From positions 62,001 through 126,000 of the forward strand of contig JAUCBJ010007166.1 of the NCBI GenBank assembly GCA_032718475.1: DNA of 64,000 bases, read 5' to 3'. The notes beneath the pieces were generated by a model, which saw only the letters and a list, made by a program, of their open reading frames with translations, was not told the origin of the DNA and ran no database searches. The DNA comes from Nemertoderma westbladi. Taxonomy: Eukaryota > Animalia > Xenacoelomorpha. The translations under genes and the position numbers were made by a program. Positions within the stretch are counted from its first letter, which is position 1, and every line of letters starts with the position of its first letter. This document shows positions 1-64,000 of this stretch, piece after piece.

Positions 1-3
1 ACG

Positions 4-890
4 TTGTTCCTCCTCGGCTCCGATACGACATCCGCTGCCATCATCCGTAACCTCCGGCTCCTGTTCCTCGCTACAGCAGTCCCCCTGGAGTTCCACCCAG
101 ATGGCGGCCCACAGTTCGTATCCGAGGCCGTGAAGAACTTCCTCAACAACTGGGGGGTTCACTTAAACCCGTCGTCGCCCCACCTACCCCGCACAAACGG
201 CCACGCCGAAGCCGCCGTCAAGGTGATGAAGCGACTCGTCCGGGGCGCCGACCACGACGTCGACCTTATAGCCCAGGGTATACTCGCATTCCGCAACACC
301 CCACGATATGGAGGGCGCTCACCTGCGGAACTCCTCTACGGACGCAATTTCCGGGAAGCTTTGCCCGCCCACTTCAACTCATTCGACCCCAAGTGGAGGA
401 AGAGCTTCCAGGAACTCGACGAGGTTGCCGAACAGACTAAAAGCAACCTCCGCGCAGCCTACGACCTCCGCACCCACCCCCTCCATGTCATACCCGTAGG
501 GACACCCATCCTCGTCCAGGACACTACCACCAAGCATTGGACGGGACGAGGCGTGGTCGTCGAGGCACTGGCGAACCACGACTACATGGTCTGCCAGGAG
601 AGTGGACGCGTCCTGCGGCGCAACCGCCCACGCACCGCCTCGGAAAGTGGACAACCCACTCCCACCCCGATCCTACCCAGCCCTCCCCCGGTTATCCCGC
701 AAATCGCTCCACCCGCTGCCCCAGAGCCCGAGGCCCCTCTGCCAGTGACACCCCCGACCTGGGCCGACATCGCCTCACCGACCCCACCACAACGCGCGGA
801 CCAACGAACTCAATCAAGTACACGCTCTGGGCGCAATATCCGACCCCCCCCCCCCCCCAGCGCTATGGATTCACAGACCCGCTATAGTTG
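4..890 (+). mobile_element. Ty3/Gypsy LTR retrotransposon pol C-terminal fragment (integrase core and Pro-rich tail), truncated at the window edge
   Basis: DGGPQF...FLNNWGVHLNPSSPHLPRTNGHAEAAVK (rve core D..E), FRNTP..GRSPAELLYGR, GRVLRRNR and a terminal SGRNIRPP..RYGF, all typical of Gypsy integrase ends. The frame changes in the poly-C run near 845-858. Confidence 0.85.
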
Positions 891-1372
891 TGAAATACAC
901 AATCGGGAGACAGGGAGACCCATTGAATTATATCTACAATATAAATACTATATTCTTGCTCTAGTGCTGTAAAAGCAATCAAGTTTAGCTGTATTGGTAT
1001 CCTAGCACTGTAACTCAGCAACATAGTGTATCGTTGCTAGGCAACCAAAAACAATGCAGGAAAGAAGTATGTGTAGTACTTCTGCTATTTACAGTACACC
1101 TAGGCCTAATGCTTGGTTTGTTCTATTTCCATACTTATATCAACACCATAAATATACGTCATACTAAGTTCACCAAACCCCCCTACTCATATACGTCAGG
1201 CTCTCTACAGGACTCCCAAGTCTTTATATAAATCTGTGGACTTTAGAGAGTGGTCGAGCATTAGCTTACATTTGTCGTGGTTAAAAAGAAGTTGGCACAA
1301 TTTGCTCCAGCAGTCCAGGACATCCAAATCACGTCAATCAATCAATCACGTAGTGGGGCAATAGAGGTGATG

Positions 1373-3030
1373 TTACTACTACTACTTGGTCGAGCGAACT
1401 CGGACAGTGGAAATGAGATCCTTCCAGGCTTCCCGATTCTCCATAGTTGTCGCAATTTCGTTTCTCCTAAGTTCAGTATCCCTTTCAAGTTGATCTATAT
1501 ATATTATGGCCAGTCGTCCACGACTACGCTTTCCATGAGTTGGTTGCCAGAAAAGTCGATCTGGTATGACCTCGTCTTTACTTCGCCAGCAGTGCCCACT
1601 GAATCGTAATCTGCGTTCATGGAGGGTGGTTGATACAGGTGGTATTGTACCATAAAGCTTGGCGTTTGTCATGTGTTGTCTCCAGCTGATGTTTAGGGCT
1701 GCCCTTAGTAGTCTTGTGTAGCAACCATCAATTCATTGTTGTTGTGATTTAGTCAGTGTCCAGGTCTCACCCCCATATAAAAATACACTTTCCACTGTGG
1801 CTCGAAGGAACGTAGTCTTCAGGTGCCTGGAGAGATCTGATTCCAGATGGTATCCATTTTTTATGGATGCATATATTTTTTGTGCATCTGCTAGGGTATT
1901 AGAGAGCAGGGCGATGTCATCCGCAAAGTCGGTGTCTGTGACTGTAGTTGCCGGATATCTACTACTTCTGCGTTCTTGAAGTGTGAATCCCAGGTCTTCA
2001 CCCTTTGTGGCCGTCCTCATTGCGTAATGCAGCACAATTACAAATAGTAATGGTGCTAATGTGTCACCTTGCAGTACGCCAGCCAGGATTGAGAAAAACT
2101 CAGTTTCACCATCTGGTGAGAGTACCTGCGCTTCTGTGTCACAATATAACAATCCAATGCCAGCAACAATTACTTCTGGTATTCCATAAGCTCTTAGGAT
2201 TTCAAGCATTTTACCTCTACGGATGGAGTCGAATGCCTTCTTGAAGTCCACAAAAGTCATGACAGCGGGGAGATTCTTTGACTTAATTCCTTCAATCAGT
2301 CTCCGTAGTGCAAGTATCTATTGTTGATCTACATGGTCGAAATCCGTTTTGGCTCTTACTCAGTAGTTTCTCTATGTGAGGCCTAATCCTATATAGAATC
2401 ATTTTATTGTATATTTTGGCAGGTACCACAATCTGACAGATCCCACGATAGTTTGTTGGTATGCCGAGGTCTCCTTTCTTGCGGAGAGGCTTTAGTTGAC
2501 CTTTAGTCCAAATTGGTGGTGGCTTTTCCCCTTTTAACATCCGGTTGCAAACATTCAATAATGGTCTGTTTAGCACTCCGGTTTTCCATACCTCCGCTGG
2601 GATTTCATCTAATCCACTTGCTTTATTATTGGACATGCTTTTTATGCTTCTTTGGAGTTCGGCAGGTGTGAAGTCCCCTGTTTCTATAGGTAGTGTCTTG
2701 TCATATATTTTCCTTGTTGGGCTGACCTCGATGTTTGGTGGCTGCCCAAGCACGTTGCTGAAGTGATTTGTCCACTTCCCAACACGTTCTTCAGGACTAT
2801 CGGCTTTGAGGCGCCCCTTTGCACAACTTTTCCGACCAGATACCTCATTTACAGTTTGCCAGGTAAGTCTTGATTGTTGCTGTATGTGAGCAGTTGTAAT
2901 TGCTTCAGTTTTATCCTGTATGTACTTTTCCTGGCTGATGTTGTAGGCCAATTTAAGATCGTCCTTAGCTTTCTCAACCTTGTTAATGTTTTCGGTTGTT
3001 GGTTGCTCGGTTTTAACTTTGTAGGCTATC
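1373..3030 (-). mobile_element. RTE-clade LINE, 5'-truncated and degenerate
   Basis: Minus-strand RT motifs KASGLDEIPAE, KKGDLGIPTNYRGI, QNGFRPCRST, FVDFKKAFDS, GVLQGDTLAPLLF, FADDIALL, LYGGETWTL, RRLRFSGHCWR. The element ends in a (TAG)n tail (TACTACTACTAC near 1373-1385 on +). Confidence 0.9.
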
Positions 3031-4066
3031 TTAAGATAGTGATGTGATGTTACTGGGGTCGAATATAGTGCTGTCTTTGAGGTCATCAGCGAAAAGATGA
3101 ATGAGCTGAGTGAGTAGAGTTGAAACATCATCCACACATCCAAGGAACAAGAAAACTCCATCAACACTTCCCTGAGGAACACCGCTGTCAACAGGTAGCC
3201 ACGGTGATGTTTTCCCACTGATGTTGATGACCACGCATTGGTATCTACAAGAGAGAGAAATGCCCGAAACCAATTTAATAACTTGCTGGTTATTCCATAT
3301 TCCAGTATTCCAAGGGCCTGCAATTTGACAATCAGTCTCTGGTGTGGCACTGAATCAAAGACTTTCTGAAAGTCCAAGTATGCAGTGATTACATGCGATC
3401 ATCTAGTACTTTGAACCAATGGAAATGGAAGATACAATCAAGTAGTTGTAGAGTGCATGCTGCATGATCGCCCTTTCTGGAAACCTTAATGGTCATCTAG
3501 GGTATAACAGTATAAGGTTATTTTCCTTCATTTAGCTGTATGTTTCATTGACAACGTTTTGTTCCATAACTTTGCAGACCTCTGATGTTAGACTGATAGA
3601 TCTGAAGTTTTCAAGCAAATATTTACAGTACTACCATTCTTAAATTGTGGAGAAATGTTGGCGAGCTTCCAATTAATTGGTTGGTAGGGCTCCTTCATTC
3701 ATGGAATTATTCAATAATGAAGCCAGGGGTTCAGCAATTGTATCAGATAGTGCTTTTATAACTTGTGGATAAACTTGATCAGGACCAGTAGCATCAGACC
3801 CTCTCATTTCGTTGATTGACTAAAGAACTAATTCATATGTGAAGTTGATGGTAGATATGCTTGAATTAATTTATTGAGAATAGAAAGAAGATGTAAAAGG
3901 CTGAAAGGTCTTCTTTTGTAAATGCAGTATATATGGAAATATTCATTTAAAAGTGCAGCATTTTCGATATCCTGATATCAGCTGTAGCAAACGAACCATC
4001 ATCCTTCCTGAGGCACTGTATTGCTGGTCTTGCCTTTGCCCGTATAAATTTCCAAAAGATTTTGGG
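3031..4066 (-). mobile_element. Decayed CR1/L2-group LINE ORF2 fragment (target of LTR element 1)
   Basis: DFQKVFDSVPHQRLIVKL, WLPVDSGVPQGSV, LFADDLK and NPKIFWKFIRAK in broken minus-strand frames. Confidence 0.75.
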
Positions 4067-4071
4067 GTTAC

Positions 4072-5346
4072 TGTAAAAGCTTCTGTGGGATATAACTGGC
4101 CCCTTTGCTTCGCAATCCAGTTTCCCCCCAGGCGCTGGAATACTCTAAAAAGGTTCTCTAACTGTATAAATATTCCCCTCGCCCTCAAGGTACCATTACA
4201 GGTGTTTTAACGGACATAAAAGTCATTTTGCTATATACGTGTTTTAGCGGACATGGTAAGACAAAAAACCTGCAATGCGGCAAATACCTTTCATAGCTTA
4301 GCCGTGATGATTCATATTACGACATCTAACAGCTGGTTGCTGACATGGAAACAGCCATTGGATGCATGGTTCTTTGTTTGGCTTGAGCCAATCAGAGCGA
4401 TTTTTCCTGTCGATGTGTAGCTTTTCGGTCGATCATAAGGAGTGTGTTCAGTCTTACTGTTTTTTCTTGATACTTTGTTGTTATTGCTGTCTAGGCCAGG
4501 AACAACGGCTCTAGAATCAATTCGTTTCATACTTTTAGAAGAAACATTGGTAGGCTAAAATTATAGAGCGTATGACTGTTATCTAATCAATTCAATGCAA
4601 TTCTTAACAATTTCATTCACAATTCAATACTTTGTTGTTATTACTGTTCAACATACATTATTATACTGCTATTTACTGTTGTGTTTGGTTGAATATTATT
4701 TGGAGAACATATATAAAGAACCCAAATTTCCCAATTTTCTTGATACACTACAGGTTAGAGAGACGGGTTATATATAGCGATTGCGACTTATATTGTTGTG
4801 GTTTGTAGTGAATTTAATGCTATTTGATAAGCACTACATTGGTCCGTTGCTATTCCCTTTATATATGATAAAATTCATTGACGGTCGGCAAATTAGTGAG
4901 CAGTATTGTGTGTTACCAGTAGTGTGCATGATTGTGATTGATAACTAAGCATTTCCTAAAGAATGCGCCTCATACGTGAATCATAAGCCTTACCGACTTA
5001 CCGTTGTGATTAGTATAAGTCATATCTCTGTTTACTTAGATAGAGCGCCACGTCCTAAAGGAACTGTTAATATTTCCCGAAAGTAAATAATATTAGTCAG
5101 AAATTAATTATTAACGATCAATCGAATAATACAATACAGTAAGCTTCACTGCAATAATAATTTAAGCCGACAGAATCCAGTCTCCCGGGATTATCCAGCG
5201 GGTGAATGGACGCGCACTAGGCTGGCTTCTGCTAATGTTGTGTTTATTGGTATTAAATATTTGTCTTCTTCTAAAGTATATTATAAACCAAAAGACATAT
5301 AAATTTTGGCAGGTTAAACTGCTAAAGGTCTTCAAAAGCGGGTACA
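4072..5346 (+). repeat. 5' LTR of element 1
   Basis: TGTAAAAGC...GGTACA; direct repeat of 15402-16676. Confidence 0.97.
4572..4582 (+). promoter_or_regulatory. Predicted transcript 5' end / self-primer of element 1 (ATGACTGTTAT)
   Basis: Exact reverse complement of the 11 nt following the 5' LTR. CCAAT-type boxes lie upstream (about 4357, 4388 and 4546). The TSS is inferred, not observed. Confidence 0.7.
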
Positions 5347-5357
5347 ATAACAGTCAT
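5347..5357 (+). promoter_or_regulatory. Non-tRNA primer-binding site of element 1 (ATAACAGTCAT)
   Basis: Abuts the 5' LTR, has no TGG start, and is complementary to 4572-4582. Confidence 0.75.
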
Positions 5358-5689
5358 TGACTTTATTGCAGTAAGCAATAAAGTTGAAAGTACCGATCGA
5401 CCGGTAAAACCTGAACCGGAACTTCTGTAGGTCAGTAGGCCCAACTGCCAGAACCGGTACTGCGGTAGGTCCGTAGGTCCAACTGCCAGAACTGGTACTT
5501 CTGTAGGTCCGTAGGCCCAACTGTCCTAACCGGTACTTCCAGTATAAGTACATTAGTATTATTCGATTTTGATTATTGCATACCGGTAGGCTGTTTAAGA
5601 GATTAGGGACTGTACACCCCTTGTTTCTTTTGGAGCTTACTTATTTCTGTTAGTTTTATTTACATGTAAGTTAATATTGAGCTGAAGAC

Positions 5690-6290
5690 GTGTAAGTCTG
5701 CTCAGATTGTTCAGATAATTGTAGGCCGGACTGTTGTCAGATTGTTGTTGGGTTTGGAGAGATTACGGCGTGTGTGGAGTTTGTCCGATAGAGTGCCAGT
5801 TAGTAAGTTGGGGCAGCCATTGCTGTAAGGTCAATCCCCTCTTAAAGAATAAGTCGTACTACCGTGTTAGAACGCATACTAACTAACAATTTTGGAATCT
5901 GCACATACTGTAGTTTATTTAGGCTTGACAGTATTCTGCCAGCGTTTTGGCTTGTGTTTGTTTGTGTGGTCTGTTCAGATACCGTAATAGTTATTACTCA
6001 GATATTTTGTAGGCTGGATTGTTGTCTAGCTATTATTAGGTCTGAAGAGATTGCTGCTTGTGTAGAGTTTGTTTGATAAAGTGCCAGTTAGTAAGTTGGG
6101 GCAGTCATAACTGTAAGGTCAATCCCCTCTTAAAGAATAAGTCGTACTACCGTGTTAGAACGCATACTAACTAACCGTTTTGGAATCTGCACATACAGTA
6201 GTTTATTTAGGCTTGGTGGTAGTCTGCCAGCATTTGGTCTGTATTTTGTTTGAGTATTCAGTACGGGTAGCGTAATATTTATTATTCAGA
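5690..6290 (+). repeat. 288-bp tandem duplication in the 5' UTR of element 1
   Basis: CTGTAAGGTCAATCCCCTCTTAAAGAATAAGTCG... occurs at 5823 and 6111. Confidence 0.9.
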
Positions 6291-7580
6291 GTTTATGCGA
6301 TTATTCGCAACATTCATGTCCCCAAGTTTATTCCTACAGTAATTGTGTTTGTTACACATCCGTTATAGTTAAATTAACCCCGGTACTACACGGGCTGCTT
6401 GGCGTAGGACAAGACTGGTGACTTTGTGCTCTGGTCACTCCAGCAGATGCCGTGGTTCTTTTAACTGTTCAAGTATATTTAACTACTGATTATTTGTTGT
6501 ACCAGTACTTGTACCTAATTTAGGGTTTAGTGTACAGTGCTTTCCGAAGTAATTAGTGTGTAGGCAGTATATTTGTGTTGTAAAGTGGTTAATAGGCACG
6601 CTGGATCTTGTAGTCCGCGGTAATTAACTTCTAGGTAGGAACACTCCGTGATACATAACGTAGTACCTATAGCGATACGGTTATAGGTCGTCAGGCGGTG
6701 GTATTTTCCTATCTGGACAGTGCAATATATTTACTACTACTTATTATTTTCAAATACCGTAGTACCCTGTCCGTTGTAATAACCAGAAATCTAACCCTTT
6801 GCTAGGCTGGTTTGTAGACTTCCTGTAAAATTACCCTAAAAATTCGTACGTAATATTTTTGTTGTGTTTAATTAGAGAATTAATCTCACCCGTATCGTAA
6901 GTAATTTGTAGTATTAAGTAACTTAGGTAAATTAGAATTATCTGTTTTAGTGTCCCATAGGTAGCACTTCACTGAGAGCGCACAGCTTCTGTGTAGTGAC
7001 TTCCCCCAGAAATAATAACATTTATTTCAAATATTGACAAAACCCTTTTTAAACGGGTATATATATATTATAAATCAACTCAAACGATTTATAAATAGTA
7101 GGCCTGCCATACAACAACTAGGTCTCAAAATCAGTTGGACTACTGCTTAAATAACGGTAACAAAGTAAGTTAAAGTAACCAAGTAATCCTAAAATATTCA
7201 GAAAATCAATTATTCTAAAATAATTGACATACCGGTATTTATCATAGGCTTATTATATTTATTTCTATAAATTTGAGCTGAAATCATACCGGTATTCTGT
7301 AATAATTCTAGTTCATAATTATACTTATATATACTACAAGTGTAAGCTCTATACCGGTATTCACGATAGGCCTATTATATATTTATATATATTTGTGCTA
7401 AATTTATATACCGGTACTCTGTGACAAACCTAGTTTACAATACTTATATATATTATAAGTGCATACCGGTATTCTAATATACTGCAATAAATTACCGGTA
7501 CTAGGCCAACGGTCATACTGAATTACTAGACTTGCTTTAACTGTAACTATAGCAGTAGGCATTCAACTGTATAGCTAAAC

Positions 7581-10500
7581 ATGTCTGACACTCAGCAAAA
7601 CCTGTCAGACAGTCTAATCGATACAACCATCTGTGACACAGATAGGAGTGTGGAGCGTTTAAGAAAGGAGTTCAGCTCACCTCCTACTGAAAGAAAAGTC
7701 ATCCCTCCAGTAGTGATATCGGACCCTAAGCTAATCCAACACCGTAGGTCTATCATCGGCACTCGGGCCCAAGTCAAACGGAACCAGGAAGCAGCTGGCC
7801 CACAGCAGCAACAGCCTAGTCAAGAAACTTGTTCCCAGCGATCAGACAGCTCCAGTAGTTCGGATACTGTCGAACTGACCCCCGAACGCGGATTGCAGAT
7901 GACGACTAAAGCCTACTCGGACCCCCTTCTCACCCTTCCTGCCGCAGTGCTAACAACTATATTGATTGCGGTGGAGGAACATCAAGCAGATTGGGCGAGA
8001 AATAAGCGAGCGACCCAAGATGATTATGCGGGATACGCCAGGGAAGAATTGATGTCTATTGTCGAGTCACAATGGAACTTTCCCGGACCCGGACTCCCGT
8101 TAGATCTGTCCGAGGCTACTTGGGAAGATATACACAGGATGGGAGTGGCTAAAGATACGATGGATCCAGCTGTTTGGAAGAGGTCGGCAGCAGGATATGT
8201 GCAGGGATTCTTCGGCTCCTTAGAGAGATTAGAAGAACAACTGTTTCGACAACCCCAAGGACCTCAAGAGCAGGAAGAACTGCTATATCAAGTACGCGAA
8301 AGAACCCTACGCATTCGACTAATCCTATCGGCTTTTGAGGAAACTTCCAAAAGAAGACAGGACACGTCGCTGCAGGTTGCTGTCAAAACTTGGTTCCAGC
8401 GGGTAGGTCTCCAAGTGCAAGAAACAGACCAGTGGAAATCCCAGCTGTCTGAGAGACTAACTCATGAAGAACCAACCGATGCCACCCTTTCTCAAGTGGA
8501 AGGCGAAGAGACCTCAGAGAAACCACGAACGAGAGACACCATCGACATTTATCTGTCCGACTATCAGCGATTCCTAGGAGACGAAGAGTTGAGGAGACGG
8601 CTGTCTGGACTTTCCCCCAATAGTGAAGGAACTCAGCGTGTGTTAGACTCAATCGATGCTGAAATGTTAGCTGCTAACCAAGCTGAGTTTGATGAAAAAC
8701 TCCGCCTCACTAGAGTCCAAGAAGAACTAGTAAAGAAAAAACGGATAGAGGACCGAAAGGCAGCTGCAGTAACAGCGGCAATGGCCGAAGTGGAAGCAGA
8801 AAGAAAGGCAGCTGCAGTAACAGCGGCGGCAGAAGCAGCAGCAGAAAGAGTAACAGCGGCGGCAGAAGCAGAAAGAAAGGCAGCGGCGGCAGAAGCCGAA
8901 GCAGAAAGAAAAGTGACTGGGGCAGCAGCAAAGGCAGTGGCAGAAGCAGAACGGAGAGCCTCTGAGGAGACTGCCCAACTGGAGTTGGAAAATCTGCAAG
9001 AGACGCAAGACAACATAAATAAACAGTTAACTGCTAGTCACATGCAGATGATGAGAAAATCTACTCCCAAACGCCAGGGATATACGTCATCGGAGGAAAG
9101 CGAAACCACCGATCCTGAAGGCGGAGGAAATAGATCTCGTCTAAGTCGGCGTAGAAAAACATCTTACCGTCACAAATTGCCTGATTTGCCCCCAGCTGTT
9201 AGAAGAAAACTAGCTAGCACAGACTTAAGTAGTATAGAACCTACAGATCAAATTATTAAGGTCAAAAGACTCCCTACTATAGTTGATGAGCCTGAAATAA
9301 TTAGGCCTGTCGTTCCCAAAGTCACACCTGTGCTAGAGACCCCTGTACTTCCAGAGCTTAACTCTAAGTTCCCTTTACACAGTACTACACTGCCTGTACC
9401 CGGTAGAACAGTCCATGAGAATATTCCTGTCCTGGAAGCTGAGAGAGAAATCAAAGATTTGTCTCCCGTCGTCCCACGTCAGCCCGCTACAATGTTGGCG
9501 ACTCCCGCTTCGGCGGTTGAGTGGGTAGAGGAGGGACGGCGGGGGATGAATCTCCTGCTCGGACAGATGCAGGAGACTGTCCACCAGCTTAAGGGAACAG
9601 TAAGGGAAAGTAGGGCCGAATTGCAAGAAGTGCAGCAAAGTATCGCGCTAGAACGCGACAAATTAGTCAATATACAAAAGGGAATACCAATACCCCCTGT
9701 AACATTGTGTCAACCTGTTAGGTCTGAAGTATTACATGCGCAAGGTGTGGAGCCTACACGCATCTATACTGCTAGTGAAGTTGAAACTCCTATAGCAAAC
9801 CCTATTAAGGGTGATTATAGACCTGTTATTAATGATATTCCCTATAGACCTGATAATGATCCGAGAAATTTATATACCGATAATTCGATATTAAATAACA
9901 CGATGGCCCAAGAAAGCTTTACGCGGCAGATGGCTAGAACAGAAGCCCTCCAAGCGGTCAAAGTGGGAGAGATCGTCAAATTCAATGGAGATGAGATGAA
10001 ATGGTTACCTTTCAACGAATATTACAAAGATAGTATACAAAACTCTGTACTATCTAACGAAGAGAAACTTAGGTTCCTCATCAAGTGCTTGGAAGGACCT
10101 CCCAGGTTAATGGCGTTAAAGTTTATTGGACATCCAGATGGATTAAGACAAGTTTGGGATACATTAAACATCAGGTATGGTAACAAAGATAACATAGCTA
10201 AGTATTTGTATGCAAAATTAGTAGCCCCCCGACACTTCCTTAGTAGCGGGATTATAGAGTTTTCTGATGAAATTCAGGAGATCTGTAGACAATTGGACTG
10301 GTTAGGTAAGTCTCATGAATATCAGAGTTCAATGGTTATTGGAGCAGTAGTCTCTACTTTACCAAAGGGTGGAGTATGTACACGCTGGGACAAGAAAGTG
10401 TTGTACATGAATGAACAACAACGACGAAGTCCTACTATGGCTGATCTCATGTCCTTCTTAGATGGTGAGGTAAAACTACAACTCATCAAGCAGTCCAGAG

Positions 10501-11831
10501 AGAAAACATCGGAAAATAAGGTAAGTGAGAAACCCTTTTTTAGGAAAAGGATAATACCAGTGTGTTATACTGACGACGGCGAAAGCCAAGCTTCTCAAGA
10601 AGAGGACAGCGGGAAAGACACAGCAAAATCTTACTATGACAACAAGACCTATAAAGACATAAGTAAATACAAGTCTCGAATCAGTGACAGGAGAGAACAG
10701 GTAACTACAACTCCTCCTACGTCTCCTAAGAGAATTCACGGAAGAAAGCCCGAAGAAAGAACGAGAGTGCATAACGTTACCCAAGGTAAGGTGAGTAACA
10801 TCAAACCAAAATGTGCGCTGTGCGACGGGCCCCACCGTTTGAGTGCGTGTGCTGAATTTCTAAAGAAATCCCCTGTAGACAGACGTACAGTCCTGTGGAG
10901 TAAGCGGTTATGCTATAATTGCCTCAGATCAGGACACCAACGGCGAACCTGTTACTCCGACGTAAAGTGTGCAAAGTGTGGCGCGAAACATCACATCTTG
11001 TTACACAGTGAGTTCGAACGAGACAACCCGAGTCAGGTAAGTGAGCCCGAACTACATGTCCAATTCAGTGATGTAAATGACACTGATCAAGAGTCTGAGA
11101 TGGAAGGATTCTATACTGACGAATTCTCCGACGCCAACGAATCCTGTTACCTAATAAATACCTCAGTGTATCGAGCACTTACTTATGAAAAGGACACCAA
11201 CAATGAGTTTCCCCCAACTACTTTTGCCAAACAACCATCTTGGAAAGCTCCAACTTCCAACGTAGGAATCAGAGAATTTCCTGTAGTGCAGGTAAGAGTT
11301 CATGGTCCTAACAAAAGTTACATAGTGAACGCCCTCCTTGACTCCGGCAGCACAGGAACATTCATCGATCAAGAACTAGCCGAAGATATTTTTGCTGGAC
11401 AACCCAAATTCCGGACTAAATTGAATATGTCAGGAATTATGCAGGTTTGGAAATCTACCCTAACGGCAGACTACTATGTAGGTGTGTTGTCCACCCCCCA
11501 GGATAAATTAGGAGCACAAGGTATAAGGTCGGTAAAAATGGTGGCTATAAAGAACTTCGCTGCTACCCAAGCAGACCTTTATAATTGGGACGAGGATGAG
11601 AGCATCCAACATCTTAAGATACCTCGATTCCAGACAGATTATCCTGGAGTGCAAATACTCATCGGCCAAAACGCGCATGAGGCGCTCGAGACATTGGAGA
11701 AACGGCCTGCTCAACCGCAGCCACTACAAACCTATGCGGTAAGAACTAGAGTAGGTTGGTACTTCACTGGCCCTTCCCGTAGAACTCTCAAAGAGAGATT
11801 ACCTCAACAACAGGTATACCAAGTAAAGTAA
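7581..11831 (+). CDS. BEL/Pao Gag-protease polyprotein (1416 aa)
   Basis: Ala/Glu-rich coiled-coil N-terminal half; DUF1759-like Gag (KFNGDEMKWLPF...LSNEEKLRFLIKCLEG...LNIRYG); three Cys/His knuckles (CALCDGPHRLSAC, CYNCLRSGHQRRTC, CAKCGAKHHILLH); aspartic protease ALLDSGSTGTFI...ILIG...TRVGW. Confidence 0.92.
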   Translation: MSDTQQNLSDSLIDTTICDTDRSVERLRKEFSSPPTERKVIPPVVISDPKLIQHRRSIIGTRAQVKRNQEAAGPQQQQPSQETCSQRSDSSSSSDTVELTPERGLQMTTKAYSDPLLTLPAAVLTTILIAVEEHQADWARNKRATQDDYAGYAREELMSIVESQWNFPGPGLPLDLSEATWEDIHRMGVAKDTMDPAVWKRSAAGYVQGFFGSLERLEEQLFRQPQGPQEQEELLYQVRERTLRIRLILSAFEETSKRRQDTSLQVAVKTWFQRVGLQVQETDQWKSQLSERLTHEEPTDATLSQVEGEETSEKPRTRDTIDIYLSDYQRFLGDEELRRRLSGLSPNSEGTQRVLDSIDAEMLAANQAEFDEKLRLTRVQEELVKKKRIEDRKAAAVTAAMAEVEAERKAAAVTAAAEAAAERVTAAAEAERKAAAAEAEAERKVTGAAAKAVAEAERRASEETAQLELENLQETQDNINKQLTASHMQMMRKSTPKRQGYTSSEESETTDPEGGGNRSRLSRRRKTSYRHKLPDLPPAVRRKLASTDLSSIEPTDQIIKVKRLPTIVDEPEIIRPVVPKVTPVLETPVLPELNSKFPLHSTTLPVPGRTVHENIPVLEAEREIKDLSPVVPRQPATMLATPASAVEWVEEGRRGMNLLLGQMQETVHQLKGTVRESRAELQEVQQSIALERDKLVNIQKGIPIPPVTLCQPVRSEVLHAQGVEPTRIYTASEVETPIANPIKGDYRPVINDIPYRPDNDPRNLYTDNSILNNTMAQESFTRQMARTEALQAVKVGEIVKFNGDEMKWLPFNEYYKDSIQNSVLSNEEKLRFLIKCLEGPPRLMALKFIGHPDGLRQVWDTLNIRYGNKDNIAKYLYAKLVAPRHFLSSGIIEFSDEIQEICRQLDWLGKSHEYQSSMVIGAVVSTLPKGGVCTRWDKKVLYMNEQQRRSPTMADLMSFLDGEVKLQLIKQSREKTSENKVSEKPFFRKRIIPVCYTDDGESQASQEEDSGKDTAKSYYDNKTYKDISKYKSRISDRREQVTTTPPTSPKRIHGRKPEERTRVHNVTQGKVSNIKPKCALCDGPHRLSACAEFLKKSPVDRRTVLWSKRLCYNCLRSGHQRRTCYSDVKCAKCGAKHHILLHSEFERDNPSQVSEPELHVQFSDVNDTDQESEMEGFYTDEFSDANESCYLINTSVYRALTYEKDTNNEFPPTTFAKQPSWKAPTSNVGIREFPVVQVRVHGPNKSYIVNALLDSGSTGTFIDQELAEDIFAGQPKFRTKLNMSGIMQVWKSTLTADYYVGVLSTPQDKLGAQGIRSVKMVAIKNFAATQADLYNWDEDESIQHLKIPRFQTDYPGVQILIGQNAHEALETLEKRPAQPQPLQTYAVRTRVGWYFTGPSRRTLKERLPQQQVYQVK

Positions 11832-12245
11832 TGGGAAGTGGAGAGCAGTGAGGTGGACGACCCAACTGAGGGAACACCATACTCCTCAGATAATGACGGT
11901 ATTAACTCCAATGTAGATCAATGGAGACATTGCCTTGGGACGATTAATCCAGCCGACATCGCTTCCAGAGGAGCAACTCCTCAAGAACTGATAGATACTC
12001 CAGGCTGGTTAGGTGGATCCGACTTCTTAAGTAAAGAAGAAGAAGAATGGCCTCCTCATCTTACCCCGGCGGAGATTAGACAGGCCAAGGGAGCGGAGAA
12101 AATAATACAACAACTCAATTGCCCAGCTGGTCGTTTATGTTTACTGGAAAGAGACCGAAAACTGTCCGGAAACTATGGAAGGCAAGATACTCTTCCTACG
12201 ACCACTTCCCTAATCCGACAAATATCTAGGGACTCCATAACGTAA
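11832..12245 (+). pseudogene. In-frame continuation after a TAA: remnant of the BEL RNase H / peptidase A17 C-terminus
   Basis: WRHC..TINPADIASRG..WLGGSDFL..WP motif. Same frame as the 7581 ORF; element 2 has GAA at the stop position. Confidence 0.8.
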
Positions 12246-13873
12246 TAACATATGGAGTGGGCGTGTGACTATATCATTTTATAGTTGTTTTTATTTTATA
12301 TTTATGTATGTATTATTATGTAATTTTATTATAATCGTTTTCTTTAATTTTATTTAGTAGAATGTTATTTTAGTGATTATTTAGTAGATTAGTGCAATAT
12401 ATTAGTGTTTATTACGTACGTAATTACTTATAATATATATTTAGTGCGACGGCGAGAAATAATTATTTTTCTCTTTCCTTACTGTCCGTATCATATTATA
12501 AATACGTGACTACAGTAAGATGAAATGTCCGTACTTATTAAAGTACAATAAAGCCACTACTATATTCAAGTATTATTGGTAGGCAGAGTATTAGGAATGC
12601 AAAGTTCAGATCCTCGTGTCTCGGCTAAGCCAAGCTCTGGGTAGACCTTGGAAACGACTTGCCTCTTCACACTGACATTGCTTCGTGCGATATTGCTCTT
12701 CTACCTTATATTAAATAATACATATAGTAGCGTGATGTCCCTCTAACAGTAGCGTAAAAACGCAAATAAATCTGTTAAACTTTTTGACCATCTGTAATTC
12801 TAGTCGATTAAGATATCGCGGCACCCACCGATATACTTGAAAGACAAATTCTAGAATCAATGGTTAACGTCCCCAGACAAGTTCTGGAATAAATCGGTGC
12901 CCATCTTAAATATTAATTAATATTTATTAAAATCTGTAAAATTCAGATCCGTTAACAATTCTAGTCGATTAAGATATCGTAGCACTTCCCGATACTCTTA
13001 AAAGACAAATTTCATAGAATTAAGGATCCTATGTCCCCAGACCTGCTCTGGAATCAAATTGTGTCAATTTTAACATCAAATAATAAAATTCACGGGAATA
13101 AATTTAAATTCATATTTTTAAATGAATTTCATAAATTGTCATTTTGTACAATTTATAACATTCCCAAAATTCCATTAATTAATAGATCATGGGAGCGGAG
13201 ATTCATCCTATTGAGTGCATTAGAGTGCGAGAATCTCCAACATATAGTCAATAGCCGATAAAATTAACAAAATCATGCATAAAGAGGATATTGACAATTA
13301 AAGAATTATTATTAAATAGCATCCCAGATCTGTATGCATGAGAATTACCCTAATTCTACCGCTAGCATTCCATAATGTCACCATAGCAACACCCACGCTA
13401 GAATTAGAAGCAAGTTAAAAGAACAATAGAAAGCTTGTCCCATTGCCTAGCATAGAGAACATAGCACACTGTTAGTATCCAAGGATACACAGTAATCAAC
13501 GTGACATTCTGGAAGGCACTGACTAACGGACAAATGGCCTGTGTGTGTGCAGTTATTGACAGTTGTGTGGAATTTGTGCGTTTATAGGTGAATGTTACTG
13601 CTAAAGTATGTTTACAGTAGCTAGTCGCAATTGTAAAAATAGCCCGACTCTCCTATAGAAAGAACCTAAGTGGATCCAAGCCTTTGGGACGGACAGTGGA
13701 GTGACTTGTGCCGGTTATCGTTGTCGTGCTGTTGCTACATGTTGGCGTAAACACCGCGACGACGGTACATCGGCGCTGAGAATCCCACTGTCCGGGGGCA
13801 AAGATAAATAGGCAGCGACGCCCGCTCGCTTAAATACAAACTTATTTGATATTAATAAACTCAGATAGCAGAT

Positions 13874-15323
13874 ATGACGGAGTTGATAGAAGATGATCTT
13901 GGTATTAGGGAGCGATATACTCTACCTTTGCAAGCATTTGTGGATAGCTTAATACGCGGTGAAGCCGATCCAACCATTACGGAGGACGATGGTCGTTATA
14001 TCGAACCGCCGATGTCCCAAGAGCAACTTGCGCGTGAATTGGACTATCGAAAATCCACCTCTCGCTATACGCATCGTAATAGTACGTATATGGACTTCCT
14101 AACTACCGGCCATCCTATCGATTTACATGATACGGACGATGTAGACACCGAAAGGGAAATGGTTCTATTTAAATATCATACCCAGCGGCGTCGTAACGAT
14201 AAACCGAGATTAGATCACGAAAATTCTATTCGTAACAGACTGGGAAGATGAACCAATATGCCTAGAATCTGAGGAGATTCAGCCTATCGCGCCCCGGACC
14301 AGCGACAACGATTACATCATAGAATGGTATCAAGGCCCACAGTGTCTCACTGCGTACGATTATCGCCATGCCAACTATGTTTCTAGGCAACGTTGTCGGT
14401 TATGCGCATCGAGAGACCACGATACGCCCATGGACACCAACGTCCGCTGTTCCTATTTCCAAGAACAACCGACTATGGAAATTTATTGCGCATATTGCAG
14501 ACTCAATAACCTGCATATCTTTGCGGTTTGCCCTCAATTTATGACTCAATGTCACCATTGTCAACTAAAGGGACATGCTAGTTTCGACTGCCCTTTTAAT
14601 CACGATTTGGAAAGCGTAGATGAAATGATCACACTGCGTTACATCAGAGCTTGGGAAGCGAACGCTGATTTACATTGTGATTCGCGCCATCGCTATTATC
14701 CCGGACGCGCTTACGAAGGAGTTTATGCGTTCCATCCTTATTTATTCGCTTCTGTTGAACAGGAATCACGCATATCGAGTTACGAGCTACTGAAGCGCGT
14801 CGGAGAATGTATTTCAACTAAATTCGTACGCAAATTTCTCAGGAGTGTTAATCCTAGCGACCTTCATTCCTATAACTTAATCAATTATATCCGTCAGGAT
14901 CCGGACTATGGAGACTTGTTTGTTAACTCACATCCCGAGTTGCAGGAAGTACATCGAAGGCCTTACGAATACCGAGCCCGCGAACGCGAGTTGGAAAGGA
15001 CCATTAAACCCCGGAAGTTTCTAACTGCCTATGGTCCACCCACGGCCCTCATTCAGACCACTCGAAAAGGACCCGTAAGAGCGGCTGTCTTGAAACGAGC
15101 TCTCAAAGCCGTTAGACCCCTCTCACCTGACGTTGATGTCAATCAACCCGGTACTTCGACTGGCGGATACACCGACCATAATCCTACACCCTCTGATGCA
15201 ATCATATTGCACCCTTCACCCAGGAGTTATAGCCCTCCTTGTAAAGTGGCTCGCCCCAAAGAGAAAAGGACTCTTGCTAGCTTTAAAAAACTGCGTAAAC
15301 GCTGTCCGCGCAAGAAAGACTAA
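13874..15323 (+). pseudogene. Accessory 3' ORF of element 1 (about 480 aa, CCHC-type knuckles), split by a frameshift near 14243
   Basis: The frame of ORF 14430-15323 is open back to 14244 (EDEPICLESEE...CRLCASRDH). It contains CAYCRLNNLHIFAVC and CHHCQLKGHASFDC and a basic C-terminus. Both ends are homologous to element 2 ORFs. Confidence 0.7.
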
Positions 15324-15401
15324 CTGTTTAGAGTATTTACGTATATTAGAAACTGTGATTTTGTATATTTTATAGACTCAAATCCCATTTTCTGGGAGCG
15401 G

Positions 15402-16676
15402 TGTAAAAGCTTCTGTGGGATATAACTGGCCCCTTTGCTTCGCAATCCAGTTTCCCCCCAGGCGCTGGAATACTCTAAAAAGGTTCTCTAACTGTATAAA
15501 TATTCCCCTCGCCCTCAAGGTACCGTTACAGGTGTTTTAACGGACATAAAAGTCATTTTGCTATATACGTGTTTTAGCGGACATGGTAAGACAAAAAACC
15601 TGCAATGCGGCAAATACCTTTCATAGCTTAGCCGTGATGATTCATATTACGACATCTAACAGCTGGTTGCTGACATGGAAACAGCCATTGGACGCATGGT
15701 TCTTTGTTTGGCTTGAGCCAATCAGAGCGATTTTTCCTGTCGACGTGTAGCTTTTCGGTCGATCATAAGGAGTGTGTTCAGTCTTACTGTTTTTTCTTGA
15801 TACTTTGTTGTTATTGCTGTCTAGGCCAGGAACAATGGCTCTAGAATCAATTCGTTTCATACTTTTAGAAGAAACATTGGTAGGCTAAAATTATAGAGCG
15901 TATGACTGTTATCTAATCAATTCAATGCAATTCTTAACAATTTCATTCACAATTCAATACTTTGTTGTTATTACTGTTCAACATACATTATTATACTGCT
16001 ATTTACTGTTGTGTTTGGTTGAATATTATTTGGAGAACATATATAAAGAACCCAAATTTCCCAATTTTCTTGATACACTACAGGTTAGAGAGACGGGTTA
16101 TATATAGCGATTGCGACTTATATTGTTGTGGTTTGTAGTGAATTTAATGCTATTTGATAAGCACTACATTGGTCCGTTGCTATTCCCTTTATATATTATA
16201 AAATTCATTGACGGTCGGCAAATTAGTGAGCAGTATTGTGTGTTACCAGTAGTGTGCATGATTGTGATTGATAACTAAGCATTTCCTAAAGAATGCGCCT
16301 CATACGTGAATCATAAGCCTTACCGACTTACCGTTGTGATTAGTATAAGTCATATCTCTGTTTACTTAGATAGAGCGCCACGTCCTAAAGGAACTGTTAA
16401 TATTTCCCGAAAGTAAATAATATTAGTCAGAAATTAATTATTAACGATCAATCGAATAATACAATACAGTAAGCTTCACTGCAATAATAATTTAAGCCGA
16501 CAGAATCCAGTCTCCCGGGATTATCCAGCGGGTGAATGGACGCGCACTAGGCTGGCTTCTGCTAATGTTGTGTTTATTGGTATTAAATATTTGTCTTCTT
16601 CTAAAGTATATTATAAACCAAAAGACATATAAATTTTGGCAGGTTAAACTGCTAAAGGTCTTCAAAAGCGCGTACA
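15402..16676 (+). repeat. 3' LTR of element 1
   Basis: Direct repeat of 4072-5346, preceded by a PPT-like TGGGAGCGG. Confidence 0.97.
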
Positions 16677-17439
16677 GTTACTAGGGCAGTAGGCAGGTAG
16701 GGGCATCACTTGCAATTTTACATTCGTAGGAAACCTTCTGTTTAATTACTGAAATACATTTGATTCTAGCTTGCTTGTAGGCTGGGAATGAAGAAAGTGT
16801 TTTTATATATATAAATTATAAATATAATATAGGCCTAACTATAATATATAATACAAACAGACAAATACAATAATACACAAATACCTATATATTATTCTAT
16901 AGTATGAACTATAAACGTTACATACCCCAAGAAGATGCATGCACAGTGGTATCTATACAGCTATATGATATATGTACTGCTTACTGTATGTACAGTATGT
17001 AGTTAGAGGCATATAATGATAGAAAGCACAACAACAAAGCCGTTGAAATTTCAGCTCACAGTGCAGTTTTCAGTTATATCAGTTATCATCAAACCATCTA
17101 AACTGTTATGAAATGTGCAATGTTTCCCTATCGGGAAATTTCTGATATCATTGTGAGAGAAATCCATGGTAAATTTCCGTATAGGGAAATATATGCATGT
17201 TTCCCTATAGGGAAACAGGCAAAGTTAATTTTCGCCTGTCTGTAAAACCGCCAGGGTAGTAGTTTGCTGCCTTGGGGCAGTACTGTAGTTATATTGAAGA
17301 TAGGGTAGAGGTGAATGACCTAGTATATCTCACTTAATGCGCTATGTCCTCAGTGAATGCGCCATAGCGATTATGCAAAAATTTCCCTATTGGGCTAATT
17401 TCCCAGACTGCAAAGGATGACAATTTGCGTTCCTGATGG

Positions 17440-17915
17440 CGATGTCTATCTCATAATTCCCTAACGTAATCAATTTTCCAATTATCCCAAATAAGTTGGC
17501 TGCTTTCTCTTGGTAACGTAAACGATTGATAATGATTGTTCTGGTCAACTCTAAATTTTCTGCACGTGCTGATAATGTTGGAAGAGCACATAGTCATGGC
17601 CCACAAGAAAGTGACTAGGAGTAAGTAGATTGTAGTTTTCATCATTGTTAGATGACAGGAAAGTCAATGGGCGACTGTTAACAGCAAGCAGCCTTGCAAG
17701 ATATTAACAGTTTCTGCATTTTGTCGTATTGCAGAGTGGCTCTACCCATCGCTTTGGGGAGGTTGGATTTGATTAGACCTACACATCTCTCAATAAAGCC
17801 ATAAGCCGATGGATATCTGGCAATATTAAACAGCCAAGTGACACTTAAGTCACCAAATTCACGTTTAACCAAATCGTGGATAAGAAACTTATTGTAAATG
17901 CGAAGTTGAGACAAT
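17440..17915 (-). pseudogene. Decayed BEL/Pao integrase C-terminus plus DUF5641-like remnant
   Basis: WLFNIARYPSAYGFIERCVGLIKSNLPKAMGRATL resembles the BEL integrase motif W.F...AP..GG..ER.V..VK..L....G. IWDNWKIDYVREL resembles the FW.RW..EYL..L motif. Confidence 0.65.
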
Positions 17916-18394
17916 GAAAGTTTAAATCAATTAACACATTTATTTATGATTCCTTGAATAACACTATTGTCTTGCATGATATATCAATAAAAATGGTGTT
18001 TTGAACTTAAATTTAGCAAAATAAGTAATCTAAAATAGCCAAGTTCATACTTGCATTAACAGAATTATAATAATTATTACCCACAAACCAAGGACAACTG
18101 AAGCGAGGACTGGCACATGGTAAATCCAGACTTCGCTAGCAAAGGCCATGATGTTTATGTCAGTATGTTACCGGTAACCAGTTGACTTGAACTGATTAAC
18201 ATACTCATCCTGGGGTAGGACCTAAAAAATTATTTAGAATCTATTTTTGGTAATAGTTTTTCAATTACATGTTGCTTTCATGTATTGTTTTCTATTTCCC
18301 CGGTAACTTGTAGGTCGAGATTTTGACTGGCCATTCATTTGGTTAGGGTAGTGGGAAACCATCCAATTGCACGTTTTTTGAATGTAATTATACC

Positions 18395-19596
18395 TGTTCG
18401 CGCTTTCAGACCTTTGGCAGTTTAACCCGCCAAATTAAGATGTCTTCTAGATATTAAATCGCTTTTTAGCCTATGACAAGTATTTGATTCACTACACTAG
18501 TCGAAACCAATCCGTGCGCGACCATTCACCCGCTGGATATTCCCGGGAGATTGGGTTCGACGGTTTAATTTTATTGCTATGTAAGCTTAATGTATTATTC
18601 GACTGACAGTATTATATAATCTCTGACAATATTATTTACCTTCGGGAATATTAACAGTTCCTTTAGGACGTGGCGCTTTATCTATATAAACAGAGTTATG
18701 ACTTAAACTACTCACAACGATATGGCTTAATTATAATTCACATATATGGCGCATTCTTTAGGAATTGCTTCTTTAACAGACTCGCTCATACGCAATGCTG
18801 CACAATACTGCACACTAATCTGCCAATCTTCACTGATTTTAGTCACATATAAAAGGAACACAGACTGACTCATGTAGGGTCTATCAAATAACATTAGATT
18901 CACTTCAAACCACTTTAACATAAGTCACAATCGTTATTGGTAACCTTTCTCTCTTACCTTCGGTATATCAAGAATATTGGGTGTCGGGGTTATTTCTCGT
19001 TATTCCAATATAATAATTCATCAACAAATATAATGAATAACCGACAACAAATAGCAGTATGCAGTATTCACAGATCAATCGTGCCAGTTTGTTTTGATAT
19101 TTACAGAGTTTAAAGCCAGGTTGTTTGATGCGTAATTGCAGCCAGTTAAAGGATATATGTCCTTGTAATTAAACCTACTAGTGTTGAGCTAAAAAGCATA
19201 AAACATAAAACACTACAAAGCCGTTCTTTCGTGGCTTTGAAAAACTCGTGACTACTGCTCTATACGAGGATACCAACTCCCTTATTCCACGAAGCTCCCG
19301 TTCAACACAGAGAAAGAGCAGTGAGATAGGAAATTTTCAGTTCAGTACTCTGTGATAGGTCAAAATCAAGGCTAACTCAAATTCTATTGGGAGATACAAA
19401 ACAAGGCTATGACGCAACCTCCCTAGGCTTGTTGGCCGATTAAACAGAGCCCAGATGCCTGCGTACAGCAAATCAGCCAATAAGCTGGTAACTTGCACTA
19501 TTTTTAGCTGTAGATCACTTTGAGAGTATTCTTAGCGACTGGGGGGGAACTGGCCAACAAGGCAAACGAATCAGTTATCCCACAAAAGCTTTTACA
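18395..19596 (-). repeat. 3' LTR of element 2
   Basis: Direct repeat of 29950-31151, adjacent to the PPT at 19597-19610. Confidence 0.97.
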
Positions 19597-19674
19597 CCGC
19601 TCCCAGAAAATGGGATTTAAGTCTATAAAATATACAAAAGCACAGTTTCTAAAATATAAAAATACTCTAAACAG

Positions 19675-21216
19675 TTAGTCTTTCTTGCGCGGACGGCGTT
19701 TACGCAGTTTCTTGAGGCTAGCAAGAGTCCTTTTCTCTTTGGGGAGAGCCACTTTACGAGGAGGGCTGTAGCTCCTAGGCGAAGGGTGCAATATGATTGC
19801 ATTAGAAGGTTTGGGTTTACGGTCGGTGTCTCGTCCATTTCGATATGCTTCTCCTCGAGCTGATTTTCCTCCGCTTGTCATGGGATACGTTCGTCCAAAA
19901 CTCTCGCAGAGAATAGGGTTTTCTAAGCTTGATATCTTCTTTGAGATTCGAGGTTTCCCAATCGAACTGAGATAAGGCCAATTCGTTTATCGATTGGACT
20001 TACTGTTATAACTTACGTTTATCTGAACAAACGCAGGTTTCTTTGTTGATCTTTATAGAATAGCGTTTAACTCGTTTCGTACAACGCTCTCCTTCACCTT
20101 GATGAAGGGTTGTATTGCGTTAAACGGGACGACCATACGGTTGGATAGTGATATTAGGTGTCTGCGTCATAATCCGGCTAGGTAAGATGGGCGGCTAGAT
20201 AGAAATCACTGTCGGAGTGTTACCGATTAATTGTTAGGGTAGCACTAGATCTTGAACAGTGAATACCGTCCGCGAGGATCCGCGACACCACCAGGATCGC
20301 AGGTCTGAGGTCCAACTAAGGAATGAGGAGGTTTGACCGAGTATTCCGGGACTCTGATCGTAGGTTTACTCTAGGATCGTTAGAGCCGAGTGAGCATAGG
20401 TGATACGTCAAACAAGTTTCGCTCGAAACTCCAGTAAATATAACGAACACAACTGTGTTTAACACAACGTTTCCGTGGATGTTTATGTCTTTCCGTTTAT
20501 TGGCTGGGTCTAGGGCATTTACCGTAATAATACCCAAAAACGTACGTTTTGTAGGGGAAACGCGAGTGATCTTTCTCCAGCTTACAATATTCCTCCATCC
20601 GTTCGAAGCTATTCGGTACAACAGGTAGCGGTCGATCGGCGGTAAGATACATCATAGGGGAATCGAGCCGTTTGAGTTCTACCATGCGGTCATGATGTAT
20701 ACCTTGAGGATATCGAGTTTCTAGATTTTGTTGACTGGCAATATTGAGATATGTTTCTATCAGGAATTCCAGATAATCGTTGAAGTCGCTGCGTTTATCC
20801 GGCTCCTCAACGTCTTCTCTTTCGAGTCTGTTTCGAATAGAATTCTCGTGTTCCATTCTCGGTTTATCGTTCCGCCTCCGCTGGGTAGGATATTTCAATC
20901 GTACCATTTCCCTTTTGGTGTCGACATTGTCCGTATCGTGTAGATCGATAGGATGACCAGTAGTTAAGAAGCCCATATACGTACCATTACGCTGCGTATA
21001 TCGAGCAGCGAATTTTCTATAGTCCAACTCACGCGTGAGCTGCTCTTGGGACATTGGCGGTTCGATATAACGACCATCGTCCTCCGCAGCAGTTGGACTA
21101 ACGTCGCCGCGTATTAAGCTATCAACAAACGCTTGTAAAGTAGAGTATATCGCTCCCCGATACCAAGACCATCTTCTATCAACTCCGTCATATCTGCTAT
21201 ATATGAGTTTATCCAT
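19675..21216 (-). pseudogene. Accessory 3' ORF of element 2 (interrupted)
   Basis: The N-terminus (LQAFVDSLIRG..EDDGRYIEPPMSQEQL) and C-terminus (AIILHPSPRSYSPP..KEKRTLAS.KKLRKR.PRKKD) match element 1. The middle differs and contains stops. Confidence 0.7.
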
Positions 21217-22849
21217 ATTATAATGAGTTTATATTTAGGCGAGCGGGCGTCGCTGCCTACCTCAATCAACCCCCGGACAGTACGAGATCCTCAGCGCCGA
21301 TGTGTCGTCGTCGCTGTACTTTCGCCAACGACGTAGCCGCACAACGACAACGACAACCGGCACAAGTCACTCGACTGTCCGTCCCAAAGTCTTAGATGTA
21401 CTTCAGGTTTTCCTTGGAGAGTTAGGTTACTTTTACGATTGCGACTGGCTACTGTAAACACACCTTAGCAGTAACATTCACCTATAAACTCACAAATACC
21501 ACACACACAACTTGTCACAAATTACACACATTCGGGCCATTTGTCCGTTAGTCAATGCCTTCCAGAATGTCACTGTATTAGTATGTATCCTGGGATACTA
21601 GTAGTGCGCTATTTATTCCCTATGCTATTCAATGGGACAAGCTTTCTATTGTTCTTTTAACTCAATTCTAATTCTAGCGTGGTTGTTGCTATGGTGACAT
21701 TATGCAAAGCTAGCGGTAGAATTAGGGTAGTTCCAATGCATACAGATCTGGGATGTTATTTAATAGTATTCTTTAATAGTCAATGTTCTGTTTTATACAT
21801 GACTTTATGAATTTTATCGGCTATTGACTATGTTTGGGAGACTTTCACACACTCATACGCATGATAAGATAAATCTCCGCTCCCTTGATCTATTAATTAA
21901 TGAAATTTTGGGAACTTTATAAATTGCGTAAAAATGGCAATTTATTAAATTCATTAAAAGGCATGAATTTAAATTTATTCCCTGAAATTTTATTATTTGA
22001 CAACTAAATGGACATATTTTGATTCTAGAACATGTCTGGGGACACAAGATCCTTAATTCTATGACAATTGTCTTTTTAAGAATATCGGTAAATGCTACGA
22101 TATCTTAATTGACTAGAATTATTGCAGGATCTGAATTTTACAGATTTTGATTTATTAGATTTTGCAAATATTAATTAATTAATATTTGAGATGGGCACCG
22201 ATTTATTCCAGAACTTGTCTGGGGACGTTAACCACTGATTCTAGAATTTGTCTTTCAAGTATATCGGTGGGTGCCGCGATATCTTAATCGACTAGAATTA
22301 CAGATGGTCAAAGGGTTTAACAGATTTATTTTGCGTTATACGCTACTGTTAAAGGGACATCACGCTACTATATGTATTATTTAATATACGGTATGAGAGC
22401 AATATCGCACGAAGCAATGTCAGTGTGAAGAGGCAAGTCGTTTCCAAGGTCTACCCAGAGCTTGGTTTAGCCGAGACACGAGGATCTGAACTTTGCATTC
22501 CTAATACTCTGCCTACCAATAATACTTAAATATAGTAGTGGCTTTATTGTACTTTAATAAGTACGGACATTTCATCTTACTGTAGTCACGTATTTATAAT
22601 ATGATACGGACAGTAAGGAAAGAGGAAAAGAATTATTTCTTGCCGTCGCATTAAATATAATATATACGTAATTAAGTAATAAACGCGAATATATATTGCA
22701 CTAATCTACTAAATAATCGCTAAAATAACATTCTACTGAATAAAATTAAAGAAAACGATTATAATAAAATTACATAGTAATACATACATAAATATAAAAA
22801 TAATAAAATAATATAAAATAATAGAGTCACACACCCACTCCATATGTTG

Positions 22850-25800
22850 TTACGTTATGGAGTCCCTAGATGTTTGAAGGATTAGGGAGGTGGTCGTGGG
22901 AAGAGAATCTTGCCTTCCACAGTTTCCGGAGAGTCCTCCATTCCCTTCCGATAAACACAAACGACCGACTGGGTGATTGAGTCGCTGCATCCTGAATACA
23001 ATTCCAGGTTTCCTCTTCGTCCTGGAATAGTGACGATAGAAACATCGCTCAAAGTATATGACGGCGTCACAAAGCCGATTCCAGGAGCTATAGTGGTCCG
23101 TCGCTCTCTGCAGGAGAGGTGAGAGTCCCTGCGAGACATCTGATGTTCCAGAGCTCCAATCGCTCTCTCTGATCTTCATGAAGGATCCACTCGCGGTGGG
23201 GAGGTCCAGATCCACGGCGTCGTCCCTGGCAATATGTAATACCGACAGATCTGTCCCGGGTTCAAATAACTCCGCTCCACCCGTCCTGGTTTTAGGTTTA
23301 ACTTTCTCCGCTCCCTTGGCTGGTCTAATCTCAGTCGGAGTAAGATGGGGAGGCCATTCATCCTCCTTACTCAGGAAGTCGGGTTCACCTAACCGGTCTG
23401 TAGTATCTGTCAGTTCTTGAGGAGTTGCTCCTCTGGAAGCGATGTCAGTTGGATTAAACTTCTTGGGGCAATATCTCCATTGATCTACATTGGAGCTAAG
23501 ATTGTCATTATCTGAGGAGTGTGGTGTTCCCTCAGTTGGGTCGTCTCCCTCACTAGTATCATCTTCCCATTCACTCACCTGGCAGACGCGATCTTGAAGC
23601 AGTCTTTCCCTGAGCGTTCTACGGGAAGGTCCAGTAAGGTACCAACCTACTCTAGTTCTTACCGCATAGGTCTGTAGTGGCTGCGGTTGAGCAGGCCGTT
23701 TCTCTAATGTCTCCAGCGCCTCATGCGCGTTTTGGCCGATGAGTATTTGCACTCCAGGATAATCAGTCTGGAATCGAGGTATGTTAAGATGTTGGATGCT
23801 CTCATCCTCGTCCCAATTATAAAGGTCTGCTTGAGTAGTAGCGAAGTTCTTTATAGCCACCATTTTCACTGACCTTATGCTGTGTTCTCCTAGTTCGTCC
23901 TGGGGGGTGGACAACGCTCCTACATAATAATCAGCTGTTATTGTAGATTTCCAAACTTGCATAATGCCTGACATGTTGAGCTTAGTTTGGAACTTGGGTT
24001 GTCCAGCAAATATATCTTCGGCTAGCTCTTTATCGATGAATGTTCCTGTACTACCGGAGTCAAGGAGGGCGTTCACTACATAACTCCTCTCAGGTCCGTG
24101 AACCCTTACTTGCACCACAGGAAACTCTCGGATCCCTACATTGGAAGATGGCTCTTTCCAAGATGGTTGTCGCTCAGAAGTAGTTAGAGTAAAGTCGTTA
24201 TCTGGATCCTTTTCATAGGTGAGTGCTCGATACACTGCGGTATTTATCATGTAACAGGATTCGTTTTCGTCGGAGAACTCGTCTGTATAGAATCCTTCCA
24301 TCTCAGATTGATCAGTGTCGTTCACATCACTGAATTGGACATGTAGTTCGGACTCACTTACCTGACTCGGGCTGTTTCGTTCGAATTCCGTGTGCAACAA
24401 GATATGATGTTTTGCGCCGCACTTTGCACACCTTGCGTCGGAGTTACAGGTTCGCCGTTGGTGTCCTCGTCTGAGGCAATTATAACACAACCGCTTATCC
24501 CACATGACTTCACGTCTATCCTTTAGTGATTTCCTCAGGAATTTATCACACGCATTTAAACGGTGGGGCCCGTCGCACAGCACACATTTGGGCTTGATGT
24601 TACTTACTTTAACATGTGCTGTGTGGTGCACACTTGTTCTTTCCTCGGGCTTTCTCACCTGAATTCTTTTAGGAGACGTAGGAGGGGTTTTTTGTACCGG
24701 TTCCCTTCTGTCATTGGGTCGAGACTTGGATTTACTTACCTGATCTTTAGGCATTTTATTGACATAAGATCTGTCAGTGTCTTTCCCGCTGTCCTCTCCT
24801 TGAGAAGTTTGGCTTTCACCGTCGTCGGTATAACATACTGGTATTACCCTTCTCCTAGAAACGGGTTTCTCACTTACCTTACTTTCCGCTGTCTTCTCTC
24901 TGGACTGCTTTATGAGCTGTAATTTCACCTCGCTATCCAGGAATGACATGAGATCAGCCATGGTAGGGTCTCGTTGTTGTTGTTCCATCATATATAACAC
25001 CTTCTTGTCCCAGCGTGTACCTACTCCACCCTTGGGCAAAGTAGATGCTAAGGCTCCTACAACCATAGAATTCTGGTATTCATGAGACTTACCTAACCAA
25101 TCTAGTTGTCTACAGATCTCCTGAATCTCATCGGAAAACTCTATAATCCCGCTGCTAAGAAACTTTCGGGGCGCCATTAATTTCGCATATAAATACCTAG
25201 CTATGTTAGTCCTATTACCATACCTGATGTTTAGTGTATCCCAAACTTGTCTTAATCCGTCTGGATGTCCAATAAACTTTAACGCCATTAACTTGGGAGA
25301 TCCTTCCAAGCACTCGATGAGGTATCTAAGCTTTTCTCCATTAGATAGTACAGAGTTCTGTATGTTATCTTTGTAATATTCATTAAAAGGTAACCATTTC
25401 ATCTCATCTCCATTGAACTTGACGATCTCTCCAACCTTTACCGCTTGCCGGGCTTCGGTTCTAGCCATTTGACGCGTAAAACTTTCTTGGGCCATCGTGC
25501 TATTTAATATCGAGTTATCGGTATATAAATTTCTCGGATTATGATCCGGTCTATAGGGAATATCACTATCAACAGGTCTATAATTACCCTTAATAGGGTT
25601 CACTATAGGAGTTTCTACTTCGCTAGCAGTATAGATGCTTGTAGGCTCCACACCTTGCGCATGAGATACTTCAGACCTAACGGGTTGACACATTGTTACA
25701 GAGGGTGGTGGTATACCCTTTTTTAAGTTTACTAATTTATCGCGTTCTAACGCGATACTTTGCTGCACCTTTTGCAACTCTAACCTACTTTCCCTTACTG

Positions 25801-27766
25801 TGCCCTTGAATTGCTGGACAGTCTCTTCCAACTCTCGGACCTGTTGGGAGGAGCGTATCCGATTCTCCTTCATCTCTCCAAGGAGAATATCCATCCCCCG
25901 CCGTCTCTCGTCTACCCAATCAACCGCCGAAACGGGATCCGCCAACGTCGTAGCGGGCAGACGAGGGACAACGGGCGACAAATTTGGAATATTTCGCTCG
26001 GGGTCCAGGACTTGAACTGTCTCCTGGGCAGTTCTACGGGGCACAGGTAGCTTAGTGCTATGCAGAGGGAATTTAGAGGTAGTTTCAGGGAGCACAGGTG
26101 TGTCTATCACCGAAGGGGTGATTTCAAGAACAGGCCTAATTATTTCAGGCTCATCTACTATAGTAGGGAGTCTTTCTATTTTAATTATTTGGTCTGTGGG
26201 CTCTGTACTACCTAAGTTGGTGTTATTTAGTTGCCTTCTAACAGCTGGAGGCAAATCAGGCAATTTCTGACGGTGGAATGTTCTTTTACGTCTACTTAGA
26301 CGAGATCTATTTCCCTTGCCTTCAGTATCGGTGGTATCGCCTTCCTCAGATGATGTATATCCCTGTCTTTTGGGAGTAGATCGATTCATCATCTGCATAT
26401 TACTAGCTGTTAACTGTTTATTTATGCAGTCTTGATTCTCCTGAATGTTTTCCAATTCTAATTGGGTGGTTTCTTCAGCCGCTCTCCGTTCTGCTTCTAC
26501 CACTGCCGCTGCCACTTTTGCCTCTGCCGCTGCCTCTGCCGCTGCCGCCTTTCTTTCTGCTTCTGCAGCTGCCACTGCTGCTGCTACTGCCGCTGCCTTT
26601 CTGTCTTCTATGCGTTTTTTCTTTACTTGTTCTTCTTGTTCTCTAGCTATGCGGAGTTGTTCATCGAATTTAGCTTGGTTCGCCGCTAACCTATCCACAT
26701 CAATCGCATCTAACACGAGTTTGGCTCCTTCGCTATTAGGGCTAAGTCCCTTTAACCTTCTCCTCAACTCTTCATCTCCCAAAAAACTGATAGTCTGACA
26801 GATAGATATCAATGGCATCCTTCTTATGCGGTTTCTCTGCCGTCGCTTCACTTTCCACTTGGGAAAAAGTAGCGTCCGTCGATTCTCCATGGGTTGAGCG
26901 CTCCTCCAACTGAGCTTTCCACTGAGCTGCTCCTTGAACCTGGCGACTCACCCGTTGAAACCAAGTTTTTACGGCAACTTGCAACGACGTGTCTTGTTTT
27001 CTTTTAGAAGCCTCCTCAAAGATAAGATTAGCCTAATCCTCAAAACTCTTTCTCTAACTTGATAAAGCAGCGATCCCTGCTCTTGAGGTCCTTGAGGTTG
27101 TTGAAACAGTTTTCTCTCTACTCGCTCCATAGAGCTGAAGAATCCCTGGGCGTATCCGGCTGCGGACCTCTTCCATACAGCTGGATCGATGGTTTCCTTG
27201 GCTACTCCCATCCGGTGTATGTCTTCCCAGGCAGCTTCTAATAAATCAAACGGGAGTCCGGGTCCGGGGAAGTTCCATTGCGACTCGACAATAGACTTCA
27301 GTTCTTCACTCGTGTATCCCGCGTAACTATCTCTAGTTGACCGTTGACTTCTCGCCCAATCGATCTGGTGTTCTTCCACCGCGATCAATAACCCAGCGAG
27401 CACGGCTGCAGGAAGGATGAGAAGGGGATCCGTATAAACCGCATCCGTCATCTCTGCTCTGCGCTCGGGTGTCAGCTCTACAGTATCCTCACTACTGGAG
27501 CTGCTGGGCCGCTGAGGAATAAGTTCTTGACTAGCGGGTTGTTGCTGTTCCGCTGCCTTTTGGTCCCGCTTGACCTGAGCTCGAGTGCCTATGATAGACC
27601 TACGATGTTGGACCAGCCTAGGTTCTGTTATTACTACTGGAGGGATGACCTTCCTCACAGTGGGAGGTGAACTGAACTTACGACCAGACGGTTGTACATC
27701 TCTATCTGAGTCGCAGATAGTTACATCTAATAAACTGTCTGACAGGTTCTGCTTAGTATCAGACAT
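22850..27766 (-). pseudogene. BEL/Pao Gag-protease polyprotein of element 2, broken by two small deletions
   Basis: Collinear with the element 1 ORF. Apparent 4-nt (near 27020) and 2-nt (near 26787) deletions with a stop at 26969-26971 between them. Knuckles, ALLDSGS and NPTDIASRG are retained. Confidence 0.9.
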
Positions 27767-29099
27767 GACTATGTATACCGTTGAATGTCTACTGCTGTAT
27801 TACAGTCTGAGTAAGTCTAATAACTGTTAGTAACTGTTAGTATTAACTGCTAGCCTAGTAATTAATTACCGATACTGCTACTCAGTGTAGCGTGATATAT
27901 ATAATATATTAGAATACCGGTATACTTATAGTATATATAACTATATAAGTATTATTACAGACTATGTTTATCACAGAATACCGGTATAATTTTAGCACAA
28001 ATATATATAAATATATAATAGGCCTATCGGAATACCGGTATACAGCTTACAGTTTGTAGTATATATAATTCTGGAATAGAATTAATTACAAGTACCGGTA
28101 TAATTTCAGCCTAGATTTATAGAAATAAGATAATAGGCCTATCGTAGATACCGGTATATCAATTATTTTAGAATAATTGAATTTGTGAACTTTAGGGTTA
28201 CTTGGTTACTTTAACTTACTTTATTACCGTTATTTAAGCAGTAATCCAACTGATATTGAGACCTAATGGTTTTATGGTAGGCCTACTATTTATAAATCGT
28301 TAGATTTGATTTATAATGTATTTATACCCGTTTTAATGGGTTTAGTCAATGTTTGAAATAAATGTTATTATTTCTGGGGTAATCACTACACAAAGCGGTG
28401 CGCTTTTAGTGAAGTGTTACGTATAGGACACTAAAACAAATAATTCTAATTTACCTAAGTTACTTAATACTACAAATTACGTACAATTCGGGTGAGATTA
28501 CAATCTCTAAATAAACACAAAAATTTACAAAAAAACACAAAATACGAATTTTTAGGGTAATTTTACAAGAAGTCTACAAACCAGCCTAACAAAGGGTTAG
28601 ATATCCGGTTATTACAACGGACAGGGTACTACGGTATTTGAAATAATAAGTAGTAGTAAATACACTGCGTTGTCTAGATAGGAAAATACCACCGCCTGAC
28701 GACCTATAGCCGTATCGCTATAGGTACTACGTTATGTATCACGGAGTGTTCCTACCTAGAAGTTAATAGAGCTAATCGAATGTGCCTATTAACCACTTTA
28801 CAACACAAATATAATGCCTACACTAATTACTTTCGGAAAGCACTGTACACTAAACCCTAAATTAGGTACGAGTACTTGTACAACAAATAATCAGTAGTTA
28901 ATTATACTTGAACAGCTAAAAGAACCACGGCATCTGCTGGAGTGACCGATGCACAAAATCACCAGTCTTTACCTACGCCAAGCAGCCCGTGTAGTACCGG
29001 GGTTAATTTAACTATAGCGGTATGTATAACAAACACAATTACTGTAGGAACAAACTTGGGGAATGAATGTTGCGGATAATCGCATAAACTCTGAATAAT

Positions 29100-29700
29100 A
29101 AATATTACGCTACGCGTACAAACTACTCAAACAAAATACAGACCGAACACTGACAGACTACTATCAAGCCTAAACAAACTACGGTATATGCAGACTCCGA
29201 AATGATTAGGGAGTATGCGCTCTAACCCAGTAGTGCGACTTATTCTTTAGTTGGGGGTTTACCTTACAGCGTTCGCTGCCCCTACTTCCTAACCGTACTT
29301 AATCAGACAAATGATCTACACACACTGCAATCCGTTCAGACCTAATAACAGCCGGACAACTATCCAGCCTACAAATTATCTAAATAAAATTATACGCTAC
29401 CCGTACAGACTTACACAAACAAAGTACAGACTAAACGATGGCAGACTACTCTCAAGCCTAAATAAACTACAGGACATGCAGACTCCGAAATGATTAGGGA
29501 GTATGCGCTCTAACCCAGTAGTGCGACTTATTCTTTAGTTGGGGGTTTACTTTACAGCAATGGCTACCCCAACTTCCCAACCGTTCTTTATCGGACAGGT
29601 GACCTACACACACTGCAACTCGTTCAGACTTAACAGCAATCAGACAACAGCTCAGCCTACAAATTGTCTGTACAATCTGATCAGGCTTACACGCCTTCTG
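29100..29700 (-). repeat. 288-bp tandem duplication in the 5' UTR of element 2
   Basis: CAGACTCCGAAATGATTAGGGAGTATGCG... occurs at 29191 and 29479. Confidence 0.9.
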
Positions 29701-29938
29701 TTCAATACTGGCCTACAAACAAATAAAACTTGACAGAAATAAGTAAAAATCTCAATAAAAAACCAGGGCGGGCCCTCCCTGATTAATTATTAAGGCCTAC
29801 CGGTATATAACTATCAAATCGAATAATACTGCTGTACCTGTACTGCTGTAGGTACCGGTCCGGGTGGTTAGGTAGTCAGGCCTACTGGGTACCGGTTGCC
29901 GGTACTTCAGCTTTATTGCCTACTGCAATACAGAAGCT

Positions 29939-29949
29939 ATATCCTTTAA
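29939..29949 (-). promoter_or_regulatory. Non-tRNA primer-binding site of element 2 (TTAAAGGATAT on -)
   Basis: Abuts the 5' LTR and is complementary to ATATCCTTTAA on the minus strand at 30711-30701. Confidence 0.75.
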
Positions 29950-31151
29950 TGTTCGCGCTTTCAGACCTTTGGCAGTTTAACCCGCCAAATTAAGATGTCT
30001 TCTAGATATTAAATCGCTTTTTAGCCTATGACAAGTATTTGATTCACTACACTAGTCGAAACCAATCCGTGCGCGACCATTCACCCGCTGGATATTCCCG
30101 GGAGATTGGGTTCGACGGTTTAATTTTATTGCTATGTAAGCTTAATGTATTATTCGACTGACAGTATTATATAATCTCTGACAATATTATTTACCTTCGG
30201 GAATATTAACAGTTCCTTTAGGACGTGGCGCTTTATCTATATAAACAGAGTTATGACTTAAACTACTCACAACGATATGGCTTAATTATAATTCACATAT
30301 ATGGCGCATTCTTTAGGAATTGCTTCTTTAACAGACTCGCTCATACGCAATGCTGCACAATACTGCACACTAATCTGCCAATCTTCACTGATTTTAGTCA
30401 CATATAAAAGGAACACAGACTGACTCATGTAGGGTCTATCAAATAACATTAGATTCACTTCAAACCACTTTAACATAAGTCACAATCGTTATTGGTAACC
30501 TTTCTCTCTTACCTTCGGTATATCAAGAATATTGGGTGTCGGGGTTATTTCTCGTTATTCCAATATAATAATTCATCAACAAATATAATGAATAACCGAC
30601 AACAAATAGCAGTATGCAGTATTCACAGATCAATCGTGCCAGTTTGTTTTGATATTTACAGAGTTTAAAGCCAGGTTGTTTGATGCGTAATTGCAGCCAG
30701 TTAAAGGATATATGTCCTTGTAATTAAACCTACTAGTGTTGAGCTAAAAAGCATAAAACATAAAACACTACAAAGCCGTTCTTTCGTGGCTTTGAAAAAC
30801 TCGTGACTACTGCTCTATACGAGGATACCAACTCCCTTATTCCACGAAGCTCCCGTTCAACACAGAGAAAGAGCAGTGAGATAGGAAATTTTCAGTTCAG
30901 TACTCTGTGATAGGTCAAAATCAAGGCTAACTCAAATTCTATTGGGAGATACAAAACAAGGCTATGACGCAACCTCCCTAGGCTTGTTGGCCGATTAAAC
31001 AGAGCCCAGATGCCTGCGTACAGCAAATCAGCCAATAAGCTGGTAACTTGCACTATTTTTAGCTGTAGATCACTTTGAGAGTATTCTTAGCGACTGGGGG
31101 GGAACTGGCCAACAAGGCAAACGAATCAGTTATCCCACAAAAGCTTTTACA
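29950..31151 (-). repeat. 5' LTR of element 2
   Basis: Direct repeat of 18395-19596; minus strand reads TGTAAAAGC...CGAACA. Confidence 0.97.
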
Positions 31152-31538
31152 TACGCCTTATACTTTAATCATAAGCGGTATCGTTGCGTTTAGTATAAGT
31201 CCTAGTTCTGTTTAAATAGATAGAGCGCCACGTCCTAAAGGAACTGTTAATATTTCCCGAAAGCCAATAATATCTGTCAGAGATTAATTATTAACGATCT
31301 ATCGAATAATACAGTAAGTTTACACTGCAACCTTACACTGCAATAATAAAATTTAAGCATCCGAATTCAGCCTCCCGGGTGTAGATCCATCGGGTGAATG
31401 ATCGCGCATGGGCTGACTTCGGCTAATGTTTTGTGTATTAGCATAAAATATTGTCGTATGCTAAAGGTGTTTTAATTAACTAAAAGACATATAAATTTTG
31501 GCAGGTTAAACTGCTAAAGGTCTTCAAAAGCGCGAACA
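31152..31538 (+). mobile_element. 3' part of a third LTR variant of the same family
   Basis: Aligns to LTR1 about 4965-5346 (AGAGCGCCACGTCCTAAAGGAACTGTTAATATTTCCCGAA ... GCTAAAGGTCTTCAAAAGCGCGAACA); followed by poly-C. Confidence 0.9.
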
Positions 31539-31850
31539 CCCCCCCCCCCCCCCCCCCCCCCCCAGTGGTAATAGGGTTAATATTTCCTCAGTTTAAAAAC
31601 AATTATATACGACCAGTAAATACTCTCACATTTGTATTGTCGGAATGGATGTTTTACAGCAGGTTGAGTCTACAATCGTGCGTTGCTAAGTTTTGATAAG
31701 GCGTTTCTGGCCTCATTTTGCTTGTTTACTAAAAATGCTTAGCCACTACACTTTACTGCTGCTTTAAAATCGAGCTATGTTCTGGCGTATTTTATGACTT
31801 CCAAATCCTGGACAGTCCATTCAATGATGCCCACGCCTTCCCCTTACGTA

Positions 31851-32545
31851 CACCATGTCCTGGAATATAGTATTAATCAGGTACCTGCCCTGCCCAACCC
31901 AAAATTATTTTACAAATCTTAATAAGATTGCATGAAATTTGAAACAGAGATAGATCAAAACCCTTTCTATTCCCTGGGTGAGCCATAATTTTTATTTTCG
32001 CTTCATACTTTATCTACATGCGTTTAATAAAAGGTGTCTCCGCTGATATTGTACCAGTTACACCGCAATTACTATCCATCCTTATATATAGTGATTTGGT
32101 ACCGATGGAAAGCCATGCATGGATTCCAAATATGTATAAATATTTTAATTCAGTTGGGACATGTTGTTATGGGCACTCGAAAGTCATATGGTTTTGCACC
32201 TGCGCGAGGCTATTTTATTATATAAATATAGATAATAAATTTATTTTATTTAAATACACCATATTCTGGAACATATTGTTTATCCCATACGTACGCAGCG
32301 TACCTGAAATATTTATTTAATAAATCATACTATTACACAGCTATTCATATATAAACAAAATGTTCCAGAATATGGTGTATTTATTTTTTAAATAGAATAA
32401 ATTGCCTTAATGCAGGTACAAAACCATGTAACTTTTGATCGCTCATATCCCCGTGTAACCCTAATCGTAACCATAATTCAAAGTAAAAGAAGTCATTCAC
32501 ATTATGAACTATACCATAATATTTGGAGCTTATATGTATGCTGAA
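31851..32545. mobile_element. Fold-back MITE, same family as 62939-63787, right end lost
   Basis: TA|CACCATGTCCTGGAATATAGT terminus; internal inverted repeat ATACACCATATTCTGGAACAT / ATGTTCCAGAATATGGTGTAT. Confidence 0.8.
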
Positions 32546-32586
32546 ACAATCAGACATTACTTGAGAACTGTCGAAGTTTACGTCAC

Positions 32587-33230
32587 TCAAATGTTGTATA
32601 TTGTCTGGTCGGAGTTGTGTGCATTGTACTTGACACAGTGAACCCAGCGTAGCATTCTTGTGAATGTGCCATCCAGACATTTGGTGTTTTCCGAAGTTAG
32701 AGACGAAGGACTCCCATGGAGGAGTACTGGTATTACGGCTGCTCTAAATAGTCGTATCTTGAGATGCAGTTTTATTCTATGGGACTTCCATATCCTGAAC
32801 TGGCTTTTCAATGCTGGTCATGCCTTACATATCTGAAGGTCTCTTAGCCTGACTTCCAGAAAAATGATCCGGAGGTAAGCAGAAGTCATCCACATGCTCA
32901 AACAAGGAGCTTATGTTCATACCATCGAGATATTTCCTAAGGATTGTCAAAGTTCATTGTCAAAATTTTGGTCTTCTTCTTCTTGTAGTTTACAAAAGGA
33001 CCAACACTAGAAGCAACCTGCTCCAAAGAGCAGGGGAGCGTTTGGGCTCTGTCTAGTTATTCTGACAGTATTTCTTTCCTTCCCATCACCCCATCTTTAT
33101 TATGATGATCTAAGGACATGAGTAGAACTTTGTCAACCAGAATTATTAATAGGAATGTAGCAAGTGTGGCACCTGAAGGACACTCCCCATAAGACTTCGA
33201 ATGGGTAAGTGTCACCATCAGCAGTAGAAA
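32587..33230 (-). mobile_element. Decayed RTE LINE RT fragment
   Basis: IWKSHRI..KIRLFRAAVIPVLL..LDGTFTRMLR; homologous to the 50500-51590 copy. Confidence 0.85.
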
Positions 33231-34199
33231 CGAGGTGAATTTAAAAGAGGTAAATTTAAGATCCTCAAGGGGAACACGGTGTAATCCATTGGTACAATGA
33301 CTCGATTGTTCTTTTATACTGATGAAATAGTGGTACCAATACGTTAAGCTTGCTTACTCTGCCTTGCGCGAAGGCCCACAAACAATGTTCTTTGAAGCGC
33401 TATGATTTCAAAGCTGCAGGCCGGCGCACCCTGTTGCGATGTGGAACTCCTTGCATCCTAAGAACTCCAAGTTCGAAAGGGATCATCACAAGGATAATCG
33501 GAACGCGCCATACAACCTGGCTTCCTCAGAGGCTGATGAAAGAAAGGCTCGCGGGTGGGATTGGCTATAAGAGTGTCTGTCCCCGATAACGCTACAGAAT
33601 TTTAATACAGTAGAATATTATTTACACAGAATTAATTATATTTTCCAGTCTATCTGCATGCATACAGTAGTACCAATGCACCGGTTGTTCTCCTGCATAA
33701 ATAATTTTAATAATATTCAGGAATAATCGGTGCAGAACTAATAAAAGAAGCACATCTGTTATCACTAGGGATAATTTACATTTAATTTTTAGGAAATATA
33801 CAGCCTTTTATTTTTTATTTTTTACTTTTATTTTCTATCAATATTTCCATTTTCAAACAAAGTAACATACTCCAAGTCATAATATAATATATAAGAATAT
33901 AATAATATATACTTTTTAAGATTATGGTTCTCCTTTCTAAGCTACGAACTGTCATTGTCATCTTAAGGGCTACATTATAAGACTTGAAGTAAAATAGACA
34001 ATTTGTTATTTTTGCCTTGTTATTCCTGGGAAATTTCGGAGAGGTATAAAATTTGAGACTAATTTTTAGATAAGTTTATAAAGGTGGGTGTATGTGTTGC
34101 AGATTATTGTAGGGGGGAGGACAGAGACTAGGAAGTGCTAATTCACAGTAATCACCAAGAACAGTAGTAAAATTATGAAAAGGTAAGATTTGTAAAGTG

Positions 34200-34790
34200 C
34201 TAAACAGAGGCGTAGCTATAGCTTTTGGCATTATCGAAGTTTTCGCTCTAAGGGTTTTCTTTAGGACTCTGATTGCCTGGTCGCTGATTTCATTTCTGAG
34301 TTCAGTTTTCGCTTTTACTGAAATCTTGTTTGTCTGTATGTCTGTCTGTCGGTCTTTCTGACTATCCAACAATCTGTCCGTCAAATATAAGAAAAGGGCA
34401 TACAATCAAGTTAAAAGTTTAGCTAGAGGGGTTTTCCAAGTTGTAGAATTCATTTCTAGTGTCAGTTTTAACATTTGATGACTTCCAAATTGTCTGTTTG
34501 GCAGTCAGTCTGTCGGTAATATTTTGACGGTCAGACTGAAAGGCATACAGACAGAAACGACAAGGCCAAATTTGAATATTGACATCTGAAATGAACTCAC
34601 CGACCACGAAAACCCATGTAGGGAATTTTTTTAGACAGATAGTTTGCTTTTTATTGACGGACAGACATACTGACGGGCACAGCGACAGTCATTCGGACAG
34701 ACAGCGATATCTCGAAAACTAAGACAGATCTTGCTAAACGGTTTTCAAATTTGGAATCTTGATAAAAATTTGTTCTAGATGAAAAAGAAA
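34200..34790. repeat. Interspersed repeat with (GTCT/GACA)n motifs, related to 56630-56960
   Basis: GTCTGTCTGTC/GACAGACAG blocks flanked by ATTTCATTTC..AGTTTT motifs recur at both loci. Probably a non-autonomous DNA or Helentron-type element (inference). Confidence 0.45.
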
Positions 34791-37137
34791 AAAATTTGAA
34801 ATAAATTTAATGCCTGTACTACTCCCCTTAATGACGTTTAATTTCAATCAAAGCTGTTAAGTCCCTTTATAAATATATCATTACGCTCAGTCAATTTAAT
34901 GTAGATTGTTGTGCCTCCGCGCTCAAGCTTACCGTAGTGTCTAAGGAAGACTATTGGTTTCTGATAACCTTAAATTTTAAGTTGGGATAGGTCATTCTTT
35001 ATTTTTGACACACAAAACAGACAGACAAACAGATAGACAAACATTAAGACAGTTTCTGTAAGTGGTGCAACCTTTTATAAATTCGTTTTCTGGATTCAGC
35101 ATTAAGATTTGATCTTAAAATCAAAAAGAAAAAAATTATTATTTTATACTATTTTTTCATACATTTGAATTTTCTGCAAATGAGATTATTATAAATTGGC
35201 CCCTTATTCTATATGACGGGTCACATGTTCCTTAAGAACTTCAAAATTGATAATTGGGTTAAGTGTATTAATTATTATGATGGATAAGGTTCATAGAAAT
35301 GTAAGAAGATATCTTTCTGGAATTTATATACTGTTGTTGTCAAGGTAACTGGGTGCAGAGATCAAATTCTAAACGCCTGTAATTCAAGACGACAGAAGTT
35401 TCTAATCTAAAATTATTGTACTTCATAAGTAAATAAAGTAAATAAATGACAATCAAACTATTTGATACTTAAATTTGTTTACAATCCCGTTTTAAATCCC
35501 GTAAAACGATAATTTTCCATTATGACCTCCTGCTGGAAATTTGGCTACTATGTCATATTTATAACATTTACAACTGACACGCCTGGGTCATCATGTCCTT
35601 TGTTTCTAATAATTGTTAACCGAAATTTAATATTCTGTAAAGTAAAAATCATGCTATTACAAAACTGTCTCTGATTGGACAGTTTTTTTTATTGGCACAT
35701 AATGACCTTTATAAATATATTTCACAAATTACGATATTTAATTAAAATAGATCATTGGCAAATTTAACATATTATTCAAAGTGACAAAACCGAATAGAAA
35801 TTGTTTTATAGAATTAGTAAATAATTATTCGAATATTTCATTATTTATACCTATTACCATGGCAACGAGAATTTCAGCCAATTCAAGTGTTAAATATTTG
35901 ATATAATTTTATTTCCTTTACTCACCTAAAAGAATACAAGAATACCAAATCTCAAGAACAAAATACCTCATCGTTGTAAAATTTGCACTCGGTAACCTTG
36001 GCAACAAGATAAAAATTCCAGAAAGTCATTTTATTACATTTCTTGTCATATCCACCTAACCAAACTAGCAATTAAGAAGTTTATAAGGAAATATTATGAA
36101 ACAAGTGTCTTAAATAGGAAAAAGATCGGCCCACGCTAATTTCAGCGCTCCGTTCGCATCCACGGCCTGTTATTTAGTTTTTTTTTCAGAACATAATATT
36201 AGAAAATATCGGCCTCCACATTTACTTCCAAGCTCCGACCTAAGTGTTTGTTACTTGTATCCATGGTAGCTAGTGGATGGAAACTATTTATGCTTATATT
36301 ATATTTTATACTCTAATTGATTGGTAGTTACTAAGGTACGAAATGCGGCATGCGAAACGATTACCGAGAGCGAACTCAATATATTTTATATAGCCCATCA
36401 TTGCATTGTTATAATAAGCAATTTGTAATGGGGAAGTAACGCTTCGACTGGTATCTTTATTGGATTTTCGTTGGGCACGCACAGCTTTGCAAAGTCGGCA
36501 ATAACGTCCATTTTTTTTTAAATCCTTTTTAATTTCTGTTGTGTGTATAAACAGAGTTAGTACTTTAAAATGGACTGACATAAACTCTCTTGAAAACACT
36601 TAGCATAATTCATGTTGTTTATGTTAATAATAGGTTACGTTGCTGTATGTAAATTTGATATTGAATATTTTTTACATCACATTGCATCAGCATGTATAAA
36701 AATATATACCATAAAAATTTTAAAGTCTTATTTTGCACAAAAGTAGGACCTCCTATAGAGGTATATTATTTTTACATTGATTCATTCCTATTTTATATTT
36801 TTAAATAATTGGAAAAATATATATCCGTCATGTGAAATGACCAGATTGTTATATTGTCATACGTATTAGATATCAAATATATACTTTATCAGAGTTTGAT
36901 TTTGTGACTGTAGCTTTCAGATGCGTAATAATGGCAATGAATGATGGAATCTCAACATATTAATTGTTCATTTACTTATGAATTTAAACGAATTGGAAAT
37001 AACATATTACTATTATGTAGGTTATTTGATACAAATATCGATGCTGTAGATGAATATTTATTTGTATACAGTTATTTATTTCATGAATTCCGCATTATTG
37101 CAATCGAACCATAATGCCAATTATCTCAAGTCATTAG

Positions 37138-40100
37138 GTCCCTCCCCCCTGTTCCCTGTCCCCTGTTCCCTGTTCCCTGTTCCCTGCTCCCCGTTCCCTG
37201 TTCCCTGTTCCCTGTTCCCTGTTCCCTGTCCCCTGTTCCCTGTTCCCTGTTCCCTGTCCCCTGTCCCCTGTTCCCTGTTCCCTGTTCCCTGTTCCCTGTC
37301 CCCTGTCCCCTGTTTCCTGTCCCCTGTTCCCTGTTTCCTGTCCCCTGTCCCCTGTTCCCTGTTCCCTGTCCCCTGTCCCCTGTCCCCTGTCCCCTGTTCC
37401 CTGTCCCCTGTTCCCTGTTCCCTGTTCCCTGTCCCCTGTTCCCTGTTCCCTGTTCCCTGTTTCCTGTTCCCTGTTCCCTGTTCCCTGTCCCCTGCCCCCT
37501 GTCCCCTGTCCCCCGTTCCCTGTTCCCTGTTCCCTGTTCCCTGTTCCCTGTTCCCTGTTCCCTGTTCCCTGTTCCCTGTTCCCTGTTCCCTGTTCCCTGT
37601 TCCCTGTTCCCTGTTCGCTGTTCCCTATTCCCTGTTCCCTGTCCCCTGCCCCCTGTCCCCTGTCCCCTGTTCCCTGACCCCTGTTCCCTGTTCCCTGTCC
37701 CCTGTTCCCTGTTCCCTGTCCCTGTTCCCTGTTCCCTGTTCCCTGTTCCCTGTTCCCTGTTCCCTGTTCCCTGTCCCTGTTCCCTGTTCCCTGTTCCCTG
37801 TTCCCTGTTCCCTGTTCCCTGCCCCCTGTTCCCTGTTCCCTGTCCCCTGTTCCCTGTTCCCGGTCCCCTGTCCCCTGTTCCCGGTCCCCTGTTCCCTGAC
37901 CCCTGTTCCCTGTTCCCTGTCCCCTGTTCCCTGTTCCCTGTCCCCTGCCCCCTGTTCCCTGTTCCCTGTTCCCTGTTCCCTGTCCCCTGTTCTCTGTCCC
38001 CGGTCCCCTGTTCCCTGCCCCCTGTCCCCTGTTCCCTGTCCCCTGTTCACTGCCCCCTGTTCCCTGTTACCTGTTCCCTGTCCCCTGTTCCCTGTTCCCG
38101 GTCCCCTGTTCCCTCCCCCCTGTTCCCTGTTCCCTGTCCCCTGTTCCCTGTTCCCTGTTCCCTGCCCCCTGTTCCCTGTTCCCTGTTCCCTGTTCCCTGT
38201 TCCCTGTTCCCTGTTCCCTGTTCCCTGTCCCCTGCCCCCTGTCCCCTGTTCCCTGTTCCCTGTTCCCTGTTCCCTGTCCCTGTTCCCTGTTCCCTGTTCC
38301 CTGTTCCCTGTTCCCTGTTCCCTGCCCCCTGTTCCCTGTTCCCTGTCCCCTGTTCCCTGTTCCCGGTCCCCTGTCCCCTGTTCCCGGTCCCCTGTTCCCT
38401 GACCCCTGTTCCCTGTTCCCTGTCCCCTGTTCCCTGTTCCCTGTCCCCTGCCCCCTGTTCCCTGTTCCCTGTTCCCTGTTCCCTGTCCCCTGTTCTCTGC
38501 CCCCTGTCCCCTGTCCCCTGTTCCCTGTCCCCTGTTCCCTGTCCCCTGTTCCATGTTCCCTGTCCCCTGTCCCGTGTCCCCTGTCCCCTGTTCCCTGTCC
38601 CCTGTTCCCTGTTCCCTGTCCCTGTTCCCTGTTCCCTGTTCCCTGTTCCCTGTTCCCTGTTCCCTGTTCCCTGTTCCCTGTTCCCTGTTCCCTGTTCCCT
38701 GTCCCCTGTTCCCTGTTCCCTGTTCCCTGCCCCCTGTTCCCTGTTCCCTGTTCCCTGTTCCCTGTTCCCTGTTCCCTGTTCCCTGTTCCCTGTCCCCTGC
38801 CCCCTGTCCCCTGTTCCCTGTTCCCTGTTCCCTGTTCCCTGTCCCTGTTCCCTGTTCCCTGTTCCCTGTTCCCTGTTCCCTGTTCCCTGTTCCCTGCCCC
38901 CTGTTCCCTGTTCCCTGTCCCCTGTTCCCTGTTCCCGGTCCCCTGTCCCCTGTTCCCGGTCCCCTGTTCCCTGACCCCTGTTCCCTGTTCCCTGTCCCCT
39001 GTTCCCTGTTCCCTGTCCCCTGCCCCCTGTTCCCTGTTCCCTGTTCCCTGTTCCCTGTCCCCTGTTCTCTGTCCCCGGTCCCCTGTTCCCTGTCCCCTGT
39101 TCCCTGTCCCCTGTTCACTGCCCCCTGTTCCCTGTTACCTGTTCCCTGTCCCCTGTTCCCTGTTCCCGGTCCCCTGTTCCCTCCCCCCTGTTCCCTGTCC
39201 CCTGTTCCCTGTTCCCTGTTCCCTGTTCCCTGTTCCCTGTTCCCTGTTCCATGTTCCCTGTTCCCTGTTCCCTGTTCCCTGTTCCCTGTTCCCTGTCCCC
39301 TGTCCCCTGTCCCCTGTTCCCTGTTCCCTGTTCCCTGTCCCTGTTCCCTGCCCCATGTTCCCTGTTCCCTGTTCCCTGTTCCCTGTTCCCTGTTCCCTGT
39401 TCCCTGTTCCCTGTCCCCTGTTCCCTATTCCCTGTCCCTGTTCCCTGTTCCCTGTTCCCTGTTCCCTGTTCCCTGTTCCCTGTTCCCTGTCCCCTGTCCC
39501 CTGTCCCCTGCCCCCTGCCCCCTGTTCCCTGTTCCCTGTTCCCTGTTCCCTGTCCCTGTTCCCTGTTCCCTGTTCCCTGTTCCCTGTTCCCTGTTCCCTG
39601 TTCCCTGTCCCCTGCCCCCTGTCCCCTGTTCCCTGTTCCCTGTTCCCTGTCCCTGTTCCCTGTTCCCTGCCCCCTGTTTCCTGTTCCCTGTTCCCTGTTC
39701 CCTGTTCCCTGTTCCCTGTTCCCTGTTCCCTGTTCCCTGTTCCCTGTTCCCTGTTCCCTGTTCCCTGTTCCCTGTCCCTGTTCCTGTTCCCTGTTCCCTG
39801 TTCCCTGTTCCCTGTCCCCTGCCCCCTGTCCCATGTTCCCTGTCCCCTGTTCCCTGTCCCCTGTTCCCTGACCCTGTTCCCTGTTCCCTGTCCCTGTTCC
39901 CTGTTCCCTGCCCCCTGCCCCCTGTTCCCTGTTCCCTGTTCCCTGTCCCTGTCCCATGTCCCCTGTTCCCTGTCCCCTGTTCCCTGTTCCCTGTTCCCTG
40001 TTCCCTGTTCCCTGTCCCCTGTCCCCTGTTCCCTGTCCCCTGTTCCCTGTTCCCTGTTCCCTGTCCCTGTTCCCTGTTCCCTGTTCCCTGTTCCCTGTTC

Positions 40101-41206
40101 CCTGTTCCCTGTTCCCTGTCCCCTGCCCCCTGTCCCCTGTCCCCTGTTCCCTGTCCCCTGTTCCCTGTCCCCTGTTCCATGTTCCCTGTCCCGTGTCCCC
40201 TGTCCCCTGTTCCCTGTCCCCTGTTCCCTGTTCCCTGTCCCTGTTCCCTGTTCCCTGTTCCCTGTTCCCTGTTCCCTGTTCCCTGTTCCCTGTTCCCTGT
40301 TCCCTGTTCCCTGTTCCCTGTTCCCTGTTCCCTGTCCCCTGTTCCCTGTTCCCTGTTCCCTGCCCCCTGTTCCCTGTTCCCTGTTCCCTGTTCCCTGTTC
40401 CCTGTTCCCTGTTCCCTGTTCCCTGTCCCCTGCCCCCTGTCCCCTGTTCCCTGTTCCCTGTTCCCTGTTCCCTGTCCCTGTTCCCTGTTCCCTGTTCCCT
40501 GTTCCCTGTTCCCTGTTCCCTGCCCCCTGTTCCCTGTTCCCTGTCCCCTGTTCCCTGTTCCCGGTCCCCTGTCCCCTGTTCCCGGTCCCCTGTTCCCTGA
40601 CCCCTGTTCCCTGTTCCCTGTCCCCTGTTCCCTGTTCCCTGTCCCCTGCCCCCTGTTCCCTGTTCCCTGTTCCCTGTTCCCTGTCCCCTGTTCTCTGTCC
40701 CCGGTCCCCTGTTCCCTGCCCCCTGTCCCCTGTTCCCTGTCCCCTGTTCACTGCCCCCTGTTCCCTGTTACCTGTTCCCTGTCCCCTGTTCCCTGTTCCC
40801 GGTCCCCTGTTCCCTCCCCCCTGTTCCCTGTCCCCTGTTCCCTGTTCCCTGTTCCCTGTTCCCTGTTCCCTGTTCCATGTTCCCTGTTCCCTGTTCCCTG
40901 TTCCCTGTTCCCTGTTCCCTGTTCCCTGTCCCCTGTCCCCTGCCCCCTGTCCCCTGTCCCCTGTCCCCTGTTCCCTGTCCCCTGTCCCCTGTCCCCTGTC
41001 CCCTGTCCCCTGTCCCCTGTCCCCTGTCCCCTGTCCCCTGCCCCCTGCCCCCTGCCCCCTGTTCCCTGTCCCCTGTTCCCTGTCCCCTGTCCCCTGTCCC
41101 CTGTCCCCTGTCCCCTGTCCCCTGTCCCCTGTCCCCTGTCCCCTGTCCCCTGTCCCCTGTCCCCTGTCCCCTGTTCCCTGTCCCATGTTCCCTGTTCCCT
41201 GTCCCT

Positions 41207-41207
<1 letters not shown>
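37138..41207. repeat. Heptamer satellite (TGTTCCC/TGTCCCC/TGCCCCC)n, left arm
   Basis: Continuous 7-bp tandem array with variant units. Confidence 0.98.
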
Positions 41208-41245
<38 letters not shown>

Positions 41246-41615
41246 TTTAAACATATGTTTATTTGAAGTATTAATATTGCACTTTACAATATATATATAT
41301 GAAGGTGAGTAAAGGGTAGGATTGGCAAACAAGCTAGAGCTTATATTAATGCCGCTCCTACCCGTACGCACAACATACATACCACTCACACATTATTCCA
41401 CGCGCTCGGTGCATCATTTCTATAAGAAGAAGTTACGTTGATAAATTTAATTTAATTTTGTTAATTTGATAAAATCATATATAAGTTTATGGGAATTTCT
41501 TACTTGGCAATAGACTATAGTCAAATTATATGTTTATTTACAATAGGAAACAAAAACAAAATATAATATATTTATATTTATTTCTAATAATTTTAGGAAA
41601 TTATTAATTAAATTA

Positions 41616-44600
41616 TTAATACCCCAGTTCTGTGAAGCGCTGGGTTGATGTAATGTAGATTTCTAGTGCCTCTGAAATAGCTCTGAGTATGTCCAGGTCC
41701 TGTCCTTGCGGTCCATAAAGTAAGTTGTGTAGAGTATAGTTGATGTTAAGGCTGGAAAGTACGGTAGTCAGTGCTATCCTGTGGGAGTCGTGCAGAGTGC
41801 ATTCCATTAAGTAGTGGTAGGTGTCCTCACGTTGGTGTCCACAAGCGCAACTGGAGTCTGTGGCTATGTGGTTACGGTACATGTCATATTTTAGTACGCT
41901 GCAGTTGCGACGTAGTCGCCCAACTAGCCCATTGATAGCAACAGATCCTAACATGAAATATGGGTTTAATTTATTAACTTTATATCTGCCCTCCGTCAGT
42001 AAGATTTTCTTAAATATTTTTAGCGTTTCTGACTCAGTTACCTCATATGGAAGATCATTCCATAGAGAAACAGTTGAGCTTACAAACGAATTCTTTAGAC
42101 ATTCTGTGCGTGTTATCGGTAGTCTGTATTTATTCGTAGGTCTCAAATTATAAGGGTTGGCTTGATCAATACGCGGTGGAATGATTTCAGTTAGGTGATG
42201 TGGTAGGTGTCCTTTAGATCCCTTGTAAAAAATACTCAGTTTAATTAAGTCGCGGCGGTCCTGTAGTGTTTGTAAGCCCGATTCAGCGTACAGGTCCTCA
42301 GTGCGGCACGATATTGTAAGTTTACATATAATTCTAATGGCCTCTTTATTTATTAGTTCAAGTCTTTCTTTTAGATATTGTGTACAACCATCCCATACGG
42401 GACAAGCATATTCGAGAATAGGCCGCACAAAGGAGGTGTATAGCACTGAAAGAGCCCTTTTGCTAAGCTTGTATTTAGCAGCTCGCAGAAGGTTTAGTCT
42501 AGTCTTTGCTTTGTCAATAATGTTATTAATGTGGGAGTTCCACTTTAGGTTATTTTGAAGTGTCACACCAAGGTGCTTGTGGTGTTCGACTTCAGCGATG
42601 GGAGTATCATGTAGAAGTAGCTGTGTGTATCCTGTACGTGGTTCTTGTCGGTGCGTAATTGTCATAGCTTCAGTTTTTAGTGGGTTGTAATCTACTGACC
42701 ACATATCCCCCCATTCGCCAATTCGTAGTAAGTCATCATTAAGTAGCCGGCAAGCTACTTGTGGGTCAGTAACCTCAATGTACAACGAGGTATCGTCGGC
42801 AAAAAGTCTAGTTGGGTTAACCGTGATATCAATAAGGTCGTTTATAAATATTAAGAAGAGTAGGGGACCAAGAACTGATCCTTGGGGGACCCCTGCAGTG
42901 ATCGGTAGCCAAGGCGACATGTGGCCTTTGATCATAACGCATTGGCTATTGCCACTGAGGTATGATAAAAGCCACTCAAGTAAAGGGCCGCCAATTCCCA
43001 TTCTACGGGCCTTAGTTATAAGGCCTGCATGGCTAATTTTGTCGAAGGCCTTAGTAATGTCAAGGAAAGCAATCTTGACTTCCTTTCCATTATCTAAGGC
43101 TGTAGATAATTCGTCAAAAAGTGTTATGAGTTGGTAAGTAGCAGAATCACCAGGTAAAAAGCCTGACTGATTTTTATTTATTTTTTTAATTACGTGGTGC
43201 AGTATATATTTACTGACAATCCTTTCGAATAATTTTCCTAAAGCGCTTGTTAGAGAAATAGGCCTATAATTACAGCAGTATATGTTGGGGCCCTTTTTAT
43301 AAACAGGTGTGACACATCTTTTTTTCCAATTTGTGGGATGGTGTTTTGATTTCAGGACGAGATTAAATAAATTTTTTAACTTTTCGATTATGACTGGACC
43401 TCCCATTTTGAGCATCCTGTTGGAGATTACATCAACTGGACAACTTGCCTTAGCGGGGTTAATTGTTTTTAAGGCTTCCTTTACATCGTTAGATGTGATA
43501 GTAATTTCATTTAATATTTCAGAGACGTCATCTAAATTCTGGGCATCATGATTTTGGCCGACATTGCTATTAGTTGGGGCGGTTGCCTGATCAGCAAAAT
43601 AGATATTAAAGAGTTCTGCCTTGTCTGCTGATGAACTGGCATGGATATTTTTATAATTTACTGGGGGTATTTCGTTAATTTTATTAGTTTGTAAAATTTT
43701 TTTGGTGAGTGACCACCATTGTTTTGTACTATGTTGGGTTGATTCCACTTTTTCTGATAGAGAATTAAAGTATTCCCTTTTTGCTTGTCTACAGGAGGAT
43801 ATATAAGAGTTCCTACTCATTCGGAAGTTGGCCCAGGCTACTTCGGAATTTGACCTCTTGGCGATATTATGATATTTTTGTTTTTCTTTTAGTAGTCGTC
43901 TGGTGTCACTATCAAACCAGGGCTTGTCATTGGGGCGAATGGTGACCACCCTGTTCGGTATGTGCTTTGAAGCAATTTTCATAAAATTTTTTGTCCAAGT
44001 ATCAATAATTCCGTCAATGTCGTCTGGTCTAATGTCGTTAACTTCTTCCGGTATCTTAGCTAGATCAGTCTGAGTAAGCTCCCGTCGGAAGGATGTATTA
44101 TTAGCGTGGCTGAAATCCCACACCCGTCGTTTATATGCTGGATCCTGGGTCATTGTCAGCTTATATTTAAAATGAACTACCATATGGTCGCTGCTTCCAT
44201 AAGGCGCCTCATGAAAGACATCATAGACTGAGCCGGGAGTAGTTGTCATCACTGGGCTTAATAGAGTTTTAGTTGTCCTTGTCACCCGAGTTGGTTCGGT
44301 TATGTATTGCGTGAGTCCTTGTCTCTGTATCAAAAATCGTAGGTTTATTGACGATTGGTGTATAAGGTAATCTTCGTTTAAGTCGCCGAGTAGTAAAATG
44401 TGTTGGTATTCAAGTGCCCGGGCCTCATTCAACATTGCATTAAAACTCTCCCAGTAAAACGTTACATTTTCAGGCCTGTAGCCTACTCCTATTAAAAATT
44501 TTTTGTTGTTAGCCAGACATTCAACCCATAGTACCTCCAACCGGGGGTCAATGTTTTCTAGTGTAATTTTGCGTTCGCATTTTATAAAATTGGAAATATA

Positions 44601-45071
44601 TAGGCATACACCGCCTCCATGTCTGTTTCTATCATTACGAAGAGGATTTTGAAAACCAACTATTTTCAAATTGTCATCATTTATACTGGTTTCAAGCCAA
44701 GTCTCATTTATAGCCAGTATATCAACCTCGCTAGAGAGATTTGGCTTTATAAACTCTTTATTTAAAATTAAGCTTCTAATATTTGTCTGAGCAACTCTAA
44801 TTGGACGAATAAATTCATTTGGGCCTGGGTTAGGTTGGATATCCCCAGCAATAATTAACAACAGCCGTAATGCCATATGTGGTATTGTATTTTCATTTAT
44901 AAATATAAATATAAAAATAGCAAAATTATTATGTTGGCAATTTTGTTTGTATTTTTTGTGCATAAAGATCATGGAATTCTTCCAATAGAAATAAAGATTC
45001 TTAACCATACATACATAATCATCTACACACACACACACACGCACCCATAATACATACTGGGCCCAGAACAT
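41616..45071 (-). CDS. LINE ORF2: APE endonuclease, reverse transcriptase and C-terminal Cys/His motif
   Basis: NIRSL, INETWL, GGGVCLYI, LLGDLN, SDH; NYRPISLTS, QSGFLPG, FLDITKAFD, GVPQGSVLGPLLFLIFINDL, LFADD; CACGHQREDTYHYLMEC. The true start codon is uncertain (candidate Met at 44876). Confidence 0.95.
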   Translation of the reverse strand: MFWAQYVLWVRVCVCVDDYVCMVKNLYFYWKNSMIFMHKKYKQNCQHNNFAIFIFIFINENTIPHMALRLLLIIAGDIQPNPGPNEFIRPIRVAQTNIRSLILNKEFIKPNLSSEVDILAINETWLETSINDDNLKIVGFQNPLRNDRNRHGGGVCLYISNFIKCERKITLENIDPRLEVLWVECLANNKKFLIGVGYRPENVTFYWESFNAMLNEARALEYQHILLLGDLNEDYLIHQSSINLRFLIQRQGLTQYITEPTRVTRTTKTLLSPVMTTTPGSVYDVFHEAPYGSSDHMVVHFKYKLTMTQDPAYKRRVWDFSHANNTSFRRELTQTDLAKIPEEVNDIRPDDIDGIIDTWTKNFMKIASKHIPNRVVTIRPNDKPWFDSDTRRLLKEKQKYHNIAKRSNSEVAWANFRMSRNSYISSCRQAKREYFNSLSEKVESTQHSTKQWWSLTKKILQTNKINEIPPVNYKNIHASSSADKAELFNIYFADQATAPTNSNVGQNHDAQNLDDVSEILNEITITSNDVKEALKTINPAKASCPVDVISNRMLKMGGPVIIEKLKNLFNLVLKSKHHPTNWKKRCVTPVYKKGPNIYCCNYRPISLTSALGKLFERIVSKYILHHVIKKINKNQSGFLPGDSATYQLITLFDELSTALDNGKEVKIAFLDITKAFDKISHAGLITKARRMGIGGPLLEWLLSYLSGNSQCVMIKGHMSPWLPITAGVPQGSVLGPLLFLIFINDLIDITVNPTRLFADDTSLYIEVTDPQVACRLLNDDLLRIGEWGDMWSVDYNPLKTEAMTITHRQEPRTGYTQLLLHDTPIAEVEHHKHLGVTLQNNLKWNSHINNIIDKAKTRLNLLRAAKYKLSKRALSVLYTSFVRPILEYACPVWDGCTQYLKERLELINKEAIRIICKLTISCRTEDLYAESGLQTLQDRRDLIKLSIFYKGSKGHLPHHLTEIIPPRIDQANPYNLRPTNKYRLPITRTECLKNSFVSSTVSLWNDLPYEVTESETLKIFKKILLTEGRYKVNKLNPYFMLGSVAINGLVGRLRRNCSVLKYDMYRNHIATDSSCACGHQREDTYHYLMECTLHDSHRIALTTVLSSLNINYTLHNLLYGPQGQDLDILRAISEALEIYITSTQRFTELGY

Positions 45072-45420
45072 GAACCACCACCAGGATAGTGCCCTCCACC
45101 AGCCGTACCCGGTAAGCCTAATGTCAGTTCCTTACCTAGATTGAAAATAGGTGATATGAAATGAAGATGAGATCATGACTGAATATAAAGTATTATATTA
45201 TATTATTTTGGTTACTACATTAATTAGTACCGGTACCCTTTTATAAACAATATTTGTATTACATGTTACAAGTATTATGAGGATGAATTATGTCAATATG
45301 AATACAGTATATACCGATAAGACAAGTATTTGTGAATTACTTAGCTCCAAGCTGTAGTTCCCTCCAGGTTTAGTTTATTCGACTAATAAGTAACCATGAC
45401 CGTAAATTGTCTCAAGTGAC

Positions 45421-46824
45421 CTACCCAAATTCGATTAGCAGCTGCTCATTCGTCGGCTGAGTACATAAAGCGATTGGTTCCAGGTCTGGCTCTGGAGCTG
45501 TCTCACCCGCTTCCAGAGTAGCTCGGCCGCTCGAGTCCGTCCCAGGATGGCCGACCGGATCCGCCGCAACTCGGCCGCTCGAATCCGTCCCAGGATGGCC
45601 GACCGGATCCGCCACAACACGGCCGCTCGAATCCACCCCAGCTCGGCCGCTCGAATCCGCCCCAGCTCGGCCGCTCGAATCCGTCCCAGCTCGGCCGTTC
45701 GAATCCGTCCCAGGATGGCTGACCGAATTCGCCCCAGCTCGGCCGCTCGAATCCGTCCCAGGATGGCCGACCGGATCCGCCACAACACGGCCGCTCGAAT
45801 CCGCCCCAGCTCGGCCGCTCGAATCCGCCCCAGCTCGGCCGCTCGAATTCGCCCCAGCTCGGCCACTCGAATCCACAGCCGCTCGGCATGTCATCTCAAT
45901 AAATTTGTCAATGTCGTTCACGACTGACACAACAATTTTCTTACCATTGTTTCCGCAGATCCAAATCCGTCCGTCAATTGTCCAAGTAGACGACAGTTTA
46001 CGTGCCTTAACATAGTCCAAACAGGTACTACGCAGGTTTCGTCGATATTGTGTTAGACACTCTGACAGATAGACGTTGCCACGGAAGTGCTCGTAACTAG
46101 TTTGCCTAGCATTATCCGCACCATTGCGGGTTTTCTCTGCGGAGAGCTTCTTTTTACGAGTGATGAAATCGTAACGAGACAGATACGTTATAAACGAAAC
46201 GACTAGGGTTCCCGCGTTTGTCGAATGGACTCGGGATATATCATTAATGGTTTGCTCCTTACATTGCAGGTACTTCATAAGTTCCACTATGTACTTATAG
46301 TTGTTACCGCGTGAAGACAACTGCTGTTTCACTCCACGGCCACGAACTTCGATACAGTTCAATAATTGTTGCTGCTCGATACGGTCGTAATGGGATTGTA
46401 CGTTAAGAATCTCCGCTCTGTTTTCTAGGGCTGTATTGCATGGACGTACAGGAGCTGACTGCAGATATTCGGAAAGATTTAGTGTTACTTGTTCAGTTAC
46501 CTGACGAGCGATCTCACGTACGAGGTGAGAACTCGGACCCACCATTGTGTTACTTTGTTCGGTTTCATCATCATCTATTAGCACCTCTGGTACCGGTATG
46601 GGTTGCACATATTCTGTCACCAGTGCCGATGTAGGGCGATGGTCAGGCGTTGTACTAAGTACCGGTATATGTTGGGTGTCGGAGTCTGTATCGGATTGTG
46701 TTCCTGTGTTCGGTTTTTTAGAGACTTGTGTTGATTGGGGTGAAGGGGCACTCAGGTTAGACCGGTTCCGTTTTTTCCTTTGTTGAGTCGAGCTTCTTGT
46801 TCTTGTCATAATTAATGATATCAA
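45421..46824 (-). CDS. LINE ORF1 (nucleic-acid chaperone-like) with a C-terminal 8-aa repeat
   Basis: Lies upstream of ORF2. Basic N-terminus, coiled coil, and YLSECLT..RRNL...STWTIDGRIWI as seen in CR1/L2 ORF1 proteins. Confidence 0.8.
   Translation of the reverse strand: MISLIMTRTRSSTQQRKKRNRSNLSAPSPQSTQVSKKPNTGTQSDTDSDTQHIPVLSTTPDHRPTSALVTEYVQPIPVPEVLIDDDETEQSNTMVGPSSHLVREIARQVTEQVTLNLSEYLQSAPVRPCNTALENRAEILNVQSHYDRIEQQQLLNCIEVRGRGVKQQLSSRGNNYKYIVELMKYLQCKEQTINDISRVHSTNAGTLVVSFITYLSRYDFITRKKKLSAEKTRNGADNARQTSYEHFRGNVYLSECLTQYRRNLRSTCLDYVKARKLSSTWTIDGRIWICGNNGKKIVVSVVNDIDKFIEMTCRAAVDSSGRAGANSSGRAGADSSGRAGADSSGRVVADPVGHPGTDSSGRAGANSVSHPGTDSNGRAGTDSSGRAGADSSGRAGVDSSGRVVADPVGHPGTDSSGRVAADPVGHPGTDSSGRATLEAGETAPEPDLEPIALCTQPTNEQLLIEFG
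45515..45890. repeat. 24-bp GC-rich coding minisatellite in ORF1
   Basis: CAGCTCGGCCGCTCGAATCCGCCC and variants encode SSGRAGAD / PVGHPGTD. Confidence 0.9.
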
Positions 46825-46954
46825 GTGTAATTAATGGGCGGACGTAGAACGAGGTTAAACGTTAATGCAGTATTGAGTTTATAAGGCGCAAGGCATACCG
46901 GGTGGTACGGCAGGCAGACTTATTACCGGTAGCGGTACCAGATGCAGCAAGTGC

Positions 46955-49900
46955 TGTTTCCTGTTCCCTGTTCCCTGTTCCCTGTCCCCTGCCCCCTGTT
47001 CCCTGTCCCCTGTTCCCTGTTCCCTGTTCCCTGCTCCCCGTTCCCTGTTCCCTGTTCCCTGTTCCCTGTTCCCTGTCCCCTGCCCCCTGTCCCCTGTTCC
47101 CTGTTCCCTGACCCCTGTTCCCTGTTCCCTGTTCCCTGTTCCCTGTCCCCTGCCCCCTGTCCCCTGTTCCCTGTTCCCTGTTCCCTGTTCCCTGTCCCCT
47201 GTTCCCTGCCCCCTGTTCCCTGTCCCCTGTTCCCTGTTCCCTGTTCCCTGTTCCCTGCTCCCCGTTCCCTGTTCCCTGTTCCCTGTTCCCTGTTCCCTGT
47301 TCCCTGTTCGCTGTTCCCTATTCCCTGTTCCCTGTCCCCTGCCCCCTGTCCCCTGTCCCCTGTTCCCTGTTCCCTGTTCCCTGTTCCCTGACCCCTGTTC
47401 CCTGTTCCCTGTTCCCTGTTCCCTGTCCCCTGTTCCCTGTTCCCTGTTCCCTGTCCCCTGTCCCCTGTCCCCTGTTCCCTGTTCCCTGTTCCCTGTTTCC
47501 TGTCCCCTGTTCCCTGTCCCCTGTTCCCTGTTCCCTGTCCCCTGTCCCCTGTTCCCTGTTCCCTGTCCCCTGTCCCCTGTTCCCTGTTCCCTGTTCCCTG
47601 TCCCTGTTCCCTGTTCCCTTCCCCCTGTTCCCTGTTCCCTGTTCCCTGTTCCCTGTTCCCTGTTCCCTGTTCCCTGTTCCCTGTCCCCTGTTCCCTGTTC
47701 CCTGTTCCCTGTCCCTGTTCCCTGTTCCCTTCCCCCTGTTCCCTGTTCCCTGTTCCCTGTTCCCTGTCCCCTGTTCCCTGTTCCCTGCCCCCTGTTCCCT
47801 GTTCCCTGTTCCCTGCTCCCTGTTCCCTGTCCCCTGTCCCCTGTTCCCTGTCCCCTGTTCCCTGTTCCCTGTCCCTGTTCCCTGTTCCCTGTTCCCTGTT
47901 CCCTGTCCCCTGTCCCCTGCCCCCTGTCCCCTGTTCCCTGTTCCCTGTTCCCTGTTCCCTGTCCCTGTTCCCTGTTCCCTGTTCCCTGTTCCCTGTTCCC
48001 TGTTCCCTGCCCCCTGTTCCCTGTTCCCTGTTCCCTGTTCCCTGTCCCCTGTTCCCTATTCCCTATTCCCTGTCCCTGTTCCCTGTTCCCTGTTCCCTGT
48101 TCCCTGTCCCCTGCCCCCTGTTCCCTGTTCCCTGTTCCCTGTTCCCTGTTCCCTGTCCCCTGCCCCCTGTCCCCTGTTCCCTGTTCCCTGTCCCTGTTCC
48201 CTGTTCCCTGCCCCCTGTTCCCTGTTCCCTGTTCCCTGTTCCCTGACCCCTGTTCCCTGTTCCCTGTTCCCTGTTCCCTGTCCCCTGTTCCCTATTCCCT
48301 ATTCCCTGTCCCTGTTCCCTGTTCCCTGTTCCCTGTTCCCTGTCCCCTGTCCCCTGCCCCCTGTTCCCTGTTCCCTGTTCCCTGTTCCCTGTCCCCTGCC
48401 CCCTGTCCCCTGTTCCCTGTTCCCTGTCCCTGTTCCCTGTTCCCTGCCCCCTGTTTCATGTTCCCTGTTCCCTGTTCCCTGTTCCCTGTCCCTGTTCCTG
48501 TTCCCTGTTCCCTGTTCCCTGTCCCCTGTCCCCTGCCCCCTGTCCCATGTTCCCTGTCCCCTGTTCCCTGTCCCCTGTTCCCTGTTCCCTGACCCTGTTC
48601 CCTGTTCCCTGTCCCTGTTCCCTGTTCCCTGCCCCCTGTTCCCTGTCCCCTGTTCCCTGTTCCCTGTCCCTGTCCCATGTCCCCTGTTCCCTGTTCCCTG
48701 TTCCCTGTCCCCTGTTCCCTGTTCCCTGTCCCCTGTTCCCTGTTCCCTGTCCCTGTTCCCTGTTCCCTGTTCCCTGTTCCCTGTCCCCTGCCCCCTGTCC
48801 CCTGTCCCCTGTCCCCTGTTCCCTGTCCCCTGTTCCCTGTCCCCTGTTCCATGTCCCCTGTCCCCTGTCCCCTGTCCCCTGCCCCCTGTTCCCTGTTCCC
48901 TGTTCCCTGTTCCCTGTTCCCTGTTCCCTGTTCCCTGTTCCCTGTCCCCTGCCCCCTGTTCCCTGTCCCCTGTTCCCTGTTCCCTGTCCCTGTTCCCTGC
49001 CCCCTGTTCCCTGTTCCCTGTTCCCTGTTCCCTGTTCCCTGCCCCCTGTTCCCTGTTCCCTGTCCCCTGTTCCCTGTTCCCGGTCCCCTGTCCCCTGTTC
49101 CCGGTCCCCTGTTCCCTGACCCCTGTTCCCTGTTCCCTGTTCCCTGTCCCCTGTTCCCTGTCCCCTGCCCCCTGTTCCCTGTTCCCTGTTCCCTGTCCCC
49201 TGTTCGCTGTTCCCGGTCCCCTGTTCCCTGCCCCCTGTTCCCTGTTCCCTGTCCCCTGTTCACTGCCCCCTGTTCCCTGTTACCTGTTCCCTGTCCCCTG
49301 TTCCCTGTTCCCGGTCCCCTGTTCCCTCCCCCCTGTTCCCTGTCCCCTGTTCCCTGTTCCCTGTTCCCTGTCCCCTGTTCCCTGTCCCTGTTCCCTGTTC
49401 CCTGTTCCCTGTTCCCTGTTCCCTGTTCCCTGTTCCCTGTCCCCTGTCCCCTGCCCCCTGTCCCCTGTCCCCTGTCCCCTGTTCCCTGTCCCCTGTTCCC
49501 TGTCCCCTGTCCCCTGCCCCCTGCCCCCTGCCCCCTGTCCCCTGTCCCCTGTTCCCTGTCCCCTGTTCCCTGTCCCCTGTCCCCTGTCCCCTGTCCCCTG
49601 TTCCCTGTCCCATGTTCCCTGTTCCCTGTCCCTGTTCCCTGTTCCCTATTCCCTGTTCCCTGTTCCCTGTTCCCTGTTCCCTGCCCCCTGTTCCCTGTTC
49701 CCTGTCCCCTGTCCCCTGCCCCCGTTCCCTGTTCCCTGTCCCCTGTCCCCTGCCCCCTGTCCCCTGTTCCCTGTCCCGTGTCCCCTGTCCCCTGTCCCCT
49801 GTTCCCTGTCCCCTGTTCCCTGTTCCCTGTTCCCTGTTCCCTGTTCCCTGTTCCCTGTCCCCTGTTCCCTGTTCCCGGTCCCCTGTTCCCTGCCCCATGT

Positions 49901-50425
49901 TCCCTGTTCCCTGTCCCCTGTTCCCTGCCCCCTGTTCCCTGTTCCCTGTCCCCTGTTCCCTGTTCCCGGTCCCCTGTTCCCTGCCCCCTGTTCCCTGTTC
50001 CCTGTCCCCTGTTCCCTGCCCCCTGTTCCCTGTTCCCTGTCCCCTGTTCCCTGTCCCCTGTTCCCTGTTCCCGGTCCCCTGTTCCCTGCCCCCTGTTCCC
50101 TGTCCCCTGTTCCCTGTTCCCTGTCAACTGTTCCCGGTCCCCTGTTCCCTGCCCCCTGTTCCCGGTCCCCTGTTCCCTGCCCCCTGTTCCCTGTCCCCCG
50201 TTCCCTGTCCCCTGTTCCCTGTTCCCTGTCCCCTGCCCCCTGTTCCCTGTTCCCTGTTCCCGGTCCCCTGTTCCCTGCCCCCTGTTCCCTGTTCCCTGTC
50301 CCCTGTTCCTTGCCCCCTGTTCCCTATTCCCTGTCCCCTGTTCCCTGCCCCCTGTTCCCTGTTTCCTGTTCCATGTTCCCTGTCCCCTGTTCCCCCTGTT
50401 CCCTGTTCCCTATCCCTGTCCCCGT
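46955..50425. repeat. Heptamer satellite, right arm
   Basis: Same units and the same diagnostic variant blocks as the left arm. Confidence 0.98.
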
Positions 50426-50442
50426 CACTGTCCTGGTCCTGC

Positions 50443-52615
50443 CGACTACTAGGATCGGCATGATGCATTGCAGCTGCATTTTTAAGAATGCTGTGTCGGC
50501 TTGTCAACAAAAATTGCACCGCCACAACTCCCTATCACCCATGACATTTGCTAGATCATCCGCATCTTCAAGGCCAGTGTCCTTTAAGATGCGTCTCAAG
50601 AAAGTCATGGGCTGTCCACCATGCTTATTCACTCCATGAGGCTGCCAAAGTACAAGATTATGCACTGGCTGGTCCTCACGGCGAAAGCAATGTCCTGCAA
50701 AGCGGAGGCGATTTTGTTCTAGTGTCAAGCTTGGGGGAACCAATGAGACACCTCCAATGTTATATATAGTGTCTGGTTGGAGATGTGTGCATTGTACTTG
50801 ACACAATGAACCCGGCGTAGCATTCTTGTGAATGTGCCATCCAAAGATTTGGTGTCCTCGGCAGTTAGAGCCCAGCATGGACTCCCATAGAGGAGTACTG
50901 GAACTACTGCTGCTCTAAATAATCGGACCTTAAGTTTCCGATTAATTCTTGGTGACTTCCAAATCCTGGAAAGCCTATTCAAGGCTGCCCATGCCTTTCC
51001 CTTACGTATTCGAAGGTCTTCCCTCACCTGATTTCCGGATCCAGGATCCCAGGTAACAGAAGTCGTCCACATGCTCAAGCATACCATCCTTTGAGCTTAT
51101 GCTCATCCGATCAGAGGCTTGCTGAGGACTTTCAAAGTTAACTGTCAAAATTTTGGTCTTTCTGGAGTTAATAAAAAGACCAACACTAGAAGCAGCATGT
51201 TCTAATGATTCTGAGAGTACTCCTAAGTCATCAGCAAAGTCAAAATCAGTTAGGTACTTGGCAGGATTTCCTCGACTTCTGGAGCCAGTAGGTGGAGTTA
51301 TCATCACCCCATCATCATTATGATGATCTAAGGACATGCGTAGAACATAGTCAACCACAATAATGAACAAGAATGGTGCAAGTGTGTCTCCTTGGAGGAC
51401 GCCCCATATCACTTCAAATGGTTCTGTGTCACCGTCAACAGTAGACACAAATGTTGTCGAACCATCATATACTGATCTGATTGCTGCAATAATTTCATCA
51501 GGAATCCCATATAATGAAAGCATGCTGAACATACGTGAGCGAGAGACTGAATCAAAGGCCTTGAAGAAGTTAACAAAGATAACAGCCAGGATTCATCAAT
51601 AGACCAATTCCACCATTGCCACTATCATCTGCTGACGCGAGGGCGAGTCGCCAATCGCCCCCCATGTCCTTAATCAGAACCTCATCAGTCTGTCCAGTCT
51701 GCATTCGGTGCTCTTGAACACCCACTGCACTAAGAGAAAGCTTATCTGCCAAGGCAGTCAGCTCACCTTGTCGCATTGGGGACCCGAGTGTTAGGGTGTT
51801 TACTGAGGCTAGTCTAGTGACTTGCCTCAGATTCACCAATGGCTTTGTTGGTCGGGGTGGAACATGAGAGTAGCCTCCAACTCCAGAATCCCTCTCCCCA
51901 TCACAATCTGGCCTCCCTGGTGACCCAGGGTTTGGGCCAGAAAGGTCATAAGGAAAGGGGCTCAAAGAATTGTTGGCTGCTCTCTCTCCAGTAGGGGGTG
52001 AGACAGGCAGCCGGTCAGGAGTTAACTGACGCCTGTGAGGCCGATTGTGTCCGGTAATTCCACTGGCCTCTAGTGGCCGGACCTCCGCATCATTACTAAT
52101 GTAATCCATAGTGGGGGTTGGGGGGTGCTTTTTTGCCGAGTCAGCTCTCGGGGCAAATACCACACCCTGGTTTGCCATTCCACAGGGTGGGTGTCGCAAT
52201 GGAGTCAGATATGAGGCCCATCACCCATATCTACTCTGGCGCACATGACCCACCATTGGCTGTTGCAGCTCATCTGCTGGGTCATGCCCTGTACCCTTGC
52301 TGCCAGGTGCAGGTCGCAGTGAAGTGCTCTCAGAGTGGACATGAGAACACTCTACTCCTGACCAGCCATTGGTAGATCACCATCTGCCTGGTCAGGCCAT
52401 ACACGCCTGCTGCCAAGTAAATGGGTCCTTAATCCAGGACCAAGGGCGCCCTTATCCCAGAACGAAGGGGGTCCTAGTTACAGGACCAGATTTGCCCTAG
52501 TAAGAGGGTCTATGCAGCTACAGGTGGCACCTACTTTATGCTGCATGGAGGTGGCAAGTTTTCTTGATCAATGACCTAGAATACCTGACCTGACAACAGC
52601 CGGGAACGGCTTAAG
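50443..52615 (-). mobile_element. RTE-clade LINE with 5' UTR, internally deleted between the APE start and RT
   Basis: APE start (RLASVNTLTL..VGVQEHR..GNGGIGLL) is fused near 51590 to RT (FVNFFKAFDS, GVLQGDTLAPFLF, FADDL, RLRFAGHC). TAG-type tail near 50445. Confidence 0.88.
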
Positions 52616-52747
52616 TTTAACATGCAACTTAATAATCTCTAATATAAATAATATATAAAGCGTACTAAAAAGCAAGGGAAACCGTAAGTTAATAGTTTAA
52701 TTATTAGTAGTTAAAATTGATGTTAAATACATTTAATACAATAAGAT

Positions 52748-53641
52748 ATGTCAAAGATGGTTATGAGTTCTCCAATTAGACTTTATTTGACTTCTATATT
52801 CGCGCTCTTTATGAGCAATGCGTTGGTCGCCATCGTTGAATCACACAATCCTGATGGCGCGATTAACCCGGCGGACACGGCTCACGGCGGCGTTGCTATG
52901 GGAATACCGGACATCAACTGCGACGACGGAATTCATGGGATCGCGGTTGACTGGTACTGCGACAAAGAGGCCTACAGTTGCGGCAAAACCTACGAGTCGA
53001 GCGGAGAAAGTTCCGAGGAATCAAGTGATGAGGAAATCGTCTCTCAAATAATTTGCGAAAATGAAACAAAAGACTCACTTCATAAATGTCTATCGGAGGA
53101 AATTTGTTACCATGGGTTACCGATGAGTGGTCCCCATCGACCACTGTGGCCTCGCTATGGGGAATATGAATTCATCCCACCACAAAGATGGGTTCACACA
53201 TTAGAACATGGGGCTGCTGTGTTTCTATACCATCCATGCGCTTCAAAACAACAGGTTGATGAATTGAAGGCAGTAGCTCGTTCTTGTCTTAGGAAACACA
53301 TCATTACACCATCGAAATTGGTTTCTCGGCAACGACCCTATGTCATAGTGACTTTCGGTTGTAGATTGGAGATGAGGAAGGTCGAGTCAGGGCTAGCTCG
53401 TGATTATCTGCGTAGTTGCGCTGTTCGTGGCCCGACTAACGTGTTGGAAGAGACCGGAAAACCGTCGTTTTGTTTCCAGGCGCCAGAAGCTACACCAAAA
53501 GATGGTCAGTATAGTTTGGGTTTACTGCAGCCAGCCTGTGAGGTTCCGGGAAGCGATATCAGCGATGCGAACATATGTCCTGAGGGTATCTATGACAACC
53601 AATGCGATGAGGGAATTCTAAAGAGTTCTTGCGACGTATAA
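52748..53641 (+). CDS. Intronless secreted DUF3105-domain protein (TP53I13-like), 297 aa
   Basis: Hydrophobic signal-like N-terminus and the motif Y..LPMSGPHRPLWPRYGEY..IPPQRWVHTLEHGAAVFLYHPC. AATAAA overlaps the stop codon. Confidence 0.85.
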   Translation: MSKMVMSSPIRLYLTSIFALFMSNALVAIVESHNPDGAINPADTAHGGVAMGIPDINCDDGIHGIAVDWYCDKEAYSCGKTYESSGESSEESSDEEIVSQIICENETKDSLHKCLSEEICYHGLPMSGPHRPLWPRYGEYEFIPPQRWVHTLEHGAAVFLYHPCASKQQVDELKAVARSCLRKHIITPSKLVSRQRPYVIVTFGCRLEMRKVESGLARDYLRSCAVRGPTNVLEETGKPSFCFQAPEATPKDGQYSLGLLQPACEVPGSDISDANICPEGIYDNQCDEGILKSSCDV

Positions 53642-54984
53642 TAAATATTATTTATGTTTGGGGTTCTTTGTAGTTTGTAGTTTGTGGGTCTGTAGTTTCC
53701 AAAAATGTGTTAAATATTACTTGTTGGTGCTGCTTTTTAAGGATAATTTTCAATTGAAATGCAACTAAATGTTAAAGCAAAAACAGTTGTTTTCTATGAT
53801 GGATGGACGAATTGGTATTGAGACACCGTGGCAAGACGAAGCGGGCTAGACTTTAAAGTACTCCACAGACATGGTGCTTCCGTAGTATAAGCGCATTTGC
53901 ACTTCAATTTCTCAAACATTTAAAATTTATTGTTAATTTTAGCATATTGCTATGGAAACTCGCTAAAATTAATTTTGTATAATTTTAAAAAATAATTGTT
54001 CAATAAATGGTGTTTTTTATCATTAATTATCGCTTTTGTCTACATATTGCTGGGGCATCAAACCAGTATTATATCTGTATAATCTTGGTTTTTCAAGGTA
54101 TCGATGTAATATCGAGGAAATATACTCCAAACCAAGGCCATCCTAATATAAGACCTGCTCAGTACATTCTAGAATACCTTGATCAGCTGATATAAGAAGA
54201 ACTTTTTGGAAATTATTTTTGAAAATACTGAAACACCAGATTAAAGCAATTACTTGCAGTATTTTGATCATTTGCACCTGTAAATAGGATTTAAATCTTA
54301 CAATGCATGGACCACGTATAGCATGCTTAATGTTTGTCAGCAAAAAAATCTGAGAAAAACTACTAAAGATACACTTTTTAAGAGCGTGCCCGCCCATTAA
54401 CAAGGATATTGGCCGCACTCGCTTCGTCAATCTATCAATGGGCAAGAACTACCTTTACAAAATTCCTGTCGATGCTTTATTTTTCTTGATCTGAAAGAAC
54501 CAGATCAACCAATAACCTATACTGGCCAGTATTAGAGGGCCATCAATAGCCAGTATTACTGGTCATTGCTTTGGCCCCAGCACTAGTGCCTCCTATTGTG
54601 TCTCCATTCTTATGTGGCTACTCAGAGAGCGGAATAACCAAGTCAAAACGCCATTATTATAGAGTTATATATACTGCAAGGCTATTAACGCTTATATACG
54701 GATCTACAGACACACAGGTTAAGATAGTGATACCCGTATCCTATAAACTCGCGTAATATTTTTGTTGCTCGCCCACACATACTAAATCTATCATTGTGGA
54801 TGTCCATATTGTGCATGCGGTGGTGTAATTAGAGTTATTTATTTTAATGGATATTATAATATCGCATTGACGCAATAGTGTAAGTAATTTCTTCAACTTT
54901 TGTTCAATATAGCAACACCAAATTGATTGTTGTAAAGGTGCCGACAACGCCTGCAGCGGTTCGATTAAACCCACTGTGAATCTA

Positions 54985-56630
54985 AAGGAGGGCCTCAATG
55001 GTTGGAAGGCCCACTTCGAAAAGCTCCTCAATAATGACAGGGTATTGCCTGATAACTTTACAGAAGGAAAGTTCCCAAGAAGGGCAACCTAACACTCTAA
55101 TGGAATCCCATTGATCCCGCTTGCTGCAAAGCTATACAATATAATTCTGTTAAATCGCATCAGGGATCCCCCACTGAGCGACTGCTCCGTGGAAATCAGA
55201 ATGGGTTCCGTAAAGGTCGTGGGACCATGGAGCCCATTTTGGCACATAGAAGGATAATTCAAGAGTCATCAAAAAAGAAAGACAGACATCTGGCTGTTAT
55301 CTTGGTTGACTTCTTCAAGGCCTTTGATTCAGTCTCTCGCTCACGTATGTTCAGCATACTTTCATTATATGGGATTCCTGATGAAATTATTGCAACAATC
55401 AGATCAGTATAGGATGGTTCGACGACATTTGTGTCTACTGTTGACGGTGACACAGAACCATTCGAAATGTTTTGGTGAATCTTCCAGGGAGACATACTTG
55501 CACCATTCTTGTTCATAATTGTTGTTGACTATGTTCTACGCATGTCCTTAGATCATTATAAAGATGATGGGGTGATGATAACTCCACCTACTGGCTCCAG
55601 AAGTCGAGGAAATCCTGCCAAGTACCTAACTGATCTAGACTTTCCTAGAGGTTCCACCTTGGTGTAGTGGTCGCATTGAATTCACATCTCCCATAGGTCG
55701 TGGGTGCCATCCAGGGCGCATCTCTGCCTTGCATCCTGAAGTGGTAGCTAAATGAATACTGGAGTTTCCTCTGGGGAATAAAGTTCTGGGGGGACCGCAC
55801 TGGAAATAAGTCGTCAGACTTTGTGCGTAATCCCTGGCCTAGTGGCCGAAGAAAATTTACTATTTTTACTTTGCTGGTGACTTAGGAGTACTCTCAGTAT
55901 CACTAGAGGGAGTCCAACGGCTCCTCAGCTCATTATAACATGCTGCTTCTAGTGTTGGTCTTTTTATTAACTCCAGAAAGACCAAAATTTTGACAGTTAA
56001 CTTTGAAAGTCCTCAGCAAGTCTCTGACCGGATGAGCATAAGCTCAAAGGATGGTATGCTTGAGCATGTGGACGACTTCTGTTACCTGGGATCATGGATC
56101 CGGAAGTCAGATGAGGACCTTCGAATACGTAAGGGAAAGGCATGGGCAGCCTTGAATAGGCTTTCCAGGATTTGGAAGTCACATAGAATTAATCGGAAAC
56201 TTAAGGTCCGATTATTTAGAGCAGCTGTAGTTCCAGTACTCCTCTATGGGAGTCCATGCTAGGCTCTAACTGCTGCGGACACCAAATATCTGGATGGCAC
56301 ATTCACAAGAATGCTACACCGGGTTCATTGTGTCAAGTACAATGCACGCATCTCCAACCAAACACTATATAACAATGGAGGTGTCTCATTGGTTCCCCCA
56401 AGCTTGACACTAGAACAAAATCGCCTCCGCTTTGCAGGACATTGCTTTCGCCGTGAAGACCAGCCTGTGCATAATCTTGTACTTTGGCAGCCTCATGGAG
56501 TGAATAAGGATGGTGGACCTGGACAGCCCATGACTTTCTTGAGACGCATCTTAACGGATACTGGCCTTGAAGATGCGGATGATCTAGCAAATGTAATGGG
56601 TGATAGGGAGTTGTGGCGGCGCAATTTTGT
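54985..56630 (+). mobile_element. RTE LINE RT fragment, near-identical inverted copy of 50500-51590
   Basis: QNGFRKGRGT, VDFFKAFDS, KVRLFRAAVVPVLLYGS, RLRFAGHC; several stops. Confidence 0.9.
55644..55867 (+). mobile_element. tRNA-derived SINE inserted in the RTE RT
   Basis: Interrupts the DF(A)DD codons, with ACTTT duplicated at 55639-55643 and 55868-55872. A-box-like TGGTGTAGTGG. The central GCCTTGCATCCTGAAGTGGTAGCTAAATGAATAC resembles the MetaSINE core (from memory, unverified). Confidence 0.7.
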
Positions 56631-57057
56631 CGACAATTTTGTTTGGGTAATTTCATCTCCCAAGTCAGTTTTACCAAGTCTGTCTGTCAGTCTGTCCGTC
56701 AAACAGACAATGAAAACAGCGGATGTCCGTCTGTCTGTCAAATATGTCTGACAGAAAAACAGCTAGTTTGGATGACATCAAAAATCAAAACTGATATCGG
56801 AAATGAAATTAGCGCCCTCGGAAACCTCAGTAGTGAAAAGCTTTCACTACTAAAGAAGACAGAACTGAGAAGTTAGCTTGTTATAAGTAATTAGTATATT
56901 TTGACGGACAGACGGACAGTCAGACAGACAAGATTTGAACATTTGAGATTTCAATGCGAACTTCAAAAACATAAGTTCTGGATTAATTTGCCCGGATCCG
57001 GGACCAGAGCCAGAAAATTGGCCCGGAGCTCTGGAGCTCTGTTGCATCCCTAGTCGG

Positions 57058-57490
57058 GTTCACTTCACTGTGTCAAGTACAATGCACACATCTCCAACCA
57101 GACATTATATAAAATTGGAGGTGTCTAATAGGTTCCCCCAAGCTTGATACTAGAACAAAGCCGCCTCCACATTGCAGGACATTGTTTTTACCGTGACATT
57201 GTTTTCACCGTTTTCACCTGTGCACAATATTGTTCTTTGGCAGCCCCATGGAGAAAATAAGCCTGGTGGACAGCCCATGACTTTTTGTGAGACGCCTCCT
57301 AAACGACACTGGCCTTGAAGATGCGGATAATCTCGCGAAAGTCAAGGGGGATAGGGAATTGTGGCGGTGCAACTTTGTTGCTAACCCGGCAAAGCATTAT
57401 TAATGCACCCTGCATTATTATTGGGACTGCCAATTAATTGCATCTCAATACGCAGTTTCAATGCAGCAGACCGATTAGTATTAGTAGTGC
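57058..57490 (+). mobile_element. RTE LINE 3' end fragment
   Basis: Diverged copy of 56320-56630, ending in TAGTATTAGTAGT. Confidence 0.85.
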
Positions 57491-59256
57491 TGTGGTAATG
57501 TGACTCTAAAAGGGTATTCATGCATAAGCAAGCGTACAGGAACCATTTCCAGTGGGGGTGGGGCAGAGTATTAAACGCTTTGTTGAGTTGGAGGTGTAAA
57601 AAGTGTAAAAAATAATTTAATATGGTGGTTCACAATTATTAGTGAAAAGTTATTTACTAGTATGAAAAAATTATGCGTATGTGAATTTATTGTAAAAAAA
57701 CTATGTAAATTTTGGGGAAGTGACGCAATTGGGATTGAATTATGATTACATTTGTAACCCCCCCACCGCTCTCCAATGTAATGAATCTTTAACAGTCAAC
57801 AAATTGATTGTAATAATCCTATGAGGAAATTTATAGCAAAAAAAAACTCACGAATAATATAATAATATAAATATAAACAAGAGGAACAATGAAAGGCGAG
57901 TGATGGACTGGAAATAATGGCACAAAAAAAGCAGAAATCATAGATTGTAAACTGGGCACCAACTCAATTTAAATCGATATTATAATTGTAATAAATAACA
58001 TATAAACACACCGATAATCGGAGCCAGAAAATACAGCCAGCCTTTCTTTCATACAGAAGATAATAATCACATCACATACCTATTTGAAATATAACCAAGT
58101 TAATTTTTAGGTTAGAATAGGTTTAGATTGTTTTGTTGTGTATAGACTTTAGTTGCTCAGATCAAAACGCAAATGAATACAATAATGTAACCAGCCCAGC
58201 GTTAACACCGCTCTAACTAAATCAAGTACTGTTTTGATTTCGAGCTTATGACTTATGGTTAGGGTTATGATGAATTTTAAATTTGGTAACATCATTATTT
58301 TTATACAAAACTTTGAAATGTCAGAGGATAAAAATTAGATAATTGAAAACAAATTAAAATATGTAAAAATAAAATTTAAAAATTGTTTAGATATTAAAAA
58401 GGCTGTTATTGTAGTAGACAGATATAGACCACCACGGCAGACAAAGTCAGACGGCAGAGTATTATATTGTAATGATAACTAAACACTACGCAACGCAGAC
58501 ACAAACAACCAAATGCATGGTTAAAGAATATAGACGCGACCACGCAGTAAACCAACGGACAGCAGGTAAAACAGAAGAGATGGTCTATAATAATAGAGTT
58601 ACCCAGGCACCGGCGATAGAAAGGAAAGATAGTCCACCAACACTAACAGCCACCGCCACCCTGAGAGATAAGAAAAGAGTTTAAATAAGTTCGACAAACA
58701 CCAAACAATTTAGAATAAGTAGATTTGCAAAGATTATTAATAGGTAAATCAAAATAGACAAACAGGAGTTAATCTAAAACTAATCGCAATTCATCCGTCG
58801 CAATTTTTTTATTCTACTTATTCTTCGCTACTTAATTAAAATAAAACACACAGACCGAGTTTCAGCCAATAAAATAAATAAACCCTCTATAACTCATATA
58901 ATATACACACTGGCATGTCGATTAAATTGTTGCATAAAATAAAACATGATGTAACATAAGATAAACTCCAACACCAGACGGTTCATCCGATTATTTTCCA
59001 TAAATTCGATTCTTTCACAATAAAATAATAATAATTGCGCTTCTCCCCATGTAATATAGATGGAACCCTATCTCGAGTCACCCAAAGTAGTTCCATACAG
59101 TGATGTACCGGTTACTTCTATATTTAGCAGTTTTAGGGACTATAGTTAGGTACCATTAGTAAAACAATAATTATTCATATAAGAAAACATAAATTTGTAA
59201 AATAACCGCGAAAAATGGATAACTTACCGGTATTTAGTATAACTTTATTCTATAGA

Positions 59257-59487
59257 AGAATTACTTTCTTTCACTAGAATTACTTTCTTTCACTAGAATT
59301 GCATTATTTTACTAGAATTAGTTTATTTTACTAGAATTTGTTTATTTTACTAGAATTACTTTATTTTACTAGAATCACTTTATTTTACTAGAATTACTTT
59401 CTTTCACTAGAATTACTTTCTCTCACTAGAATTACTTTCTTTTATTATAATAATTACTTTACTTCACTAGAATTAGTTTCTTTCACA
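59257..59487. repeat. 19-bp minisatellite, about 12 copies
   Basis: AGAATTACTTTCTTTCACT and variants in tandem. Confidence 0.9.
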
Positions 59488-59527
59488 GTACTGAGTCTCA
59501 TTAGTTTCCGAAATAACTTTTGCTCGT

Positions 59528-59610
59528 GCGAAAGGTAGCTCAGTCGACAGATCGGCGGAGTTTTGATATTATTTATTAGGTTCGAGACCCAACTGCGGCA
59601 GTATTATTTT
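59528..59610 (+). mobile_element. Degenerate tRNA-like SINE head
   Basis: A box GTAGCTCAGTCG and B box GGTTCGAGACCC; no intact cloverleaf. Confidence 0.45.
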
Positions 59611-60509
59611 ACGTGTTGAGTAATTTTGAAATTTGACTGGTTATATTGCCCGGGTTTATGTAGTAAGATAAGCTGAGTAACGCATTTCATGGCAGCGGAA
59701 CCTCATGAAAAGGTTATTGTTGAAGTGTTTTTCGGCTAAACGATTCTGAAATTTTGAATAAAATAACCACCTATAAAATTCAATGTGGATTTATACTGTA
59801 TCATAAATACAATAATACATAACATAATTAATCAATTATATTTCACAACGAAGAACAAACATTCACCACAGCACATAATATTTATCACATTGCGTTGCCA
59901 AAAAAATTAAACGAAGGGAATTTTACGAGGAAGAAAAAAACTGGGAAATATAACAAATTGCGACCAACATAATAACAAAAATAATTCCACTTGATTAAAG
60001 TCGAGGTAAATAAATAAATAATAATATATATAATATAAATAATTATATAACAGGTAAATTCCGAGGATAACAATGGAATTTATGGATTATATAGCTGGTT
60101 CGGAGGCGGCGTGTTAATTAACACAAAGTTAACTTGTAGTTGTCAGCTGAAACATTATCGACTGTTTGCACAGTCGTTAATGTCTAGCACAATCTGAACA
60201 ATAGAAAGTTATATATAGTTTGAATTTTAAAGGGTTTGGTAGAGGCGTAAATTCTTATAGCTGGTTTGGGATCCGCTGTAGTAAATTATAATACGTTCGT
60301 GGGGCGTCGCGCAGCACGCGAACTTGAGCAAGTTCGAAACAAGTTCGATTTGATCTGGAGTCAAGTTCGAGAGGTATTTGCCCGTAACTTTCAAAAATAT
60401 TGGAACTTTTTCTCTAGTATGCCCATACAAAATTTGGTTGAAAATTGGTTAAAATCTTCAAAAGTTATTTACGAATGAATTTTTAATTACAGACAGACAG
60501 ACAGACAGA

Positions 60510-61221
60510 GTAAAAAAGTGTCTTTTGCGAAATTGCACATATCCTTCCATTCCATTCTTCACATTAGTGAAGAATCTTTCACATCAATAGAAAGCTTGCG
60601 TAGCAAGGATTTCAAATATGTAACAATATCTGAATTTCGTTGAGAAACAGCTGAGATATAGGCATTCAAAGATTGCAAGAATTATTGTTCGCTGCATGCC
60701 ATTTATTCTATTTAATAAATACACGATGTTCTGGAACATTTCGTGAGAAATTGTATAGGCATACCGATGTTGCCAACCAACTCATAAAATAAACAACATA
60801 TTCTAGAATTTTGTGTACTTATTAATTCGAATAATGGCCTCCAGCGAAGTATATTTCTTGCAATCTTTGAACGCCTATTTCTCAGCTGTTTCTCAACGAA
60901 ATTCAAACATTCTTACATAATTGGAATCCTTGCAACACAAGCTTATTAATGATATGAAAAAATTAGCACTAATGTGATTAATGTGAAGAATGGCCACGAT
61001 AGGAGATGTGGAATTTCGCAAAAGACACATTTTTAAAACGCATATAAAAAAAATTTATGGCCAAAATCGAAAATTTCGGCCTCATGGGGTCATCGACGGT
61101 GAGTGGAACTAGTTGTGTTTCAAATTTCAAACAATATGATAAAGATTTGTAGAAAAATCTGGGGGGGGGGGGGGGGGTCCGTGTCATCTGAAAATGACAC
61201 TATATTACGGTTCATGATGTA
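60510..61221. mobile_element. Fold-back MITE of a related subfamily, left end lost
   Basis: Long internal palindrome (GAATTTCGTTGAGAAACAGCTGAGA / TCTCAGCTGTTTCTCAACGAAATTC). The right terminus is poly-G...CACTATATT..CATGATG|TA. Confidence 0.75.
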
Positions 61222-61357
61222 TAAAGGTTACCACTAACTCAAACTATATATGTATAGTATAGGGGTTGAGCAGAACAACTGATTAACTTGAGCCCAAGAA
61301 AACAGAAACAGTGTATAATGTAATTGAGAAAAAAGTTGCCCCCAAACCAAAATTAAA

Positions 61358-62534
61358 TTACTGGGAATTAGACCACTCTTCTAATATATAGGGTCCCTGA
61401 AGCCCGCCTTCACGGCGGTCTCCAAACCCAGTGGGTAGCGCGCTGTTAATAGGCGACAACGGGCTACCGACAACCGCCTGACACGGTCGCATCTGGGGCA
61501 CAATGTCAACGGCCTGCGAGGCGCCGTTACTAAAATTATAATCGGTCGCGCCGTAGGAACTATAGGCAGCGGCGTGCGCCGTGGGGGACGAGGGGGTCGA
61601 GAGAGGGGGCTGCCTGGCCCCCCAGACCGGGGGATCGGCCTTGTCCCTCAGCCCTAAAGTCGAGGGGTAAATGGGACCGCATAAAAACATCGCAAAGATT
61701 AGCCAACCAGCCGCCCTTGTTATAGGGATTCGAGGCGCCTTTTCCAGTCCACGCACCTTTGATATCCTCATTTGTTGTCTGATTAGTGACTACGAGGAAT
61801 GTATGGAAGCCACCCAGACCAACGATACTCCAAACCGAGAAAAAACAAATAATTCCTAGGACTATACTCACAGGGGATTGCTGTATAGCATCCATGAAGC
61901 CGTCACTACGAGATAGAATGATTATGTTAGTTAAAACGCAGGCGAATATATAGACAGCGAGTACGGAGAGACATATTATGAACCAGTAGAAGTATCGGTA
62001 GTTTCTCTTACCTACGCAGTTACCGATCCACGGGCAGTGGTGGTCGAAGTTGTCGACGCAGTTGTCACAAAGCGAGCAATGAGAAGCCCGTGGTGGTCGG
62101 AATATCTTGCATGTGAAGCAGTACTTTAGCTTTACTGTCTGTCCGTTAACAGCAATTTCTTTTGTTCGAGGGGGAAGTTTATTATTAGAGTTGTTCGCGA
62201 ATTCCAAGCGATTCTCGAGGTCTGTTCGACGTTCCGTGTCGGTTTCCTCTTCCGGGGTTGCGCGTCGGATTACTCCGGGGTCGCTGAACGCGGCCCGGAG
62301 GAGGTTCGATATAGTGAGGACGAAGAATACCACGCAGGGTATCGGGATCGCGGGGGACACGGTGGTCGCTAGGTAACGGCCGTCGAAGCCGAGGAATAGA
62401 CCGGTTACTATGACGATGAGACCCAGGGTGAAGTAGAGCACGGACACCTGTTTGGCCATCATGATTCGGCCTCCGCAATGGAAACGGTTCCGGCCCGGGA
62501 ATACTTCCCAGTTTCGTTGCGTTTCGACATTCAT
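61358..62534 (-). CDS. ZDHHC14: Intronless DHHC palmitoyltransferase (ZDHHC9/14/18 group) with an apparent +1 frameshift at 61683-61687
   Basis: [73 protein letters not shown] and [10 protein letters not shown]. Removing one base restores [10 protein letters not shown] and runs the frame to the stop at 61358. Confidence 0.9.
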
Positions 62535-62938
62535 TGTCCTGTGTCTGTCAGTCTGACGCCTGATTATGGATTATGGAAGTATGCTGGTGCAGTGGTATGG
62601 CACGTTCTGGCGTTGCGAACAGCTGAACAGTTTATACACTCTACAGCACAGCAGCACAGCTCAACCATCCGAGTGCAGGAAAGCAGGACTGACTCGTCCT
62701 AGTCCTGAAGAATAGACAGTTCTTCTGTCAGACTGCTACAGTGCTACCCTACATCAGTACATACCGGTATGACTGCTGTGCTGGCAGCAGCACAGCATCA
62801 ATACTGCACAAGCTGATGGAAGTAGCTCTATTCACAGACAGCCAGATTCAGGTCTAAGCCTATGCAGCTATGGCTATGCCTAACTGTATTATCTGATTAT
62901 GTATTAGGCCTACATTAGGTCTAGGTGTCACTGGACTA

Positions 62939-63787
62939 CACCCATGTCCTGGAATATAGTGGCGTTATTCAGGTACCTGCCCCCCCCCCCCCCCCACCCC
63001 CCAACCCCCAAATTTTTCTACACAATCTTAATGAGATTGCATGAAATTTAAAATAGAGACAGTTTCACCTCCCTCCTCCTCCGTGGGTGAGCCAGAATTT
63101 TTATTTTTGATTTCAATCTTTAGCAGAAGTGTTTGAAAAAGGTGTCTCTGGCGATATTTCACAGGTCACTCACAGTTCAATCATTCTACAACCTTAGAAA
63201 GCTGCCCATGCAAGGATTCCAAATCTGTAAACACATTTCAATTTGGTTGGGAAATAGCTGAGATATGGGCATTCGAATGTTGAATGTATTCTTCCCCCTG
63301 CAGGCTATTTATTCTGTATAATAAATGTACCATATTCTAGAACATTTTGTTTATTACATACGTAGCTGGGCAACAATGCAATACCTCTTTAATTATACTA
63401 TTACGTAGCTATTCATAAATAAACAAAATGTTCTAGAATATGGTATTTTTATTTAATAGAATAAAATAGCCTCATGCAGATGGAAAACTATGAAACTTTT
63501 GACGCTCATATCTTAGCTATTTTTCAACGAAATTCAGATTATGTTACATATTTGGAATCCCTACATGGCCAGCTTTCCATCAATACCAAGAAATCACCTT
63601 TTTAAATGCTTGTAGCTAAAGATTGAAAGCAAAAATAAAAATTCTGGCTCACCCACGGAGGAGAAGGGAGGTGGAACTATCTGTATTTCAAATTTATCAT
63701 GCAATCTCATTAAGTAATTAATTTGTAGAAAAGTTTGGGGGGGGGGGCAGGTACCTGAATAACGACACTATATTCCAGGGCATGGTG
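62939..63787. mobile_element. Complete fold-back MITE with TA target duplication (Tc1/mariner-like ends)
   Basis: TA|CACCCATGTCCTGGAATATAGT ... ACTATATTCCAGGGCATGGTG|TA; the arms pair almost to the centre (near 63375). Confidence 0.9.
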
Positions 63788-64000
63788 TAATAGGGTAGAC
63801 TGGGGTTGTATGGCCATTTTTTAACTTTTTTGAATCCCACCGGAGCACAGGTACATGAAACCATCATTGCCACCCCTAGGAAGAAACTAAACTACTGTAC
63901 ACATCTCAGCAATTTATTAAACTTTTGAAACCCATGGTAGTTTTCGAATTCAGGTCCCCAGGGGTGGTTTTTTAAAACGCTTATAAAAAAATTTAAAGGC

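Follow-up and report, generated by a model that had tools for sequence, protein, structure and literature searches.

In Tf1, the primer is the first 11 nt, which RNase H cuts between nt 11 and 12, according to the accessible portions of PMC7175516 and PMC4600332. Self-priming has so far been demonstrated in Tf1 and predicted in a few Gypsy and Copia lineages. The initial annotation of the DNA analysed here tied the mechanism to the Tf1/sushi group. It is indeed described there (PMC6317226, PMC4600332), but the accessible text of PMC6317226 also predicts it for the Gypsy Tcn1 clade and the Copia TAR lineage. As the same annotation stated, BEL/Pao elements are described as tRNA-primed: the ICTV account of the Belpaoviridae gives an 18-nt primer-binding site (PBS) for tRNA-Arg or tRNA-Gly (PMC8742986). 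We found no paper on self-priming in BEL/Pao, with Repbase reports and subscription journals lying outside the search. Cer7, a BEL-group element of Caenorhabditis elegans, reportedly has its own tRNA-like primer, which would be a different mechanism. In the available parts of the papers that mention BEL, Pao, and self-priming together, the self-priming passages concern other groups. The words primer, PBS, and tRNA are absent from the available text of a BEL/Pao survey (PMC3118150), as are PBS and tRNA from that of the Sinbad paper (PMC554778), and the excerpts of PMC13524379, PMC3286476, and PMC8220671 hold nothing further on the question.

The window (the whole stretch of DNA that was analysed, 64,000 nt) contains two related LTR elements in head-to-head orientation, E1 on the plus strand and E2 on the minus strand (Table 1). 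The LTR pair of E1 has 6 differences (99.5% identity), and that of E2 has none. In both elements, the protease leads straight into an RNase H stub; RT, integrase, and the greater part of RNase H are missing. Because this junction is common to E1 and E2, we infer that the missing parts were lost in a shared ancestor. The two elements are nonautonomous, young, and recently inserted. The extra 3' ORF of E1 gave no match in a Pfam search. Its look-alikes in the Atlas are zinc-knuckle proteins (best score, 0.86), which we treat as a lead, and its product could be an accessory RNA-binding protein. A broken region of E2 (~21228-19700, minus strand) is related to this ORF.

Table 1. Coordinates of features of E1 and E2 in the window
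Feature	Position	Strand	Remarks
E1 5' LTR	4072-5346	+	1275 nt, TG..CA ends
E1 3' LTR	15402-16676	+	1275 nt
E1 target duplication (GTTAC, 5 bp)	4067-4071 and 16677-16681	+	
E1 GTAGG anchor	4550-4554	+	11-mer begins 22 nt past its first G, in E1 and E2 alike
E1 candidate self-primer (11-mer)	4572-4582	+	second copy at 15902-15912
E1 LTR segment predicted to pair with leader (alternative U5-leader stem)	5142-5157	+	bulged; possible in E2 too
E1 predicted hairpin near LTR end	5304-5327	+	kept in E2; putatively U5-IR-like
E1 PBS position	5347-5357	+	pairs perfectly with 4572-4582, abuts LTR end directly
E1 predicted leader hairpin directly past PBS	5357-5387	+	AATAAA in stem; similar one in E2
E1 Gag-protease ORF	7575-11831, ATG 7581	+	long N-terminal extension, DUF1759, zinc knuckles, aspartic protease
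E1 RNase H C-terminal stub	11919-12060	+	beyond stop, same frame as Gag-protease
E1 extra 3' ORF	14214-15323	+	369 aa, Cys/His clusters, zinc-knuckle-like (lead)
E1 polypurine tract	15394-15401	+	abuts 3' LTR directly
E2 5' LTR	29950-31151	-	1202 nt
E2 3' LTR	18395-19596	-	1202 nt
E2 candidate self-primer (11-mer)	30701-30711 (12 nt with 30712)	-	3' LTR copy at minus 19156-19146
E2 PBS position	29938-29949	-	11-12 nt, pairs perfectly with minus 30712/30711-30701
E2 Gag-protease-RNase H stub	22850-27799	-	two frames, 27799-26969 and 26947-22850

Tandem repeats of ~290 nt occupy part of the 2.2-kb leader of both elements (5711-6290 and 29090-29670), and shorter repeats lie near 7229-7474 and 12795-13085. 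We looked for a clean target duplication at the E2 flanks and found none. A partial LTR of a third subfamily (31151-31538, plus strand) lies inverted relative to the E2 5' LTR and is followed by a run of ~24 C. This partial LTR has no left part, which, together with the missing target duplication of E2, suggests that an insertion into an LTR was later altered by deletion or recombination.

Elsewhere in the window, long satellite arrays lie at ~37000-41400 (14- and 21-nt units) and 45400-50600. By eye, 41616-45131 (minus strand) is a long open LINE-like frame with endonuclease and RT motifs, and LINE-like fragments occur at 1733-3398 and 51002-52220 (both minus strand). A piece at ~50614-51589 recurs in inverted orientation at 55290-56518, and the two enclose an ORF at 52745-53641. 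The uninterrupted frame at 61560-62570 (minus strand) contains what we take, by eye, to be a DHHC palmitoyltransferase motif, and it could be either an intronless gene or a retrocopy. ARAGORN found no tRNA in the window, and Rfam gave no match over 4000-32000 (E value, 0.1).

Several features place E1 and E2 in BEL/Pao. The Gag of each matches PF03564 (DUF1759; E values, 1e-12 and 3e-13), and the protease scores fall under the Pfam cutoff. The best homologues of their proteins carry BEL/Pao domains at low identity; Gag-protease searches returned distant relatives only, with 24 to 37% identity among the best 150. The E2 RNase H stub matches 75 of the 101 BEL/Pao loci described below. TG..CA LTRs and a polypurine tract are present, and the target duplication is found in E1 only. 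By DUF1759, the RNase H stub, and these homologues, the assignment to BEL/Pao appears to hold. Membership in Tf1/sushi (Ty3/gypsy chromoviruses) was considered and rejected, as the Gag is of the BEL/Pao type and the likeness would be one of mechanism only. Searching with the RNase H stub for an autonomous partner gave 0 of 38 candidates, which is weak evidence. No match to a conserved LTR 20-mer was found in metagenome or viral contigs, and the protein alignment had no match in viral contigs.

We found no TGG in the 30 nt past either 5' LTR, as the non-TGG PBS proposed in the initial annotation requires. Thus, E1 and E2 are not canonical tRNA-primed members of BEL/Pao. The same annotation reported that the 11 nt following each 5' LTR (extendable to 12 nt in E2) are the exact reverse complement of an 11-mer within that LTR, and both matches were confirmed, each beginning at offset 0 from the LTR end. 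The primer-PBS helix is purely Watson-Crick, with 11/11 pairs in E1 and 12/12 in E2. It had also been claimed that the 11-mers differ at 5 of 11 positions and that the PBS compensates every difference. This is correct: the 11-mers have 6 of 11 letters in common, the PBS pair likewise, and all five changes are matched. When PBS and LTR were swapped between E1 and E2, at most 5 to 7 nt remained complementary, and the duplex energies were -0.5 and +0.9 kcal/mol, versus -12.4 and -11.6 kcal/mol for the true pairs. Covariation inside the window was examined in two complete copies only.

The 11-mers were said to lie in a homologous context. Around this site, the LTRs of E1 and E2 are ~50% alike. The 40 nt upstream of the E1 11-mer find their best ungapped fit in the E2 LTR exactly in register (23/40; runner-up, 19/40), and identity just downstream of the 11-mer falls to 12/40. 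A gapped global alignment puts the 11-mers out of register, and homology of the site therefore rests on the ungapped anchor test. The register and the GTAGG spacing hold, but the AATTA motif cited in support is offset by one base in one element relative to the other. The GTAGG anchor may be a promoter element. A spliced E1 primer (donor 4578, acceptor 4753; 10 nt) was rejected as coincidence, because its donor is weak and E2 lacks a GT at that place.

Four hairpins are predicted near the PBS, each with 1 or 2 G-U pairs. The primer-PBS helix lacks G-U pairs while these neighbours have them, which is expected if the sequence is copied and does not simply fold. We folded the RNA in nine ways overall. 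For an RNA spanning the 11-mer through the first 60 nt beyond the LTR, the predicted primer-PBS pairing probability was ~0.7 for E1 and 1.0 for E2. Lengthening the leader to 150 or 400 nt lowered it to ≤0.01, and starting E1 30 nt further upstream gave 0. The predicted support for the long-range helix depends, then, on the fragment folded. The U5-leader stem gave duplexes of -17.7 and -13.8 kcal/mol. An AATAAA lies ~30 nt beyond the LTR in both leaders (5377, plus strand; 29917, minus strand), within the stem of the predicted leader hairpin. Alternative pairing between this stem and the LTR segment at 5142-5157 would make an RNA switch or a hidden poly(A) signal possible.

A conserved TATA or AATAAA was sought in the E1 and E2 LTRs, and none was found; the E1 LTR has no AATAAA whatever. 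In E1 and E2, the primer lies 762 to 775 nt before the LTR end, compared with ~50 to 220 nt after splicing in most of the relatives described below. Donor- and acceptor-like sites are aligned in both LTRs (4754 and 5040, plus strand; 30512 and ~30236, minus strand), and an intron between them, downstream of the primer, could shorten the long R-U5. Run X4 (presumed RNA) had zero cover over 4513-4683 and no GT-AG joint, and it is uninformative on expression.

We also looked at variation within the family. In two DNA runs, summed contig depth over the LTR, which is not a copy number, was orders of magnitude above that of the flank; this points to a large and diverse E1/E2 family. In Logan contigs of run X1, E1-like cover was ~16,000 at 4570-4626 and 44,000 at 5355, versus several hundred thousand in the flanking sequence. 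In a second contig mapping, it was <1,000 just past the 11-mer. Because cover in two runs is lower over both the 11-mer region and the PBS than in the sequence beside them, both sites vary within the family. Such variation is not expected of a tRNA-binding site. The first contig mapping contained a PBS variant, 5355 C>T, for which 4574 G>A had been predicted beforehand as the matching LTR change. At the 45% threshold of the second mapping, neither 4574 G>A nor the control, 5355 C>T, was among the changes listed.

We then compared E1 and E2 with distant relatives. Alignment of 20 BEL/Pao polyproteins yielded 79 metagenome loci and 22 loci in prokaryote assemblies (101 in all). An LTR-pair search at 80 of the 101 gave the 5' LTR end in 17, and 15 were kept: L064 was omitted because it duplicates the family of L065, and L074 because its LTR start could not be located (its best complement was 4 nt). 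The loci in prokaryote assemblies (L080 to L101) are BEL/Pao elements, several with both LTRs, and are most likely host DNA binned with symbionts. None of the four elements with a TGG had a self-complement (best, 4 to 6 nt). In contrast, a perfect self-complement of 10 to 15 nt at offset 0 to 3 was present in 8 of the 11 elements without a TGG. The other three matched under looser rules: L089 reached 11 nt once the acceptor rule was relaxed, and L082 and L084 paired at 10 of 11 positions. This bears out in relatives the covariation that the initial annotation had put forward for checking. However, the self-complement is not a property of the E1/E2 family alone: it marks a large BEL/Pao clade, mostly by way of a splice junction. 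Seven of the eight perfect cases (L004, L005, L018, L065, L068, L080, and L081) pair across a GT-AG junction inside the LTR, and the eighth, L049, is contiguous.

Pseudo-PBS positions equalled the true value in 0 of 552 cases in each of these eight elements. Swapping PBS and LTR among the relatives gave 11 nt in 2 of 272 pairs, both between families with a common PBS core. The sisters L080 and L081 have exchanged three letters on both sides of the pairing. The splice rule was tuned once after the first pass, so a blind scan of 12 further loci, for which the LTR start alone was known, is the cleaner test. Here, matches of at least 11 nt occurred at 10 of 241 ACA ends versus 10 of 2,873 other positions. 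Nine of the 12 loci had a match and L013, L016, and L059 had none; L015 and L040 repeat known families, and the L012 match implies a doubtful 1.7-kb LTR. Altogether, GT-AG-junction primers are predicted in L004, L005, L018, L019, L031, L039, L051, L056, L065, L068, L080, L081, and L089. The autonomous relatives with such primers, from other animals, have predicted LTR introns of ~75 to 450 nt. The paired length is 11 nt, as in Tf1 (PMC7175516), in 10 of 18 families, 7 of the 18 having been picked at ≥11 nt, and in 11 of the 18 families the pairing starts with A (background, 0.25; P = 0.001). A pyrimidine-purine start is not enriched (7/18; P = 0.15), and a TATA-like motif was seen in 1 of the 18. 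Pairing over 11 nt and an initial A in most families suggest a fixed 5' end.

In an RT-RNase H tree (96 rows; FastTree, midpoint root, no outside outgroup), the TGG elements make up a separate clade, and every self-complementary element falls in the other large clade. The contiguous elements L049, L075, and L012 are nested among spliced ones, which suggests repeated intron loss. In a Gag-protease FastTree phylogeny, whose rows do not include the named BEL, Tas, Pao, Sinbad, Suzu, Dan, and Flow references, E1 and E2 form a long branch (~1.6) that falls within neither the TGG clade (support, 1.0) nor the core self-complementary clade (0.99). Their mean Gag-protease identity is 0.22 to 0.25 to every group. 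Their position could reflect independent origin, a shared origin deep in the tree, or a long-branch artefact. The initial annotation had proposed a self-priming BEL/Pao lineage, possibly an independent origin of the mechanism. The priming reading is well supported by the covariation in the window and by the relatives, and BEL/Pao membership appears to hold; an independent origin is not supported, because E1 and E2 are a long unplaced branch.

We propose that E1 and E2 probably prime minus-strand synthesis as Tf1 does, with an 11-mer from their own RNA. A primer that is self-derived in some form, whichever it is, can be put forward with considerable confidence. On the Tf1-like model, the transcript would start at the 11-mer, for which the initial annotation named 4572 and 30711, or just before it, and its 5' end would fold back ~770 nt onto the PBS, aided by the hairpins on either side. 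An autonomous partner would provide an RT in trans, whose RNase H would cut after about nt 11, and the freed primer 3' end would be extended into U5. In Tf1, going by the title of one study, the primer is said to stay on the cDNA. Plus-strand synthesis in E1 and E2 would then copy the primer back and rebuild the PBS from the LTR. Such copy-back would carry LTR changes into the PBS, which would explain free drift with pure Watson-Crick pairing. We infer that the contiguous primer of E1 and E2 and the splice-junction primer of the relatives are two states of one system. There is perhaps an even chance that self-priming is normal in much of BEL/Pao and maybe old, with a clade that splices its LTRs, primers that have repeatedly become intronless, and E1/E2 as a contiguous, deep-branching form with a 770-nt fold-back.

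Other readings of the complementarity have to be weighed against this model. A chance match is hardly credible. The LTRs are AT-rich, and internal 11-mers other than the PBS find LTR complements (8/10,045 and 6/10,343, the PBS included), but dinucleotide shuffles of the LTR contained the complement in only 15 of 20,000 (E1) and 26 of 20,000 (E2) trials. To this ~0.001 per element are added the offset of 0, the homologous site, the five compensated changes, and the recurrence across a clade, and chance is largely refuted by the comparative set. It is also very unlikely that the partner of the PBS is half of a host tRNA or another small RNA of the host, with the LTR match being secondary. Half-tRNA primers do exist in Copia lineages, according to the accessible part of PMC6317226. 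However, the PBS letters differ by family, each set fitting its own LTR (2/272 swaps at 11 nt), and a host RNA can neither track such drift nor account for the LTR copy. ARAGORN found no tRNA in the window, and Rfam gave no match over 4000-32000 (E value, 0.1).

The pairing might instead be a structural helix serving packaging, dimerisation, or a translation/replication switch, with priming by a leader hairpin, a protein, or something else. Conserved hairpins and the alternative U5-leader stem flank the site, and fungal GalEa Copia elements, which lack a PBS, have a conserved hairpin site (PMC5445492, accessible portion). We consider this reading distinctly unlikely, given that the pairing starts precisely at the end of the LTR, the point from which DNA synthesis has to proceed, is free of G-U in E1 and E2, unlike its neighbours, and is absent from the TGG elements (0/4). 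A further alternative keeps an own-RNA primer but does not take it from the capped first 11 nt of the molecule being copied: the transcript would begin upstream, or a second or shorter LTR transcript would act in trans, and cleavage would make the 3' end alone. This accounts for all of the complementarity equally well. It suits the lack of a promoter signature at 4572, the distant PBS, and the instability of the fold-back helix in longer folds, and a short LTR-leader RNA could terminate at the conserved AATAAA that lies 30 nt beyond the LTR. A longer primer should permit longer pairing, though, and the limit of ~11 nt with A first in most families makes it unlikely too.

If E1 and E2 are self-primed as proposed, all three LTR-retrotransposon superfamilies would have tRNA-independent members. 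The view that self-priming preceded tRNA priming, found in the accessible portion of PMC3601003, could then be tested against several origins. BEL/Pao elements annotated without a PBS would be explained, and annotation tools would gain a simple new rule. Escape from tRNA-fragment silencing would be implied. The relatives would link host splicing with primer formation, and were self-priming normal in BEL/Pao, the ICTV statement on tRNA would be valid for one branch only.

Like Tf1 and Tf2 of S. pombe, Tj1 of S. japonicus, and the Tf1/sushi Ty3/gypsy elements, as the accessible text on these groups presents them, E1 and E2 have an 11-nt PBS after the 5' LTR that is complementary to the LTR. They also share with the Tf1/sushi group, on the same partial sources, the lack of a tRNA site and a hairpin near the LTR end, which in E1 and E2 is predicted. 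Unlike Tf1, they belong to BEL/Pao, have a primer ~770 nt from the PBS, and lack an RT of their own; their transcript start and cleavage are predicted. Copia TAR (Houba and Osr-1) and Tcn1 elements were recognised by a complement of at least 10 nt lying 0 to 5 nt past the LTR (PMC6317226), and E1 and E2 both carry one. Those are plant and fungal elements of other superfamilies, and the accessible portion of that paper does not mention a splice-junction form. With the Belpaoviridae, E1 and E2 share a DUF1759 Gag, a protease, an RNase H C-terminal motif, ~1.2-kb TG..CA LTRs, a polypurine tract, and, in E1, a 5-bp duplication; they differ from the ICTV description in having no tRNA PBS and in the deletion of RT and integrase. 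They are like the splice-junction BEL/Pao relatives in having no TGG and a perfect self-complement of ~11 nt at offset 0 to 3. In contrast to the intron-split primers of those relatives, the primer of E1 and E2 is contiguous, as in L049 and L075, and the two elements lie outside their Gag-protease clade.

Follow-up and report, generated by a model that had tools for sequence, protein, structure and literature searches.

A pol-less BEL/Pao retrotransposon family of Nemertoderma westbladi with conserved Gag and protease and a predicted self-primer

How might an LTR retrotransposon family that encodes neither reverse transcriptase (RT) nor integrase stay coding and keep inserting? The question is raised by two elements, E1 and E2, in a 64,000-nucleotide stretch of the Nemertoderma westbladi assembly GCA_032718475.1 (contig JAUCBJ010007166.1, positions 62,001 to 126,000; hereafter the window, whose positions are used throughout). 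An earlier note, made from the sequence alone, had read them as a Gag-protease-only BEL lineage that borrows the missing enzymes. The two elements and their neighboring pieces are as follows.

4072..16676, forward strand: E1, a BEL/Pao element of 12,605 bp
4067-4071 and 16677-16681: 5-bp TSD of E1, GTTAC/GTTAC
4072..5346, forward strand: 5' LTR of E1, 1275 bp, TGT...ACA
15402..16676, forward strand: 3' LTR of E1
18395..31151, reverse strand: E2, a BEL/Pao element of 12,757 bp, inverted relative to E1
31151-29950 and 19596-18395, reverse strand: LTRs of E2, 1202 bp
15393..15401 (E1, forward strand) and 19605-19597 (E2, reverse strand): PPT, TGGGAGCGG
5711..6290 (E1, forward strand) and 29090-29669 (E2, reverse strand): tandem repeat of two 288-bp units in the 5' leader, which is 2.2 kb long in E1
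31154..31538, forward strand: truncated LTR of a third variant, adjoining E2, with a poly-C run after it

The LTRs of each copy are near-identical, as had been noted: the pair differs at 6 positions in E1 (99.5% identity) and at none in E2 (100% identity). The clean TSD of E1, the PPT and the termini were also recovered as described. A comparison of the flanks of E2 yielded no matching TSD, and E2 may have arisen by recombination or through a join made during assembly. The remark that the LTR interiors of the two copies barely align is accurate for nt 100 to 640 (54% identity) but not for nt 660 to 1275 (78%). The third-variant LTR is 81% identical to the E1 LTR and 75% identical to the E2 LTR; a clean insertion of E2 into it was ruled out because the left part of this LTR is absent from the other flank of E2. 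An integrase fragment at 17424-17875 was also considered; it lies outside E1 and E2, in another BEL copy that has decayed.

Next, the coding content upstream of and across the missing pol region was examined.

7581..11831, forward strand: ORF1 of E1, 1416 aa, with an N-terminal region of ~780 aa that includes an Ala/Glu-rich stretch
9981-10367, forward strand: DUF1759 capsid region of E1 (Pfam)
10812-11006, forward strand: three Cys/His knuckles of E1
11340-11351, forward strand: protease DSGS motif of E1
11895..11910 (E1, forward strand) and about 23510-23495 (E2, reverse strand): deletion junction 1, at the same position and in the same frame
11907..12245, forward strand: remnant of the RNase H tail in E1, plus a short tail
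22850..27766, reverse strand: ORF1 of E2, with frame breaks near 27021 and 26786

DUF1759, the three knuckles and the DSGS protease are present in the E2 counterpart of ORF1 as well. DUF1759 was matched at Pfam E values of 1e-12 and 3e-13 in the two copies, and a capsid fold is assigned to it from sequence profiles. All nine of the invariant Cys/His columns are kept in both E1 and E2; the protease keeps DSGS and the downstream Gly columns, with a weak Pfam match under the cutoff. The description of a ~1400-aa ORF that stayed largely open thus fits E1, whereas the gag of E2 has two frame breaks. After 26786, ORF1 of E2 is open through the protease, junction 1, the RNase H tail and a connection-like piece. 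In E1, the RNase H remnant lies past the stop because ORF1 ends at 11829-11831; at this stop, most contigs placed on E1 differ from it by depth.

Junction 1 removes ~510 codons, comprising RT and most of RNase H. The motif at the protease end and NPxD are separated by 62 residues in E1 and in E2 alike, whereas the median spacing across 34 full-length BEL proteins is 575; this bears out the in-frame jump from protease to RNase H remnant at one shared junction. A profile built from the Pol regions of those 34 proteins was run over six frames of the whole window. Its matches inside the two elements were limited to the end of the protease, the tail of RNase H (11907-12086 in E1, i-E 4e-13; 23497-23324 in E2, i-E 4e-10) and, in E2, a weak connection-like piece at 23131-23009 (i-E 0.06); neither RT nor integrase was found in either element in any of the six frames, and a 4-protein profile agreed. 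Pfam was blank downstream of the protease in the three sense frames of both copies, and a Ty3 RT match stemmed from other alignment rows, not from E1 or E2. The earlier note placed the loss of integrase at the same junction; instead, integrase was lost through a second deletion downstream of the RNase H remnant, also common to both copies. E1 has in addition an in-frame gap of 309 nt at 12103, where E2 retains the nucleotides. That the family is pol-less is almost certain.

To ask whether ORF1 is maintained, E1 and E2 were compared codon by codon. For Gag-protease, dN/dS was 0.23 (CI, 0.19 to 0.29; 1052 codons), well under the value near 1 expected had the frame drifted; because this is a pairwise estimate from only two full copies, it cannot be assigned to branches after the pol loss. 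By region, dN/dS was 0.13 for the capsid, 0.10 for the protease, 0.19 for the N-terminal region and 0.43 (CI, 0.26 to 0.71) for the post-protease part. Ratios of 0-fold to 4-fold sites ranged from 0.15 to 0.47, and of 11 indels in ORF1, 9 preserve the reading frame, versus 6 of 56 in two noncoding stretches. These comparisons, made on sequence, show purifying selection on Gag-protease and on a second frame, ORF2 (below); it is likely that this selection acted after pol was lost. The 4-fold distance between the copies (0.23 to 0.57) compares with an LTR-pair divergence of 0 to 0.5%. Divergence in the two noncoding stretches is 0.06 to 0.08, far under that at synonymous sites; this suggests that the copies have recombined or that these stretches are constrained in cis, and it makes a simple history of two lineages less clear.

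The RNase H remnant appears relaxed relative to Gag-protease: of the conserved columns, E1 and E2 agree at 12 of 16 in the remnant but at all 62 in Gag-protease (Fisher p = 0.0013), a pattern consistent with a single old shared deletion. The remnant nevertheless does not look neutral, judging from the post-protease CI, the 14 of 16 conserved columns kept by E1 (full-length proteins keep 13 to 16) and the 248 codons of E2 without a stop, where neutral drift predicts ~4 (P = 0.02 at 0.185 per lineage; P = 0.10 at 0.1).

A remnant that is in frame and still under the neutral rate would also be expected if two diverged autonomous subfamilies had each recently yielded pol-less copies at the same points, for example by reverse transcription of spliced RNAs or at a site prone to deletion, with the measured dN/dS being that of the autonomous parents. 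Drosophila copia has a spliced Gag-protease RNA. Moreover, in P0011, a gene model from a barnacle, profile positions 62 and 574 are brought together, compared with about 60 and 576-577 in E1 and E2, so the junction might recur. However, P0011 is a lone predicted gene model (a cluster of 1) whose high rank comes from its collinearity with the query, and among 154 proteins examined, 6 have a pol gap, of which the 5 others break elsewhere. The 4 of 16 changed columns in the remnant against 0 of 62 in Gag-protease, the sharing of both deletions and the dominance of pol-less contigs (below) also speak against such recurrent precise loss, which we consider unlikely.

Abundance was assessed in contigs from public sequencing runs. 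On 8 kb of E1, 51,793 of 2,536,511 contigs were placed in run X1 and 19,355 of 1,581,921 in run X3; contig depth, taken here without a single-copy baseline, is not copy number. Across 11700-12110 in run X3, a fraction of 0.01 of the 999 placed contigs runs on unlike E1, and a single listed contig with a depth of 4629 spans junction 1. Since only ~1% of contigs leave the path at the junction, pol-less copies dominate the family among relatives at least 80% alike, those less alike being invisible to this test; the possibility raised in the note that most copies retain pol is therefore not borne out in this range. The E1/E2 family is multicopy, abundant and recently inserting.

Some contigs at the junction hint at a full-length helper. 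Five depart from the E1 path at 11898, and a contig of 556 to 589 nt (depth, 10 to 52), present in three runs from two samples, matches only 11913-12061 at ~83%; these are candidate signs of such an element. Protein and metagenome-contig searches returned no pol-bearing helper sequence. A word search gave no close relatives and 4 distant matches, phmmer against 1.84 billion representatives gave no close relatives (best local identity, 24 to 40%), and the nearest database proteins are 22 to 40% identical. None of 62 candidates with lengths of 92 to 296 was a close relative of the RNase H remnant, none of 35 pattern matches in metagenome contigs was a close relative, and none of 5 exact look-ups gave a match.

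Downstream of the remnant, both copies carry ORF2.

13880..15323, forward strand: ORF2 of E1, open over 14214-15323; it has Cys/His clusters, and its C terminus is basic
19675..21207, reverse strand: ORF2 of E2, whose starting frame is interrupted by 9 stops from 20499 to 19989

The two ORF2 copies share both ends and have unrelated middles. Domain searches gave at best zf-CCHC_3 at E 0.2 in Pfam and were blank in NCBIfam and PDB, the atlas annotation assigned zf-CCHC to E1 with a score below 0.9 and nothing to E2, and none of 1081 candidates was a relative of ORF2. Because this conserved 3' frame is also constrained, the label "Gag-protease-only" is wrong.

Neither copy has an unbroken ORF2; in E1 the 5' part of this frame has stops at 13894 and 13906 and frame breaks near 13925 and 14250, and these 4 lesions in ~370 nt exceed expectation from 0.5% LTR divergence. 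E2 has identical LTRs and two breaks in gag. Such lesions in young copies could mean that the elements move wholly in trans, Gag included, with ORFs that are decaying after selection ended. In runs X1 to X3, however, 76 to 84% of the depth placed at 13906 differs from E1, as does most depth at 11829; the lesions at both covered stops are thus minority states, and the 9 of 11 frame-keeping indels in ORF1 likewise argue against a pure passenger, which is very unlikely. Another way to account for a maintained frame, and for the long N-terminal region with its dN/dS of 0.19, is that the Gag-protease product serves the host and copying is a by-product; such host use is reported for zebrafish Bik-1 and Bik-2, and there is thus precedent for a developmental role of nonautonomous gag-only families. 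Here, though, selection is found between multicopy mobile subfamilies rather than at a fixed locus, and the high copy number and the lesions in young copies suit selfish spread, making a host-serving Gag highly improbable.

The region directly after the 5' LTR holds a stronger feature than that on which the earlier note was built, and one that the note missed.

4572..4582, forward strand: predicted self-primer of E1, LTR nt 501-511, at the putative transcript start
5347..5357, forward strand: primer-binding position of E1, with no TGG or tRNA-type site; after it a hairpin is predicted, reaching about 5387
30701..30712, reverse strand: predicted self-primer of E2, LTR nt 440-451, in the same LTR alignment column as that of E1
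29938..29949, reverse strand: primer-binding position of E2, differing from that of E1 at 5 of 11 places

The ICTV profile describes BEL/Pao elements as primed by tRNA-Arg or tRNA-Gly at an 18-nt site. Neither copy has such a site, nor does TGG occur within the 10 nt that follow the LTR; the window holds no tRNA gene, and Rfam had no match in 4000-31600. Instead, 4572..4582 is a perfect 11-nt complement of 5347-5357 in E1, and 30701..30712 is a perfect 12-nt complement of 29949-29938 in E2, with pairing in both from the first base after the 5' LTR (offset 0). A published criterion for self-priming asks for a complement of at least 10 bp in the 5' LTR at an offset of 0 to 5, within which both pairings fall. 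All 5 of the primer and binding-site differences between the copies are compensated, and cross-matches between them reach only 6 and 5 nt. The null gave 20 of 20,000 and 15 of 20,000 for a pairing that was noticed after the fact. Splice-junction priming was also considered; here the complement is contiguous within the LTR.

The pairing might instead be an RNA structure for packaging or dimerization, with an unrecognized tRNA fragment as primer. The transcript start is itself an inferred position, and in a folding model the E1 pairing competes with the hairpin (pair probability, ~0.3 in E1 and ~1.0 in E2). A structural role alone is improbable, given that pairing starts at the first post-LTR base over 11 nt, as in Tf1, and within the published criterion, and that one fixed tRNA cannot match both sites because they differ at 5 of 11 places. 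Priming of the Tf1 type by the element's own RNA is, on this sequence evidence, quite likely.

Taken together, the results make it reasonably likely that this is an abundant BEL/Pao family without RT or integrase, with constrained Gag, protease and ORF2, that uses helper Pol and primes itself. Since RT and integrase were lost, the copying and inserting enzymes are very likely borrowed BEL Pol: RT, RNase H and integrase would come from a rarer full-length relative, while the family's own Gag would build or share particles in which element RNA would be copackaged with helper Pol. Transcription would start at LTR nt 501, reverse transcription would start from the RNA's initial 11 bases, and the borrowed RNase H would cleave the primer, as in Tf1. 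Selection would stem from an advantage that the element gains in cis from its own Gag. Such an advantage would not be absolute, because copies with lesions (the gag of E2 and both ORF2s) apparently still inserted; that each copy uses its own Gag is a proposal only, as gag is broken in E2 even though its LTRs are identical. A fuller version, with a single ancient loss of RT and integrase, a helper outnumbered by orders of magnitude, selected Gag, protease and cassette-swapping ORF2, self-priming by RNase H in trans, and coevolution of primer and site within each subfamily, is evenly balanced between true and false. The pol-less parasite of the earlier note thus survives in its lack of RT and integrase, its low dN/dS and the 1% of departing contigs; it fails in its Gag-protease-only content, and precedents are not confined to plants.

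The family is invisible to RT-based surveys, yet 1 to 2% of contigs in two public runs match it; animal BEL/Pao diversity may therefore be undercounted. It offers an animal test case for coding nonautonomous elements as parasites or partners, and its primer signature departs from the tRNA priming of the ICTV profile. If true, self-priming in a pol-less element would mean that such priming works with RNase H supplied in trans. A literature search, in which the slash form of the name BEL/Pao could not be used and which covered sources other than subscription papers and Repbase reports, found no paper on a pol-less coding BEL element or a self-priming one.

Among known systems, E1 and E2 resemble BEL/Pao (Belpaoviridae, Semotivirus) in the DUF1759 Gag, triple Cys/His knuckle, protease motifs, Pao-type RNase H tail, TG...CA LTRs, PPT and 5-bp TSD (E1 only). 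They differ in having no RT, integrase or 18-nt tRNA-Arg/Gly primer site, and their 12.6 kb and LTRs of 1.2 to 1.3 kb are at or above the range of the ICTV profile. By sequence they are a derivative of BEL/Pao, not an autonomous member. BARE-2 is a coding nonautonomous partner of an autonomous LTR element that lacks Gag and borrows it, the reverse of the present case; the other analogy first proposed, to plant TR-GAG, lies in Gag-protease being kept and pol absent. Pol-less Gag lineages are already known from plants (Athila, TR-GAG) and zebrafish (Bik-2). The pol-less ORFs of Athila are under purifying selection and moved in trans, and in sugar beet 28 families carry GAG/PROT alone while another 15 have decayed pol pieces in addition. 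Like the plant TR-GAG, GAG-PROT and Athila elements, E1 and E2 keep Gag or Gag-protease without pol and combine Gag and protease with pairwise purifying selection, multiple copies and recent insertions; the plant elements are Copia or Gypsy, whereas E1 and E2 belong to BEL/Pao and have ORF2 at the 3' end as well as the signature of a self-primer. The family thus appears to work like a TR-GAG without being one by origin. Mammalian MaLR elements carry a gag-derived ORF. MaLR is nonautonomous, as is Bik-2 (BHIKHARI), described as encoding gag and neither pol nor env, with no mention of a protease; both animal LTR families are endogenous retroviruses rather than BEL/Pao. In Tf1, the first 11 RNA bases pair just after the 5' LTR and an RNase H cut yields the primer. 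The predicted self-primers of E1 and E2 fall within the detection criterion for Tf1/sushi and Tcn1 (Gypsy) and TAR (Copia), but those elements are autonomous, whereas E1 and E2, with their inferred transcript start, would need RNase H in trans.

Self-comparison of the window revealed two related pol-less BEL/Pao LTR retrotransposons, E1 and E2, in opposite orientation:

4072-16676, + strand: E1; LTRs of 1275 bp with 6 differences between the pair; GTTAC target duplication
31151-18395, - strand: E2; LTRs of 1202 bp, identical within the pair; flanks without a match to each other

The flanks of E2 may derive from different sites. Both elements have TGT...ACA termini, a common PPT (TGGGAGCGG), and the same order of parts: a 2.2-kb leader containing two 288-bp units, ORF1, ~1.6 kb of noncoding DNA, ORF2, and the PPT. 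The Bel/Pao family is metazoan-infecting according to its ICTV profile (PMC8742986), which points to an animal host. A truncated LTR of a third variant abuts the 5' end of E2, oriented the opposite way, with 24 consecutive C behind it (LTR and C run together, 31154-31562). The window also carries the following features:

41616-45131, - strand: open 1171-aa endonuclease-RT LINE ORF
37147-41209 and 46954-50423: long arrays of a 7-bp unit on either side of the LINE ORF (583 and 498 copies)
1733-3398 and 51002-51592, - strand: broken LINE RT fragments
61560-62570, - strand: uninterrupted ORF, DHHC palmitoyltransferase
52745-53641, + strand: uninterrupted ORF, DUF3105 protein
60511-61035, 62937-63789, and 31849-32449: related palindromic repeats, MITE-like

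The DHHC palmitoyltransferase and DUF3105 ORFs are either intronless genes or retrocopies.

ORF1 encodes DUF1759, Cys/His knuckles, and a protease; all nine invariant columns of a 60-sequence alignment are kept in both elements, as is the DSGS motif. All six frames of the window were scanned with a profile built on the Pol segments from 34 full-length proteins (motif-picked from 154 hits). The profile matched the protease end and the RNase H tail inside both elements, plus a weak connection piece in E2, and detected no RT or integrase inside either. The protease end and NPxD are separated by 62 residues in E1 and E2, versus a median of 575 in the full-length proteins, and NPxD is followed by 99 (E1) or 201 (E2) residues, versus a median of 560. 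Thus, pol was lost through two deletions, both common to E1 and E2; E1 has an additional 309-nt in-frame gap. The earlier note was correct on the near-identical LTRs, the clean E1 target duplication, and the absence of RT, most of RNase H, and all of integrase, but not in placing that absence at one junction. In a barnacle BEL gene model (XP_043211278.1), which keeps part of integrase, the sequence after the protease runs into the RNase H tail at profile positions nearly matching those of E1 and E2; its junction may be a predicted intron, a chance result favored by the way the search selects its hits, or an indication that the break recurs. A decayed C-terminal integrase fragment between E1 and E2 (17424-17875, - strand; profile positions 939-1082, i-E 0.0015) is from a separate, older BEL copy.

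The stretch was present in 7 of 10 public sequencing runs, and contigs from four (X1 to X4, X2 being from the sample of X1) were compared with E1. Contigs matching 7400-15400 numbered 51,793 of 2,536,511 (X1), 74,760 of 8,938,268 (X2), 19,355 of 1,581,921 (X3), and 519 of 15,198,257 (X4); this comparison sees only relatives at least 80% alike, and depth does not equal copy number. The junction between protease end and RNase H tail (~11895-11910 in E1) was spanned by one of eight pieces among the matches listed, at a depth of 4629 (X3). As to whether genomic copies retain pol, 0.01 of the 999 X3 contigs matching 11700-12110 continued unlike E1 (relatives at least 80% alike). At least five contigs depart from the E1 path at 11898, and a 556-589-nt contig in X1, X2, and X3 (depth, 10-52) matches only 11913-12061, at ~83%; these hint at a pol-bearing relative. 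At the E1 ORF1 stop and one ORF2 stop, most contig depth differs from E1, and these are therefore minority lesions.

The dN/dS between the two ORF1 sequences was 0.23 (CI, 0.19-0.29; 1052 codons), well below 1, with values of 0.13 for capsid, 0.10 for protease, and 0.19 for the N-terminal 249 codons. With 0-fold and 4-fold sites alone, ratios were 0.15-0.47 and 4-fold distances 0.23-0.57. Indels kept frame in 9 of 11 cases in ORF1 versus 6 of 56 in two noncoding stretches. A low dN/dS between two copies could be a legacy of autonomous parents, and the same reservation has been voiced for Athila (PMC2410132). Where a column is conserved in 75% or more of the 34 proteins, E1 and E2 agreed in 62/62 cases in Gag-protease versus 12/16 in the RNase H remnant (p 0.0013), and post-protease dN/dS was 0.43; these results favor a single old loss of pol. 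Counter to an old loss, the remnant is not neutral: the dN/dS interval (0.26-0.71) excludes 1, E1 retains 14 of its 16 conserved columns, and the 248 post-protease codons of E2 contain no stops versus ~4 expected (P 0.02-0.10, depending on the assumed distance). There is some residual constraint on the frame or tail. Divergence here is a sequence distance uncalibrated in years. Divergence was only 0.06-0.08 in two noncoding stretches (6291-7200 and 12246-12900; 92-94% identity), far less than at synonymous sites, making recombination between subfamilies (recently exchanged DNA) or strong cis constraint (candidate packaging signals) the candidate explanations.

ORF2 precedes the PPT in both elements, with shared ends and unrelated middles; the shared ends have dN/dS values of 0.23 (106 codons) and 0.19 (40 codons), and the ORF is broken in each copy. 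The observation in the earlier note is confirmed and its interpretation supported in part; the label Gag-protease-only is wrong because ORF2 is constrained too. Database searches found no ORF2 homolog. The E1 middle contains Cys/His clusters, for which atlas zf-CCHC clusters (scores up to 0.86) are a lead only; an accessory nucleic-acid-binding protein is our guess. A high-depth contig of X1 and X3 lacks 209 nt near the 5' end of ORF2 (13901-14111), and the same gap was seen in X4; this form is a common variant with ORF2 disrupted.

No TGG-type site follows the 5' LTR of E1 or E2. The first 11 nt past the E1 5' LTR are a perfect complement of LTR nt 501-511, and the first 12 nt past that of E2 complement LTR nt 440-451; the two LTR complements end in one alignment column. 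Over 11 positions the two primers show 5 differences, every one being matched in the binding site, and each binding site matches the other element's LTR over only 6 or 5 nt. Complements as long arose in 20/20,000 and 15/20,000 trials with Markov-drawn LTRs and at 8/10,045 and 6/10,343 internal positions. A folding model supported the pairing more strongly in E2 (probability, ~1.0) than in E1 (~0.3), where a hairpin competes. The perfect compensation would be explained if the primer serves as the template for the next primer binding site, as in Tf1 and tRNA-primed elements. A plant survey uses a complement of at least 10 bp at an offset of 0-5 as its self-priming criterion and names Tf1/Sushi, Tcn1, and TAR as self-priming (PMC6317226). 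In contrast to these 11-12-nt self-complementary sites, the ICTV profile gives Bel/Pao an 18-nt tRNA-Arg/Gly primer site (PMC8742986).

The sequence suggests a likely course from transcription to integration. Transcription would start at LTR nt 501, Gag-protease would then be translated from element RNA, and particles would also take up Pol of a rare full-length relative. Helper RNase H would free the 11-nt primer, the second strand would be primed from the PPT, and helper integrase would act on the shared termini, producing the 5-bp duplication. Selection on Gag would arise if Gag preferentially packages the RNA that encodes it. E2, with identical LTRs yet broken gag, suggests that copies with defects are carried along as well, provided that its breaks are not assembly errors.

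A search of the open literature (subscription papers and Repbase lying outside it) found no paper on a pol-less coding BEL/Pao family or a self-priming BEL/Pao element. Term searches of the accessible text of PMC554778 and PMC3118150 returned nothing on priming, the available portion of PMC7642597 names nonautonomous BEL-Pao copies in one figure legend and nowhere else, and the available portions of PMC3442997, PMC3286476, PMC4724089, PMC5395297, PMC3601003, and PMC6934838 contain no BEL case. Pol-less coding LTR families are already known outside BEL/Pao. Examples are Athila families that lack pol and have ORFs under purifying selection (PMC2410132), 28 families of sugar beet that carry only GAG/PROT (PMC13570524), and zebrafish Bik-2, which has gag and neither pol nor env (PMC12067270). 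E1 and E2 represent a coding nonautonomous family of LTR elements in BEL/Pao whose ORF2 is constrained and which bears a signature of self-priming.

Follow-up and report, generated by a model that had tools for sequence, protein, structure and literature searches.

The question raised by this locus is how reverse transcription is primed in an LTR retrotransposon whose 5' LTR is followed directly by a sequence that pairs with a segment of the LTR itself. To our knowledge, self-primed reverse transcription has been proven for Tf1 only, and has been proposed for related gypsy elements and some plant copia elements. BEL/Pao is the third LTR superfamily and the least studied.

The window, by which we mean the whole 64-kb stretch of Nemertoderma westbladi DNA that was analysed, contains two related elements, termed elements 1 and 2. 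In element 2, TATATCCTTTAA at 29938-29949 and TTAAAGGATATA at 30701-30712, with a copy at 19146-19157, formed an exact reverse-complement pair, as an earlier note on this DNA had reported, and these three were the only occurrences in the window. The placement of one half at the LTR boundary was equally correct, 29949 being the first base past the 5' LTR of element 2 (29950-31151). The sites in the two elements were as follows.

29938-29949, minus strand: primer-binding site (PBS) of element 2, beginning at the first base past the 5' LTR; no TGG
30701-30712, minus strand: predicted self-primer segment in the 5' LTR of element 2, made up of the 11-mer 30701-30711 and one extra pairing base
19146-19157, minus strand: copy of the self-primer segment in the 3' LTR of element 2, same sequence as 30701-30712
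5347-5357, plus strand: PBS of element 1, 11 nt; no TGG
4572-4582 (copy 15902-15912), plus strand: predicted self-primer segment of element 1, the positional homologue of 30701-30711

The 3' end of the segment at 30701-30712 pairs with the first PBS base, i.e. it faces U5. The paired segment occupies LTR positions 440-451 in element 2, while in element 1 the first 11 bases past the LTR pair with LTR positions 501-511; the 12th base pair is present in element 2 only, the pairing of element 1 ending at 11. The distances of 762 and 775 nt, which the earlier note had measured from a 'predicted TSS' to the LTR end, stand as intervals between the start of the 11-mer and the end of the LTR in elements 2 and 1, respectively, the start site being an assumption and not something seen in the sequence.

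Structure and protein content of the two elements

Comparison of the window with itself delimited the two LTR elements, and the following features were assigned to them.

4072-16676, plus strand: element 1, with LTRs at 4072-5346 and 15402-16676 (1275 bp, 6 differences) and a 5-bp target-site duplication
7575-11831, plus strand: Gag-protease ORF of element 1
about 11907-12071, plus strand: RNase H remnant of element 1
18395-31151, minus strand: element 2
29950-31151, minus strand: 5' LTR of element 2, 1202 bp, TGT..ACA
18395-19596, minus strand: 3' LTR of element 2, 1202 bp, identical to the 5' LTR
19597-19605, minus strand: polypurine-type tract of element 2, adjoining the 3' LTR; the same in element 1 and similar in public BEL/Pao loci
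26972-27799, minus strand: N-terminal part of gag of element 2, the remainder cut off by a frameshift
22853-26947, minus strand: remaining gag and protease of element 2, with DUF1759 and zinc knuckles; RT and integrase absent
about 23339-23494, minus strand: C-terminal remnant of a BEL/Pao RNase H in element 2

The long ORFs of the two elements matched DUF1759 with E values of 1.4e-12 and 3.3e-13 and carried zinc knuckles and an LDSGS protease motif, the frameshift in the gag of element 2 lying near 26947-27030. Past the protease, the ORF jumps in both elements to the C-terminal RNase H motif of BEL/Pao polyproteins, and neither a domain search nor alignment to BEL/Pao polyproteins found reverse transcriptase (RT) or integrase in either element. 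A word search of proteins gave 14 matches at 22-38% identity, all of them with BEL/Pao domains. The best 150 relatives from a HMMER search of 1.84 billion representatives showed 24-40% identity with no close relative among them, and a scan of the best 12 detected DUF1759 in 11 and Peptidase_A17 in 10.

Both elements have the direct TG..CA LTRs, the polypurine tract, the DUF1759 Gag with zinc knuckles and the protease of BEL/Pao, and both lack a complete pol (RT, RNase H and integrase) and an 18-nt tRNA-type PBS. Judged by their sequences, they are defective, non-autonomous LTR retrotransposons derived from BEL/Pao and not complete members of that group, and we infer that their RT and integrase must come from elsewhere. 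The LTR pairs are young, and the family has therefore moved recently. No target-site duplication of 4, 5 or 6 bp was found around element 2, for which reason its flank, where a third LTR fragment adjoins, appears to be either rearranged or mis-joined. This fragment, the 3' part of a related LTR of about 390 bp with 81% identity to LTR1 (31152-31563, plus strand), lies against the 5' LTR of element 2 and terminates in ACA followed by 25 C.

Several further features of the elements were recorded. An extra ORF region without a Pfam match lies towards the 3' end of each (13859-15323, plus strand, in element 1; 19678-21228, minus strand, in element 2), and encodes in element 1 a protein of 369 aa with two Cys/His knuckle-like motifs, the counterpart in element 2 being broken. 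The long 5' leader of both elements holds about two copies of a 288-bp unit (5771-6290 and 29106-29665), and shorter duplicated units are found near 7229-7474 and 12795-13085. Elsewhere in the window, positions 1-972 (plus strand) contain the end of the integrase ORF of another LTR element, with a weak rve match and of a type other than elements 1 and 2. Two long satellites with a 7-bp unit, at 37147-41209 (583 copies) and 46954-50411 (496 copies), lie on either side of a LINE that has endonuclease and RT (41616-45131, minus strand) and whose ORF1 carries a 24-bp repeat. An intronless ORF for a ZDHHC14-like palmitoyltransferase (61560-62570, minus strand), with 44-61% identity to its best 120 matches from many animal phyla, and a DUF3105 ORF (52745-53641, plus strand) sit among LINE fragments and foldback repeats (60511-61035 and 62937-63789).

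Covariation of the pair, transcript start and RNA folding

The earlier note had judged a chance origin of the pairing unlikely and had proposed that the expected frequency be computed from shuffled sequences. The figures agreed with that judgement: among 20,000 dinucleotide shuffles each, an anchored match of at least 12 bases was seen 10 times for LTR2 and one of at least 11 bases 15 times for LTR1, and the number of matches expected within 15 nt of a fixed site was about 2e-5. When every internal position of the two elements was treated as a false PBS, matches of at least 11 bases were reached at 8 of 10,025 and 6 of 10,323 positions, the real PBS being counted in.

Alignment of LTR1 to LTR2, which had also been suggested, placed the 11-mers at homologous positions, with exact register in MAFFT and in three of five pairwise settings; the remaining two settings displaced the 11-mers by 7 nt, one in each direction. 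Over the 40 nt upstream of the 11-mers, the ungapped register 0 was the best, with 23 of 40 positions identical versus 9-17 in other registers. It was likewise confirmed that the letters of the 11-mers differ between the elements at this homologous position, the two PBSs sharing 6 of 11 letters. All five of the positions at which they differ are compensated in the LTR segment, for which the probability by chance at a fixed site was about 0.0016, and the PBS of each element matched the LTR of the other over 5-6 bases only. What had been called a second, independent instance is thus a second case with different letters but not an independent one, since the elements belong to one family (80.6% identity over 6.7 kb and 86% over 2.2 kb). 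Because elements 1 and 2 are relatives of about 80-86% identity, the two matching PBS-LTR pairs are, on this comparison, covariation inside one family with no second origin, and the weight of the second case comes from the five compensated differences and not from a second origin.

No TGG was present in the first 9 nt past either 5' LTR, and no tRNA gene was found in the 64-kb window. A TATA box 25-35 nt upstream of the 11-mer was found in neither element. Of 11 relatives examined, eight had no TATA box; in the other three it preceded the paired segment by 124, 133 and 135 nt. The positions of these three boxes argue that the paired segment need not be the RNA 5' end, and point to an RNA start about 100 nt upstream of the segment. 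We lean slightly towards the segment being the 3' end of a longer 5' fragment, as suggested by the relatives with a TATA box; the Tf1-like alternative, in which the RNA begins with these 11 nt, would have just short of an even chance. Two other arrangements were tried and rejected. For a primer formed across a splice junction, the best junction matches in elements 1 and 2 were 6 and 5 bases long, and 59 and 82 of 340 control positions did at least as well. The direct TG..CA LTRs argue against a DIRS-type internal complementary region. AG occurs at -7/-6 before the 11-mer in both elements, and element 2 has no canonical donor upstream.

Folding predictions placed three structures around the PBS of element 2.

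29968-29989, minus strand: predicted U5 hairpin of 8-9 bp, just upstream of the PBS; retained in every one of the three LTR types, changes being on one side only
29953-29958 with 30071-30076, minus strand: predicted arm of a U5-end helix, 6 bp and G+C-rich; in all three LTR types
29914-29930, minus strand: predicted leader hairpin, just downstream of the PBS; common to element 1

The 11-bp duplex alone was predicted at -12.4 and -10.3 kcal/mol for the two elements. In folds of R-U5 with a 150-nt leader, its pairing probability was near 0 in both elements, while with a 60-nt leader enforcing the duplex cost 0.0 kcal/mol in element 2 and 2.7 kcal/mol in element 1. The predicted U5-end helix has its partner site 127-137 nt away from the end of the LTR, and in one of its pairs both bases have changed; one of the six LTR differences of element 1 breaks this helix in its 5' LTR. 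In the models, the helix resembles one arm of the Tf1 'pretzel'. A candidate leader duplex for the other arm was found at non-homologous sites in the two elements, at +577 (10 bp) and +15 (8 bp), and was weak against window controls in element 1. In addition, a 29-bp stretch identical in the three LTR types (about 30208-30236 in LTR2) holds a 7-base part of the PBS of element 2 beside a 7-base part of the primer segment of element 1, and competes with the duplex in folds; this overlap was spotted post hoc and is probably due to chance.

Public BEL/Pao loci and variation within the family

An alignment of 26 BEL/Pao polyproteins, used to scan metagenome contigs, yielded 80 loci, and an LTR-pair search was applied to 59 of them, the other 21, mostly short or flankless, being omitted. 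Eight loci were judged with both LTR ends, the 3' LTR of L054 stopping at the contig end. Self-complementarity of at least 10 bases (10-15) at offsets of 0-3 was found in five of the eight, as opposed to none of 90 cross-pairings, and each of the five matches was reached by 0-2 of 340 control positions. Two of these matches were direct (L070, 11 bases; L040, 10 bases), and three ran across the splice junction of GTAAG..YAG introns of 76-149 nt (L002, 12; L016, 12; L050, 15). As for the remaining three, L054 gave a 10-base match only without the pyrimidine filter, L039 had no match at 10 bases, its best being 9 under relaxed conditions, and L077 was tRNA-type, with TGG at +6. In another 36 loci, for which no LTR end was fixed, a best ACA-anchored match of at least 11 bases was found 11 times, as compared with 3 of 72 controls; one of the 11 is a near-copy of L016 and another a short-range hairpin, and the cut-offs of 10 and 11 were chosen post hoc. 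PBS matches present only at the junction of an LTR intron (10-15 bases, of which 4-9 come from the upstream exon) were seen in L002, L016, L050, L007, L008, L024, L031, L055 and L075.

The five positive loci (L002, L016, L050, L070 and L040) resemble elements 1 and 2 in having no TGG, a self-complementary PBS and a similar purine tract. In contrast to elements 1 and 2, most of these five loci, which are of marine-invertebrate type, had full gag-pol matches, and their LTRs were of 0.18-0.7 kb. Furthermore, the matches in L002, L016 and L050 require removal of the LTR intron, whereas elements 1 and 2 match their own LTRs without splicing, and the tree gave no support for close kinship of these loci to the elements. 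In this quick tree of 43 Gag-protease rows, elements 1 and 2 stood on a long branch (3.36) with no supported place and did not group with the self-complementary public loci.

The stretch, whole or in part, was present in contigs of six sequencing runs from four studies, none recorded as RNA. The element family was very abundant and variable in these contigs, the depth of which is not a copy number, and the PBS junction was covered by contigs of two runs from two studies. With a variable position defined as one of at least 8% in runs X1 and X3, 29 such positions were counted across the 851 nt of 29900-30750. Two of the 11 PBS positions were variable, 29945 (27% and 26%) and 29949 (29% and 37%), both towards the letter of element 1, versus none of 98 flanking positions (Fisher p 0.009; p 0.051 against the remainder of the 851-nt stretch). 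By retroviral logic, a PBS that is copied afresh from an unchanging tRNA in every cycle is expected to be the least variable part of an element, and the variability seen here is thus unlike that of such a site. Neither 30705 nor 30701, the partner positions of these two PBS variants, was listed as changed; depth there was low and two joints resume at 30702, and variant copies may be missing over 30701/30705 owing to this low depth and to the joints. In run X1, depth was about 1.2 million in U5, 102-270 thousand over the 11-mer and 9-17 thousand just downstream. Exact scans with LTR motifs gave no matches in viral contigs and none in metagenome contigs, and protein-based scans of viral contigs found no relative.

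A self-priming reading, its alternatives and its meaning

We consider it likely, by analogy with Tf1, that elements 1 and 2 self-prime minus-strand DNA synthesis with RNA of their own LTR segment and not with a host tRNA, using helper enzymes. Observation covers the pairing and its five compensated differences, its place immediately past the LTR, the way it is oriented, the absence of a tRNA-type site and the deletion of RT and integrase; annealing, cutting, priming and templated repair are modelled on Tf1. The transcript would be packaged by Gag together with the enzymes of an autonomous relative, and the LTR segment would bridge a folded loop of about 750 nt to anneal with the PBS. A cut on the 3' side of the segment, made in Tf1 by RNase H, would free a 3'-OH, from which RT would extend into U5. 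Plus-strand synthesis would then copy the primer and rewrite the PBS, so that both sites would change together and stay matched. The PBS variability in the family contigs, the matches in the public loci, the low cost of the duplex with the 60-nt leader and the U5 hairpin and U5-end helix beside the PBS also speak for this reading. Speaking against it are the near-zero duplex probability with the 150-nt leader, the unchanged partner positions of the two PBS variants, the non-homologous leader duplex, the long branch of elements 1 and 2 away from the self-complementary loci, the three of eight public loci that fell short, the post hoc cut-offs and the ICTV description of the family as tRNA-primed.

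The same pairing could instead be a selected long-range RNA structure serving packaging, dimerisation or a translation switch, with priming left to something else, for example a fragment of a tRNA or a hairpin close by. R-U5 is long and predicted to be highly structured, and the disfavoured state of the duplex in the fold with the 150-nt leader would suit such a role. A switch, however, needs neither a position at the first base past the LTR, with the 3' end facing U5 as at a primer site in both elements, nor a splice junction; the same placement, at offsets of 0-3, recurs in the five public loci, and no alternative primer site is visible. We therefore regard a purely structural role as unlikely. 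Similarly improbable, in our judgement, is a primer of the LTR-segment sequence supplied in trans, be it a small RNA (piRNA, siRNA) or an LTR transcript from other copies or solo LTRs that is short, spliced or terminated early. Abundance in the contigs (with the caveat on depth given above), the length of the 750-nt loop, the context dependence of the duplex in cis and the predicted good annealing of the 11-mer as a separate strand all speak for it. Mixed subfamilies, however, should often leave a PBS that fits the LTR of another subfamily, while the fit of each element here is perfect to its own LTR and poor to that of the other.

Chance or an assembly artefact has, in our estimation, next to no probability. 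Element 2 does have identical LTRs, no target-site duplication and an adjoining third LTR fragment, so its flanks may be rearranged, and matches of at least 11 bases do occur at a few other internal positions. Against this, two matches lie at a fixed anchor and a homologous site, element 1 has a clean 5-bp duplication, contigs from separate studies cover the PBS junction, and the pattern recurs in unrelated public contigs.

Self-priming from the LTR segment thus remains the preferred reading, and Tf1 is the system on which it is modelled. The Tf1 primer is the first 11 bases, with an RNase H cut between bases 11 and 12 (PMC7175516), and the 'pretzel' consists of three duplexes around the PBS (bioRxiv 10.1101/2022.12.06.519325). 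Tf1/Tf2 of Schizosaccharomyces pombe, Tj1 and Tosmo1-3, members of the Tf1/sushi group of Ty3/gypsy chromoviruses, share with elements 1 and 2 the lack of a tRNA site, an 11-base LTR segment complementary to an LTR-adjoining PBS and flanking U5 structure (PMC7175516, PMC4600332, bioRxiv 10.1101/2022.12.06.519325). Elements 1 and 2 differ from this group in having BEL/Pao-type and not Ty3/gypsy proteins, no integrase and no chromodomain, and a loop of 750-765 nt, with one of the two flanking 'pretzel' duplexes supported. They are thus predicted to work like Tf1 yet fall outside the Tf1/sushi group, only BEL/Pao domains having been found in them. Self-priming has been published for Tf1/sushi, Tcn1 (gypsy) and the copia TAR lineage (PMC6317226), the plant Tcn1 and TAR/Houba/Osr-1 cases being predicted by a near-identical rule (at least 10 bases, 0-5 nt past the LTR); unlike elements 1 and 2, these belong to other superfamilies and to plant hosts.

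Belpaoviridae (BEL/Pao, genus Semotivirus) have in common with elements 1 and 2 the TG..CA LTRs, a short purine-rich tract, a DUF1759 Gag with zinc knuckles, an aspartic protease and the RNase H C-terminal motif. The ICTV describes the family as tRNA-primed, with a PBS of 18 nt that pairs with the 3' terminus of a host tRNA (PMC8742986). In contrast, elements 1 and 2 have no tRNA-type PBS and their RT and integrase are deleted; they are 12.6-12.8 kb long, with LTRs at or above the ICTV limit of 1.2 kb (PMC8742986). Our literature search found no report of self-priming in BEL/Pao, although it covered accessible papers without supplements or Repbase Reports, so that a prior mention is possible. 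The accessible text of PMC3601003, PMC5443660, PMC6934838 and PMC8220671 contained none, and a term look-up in the BEL/Pao papers PMC3118150, PMC554778 and PMC6238403 gave no mention of a PBS or tRNA.

If self-primed, elements 1 and 2 would represent a third LTR superfamily with self-priming. A broader proposal, which we put forward tentatively and to which we give slightly less than even credence, is that self-priming is common in invertebrate BEL/Pao, the primer, unlike that of Tf1, being formed by the 3' end of a transcript's 5' fragment, about 100 nt long or longer and often made by splicing of an LTR intron; elements 1 and 2 would then be a deep-branching, intron-free form with a structured 750-nt loop and dependence on helpers. 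Self-priming predicts a cut after base 11, an RNA start site and, in relatives, an intron, all of which can be tested by RNA-end sequencing. If true, it would explain the many BEL/Pao elements in which annotation pipelines detect no PBS and would provide a simple search rule, and the self-complementary, covarying PBS found here, together with those of five of eight public loci, would change the definition of BEL/Pao as tRNA-primed.
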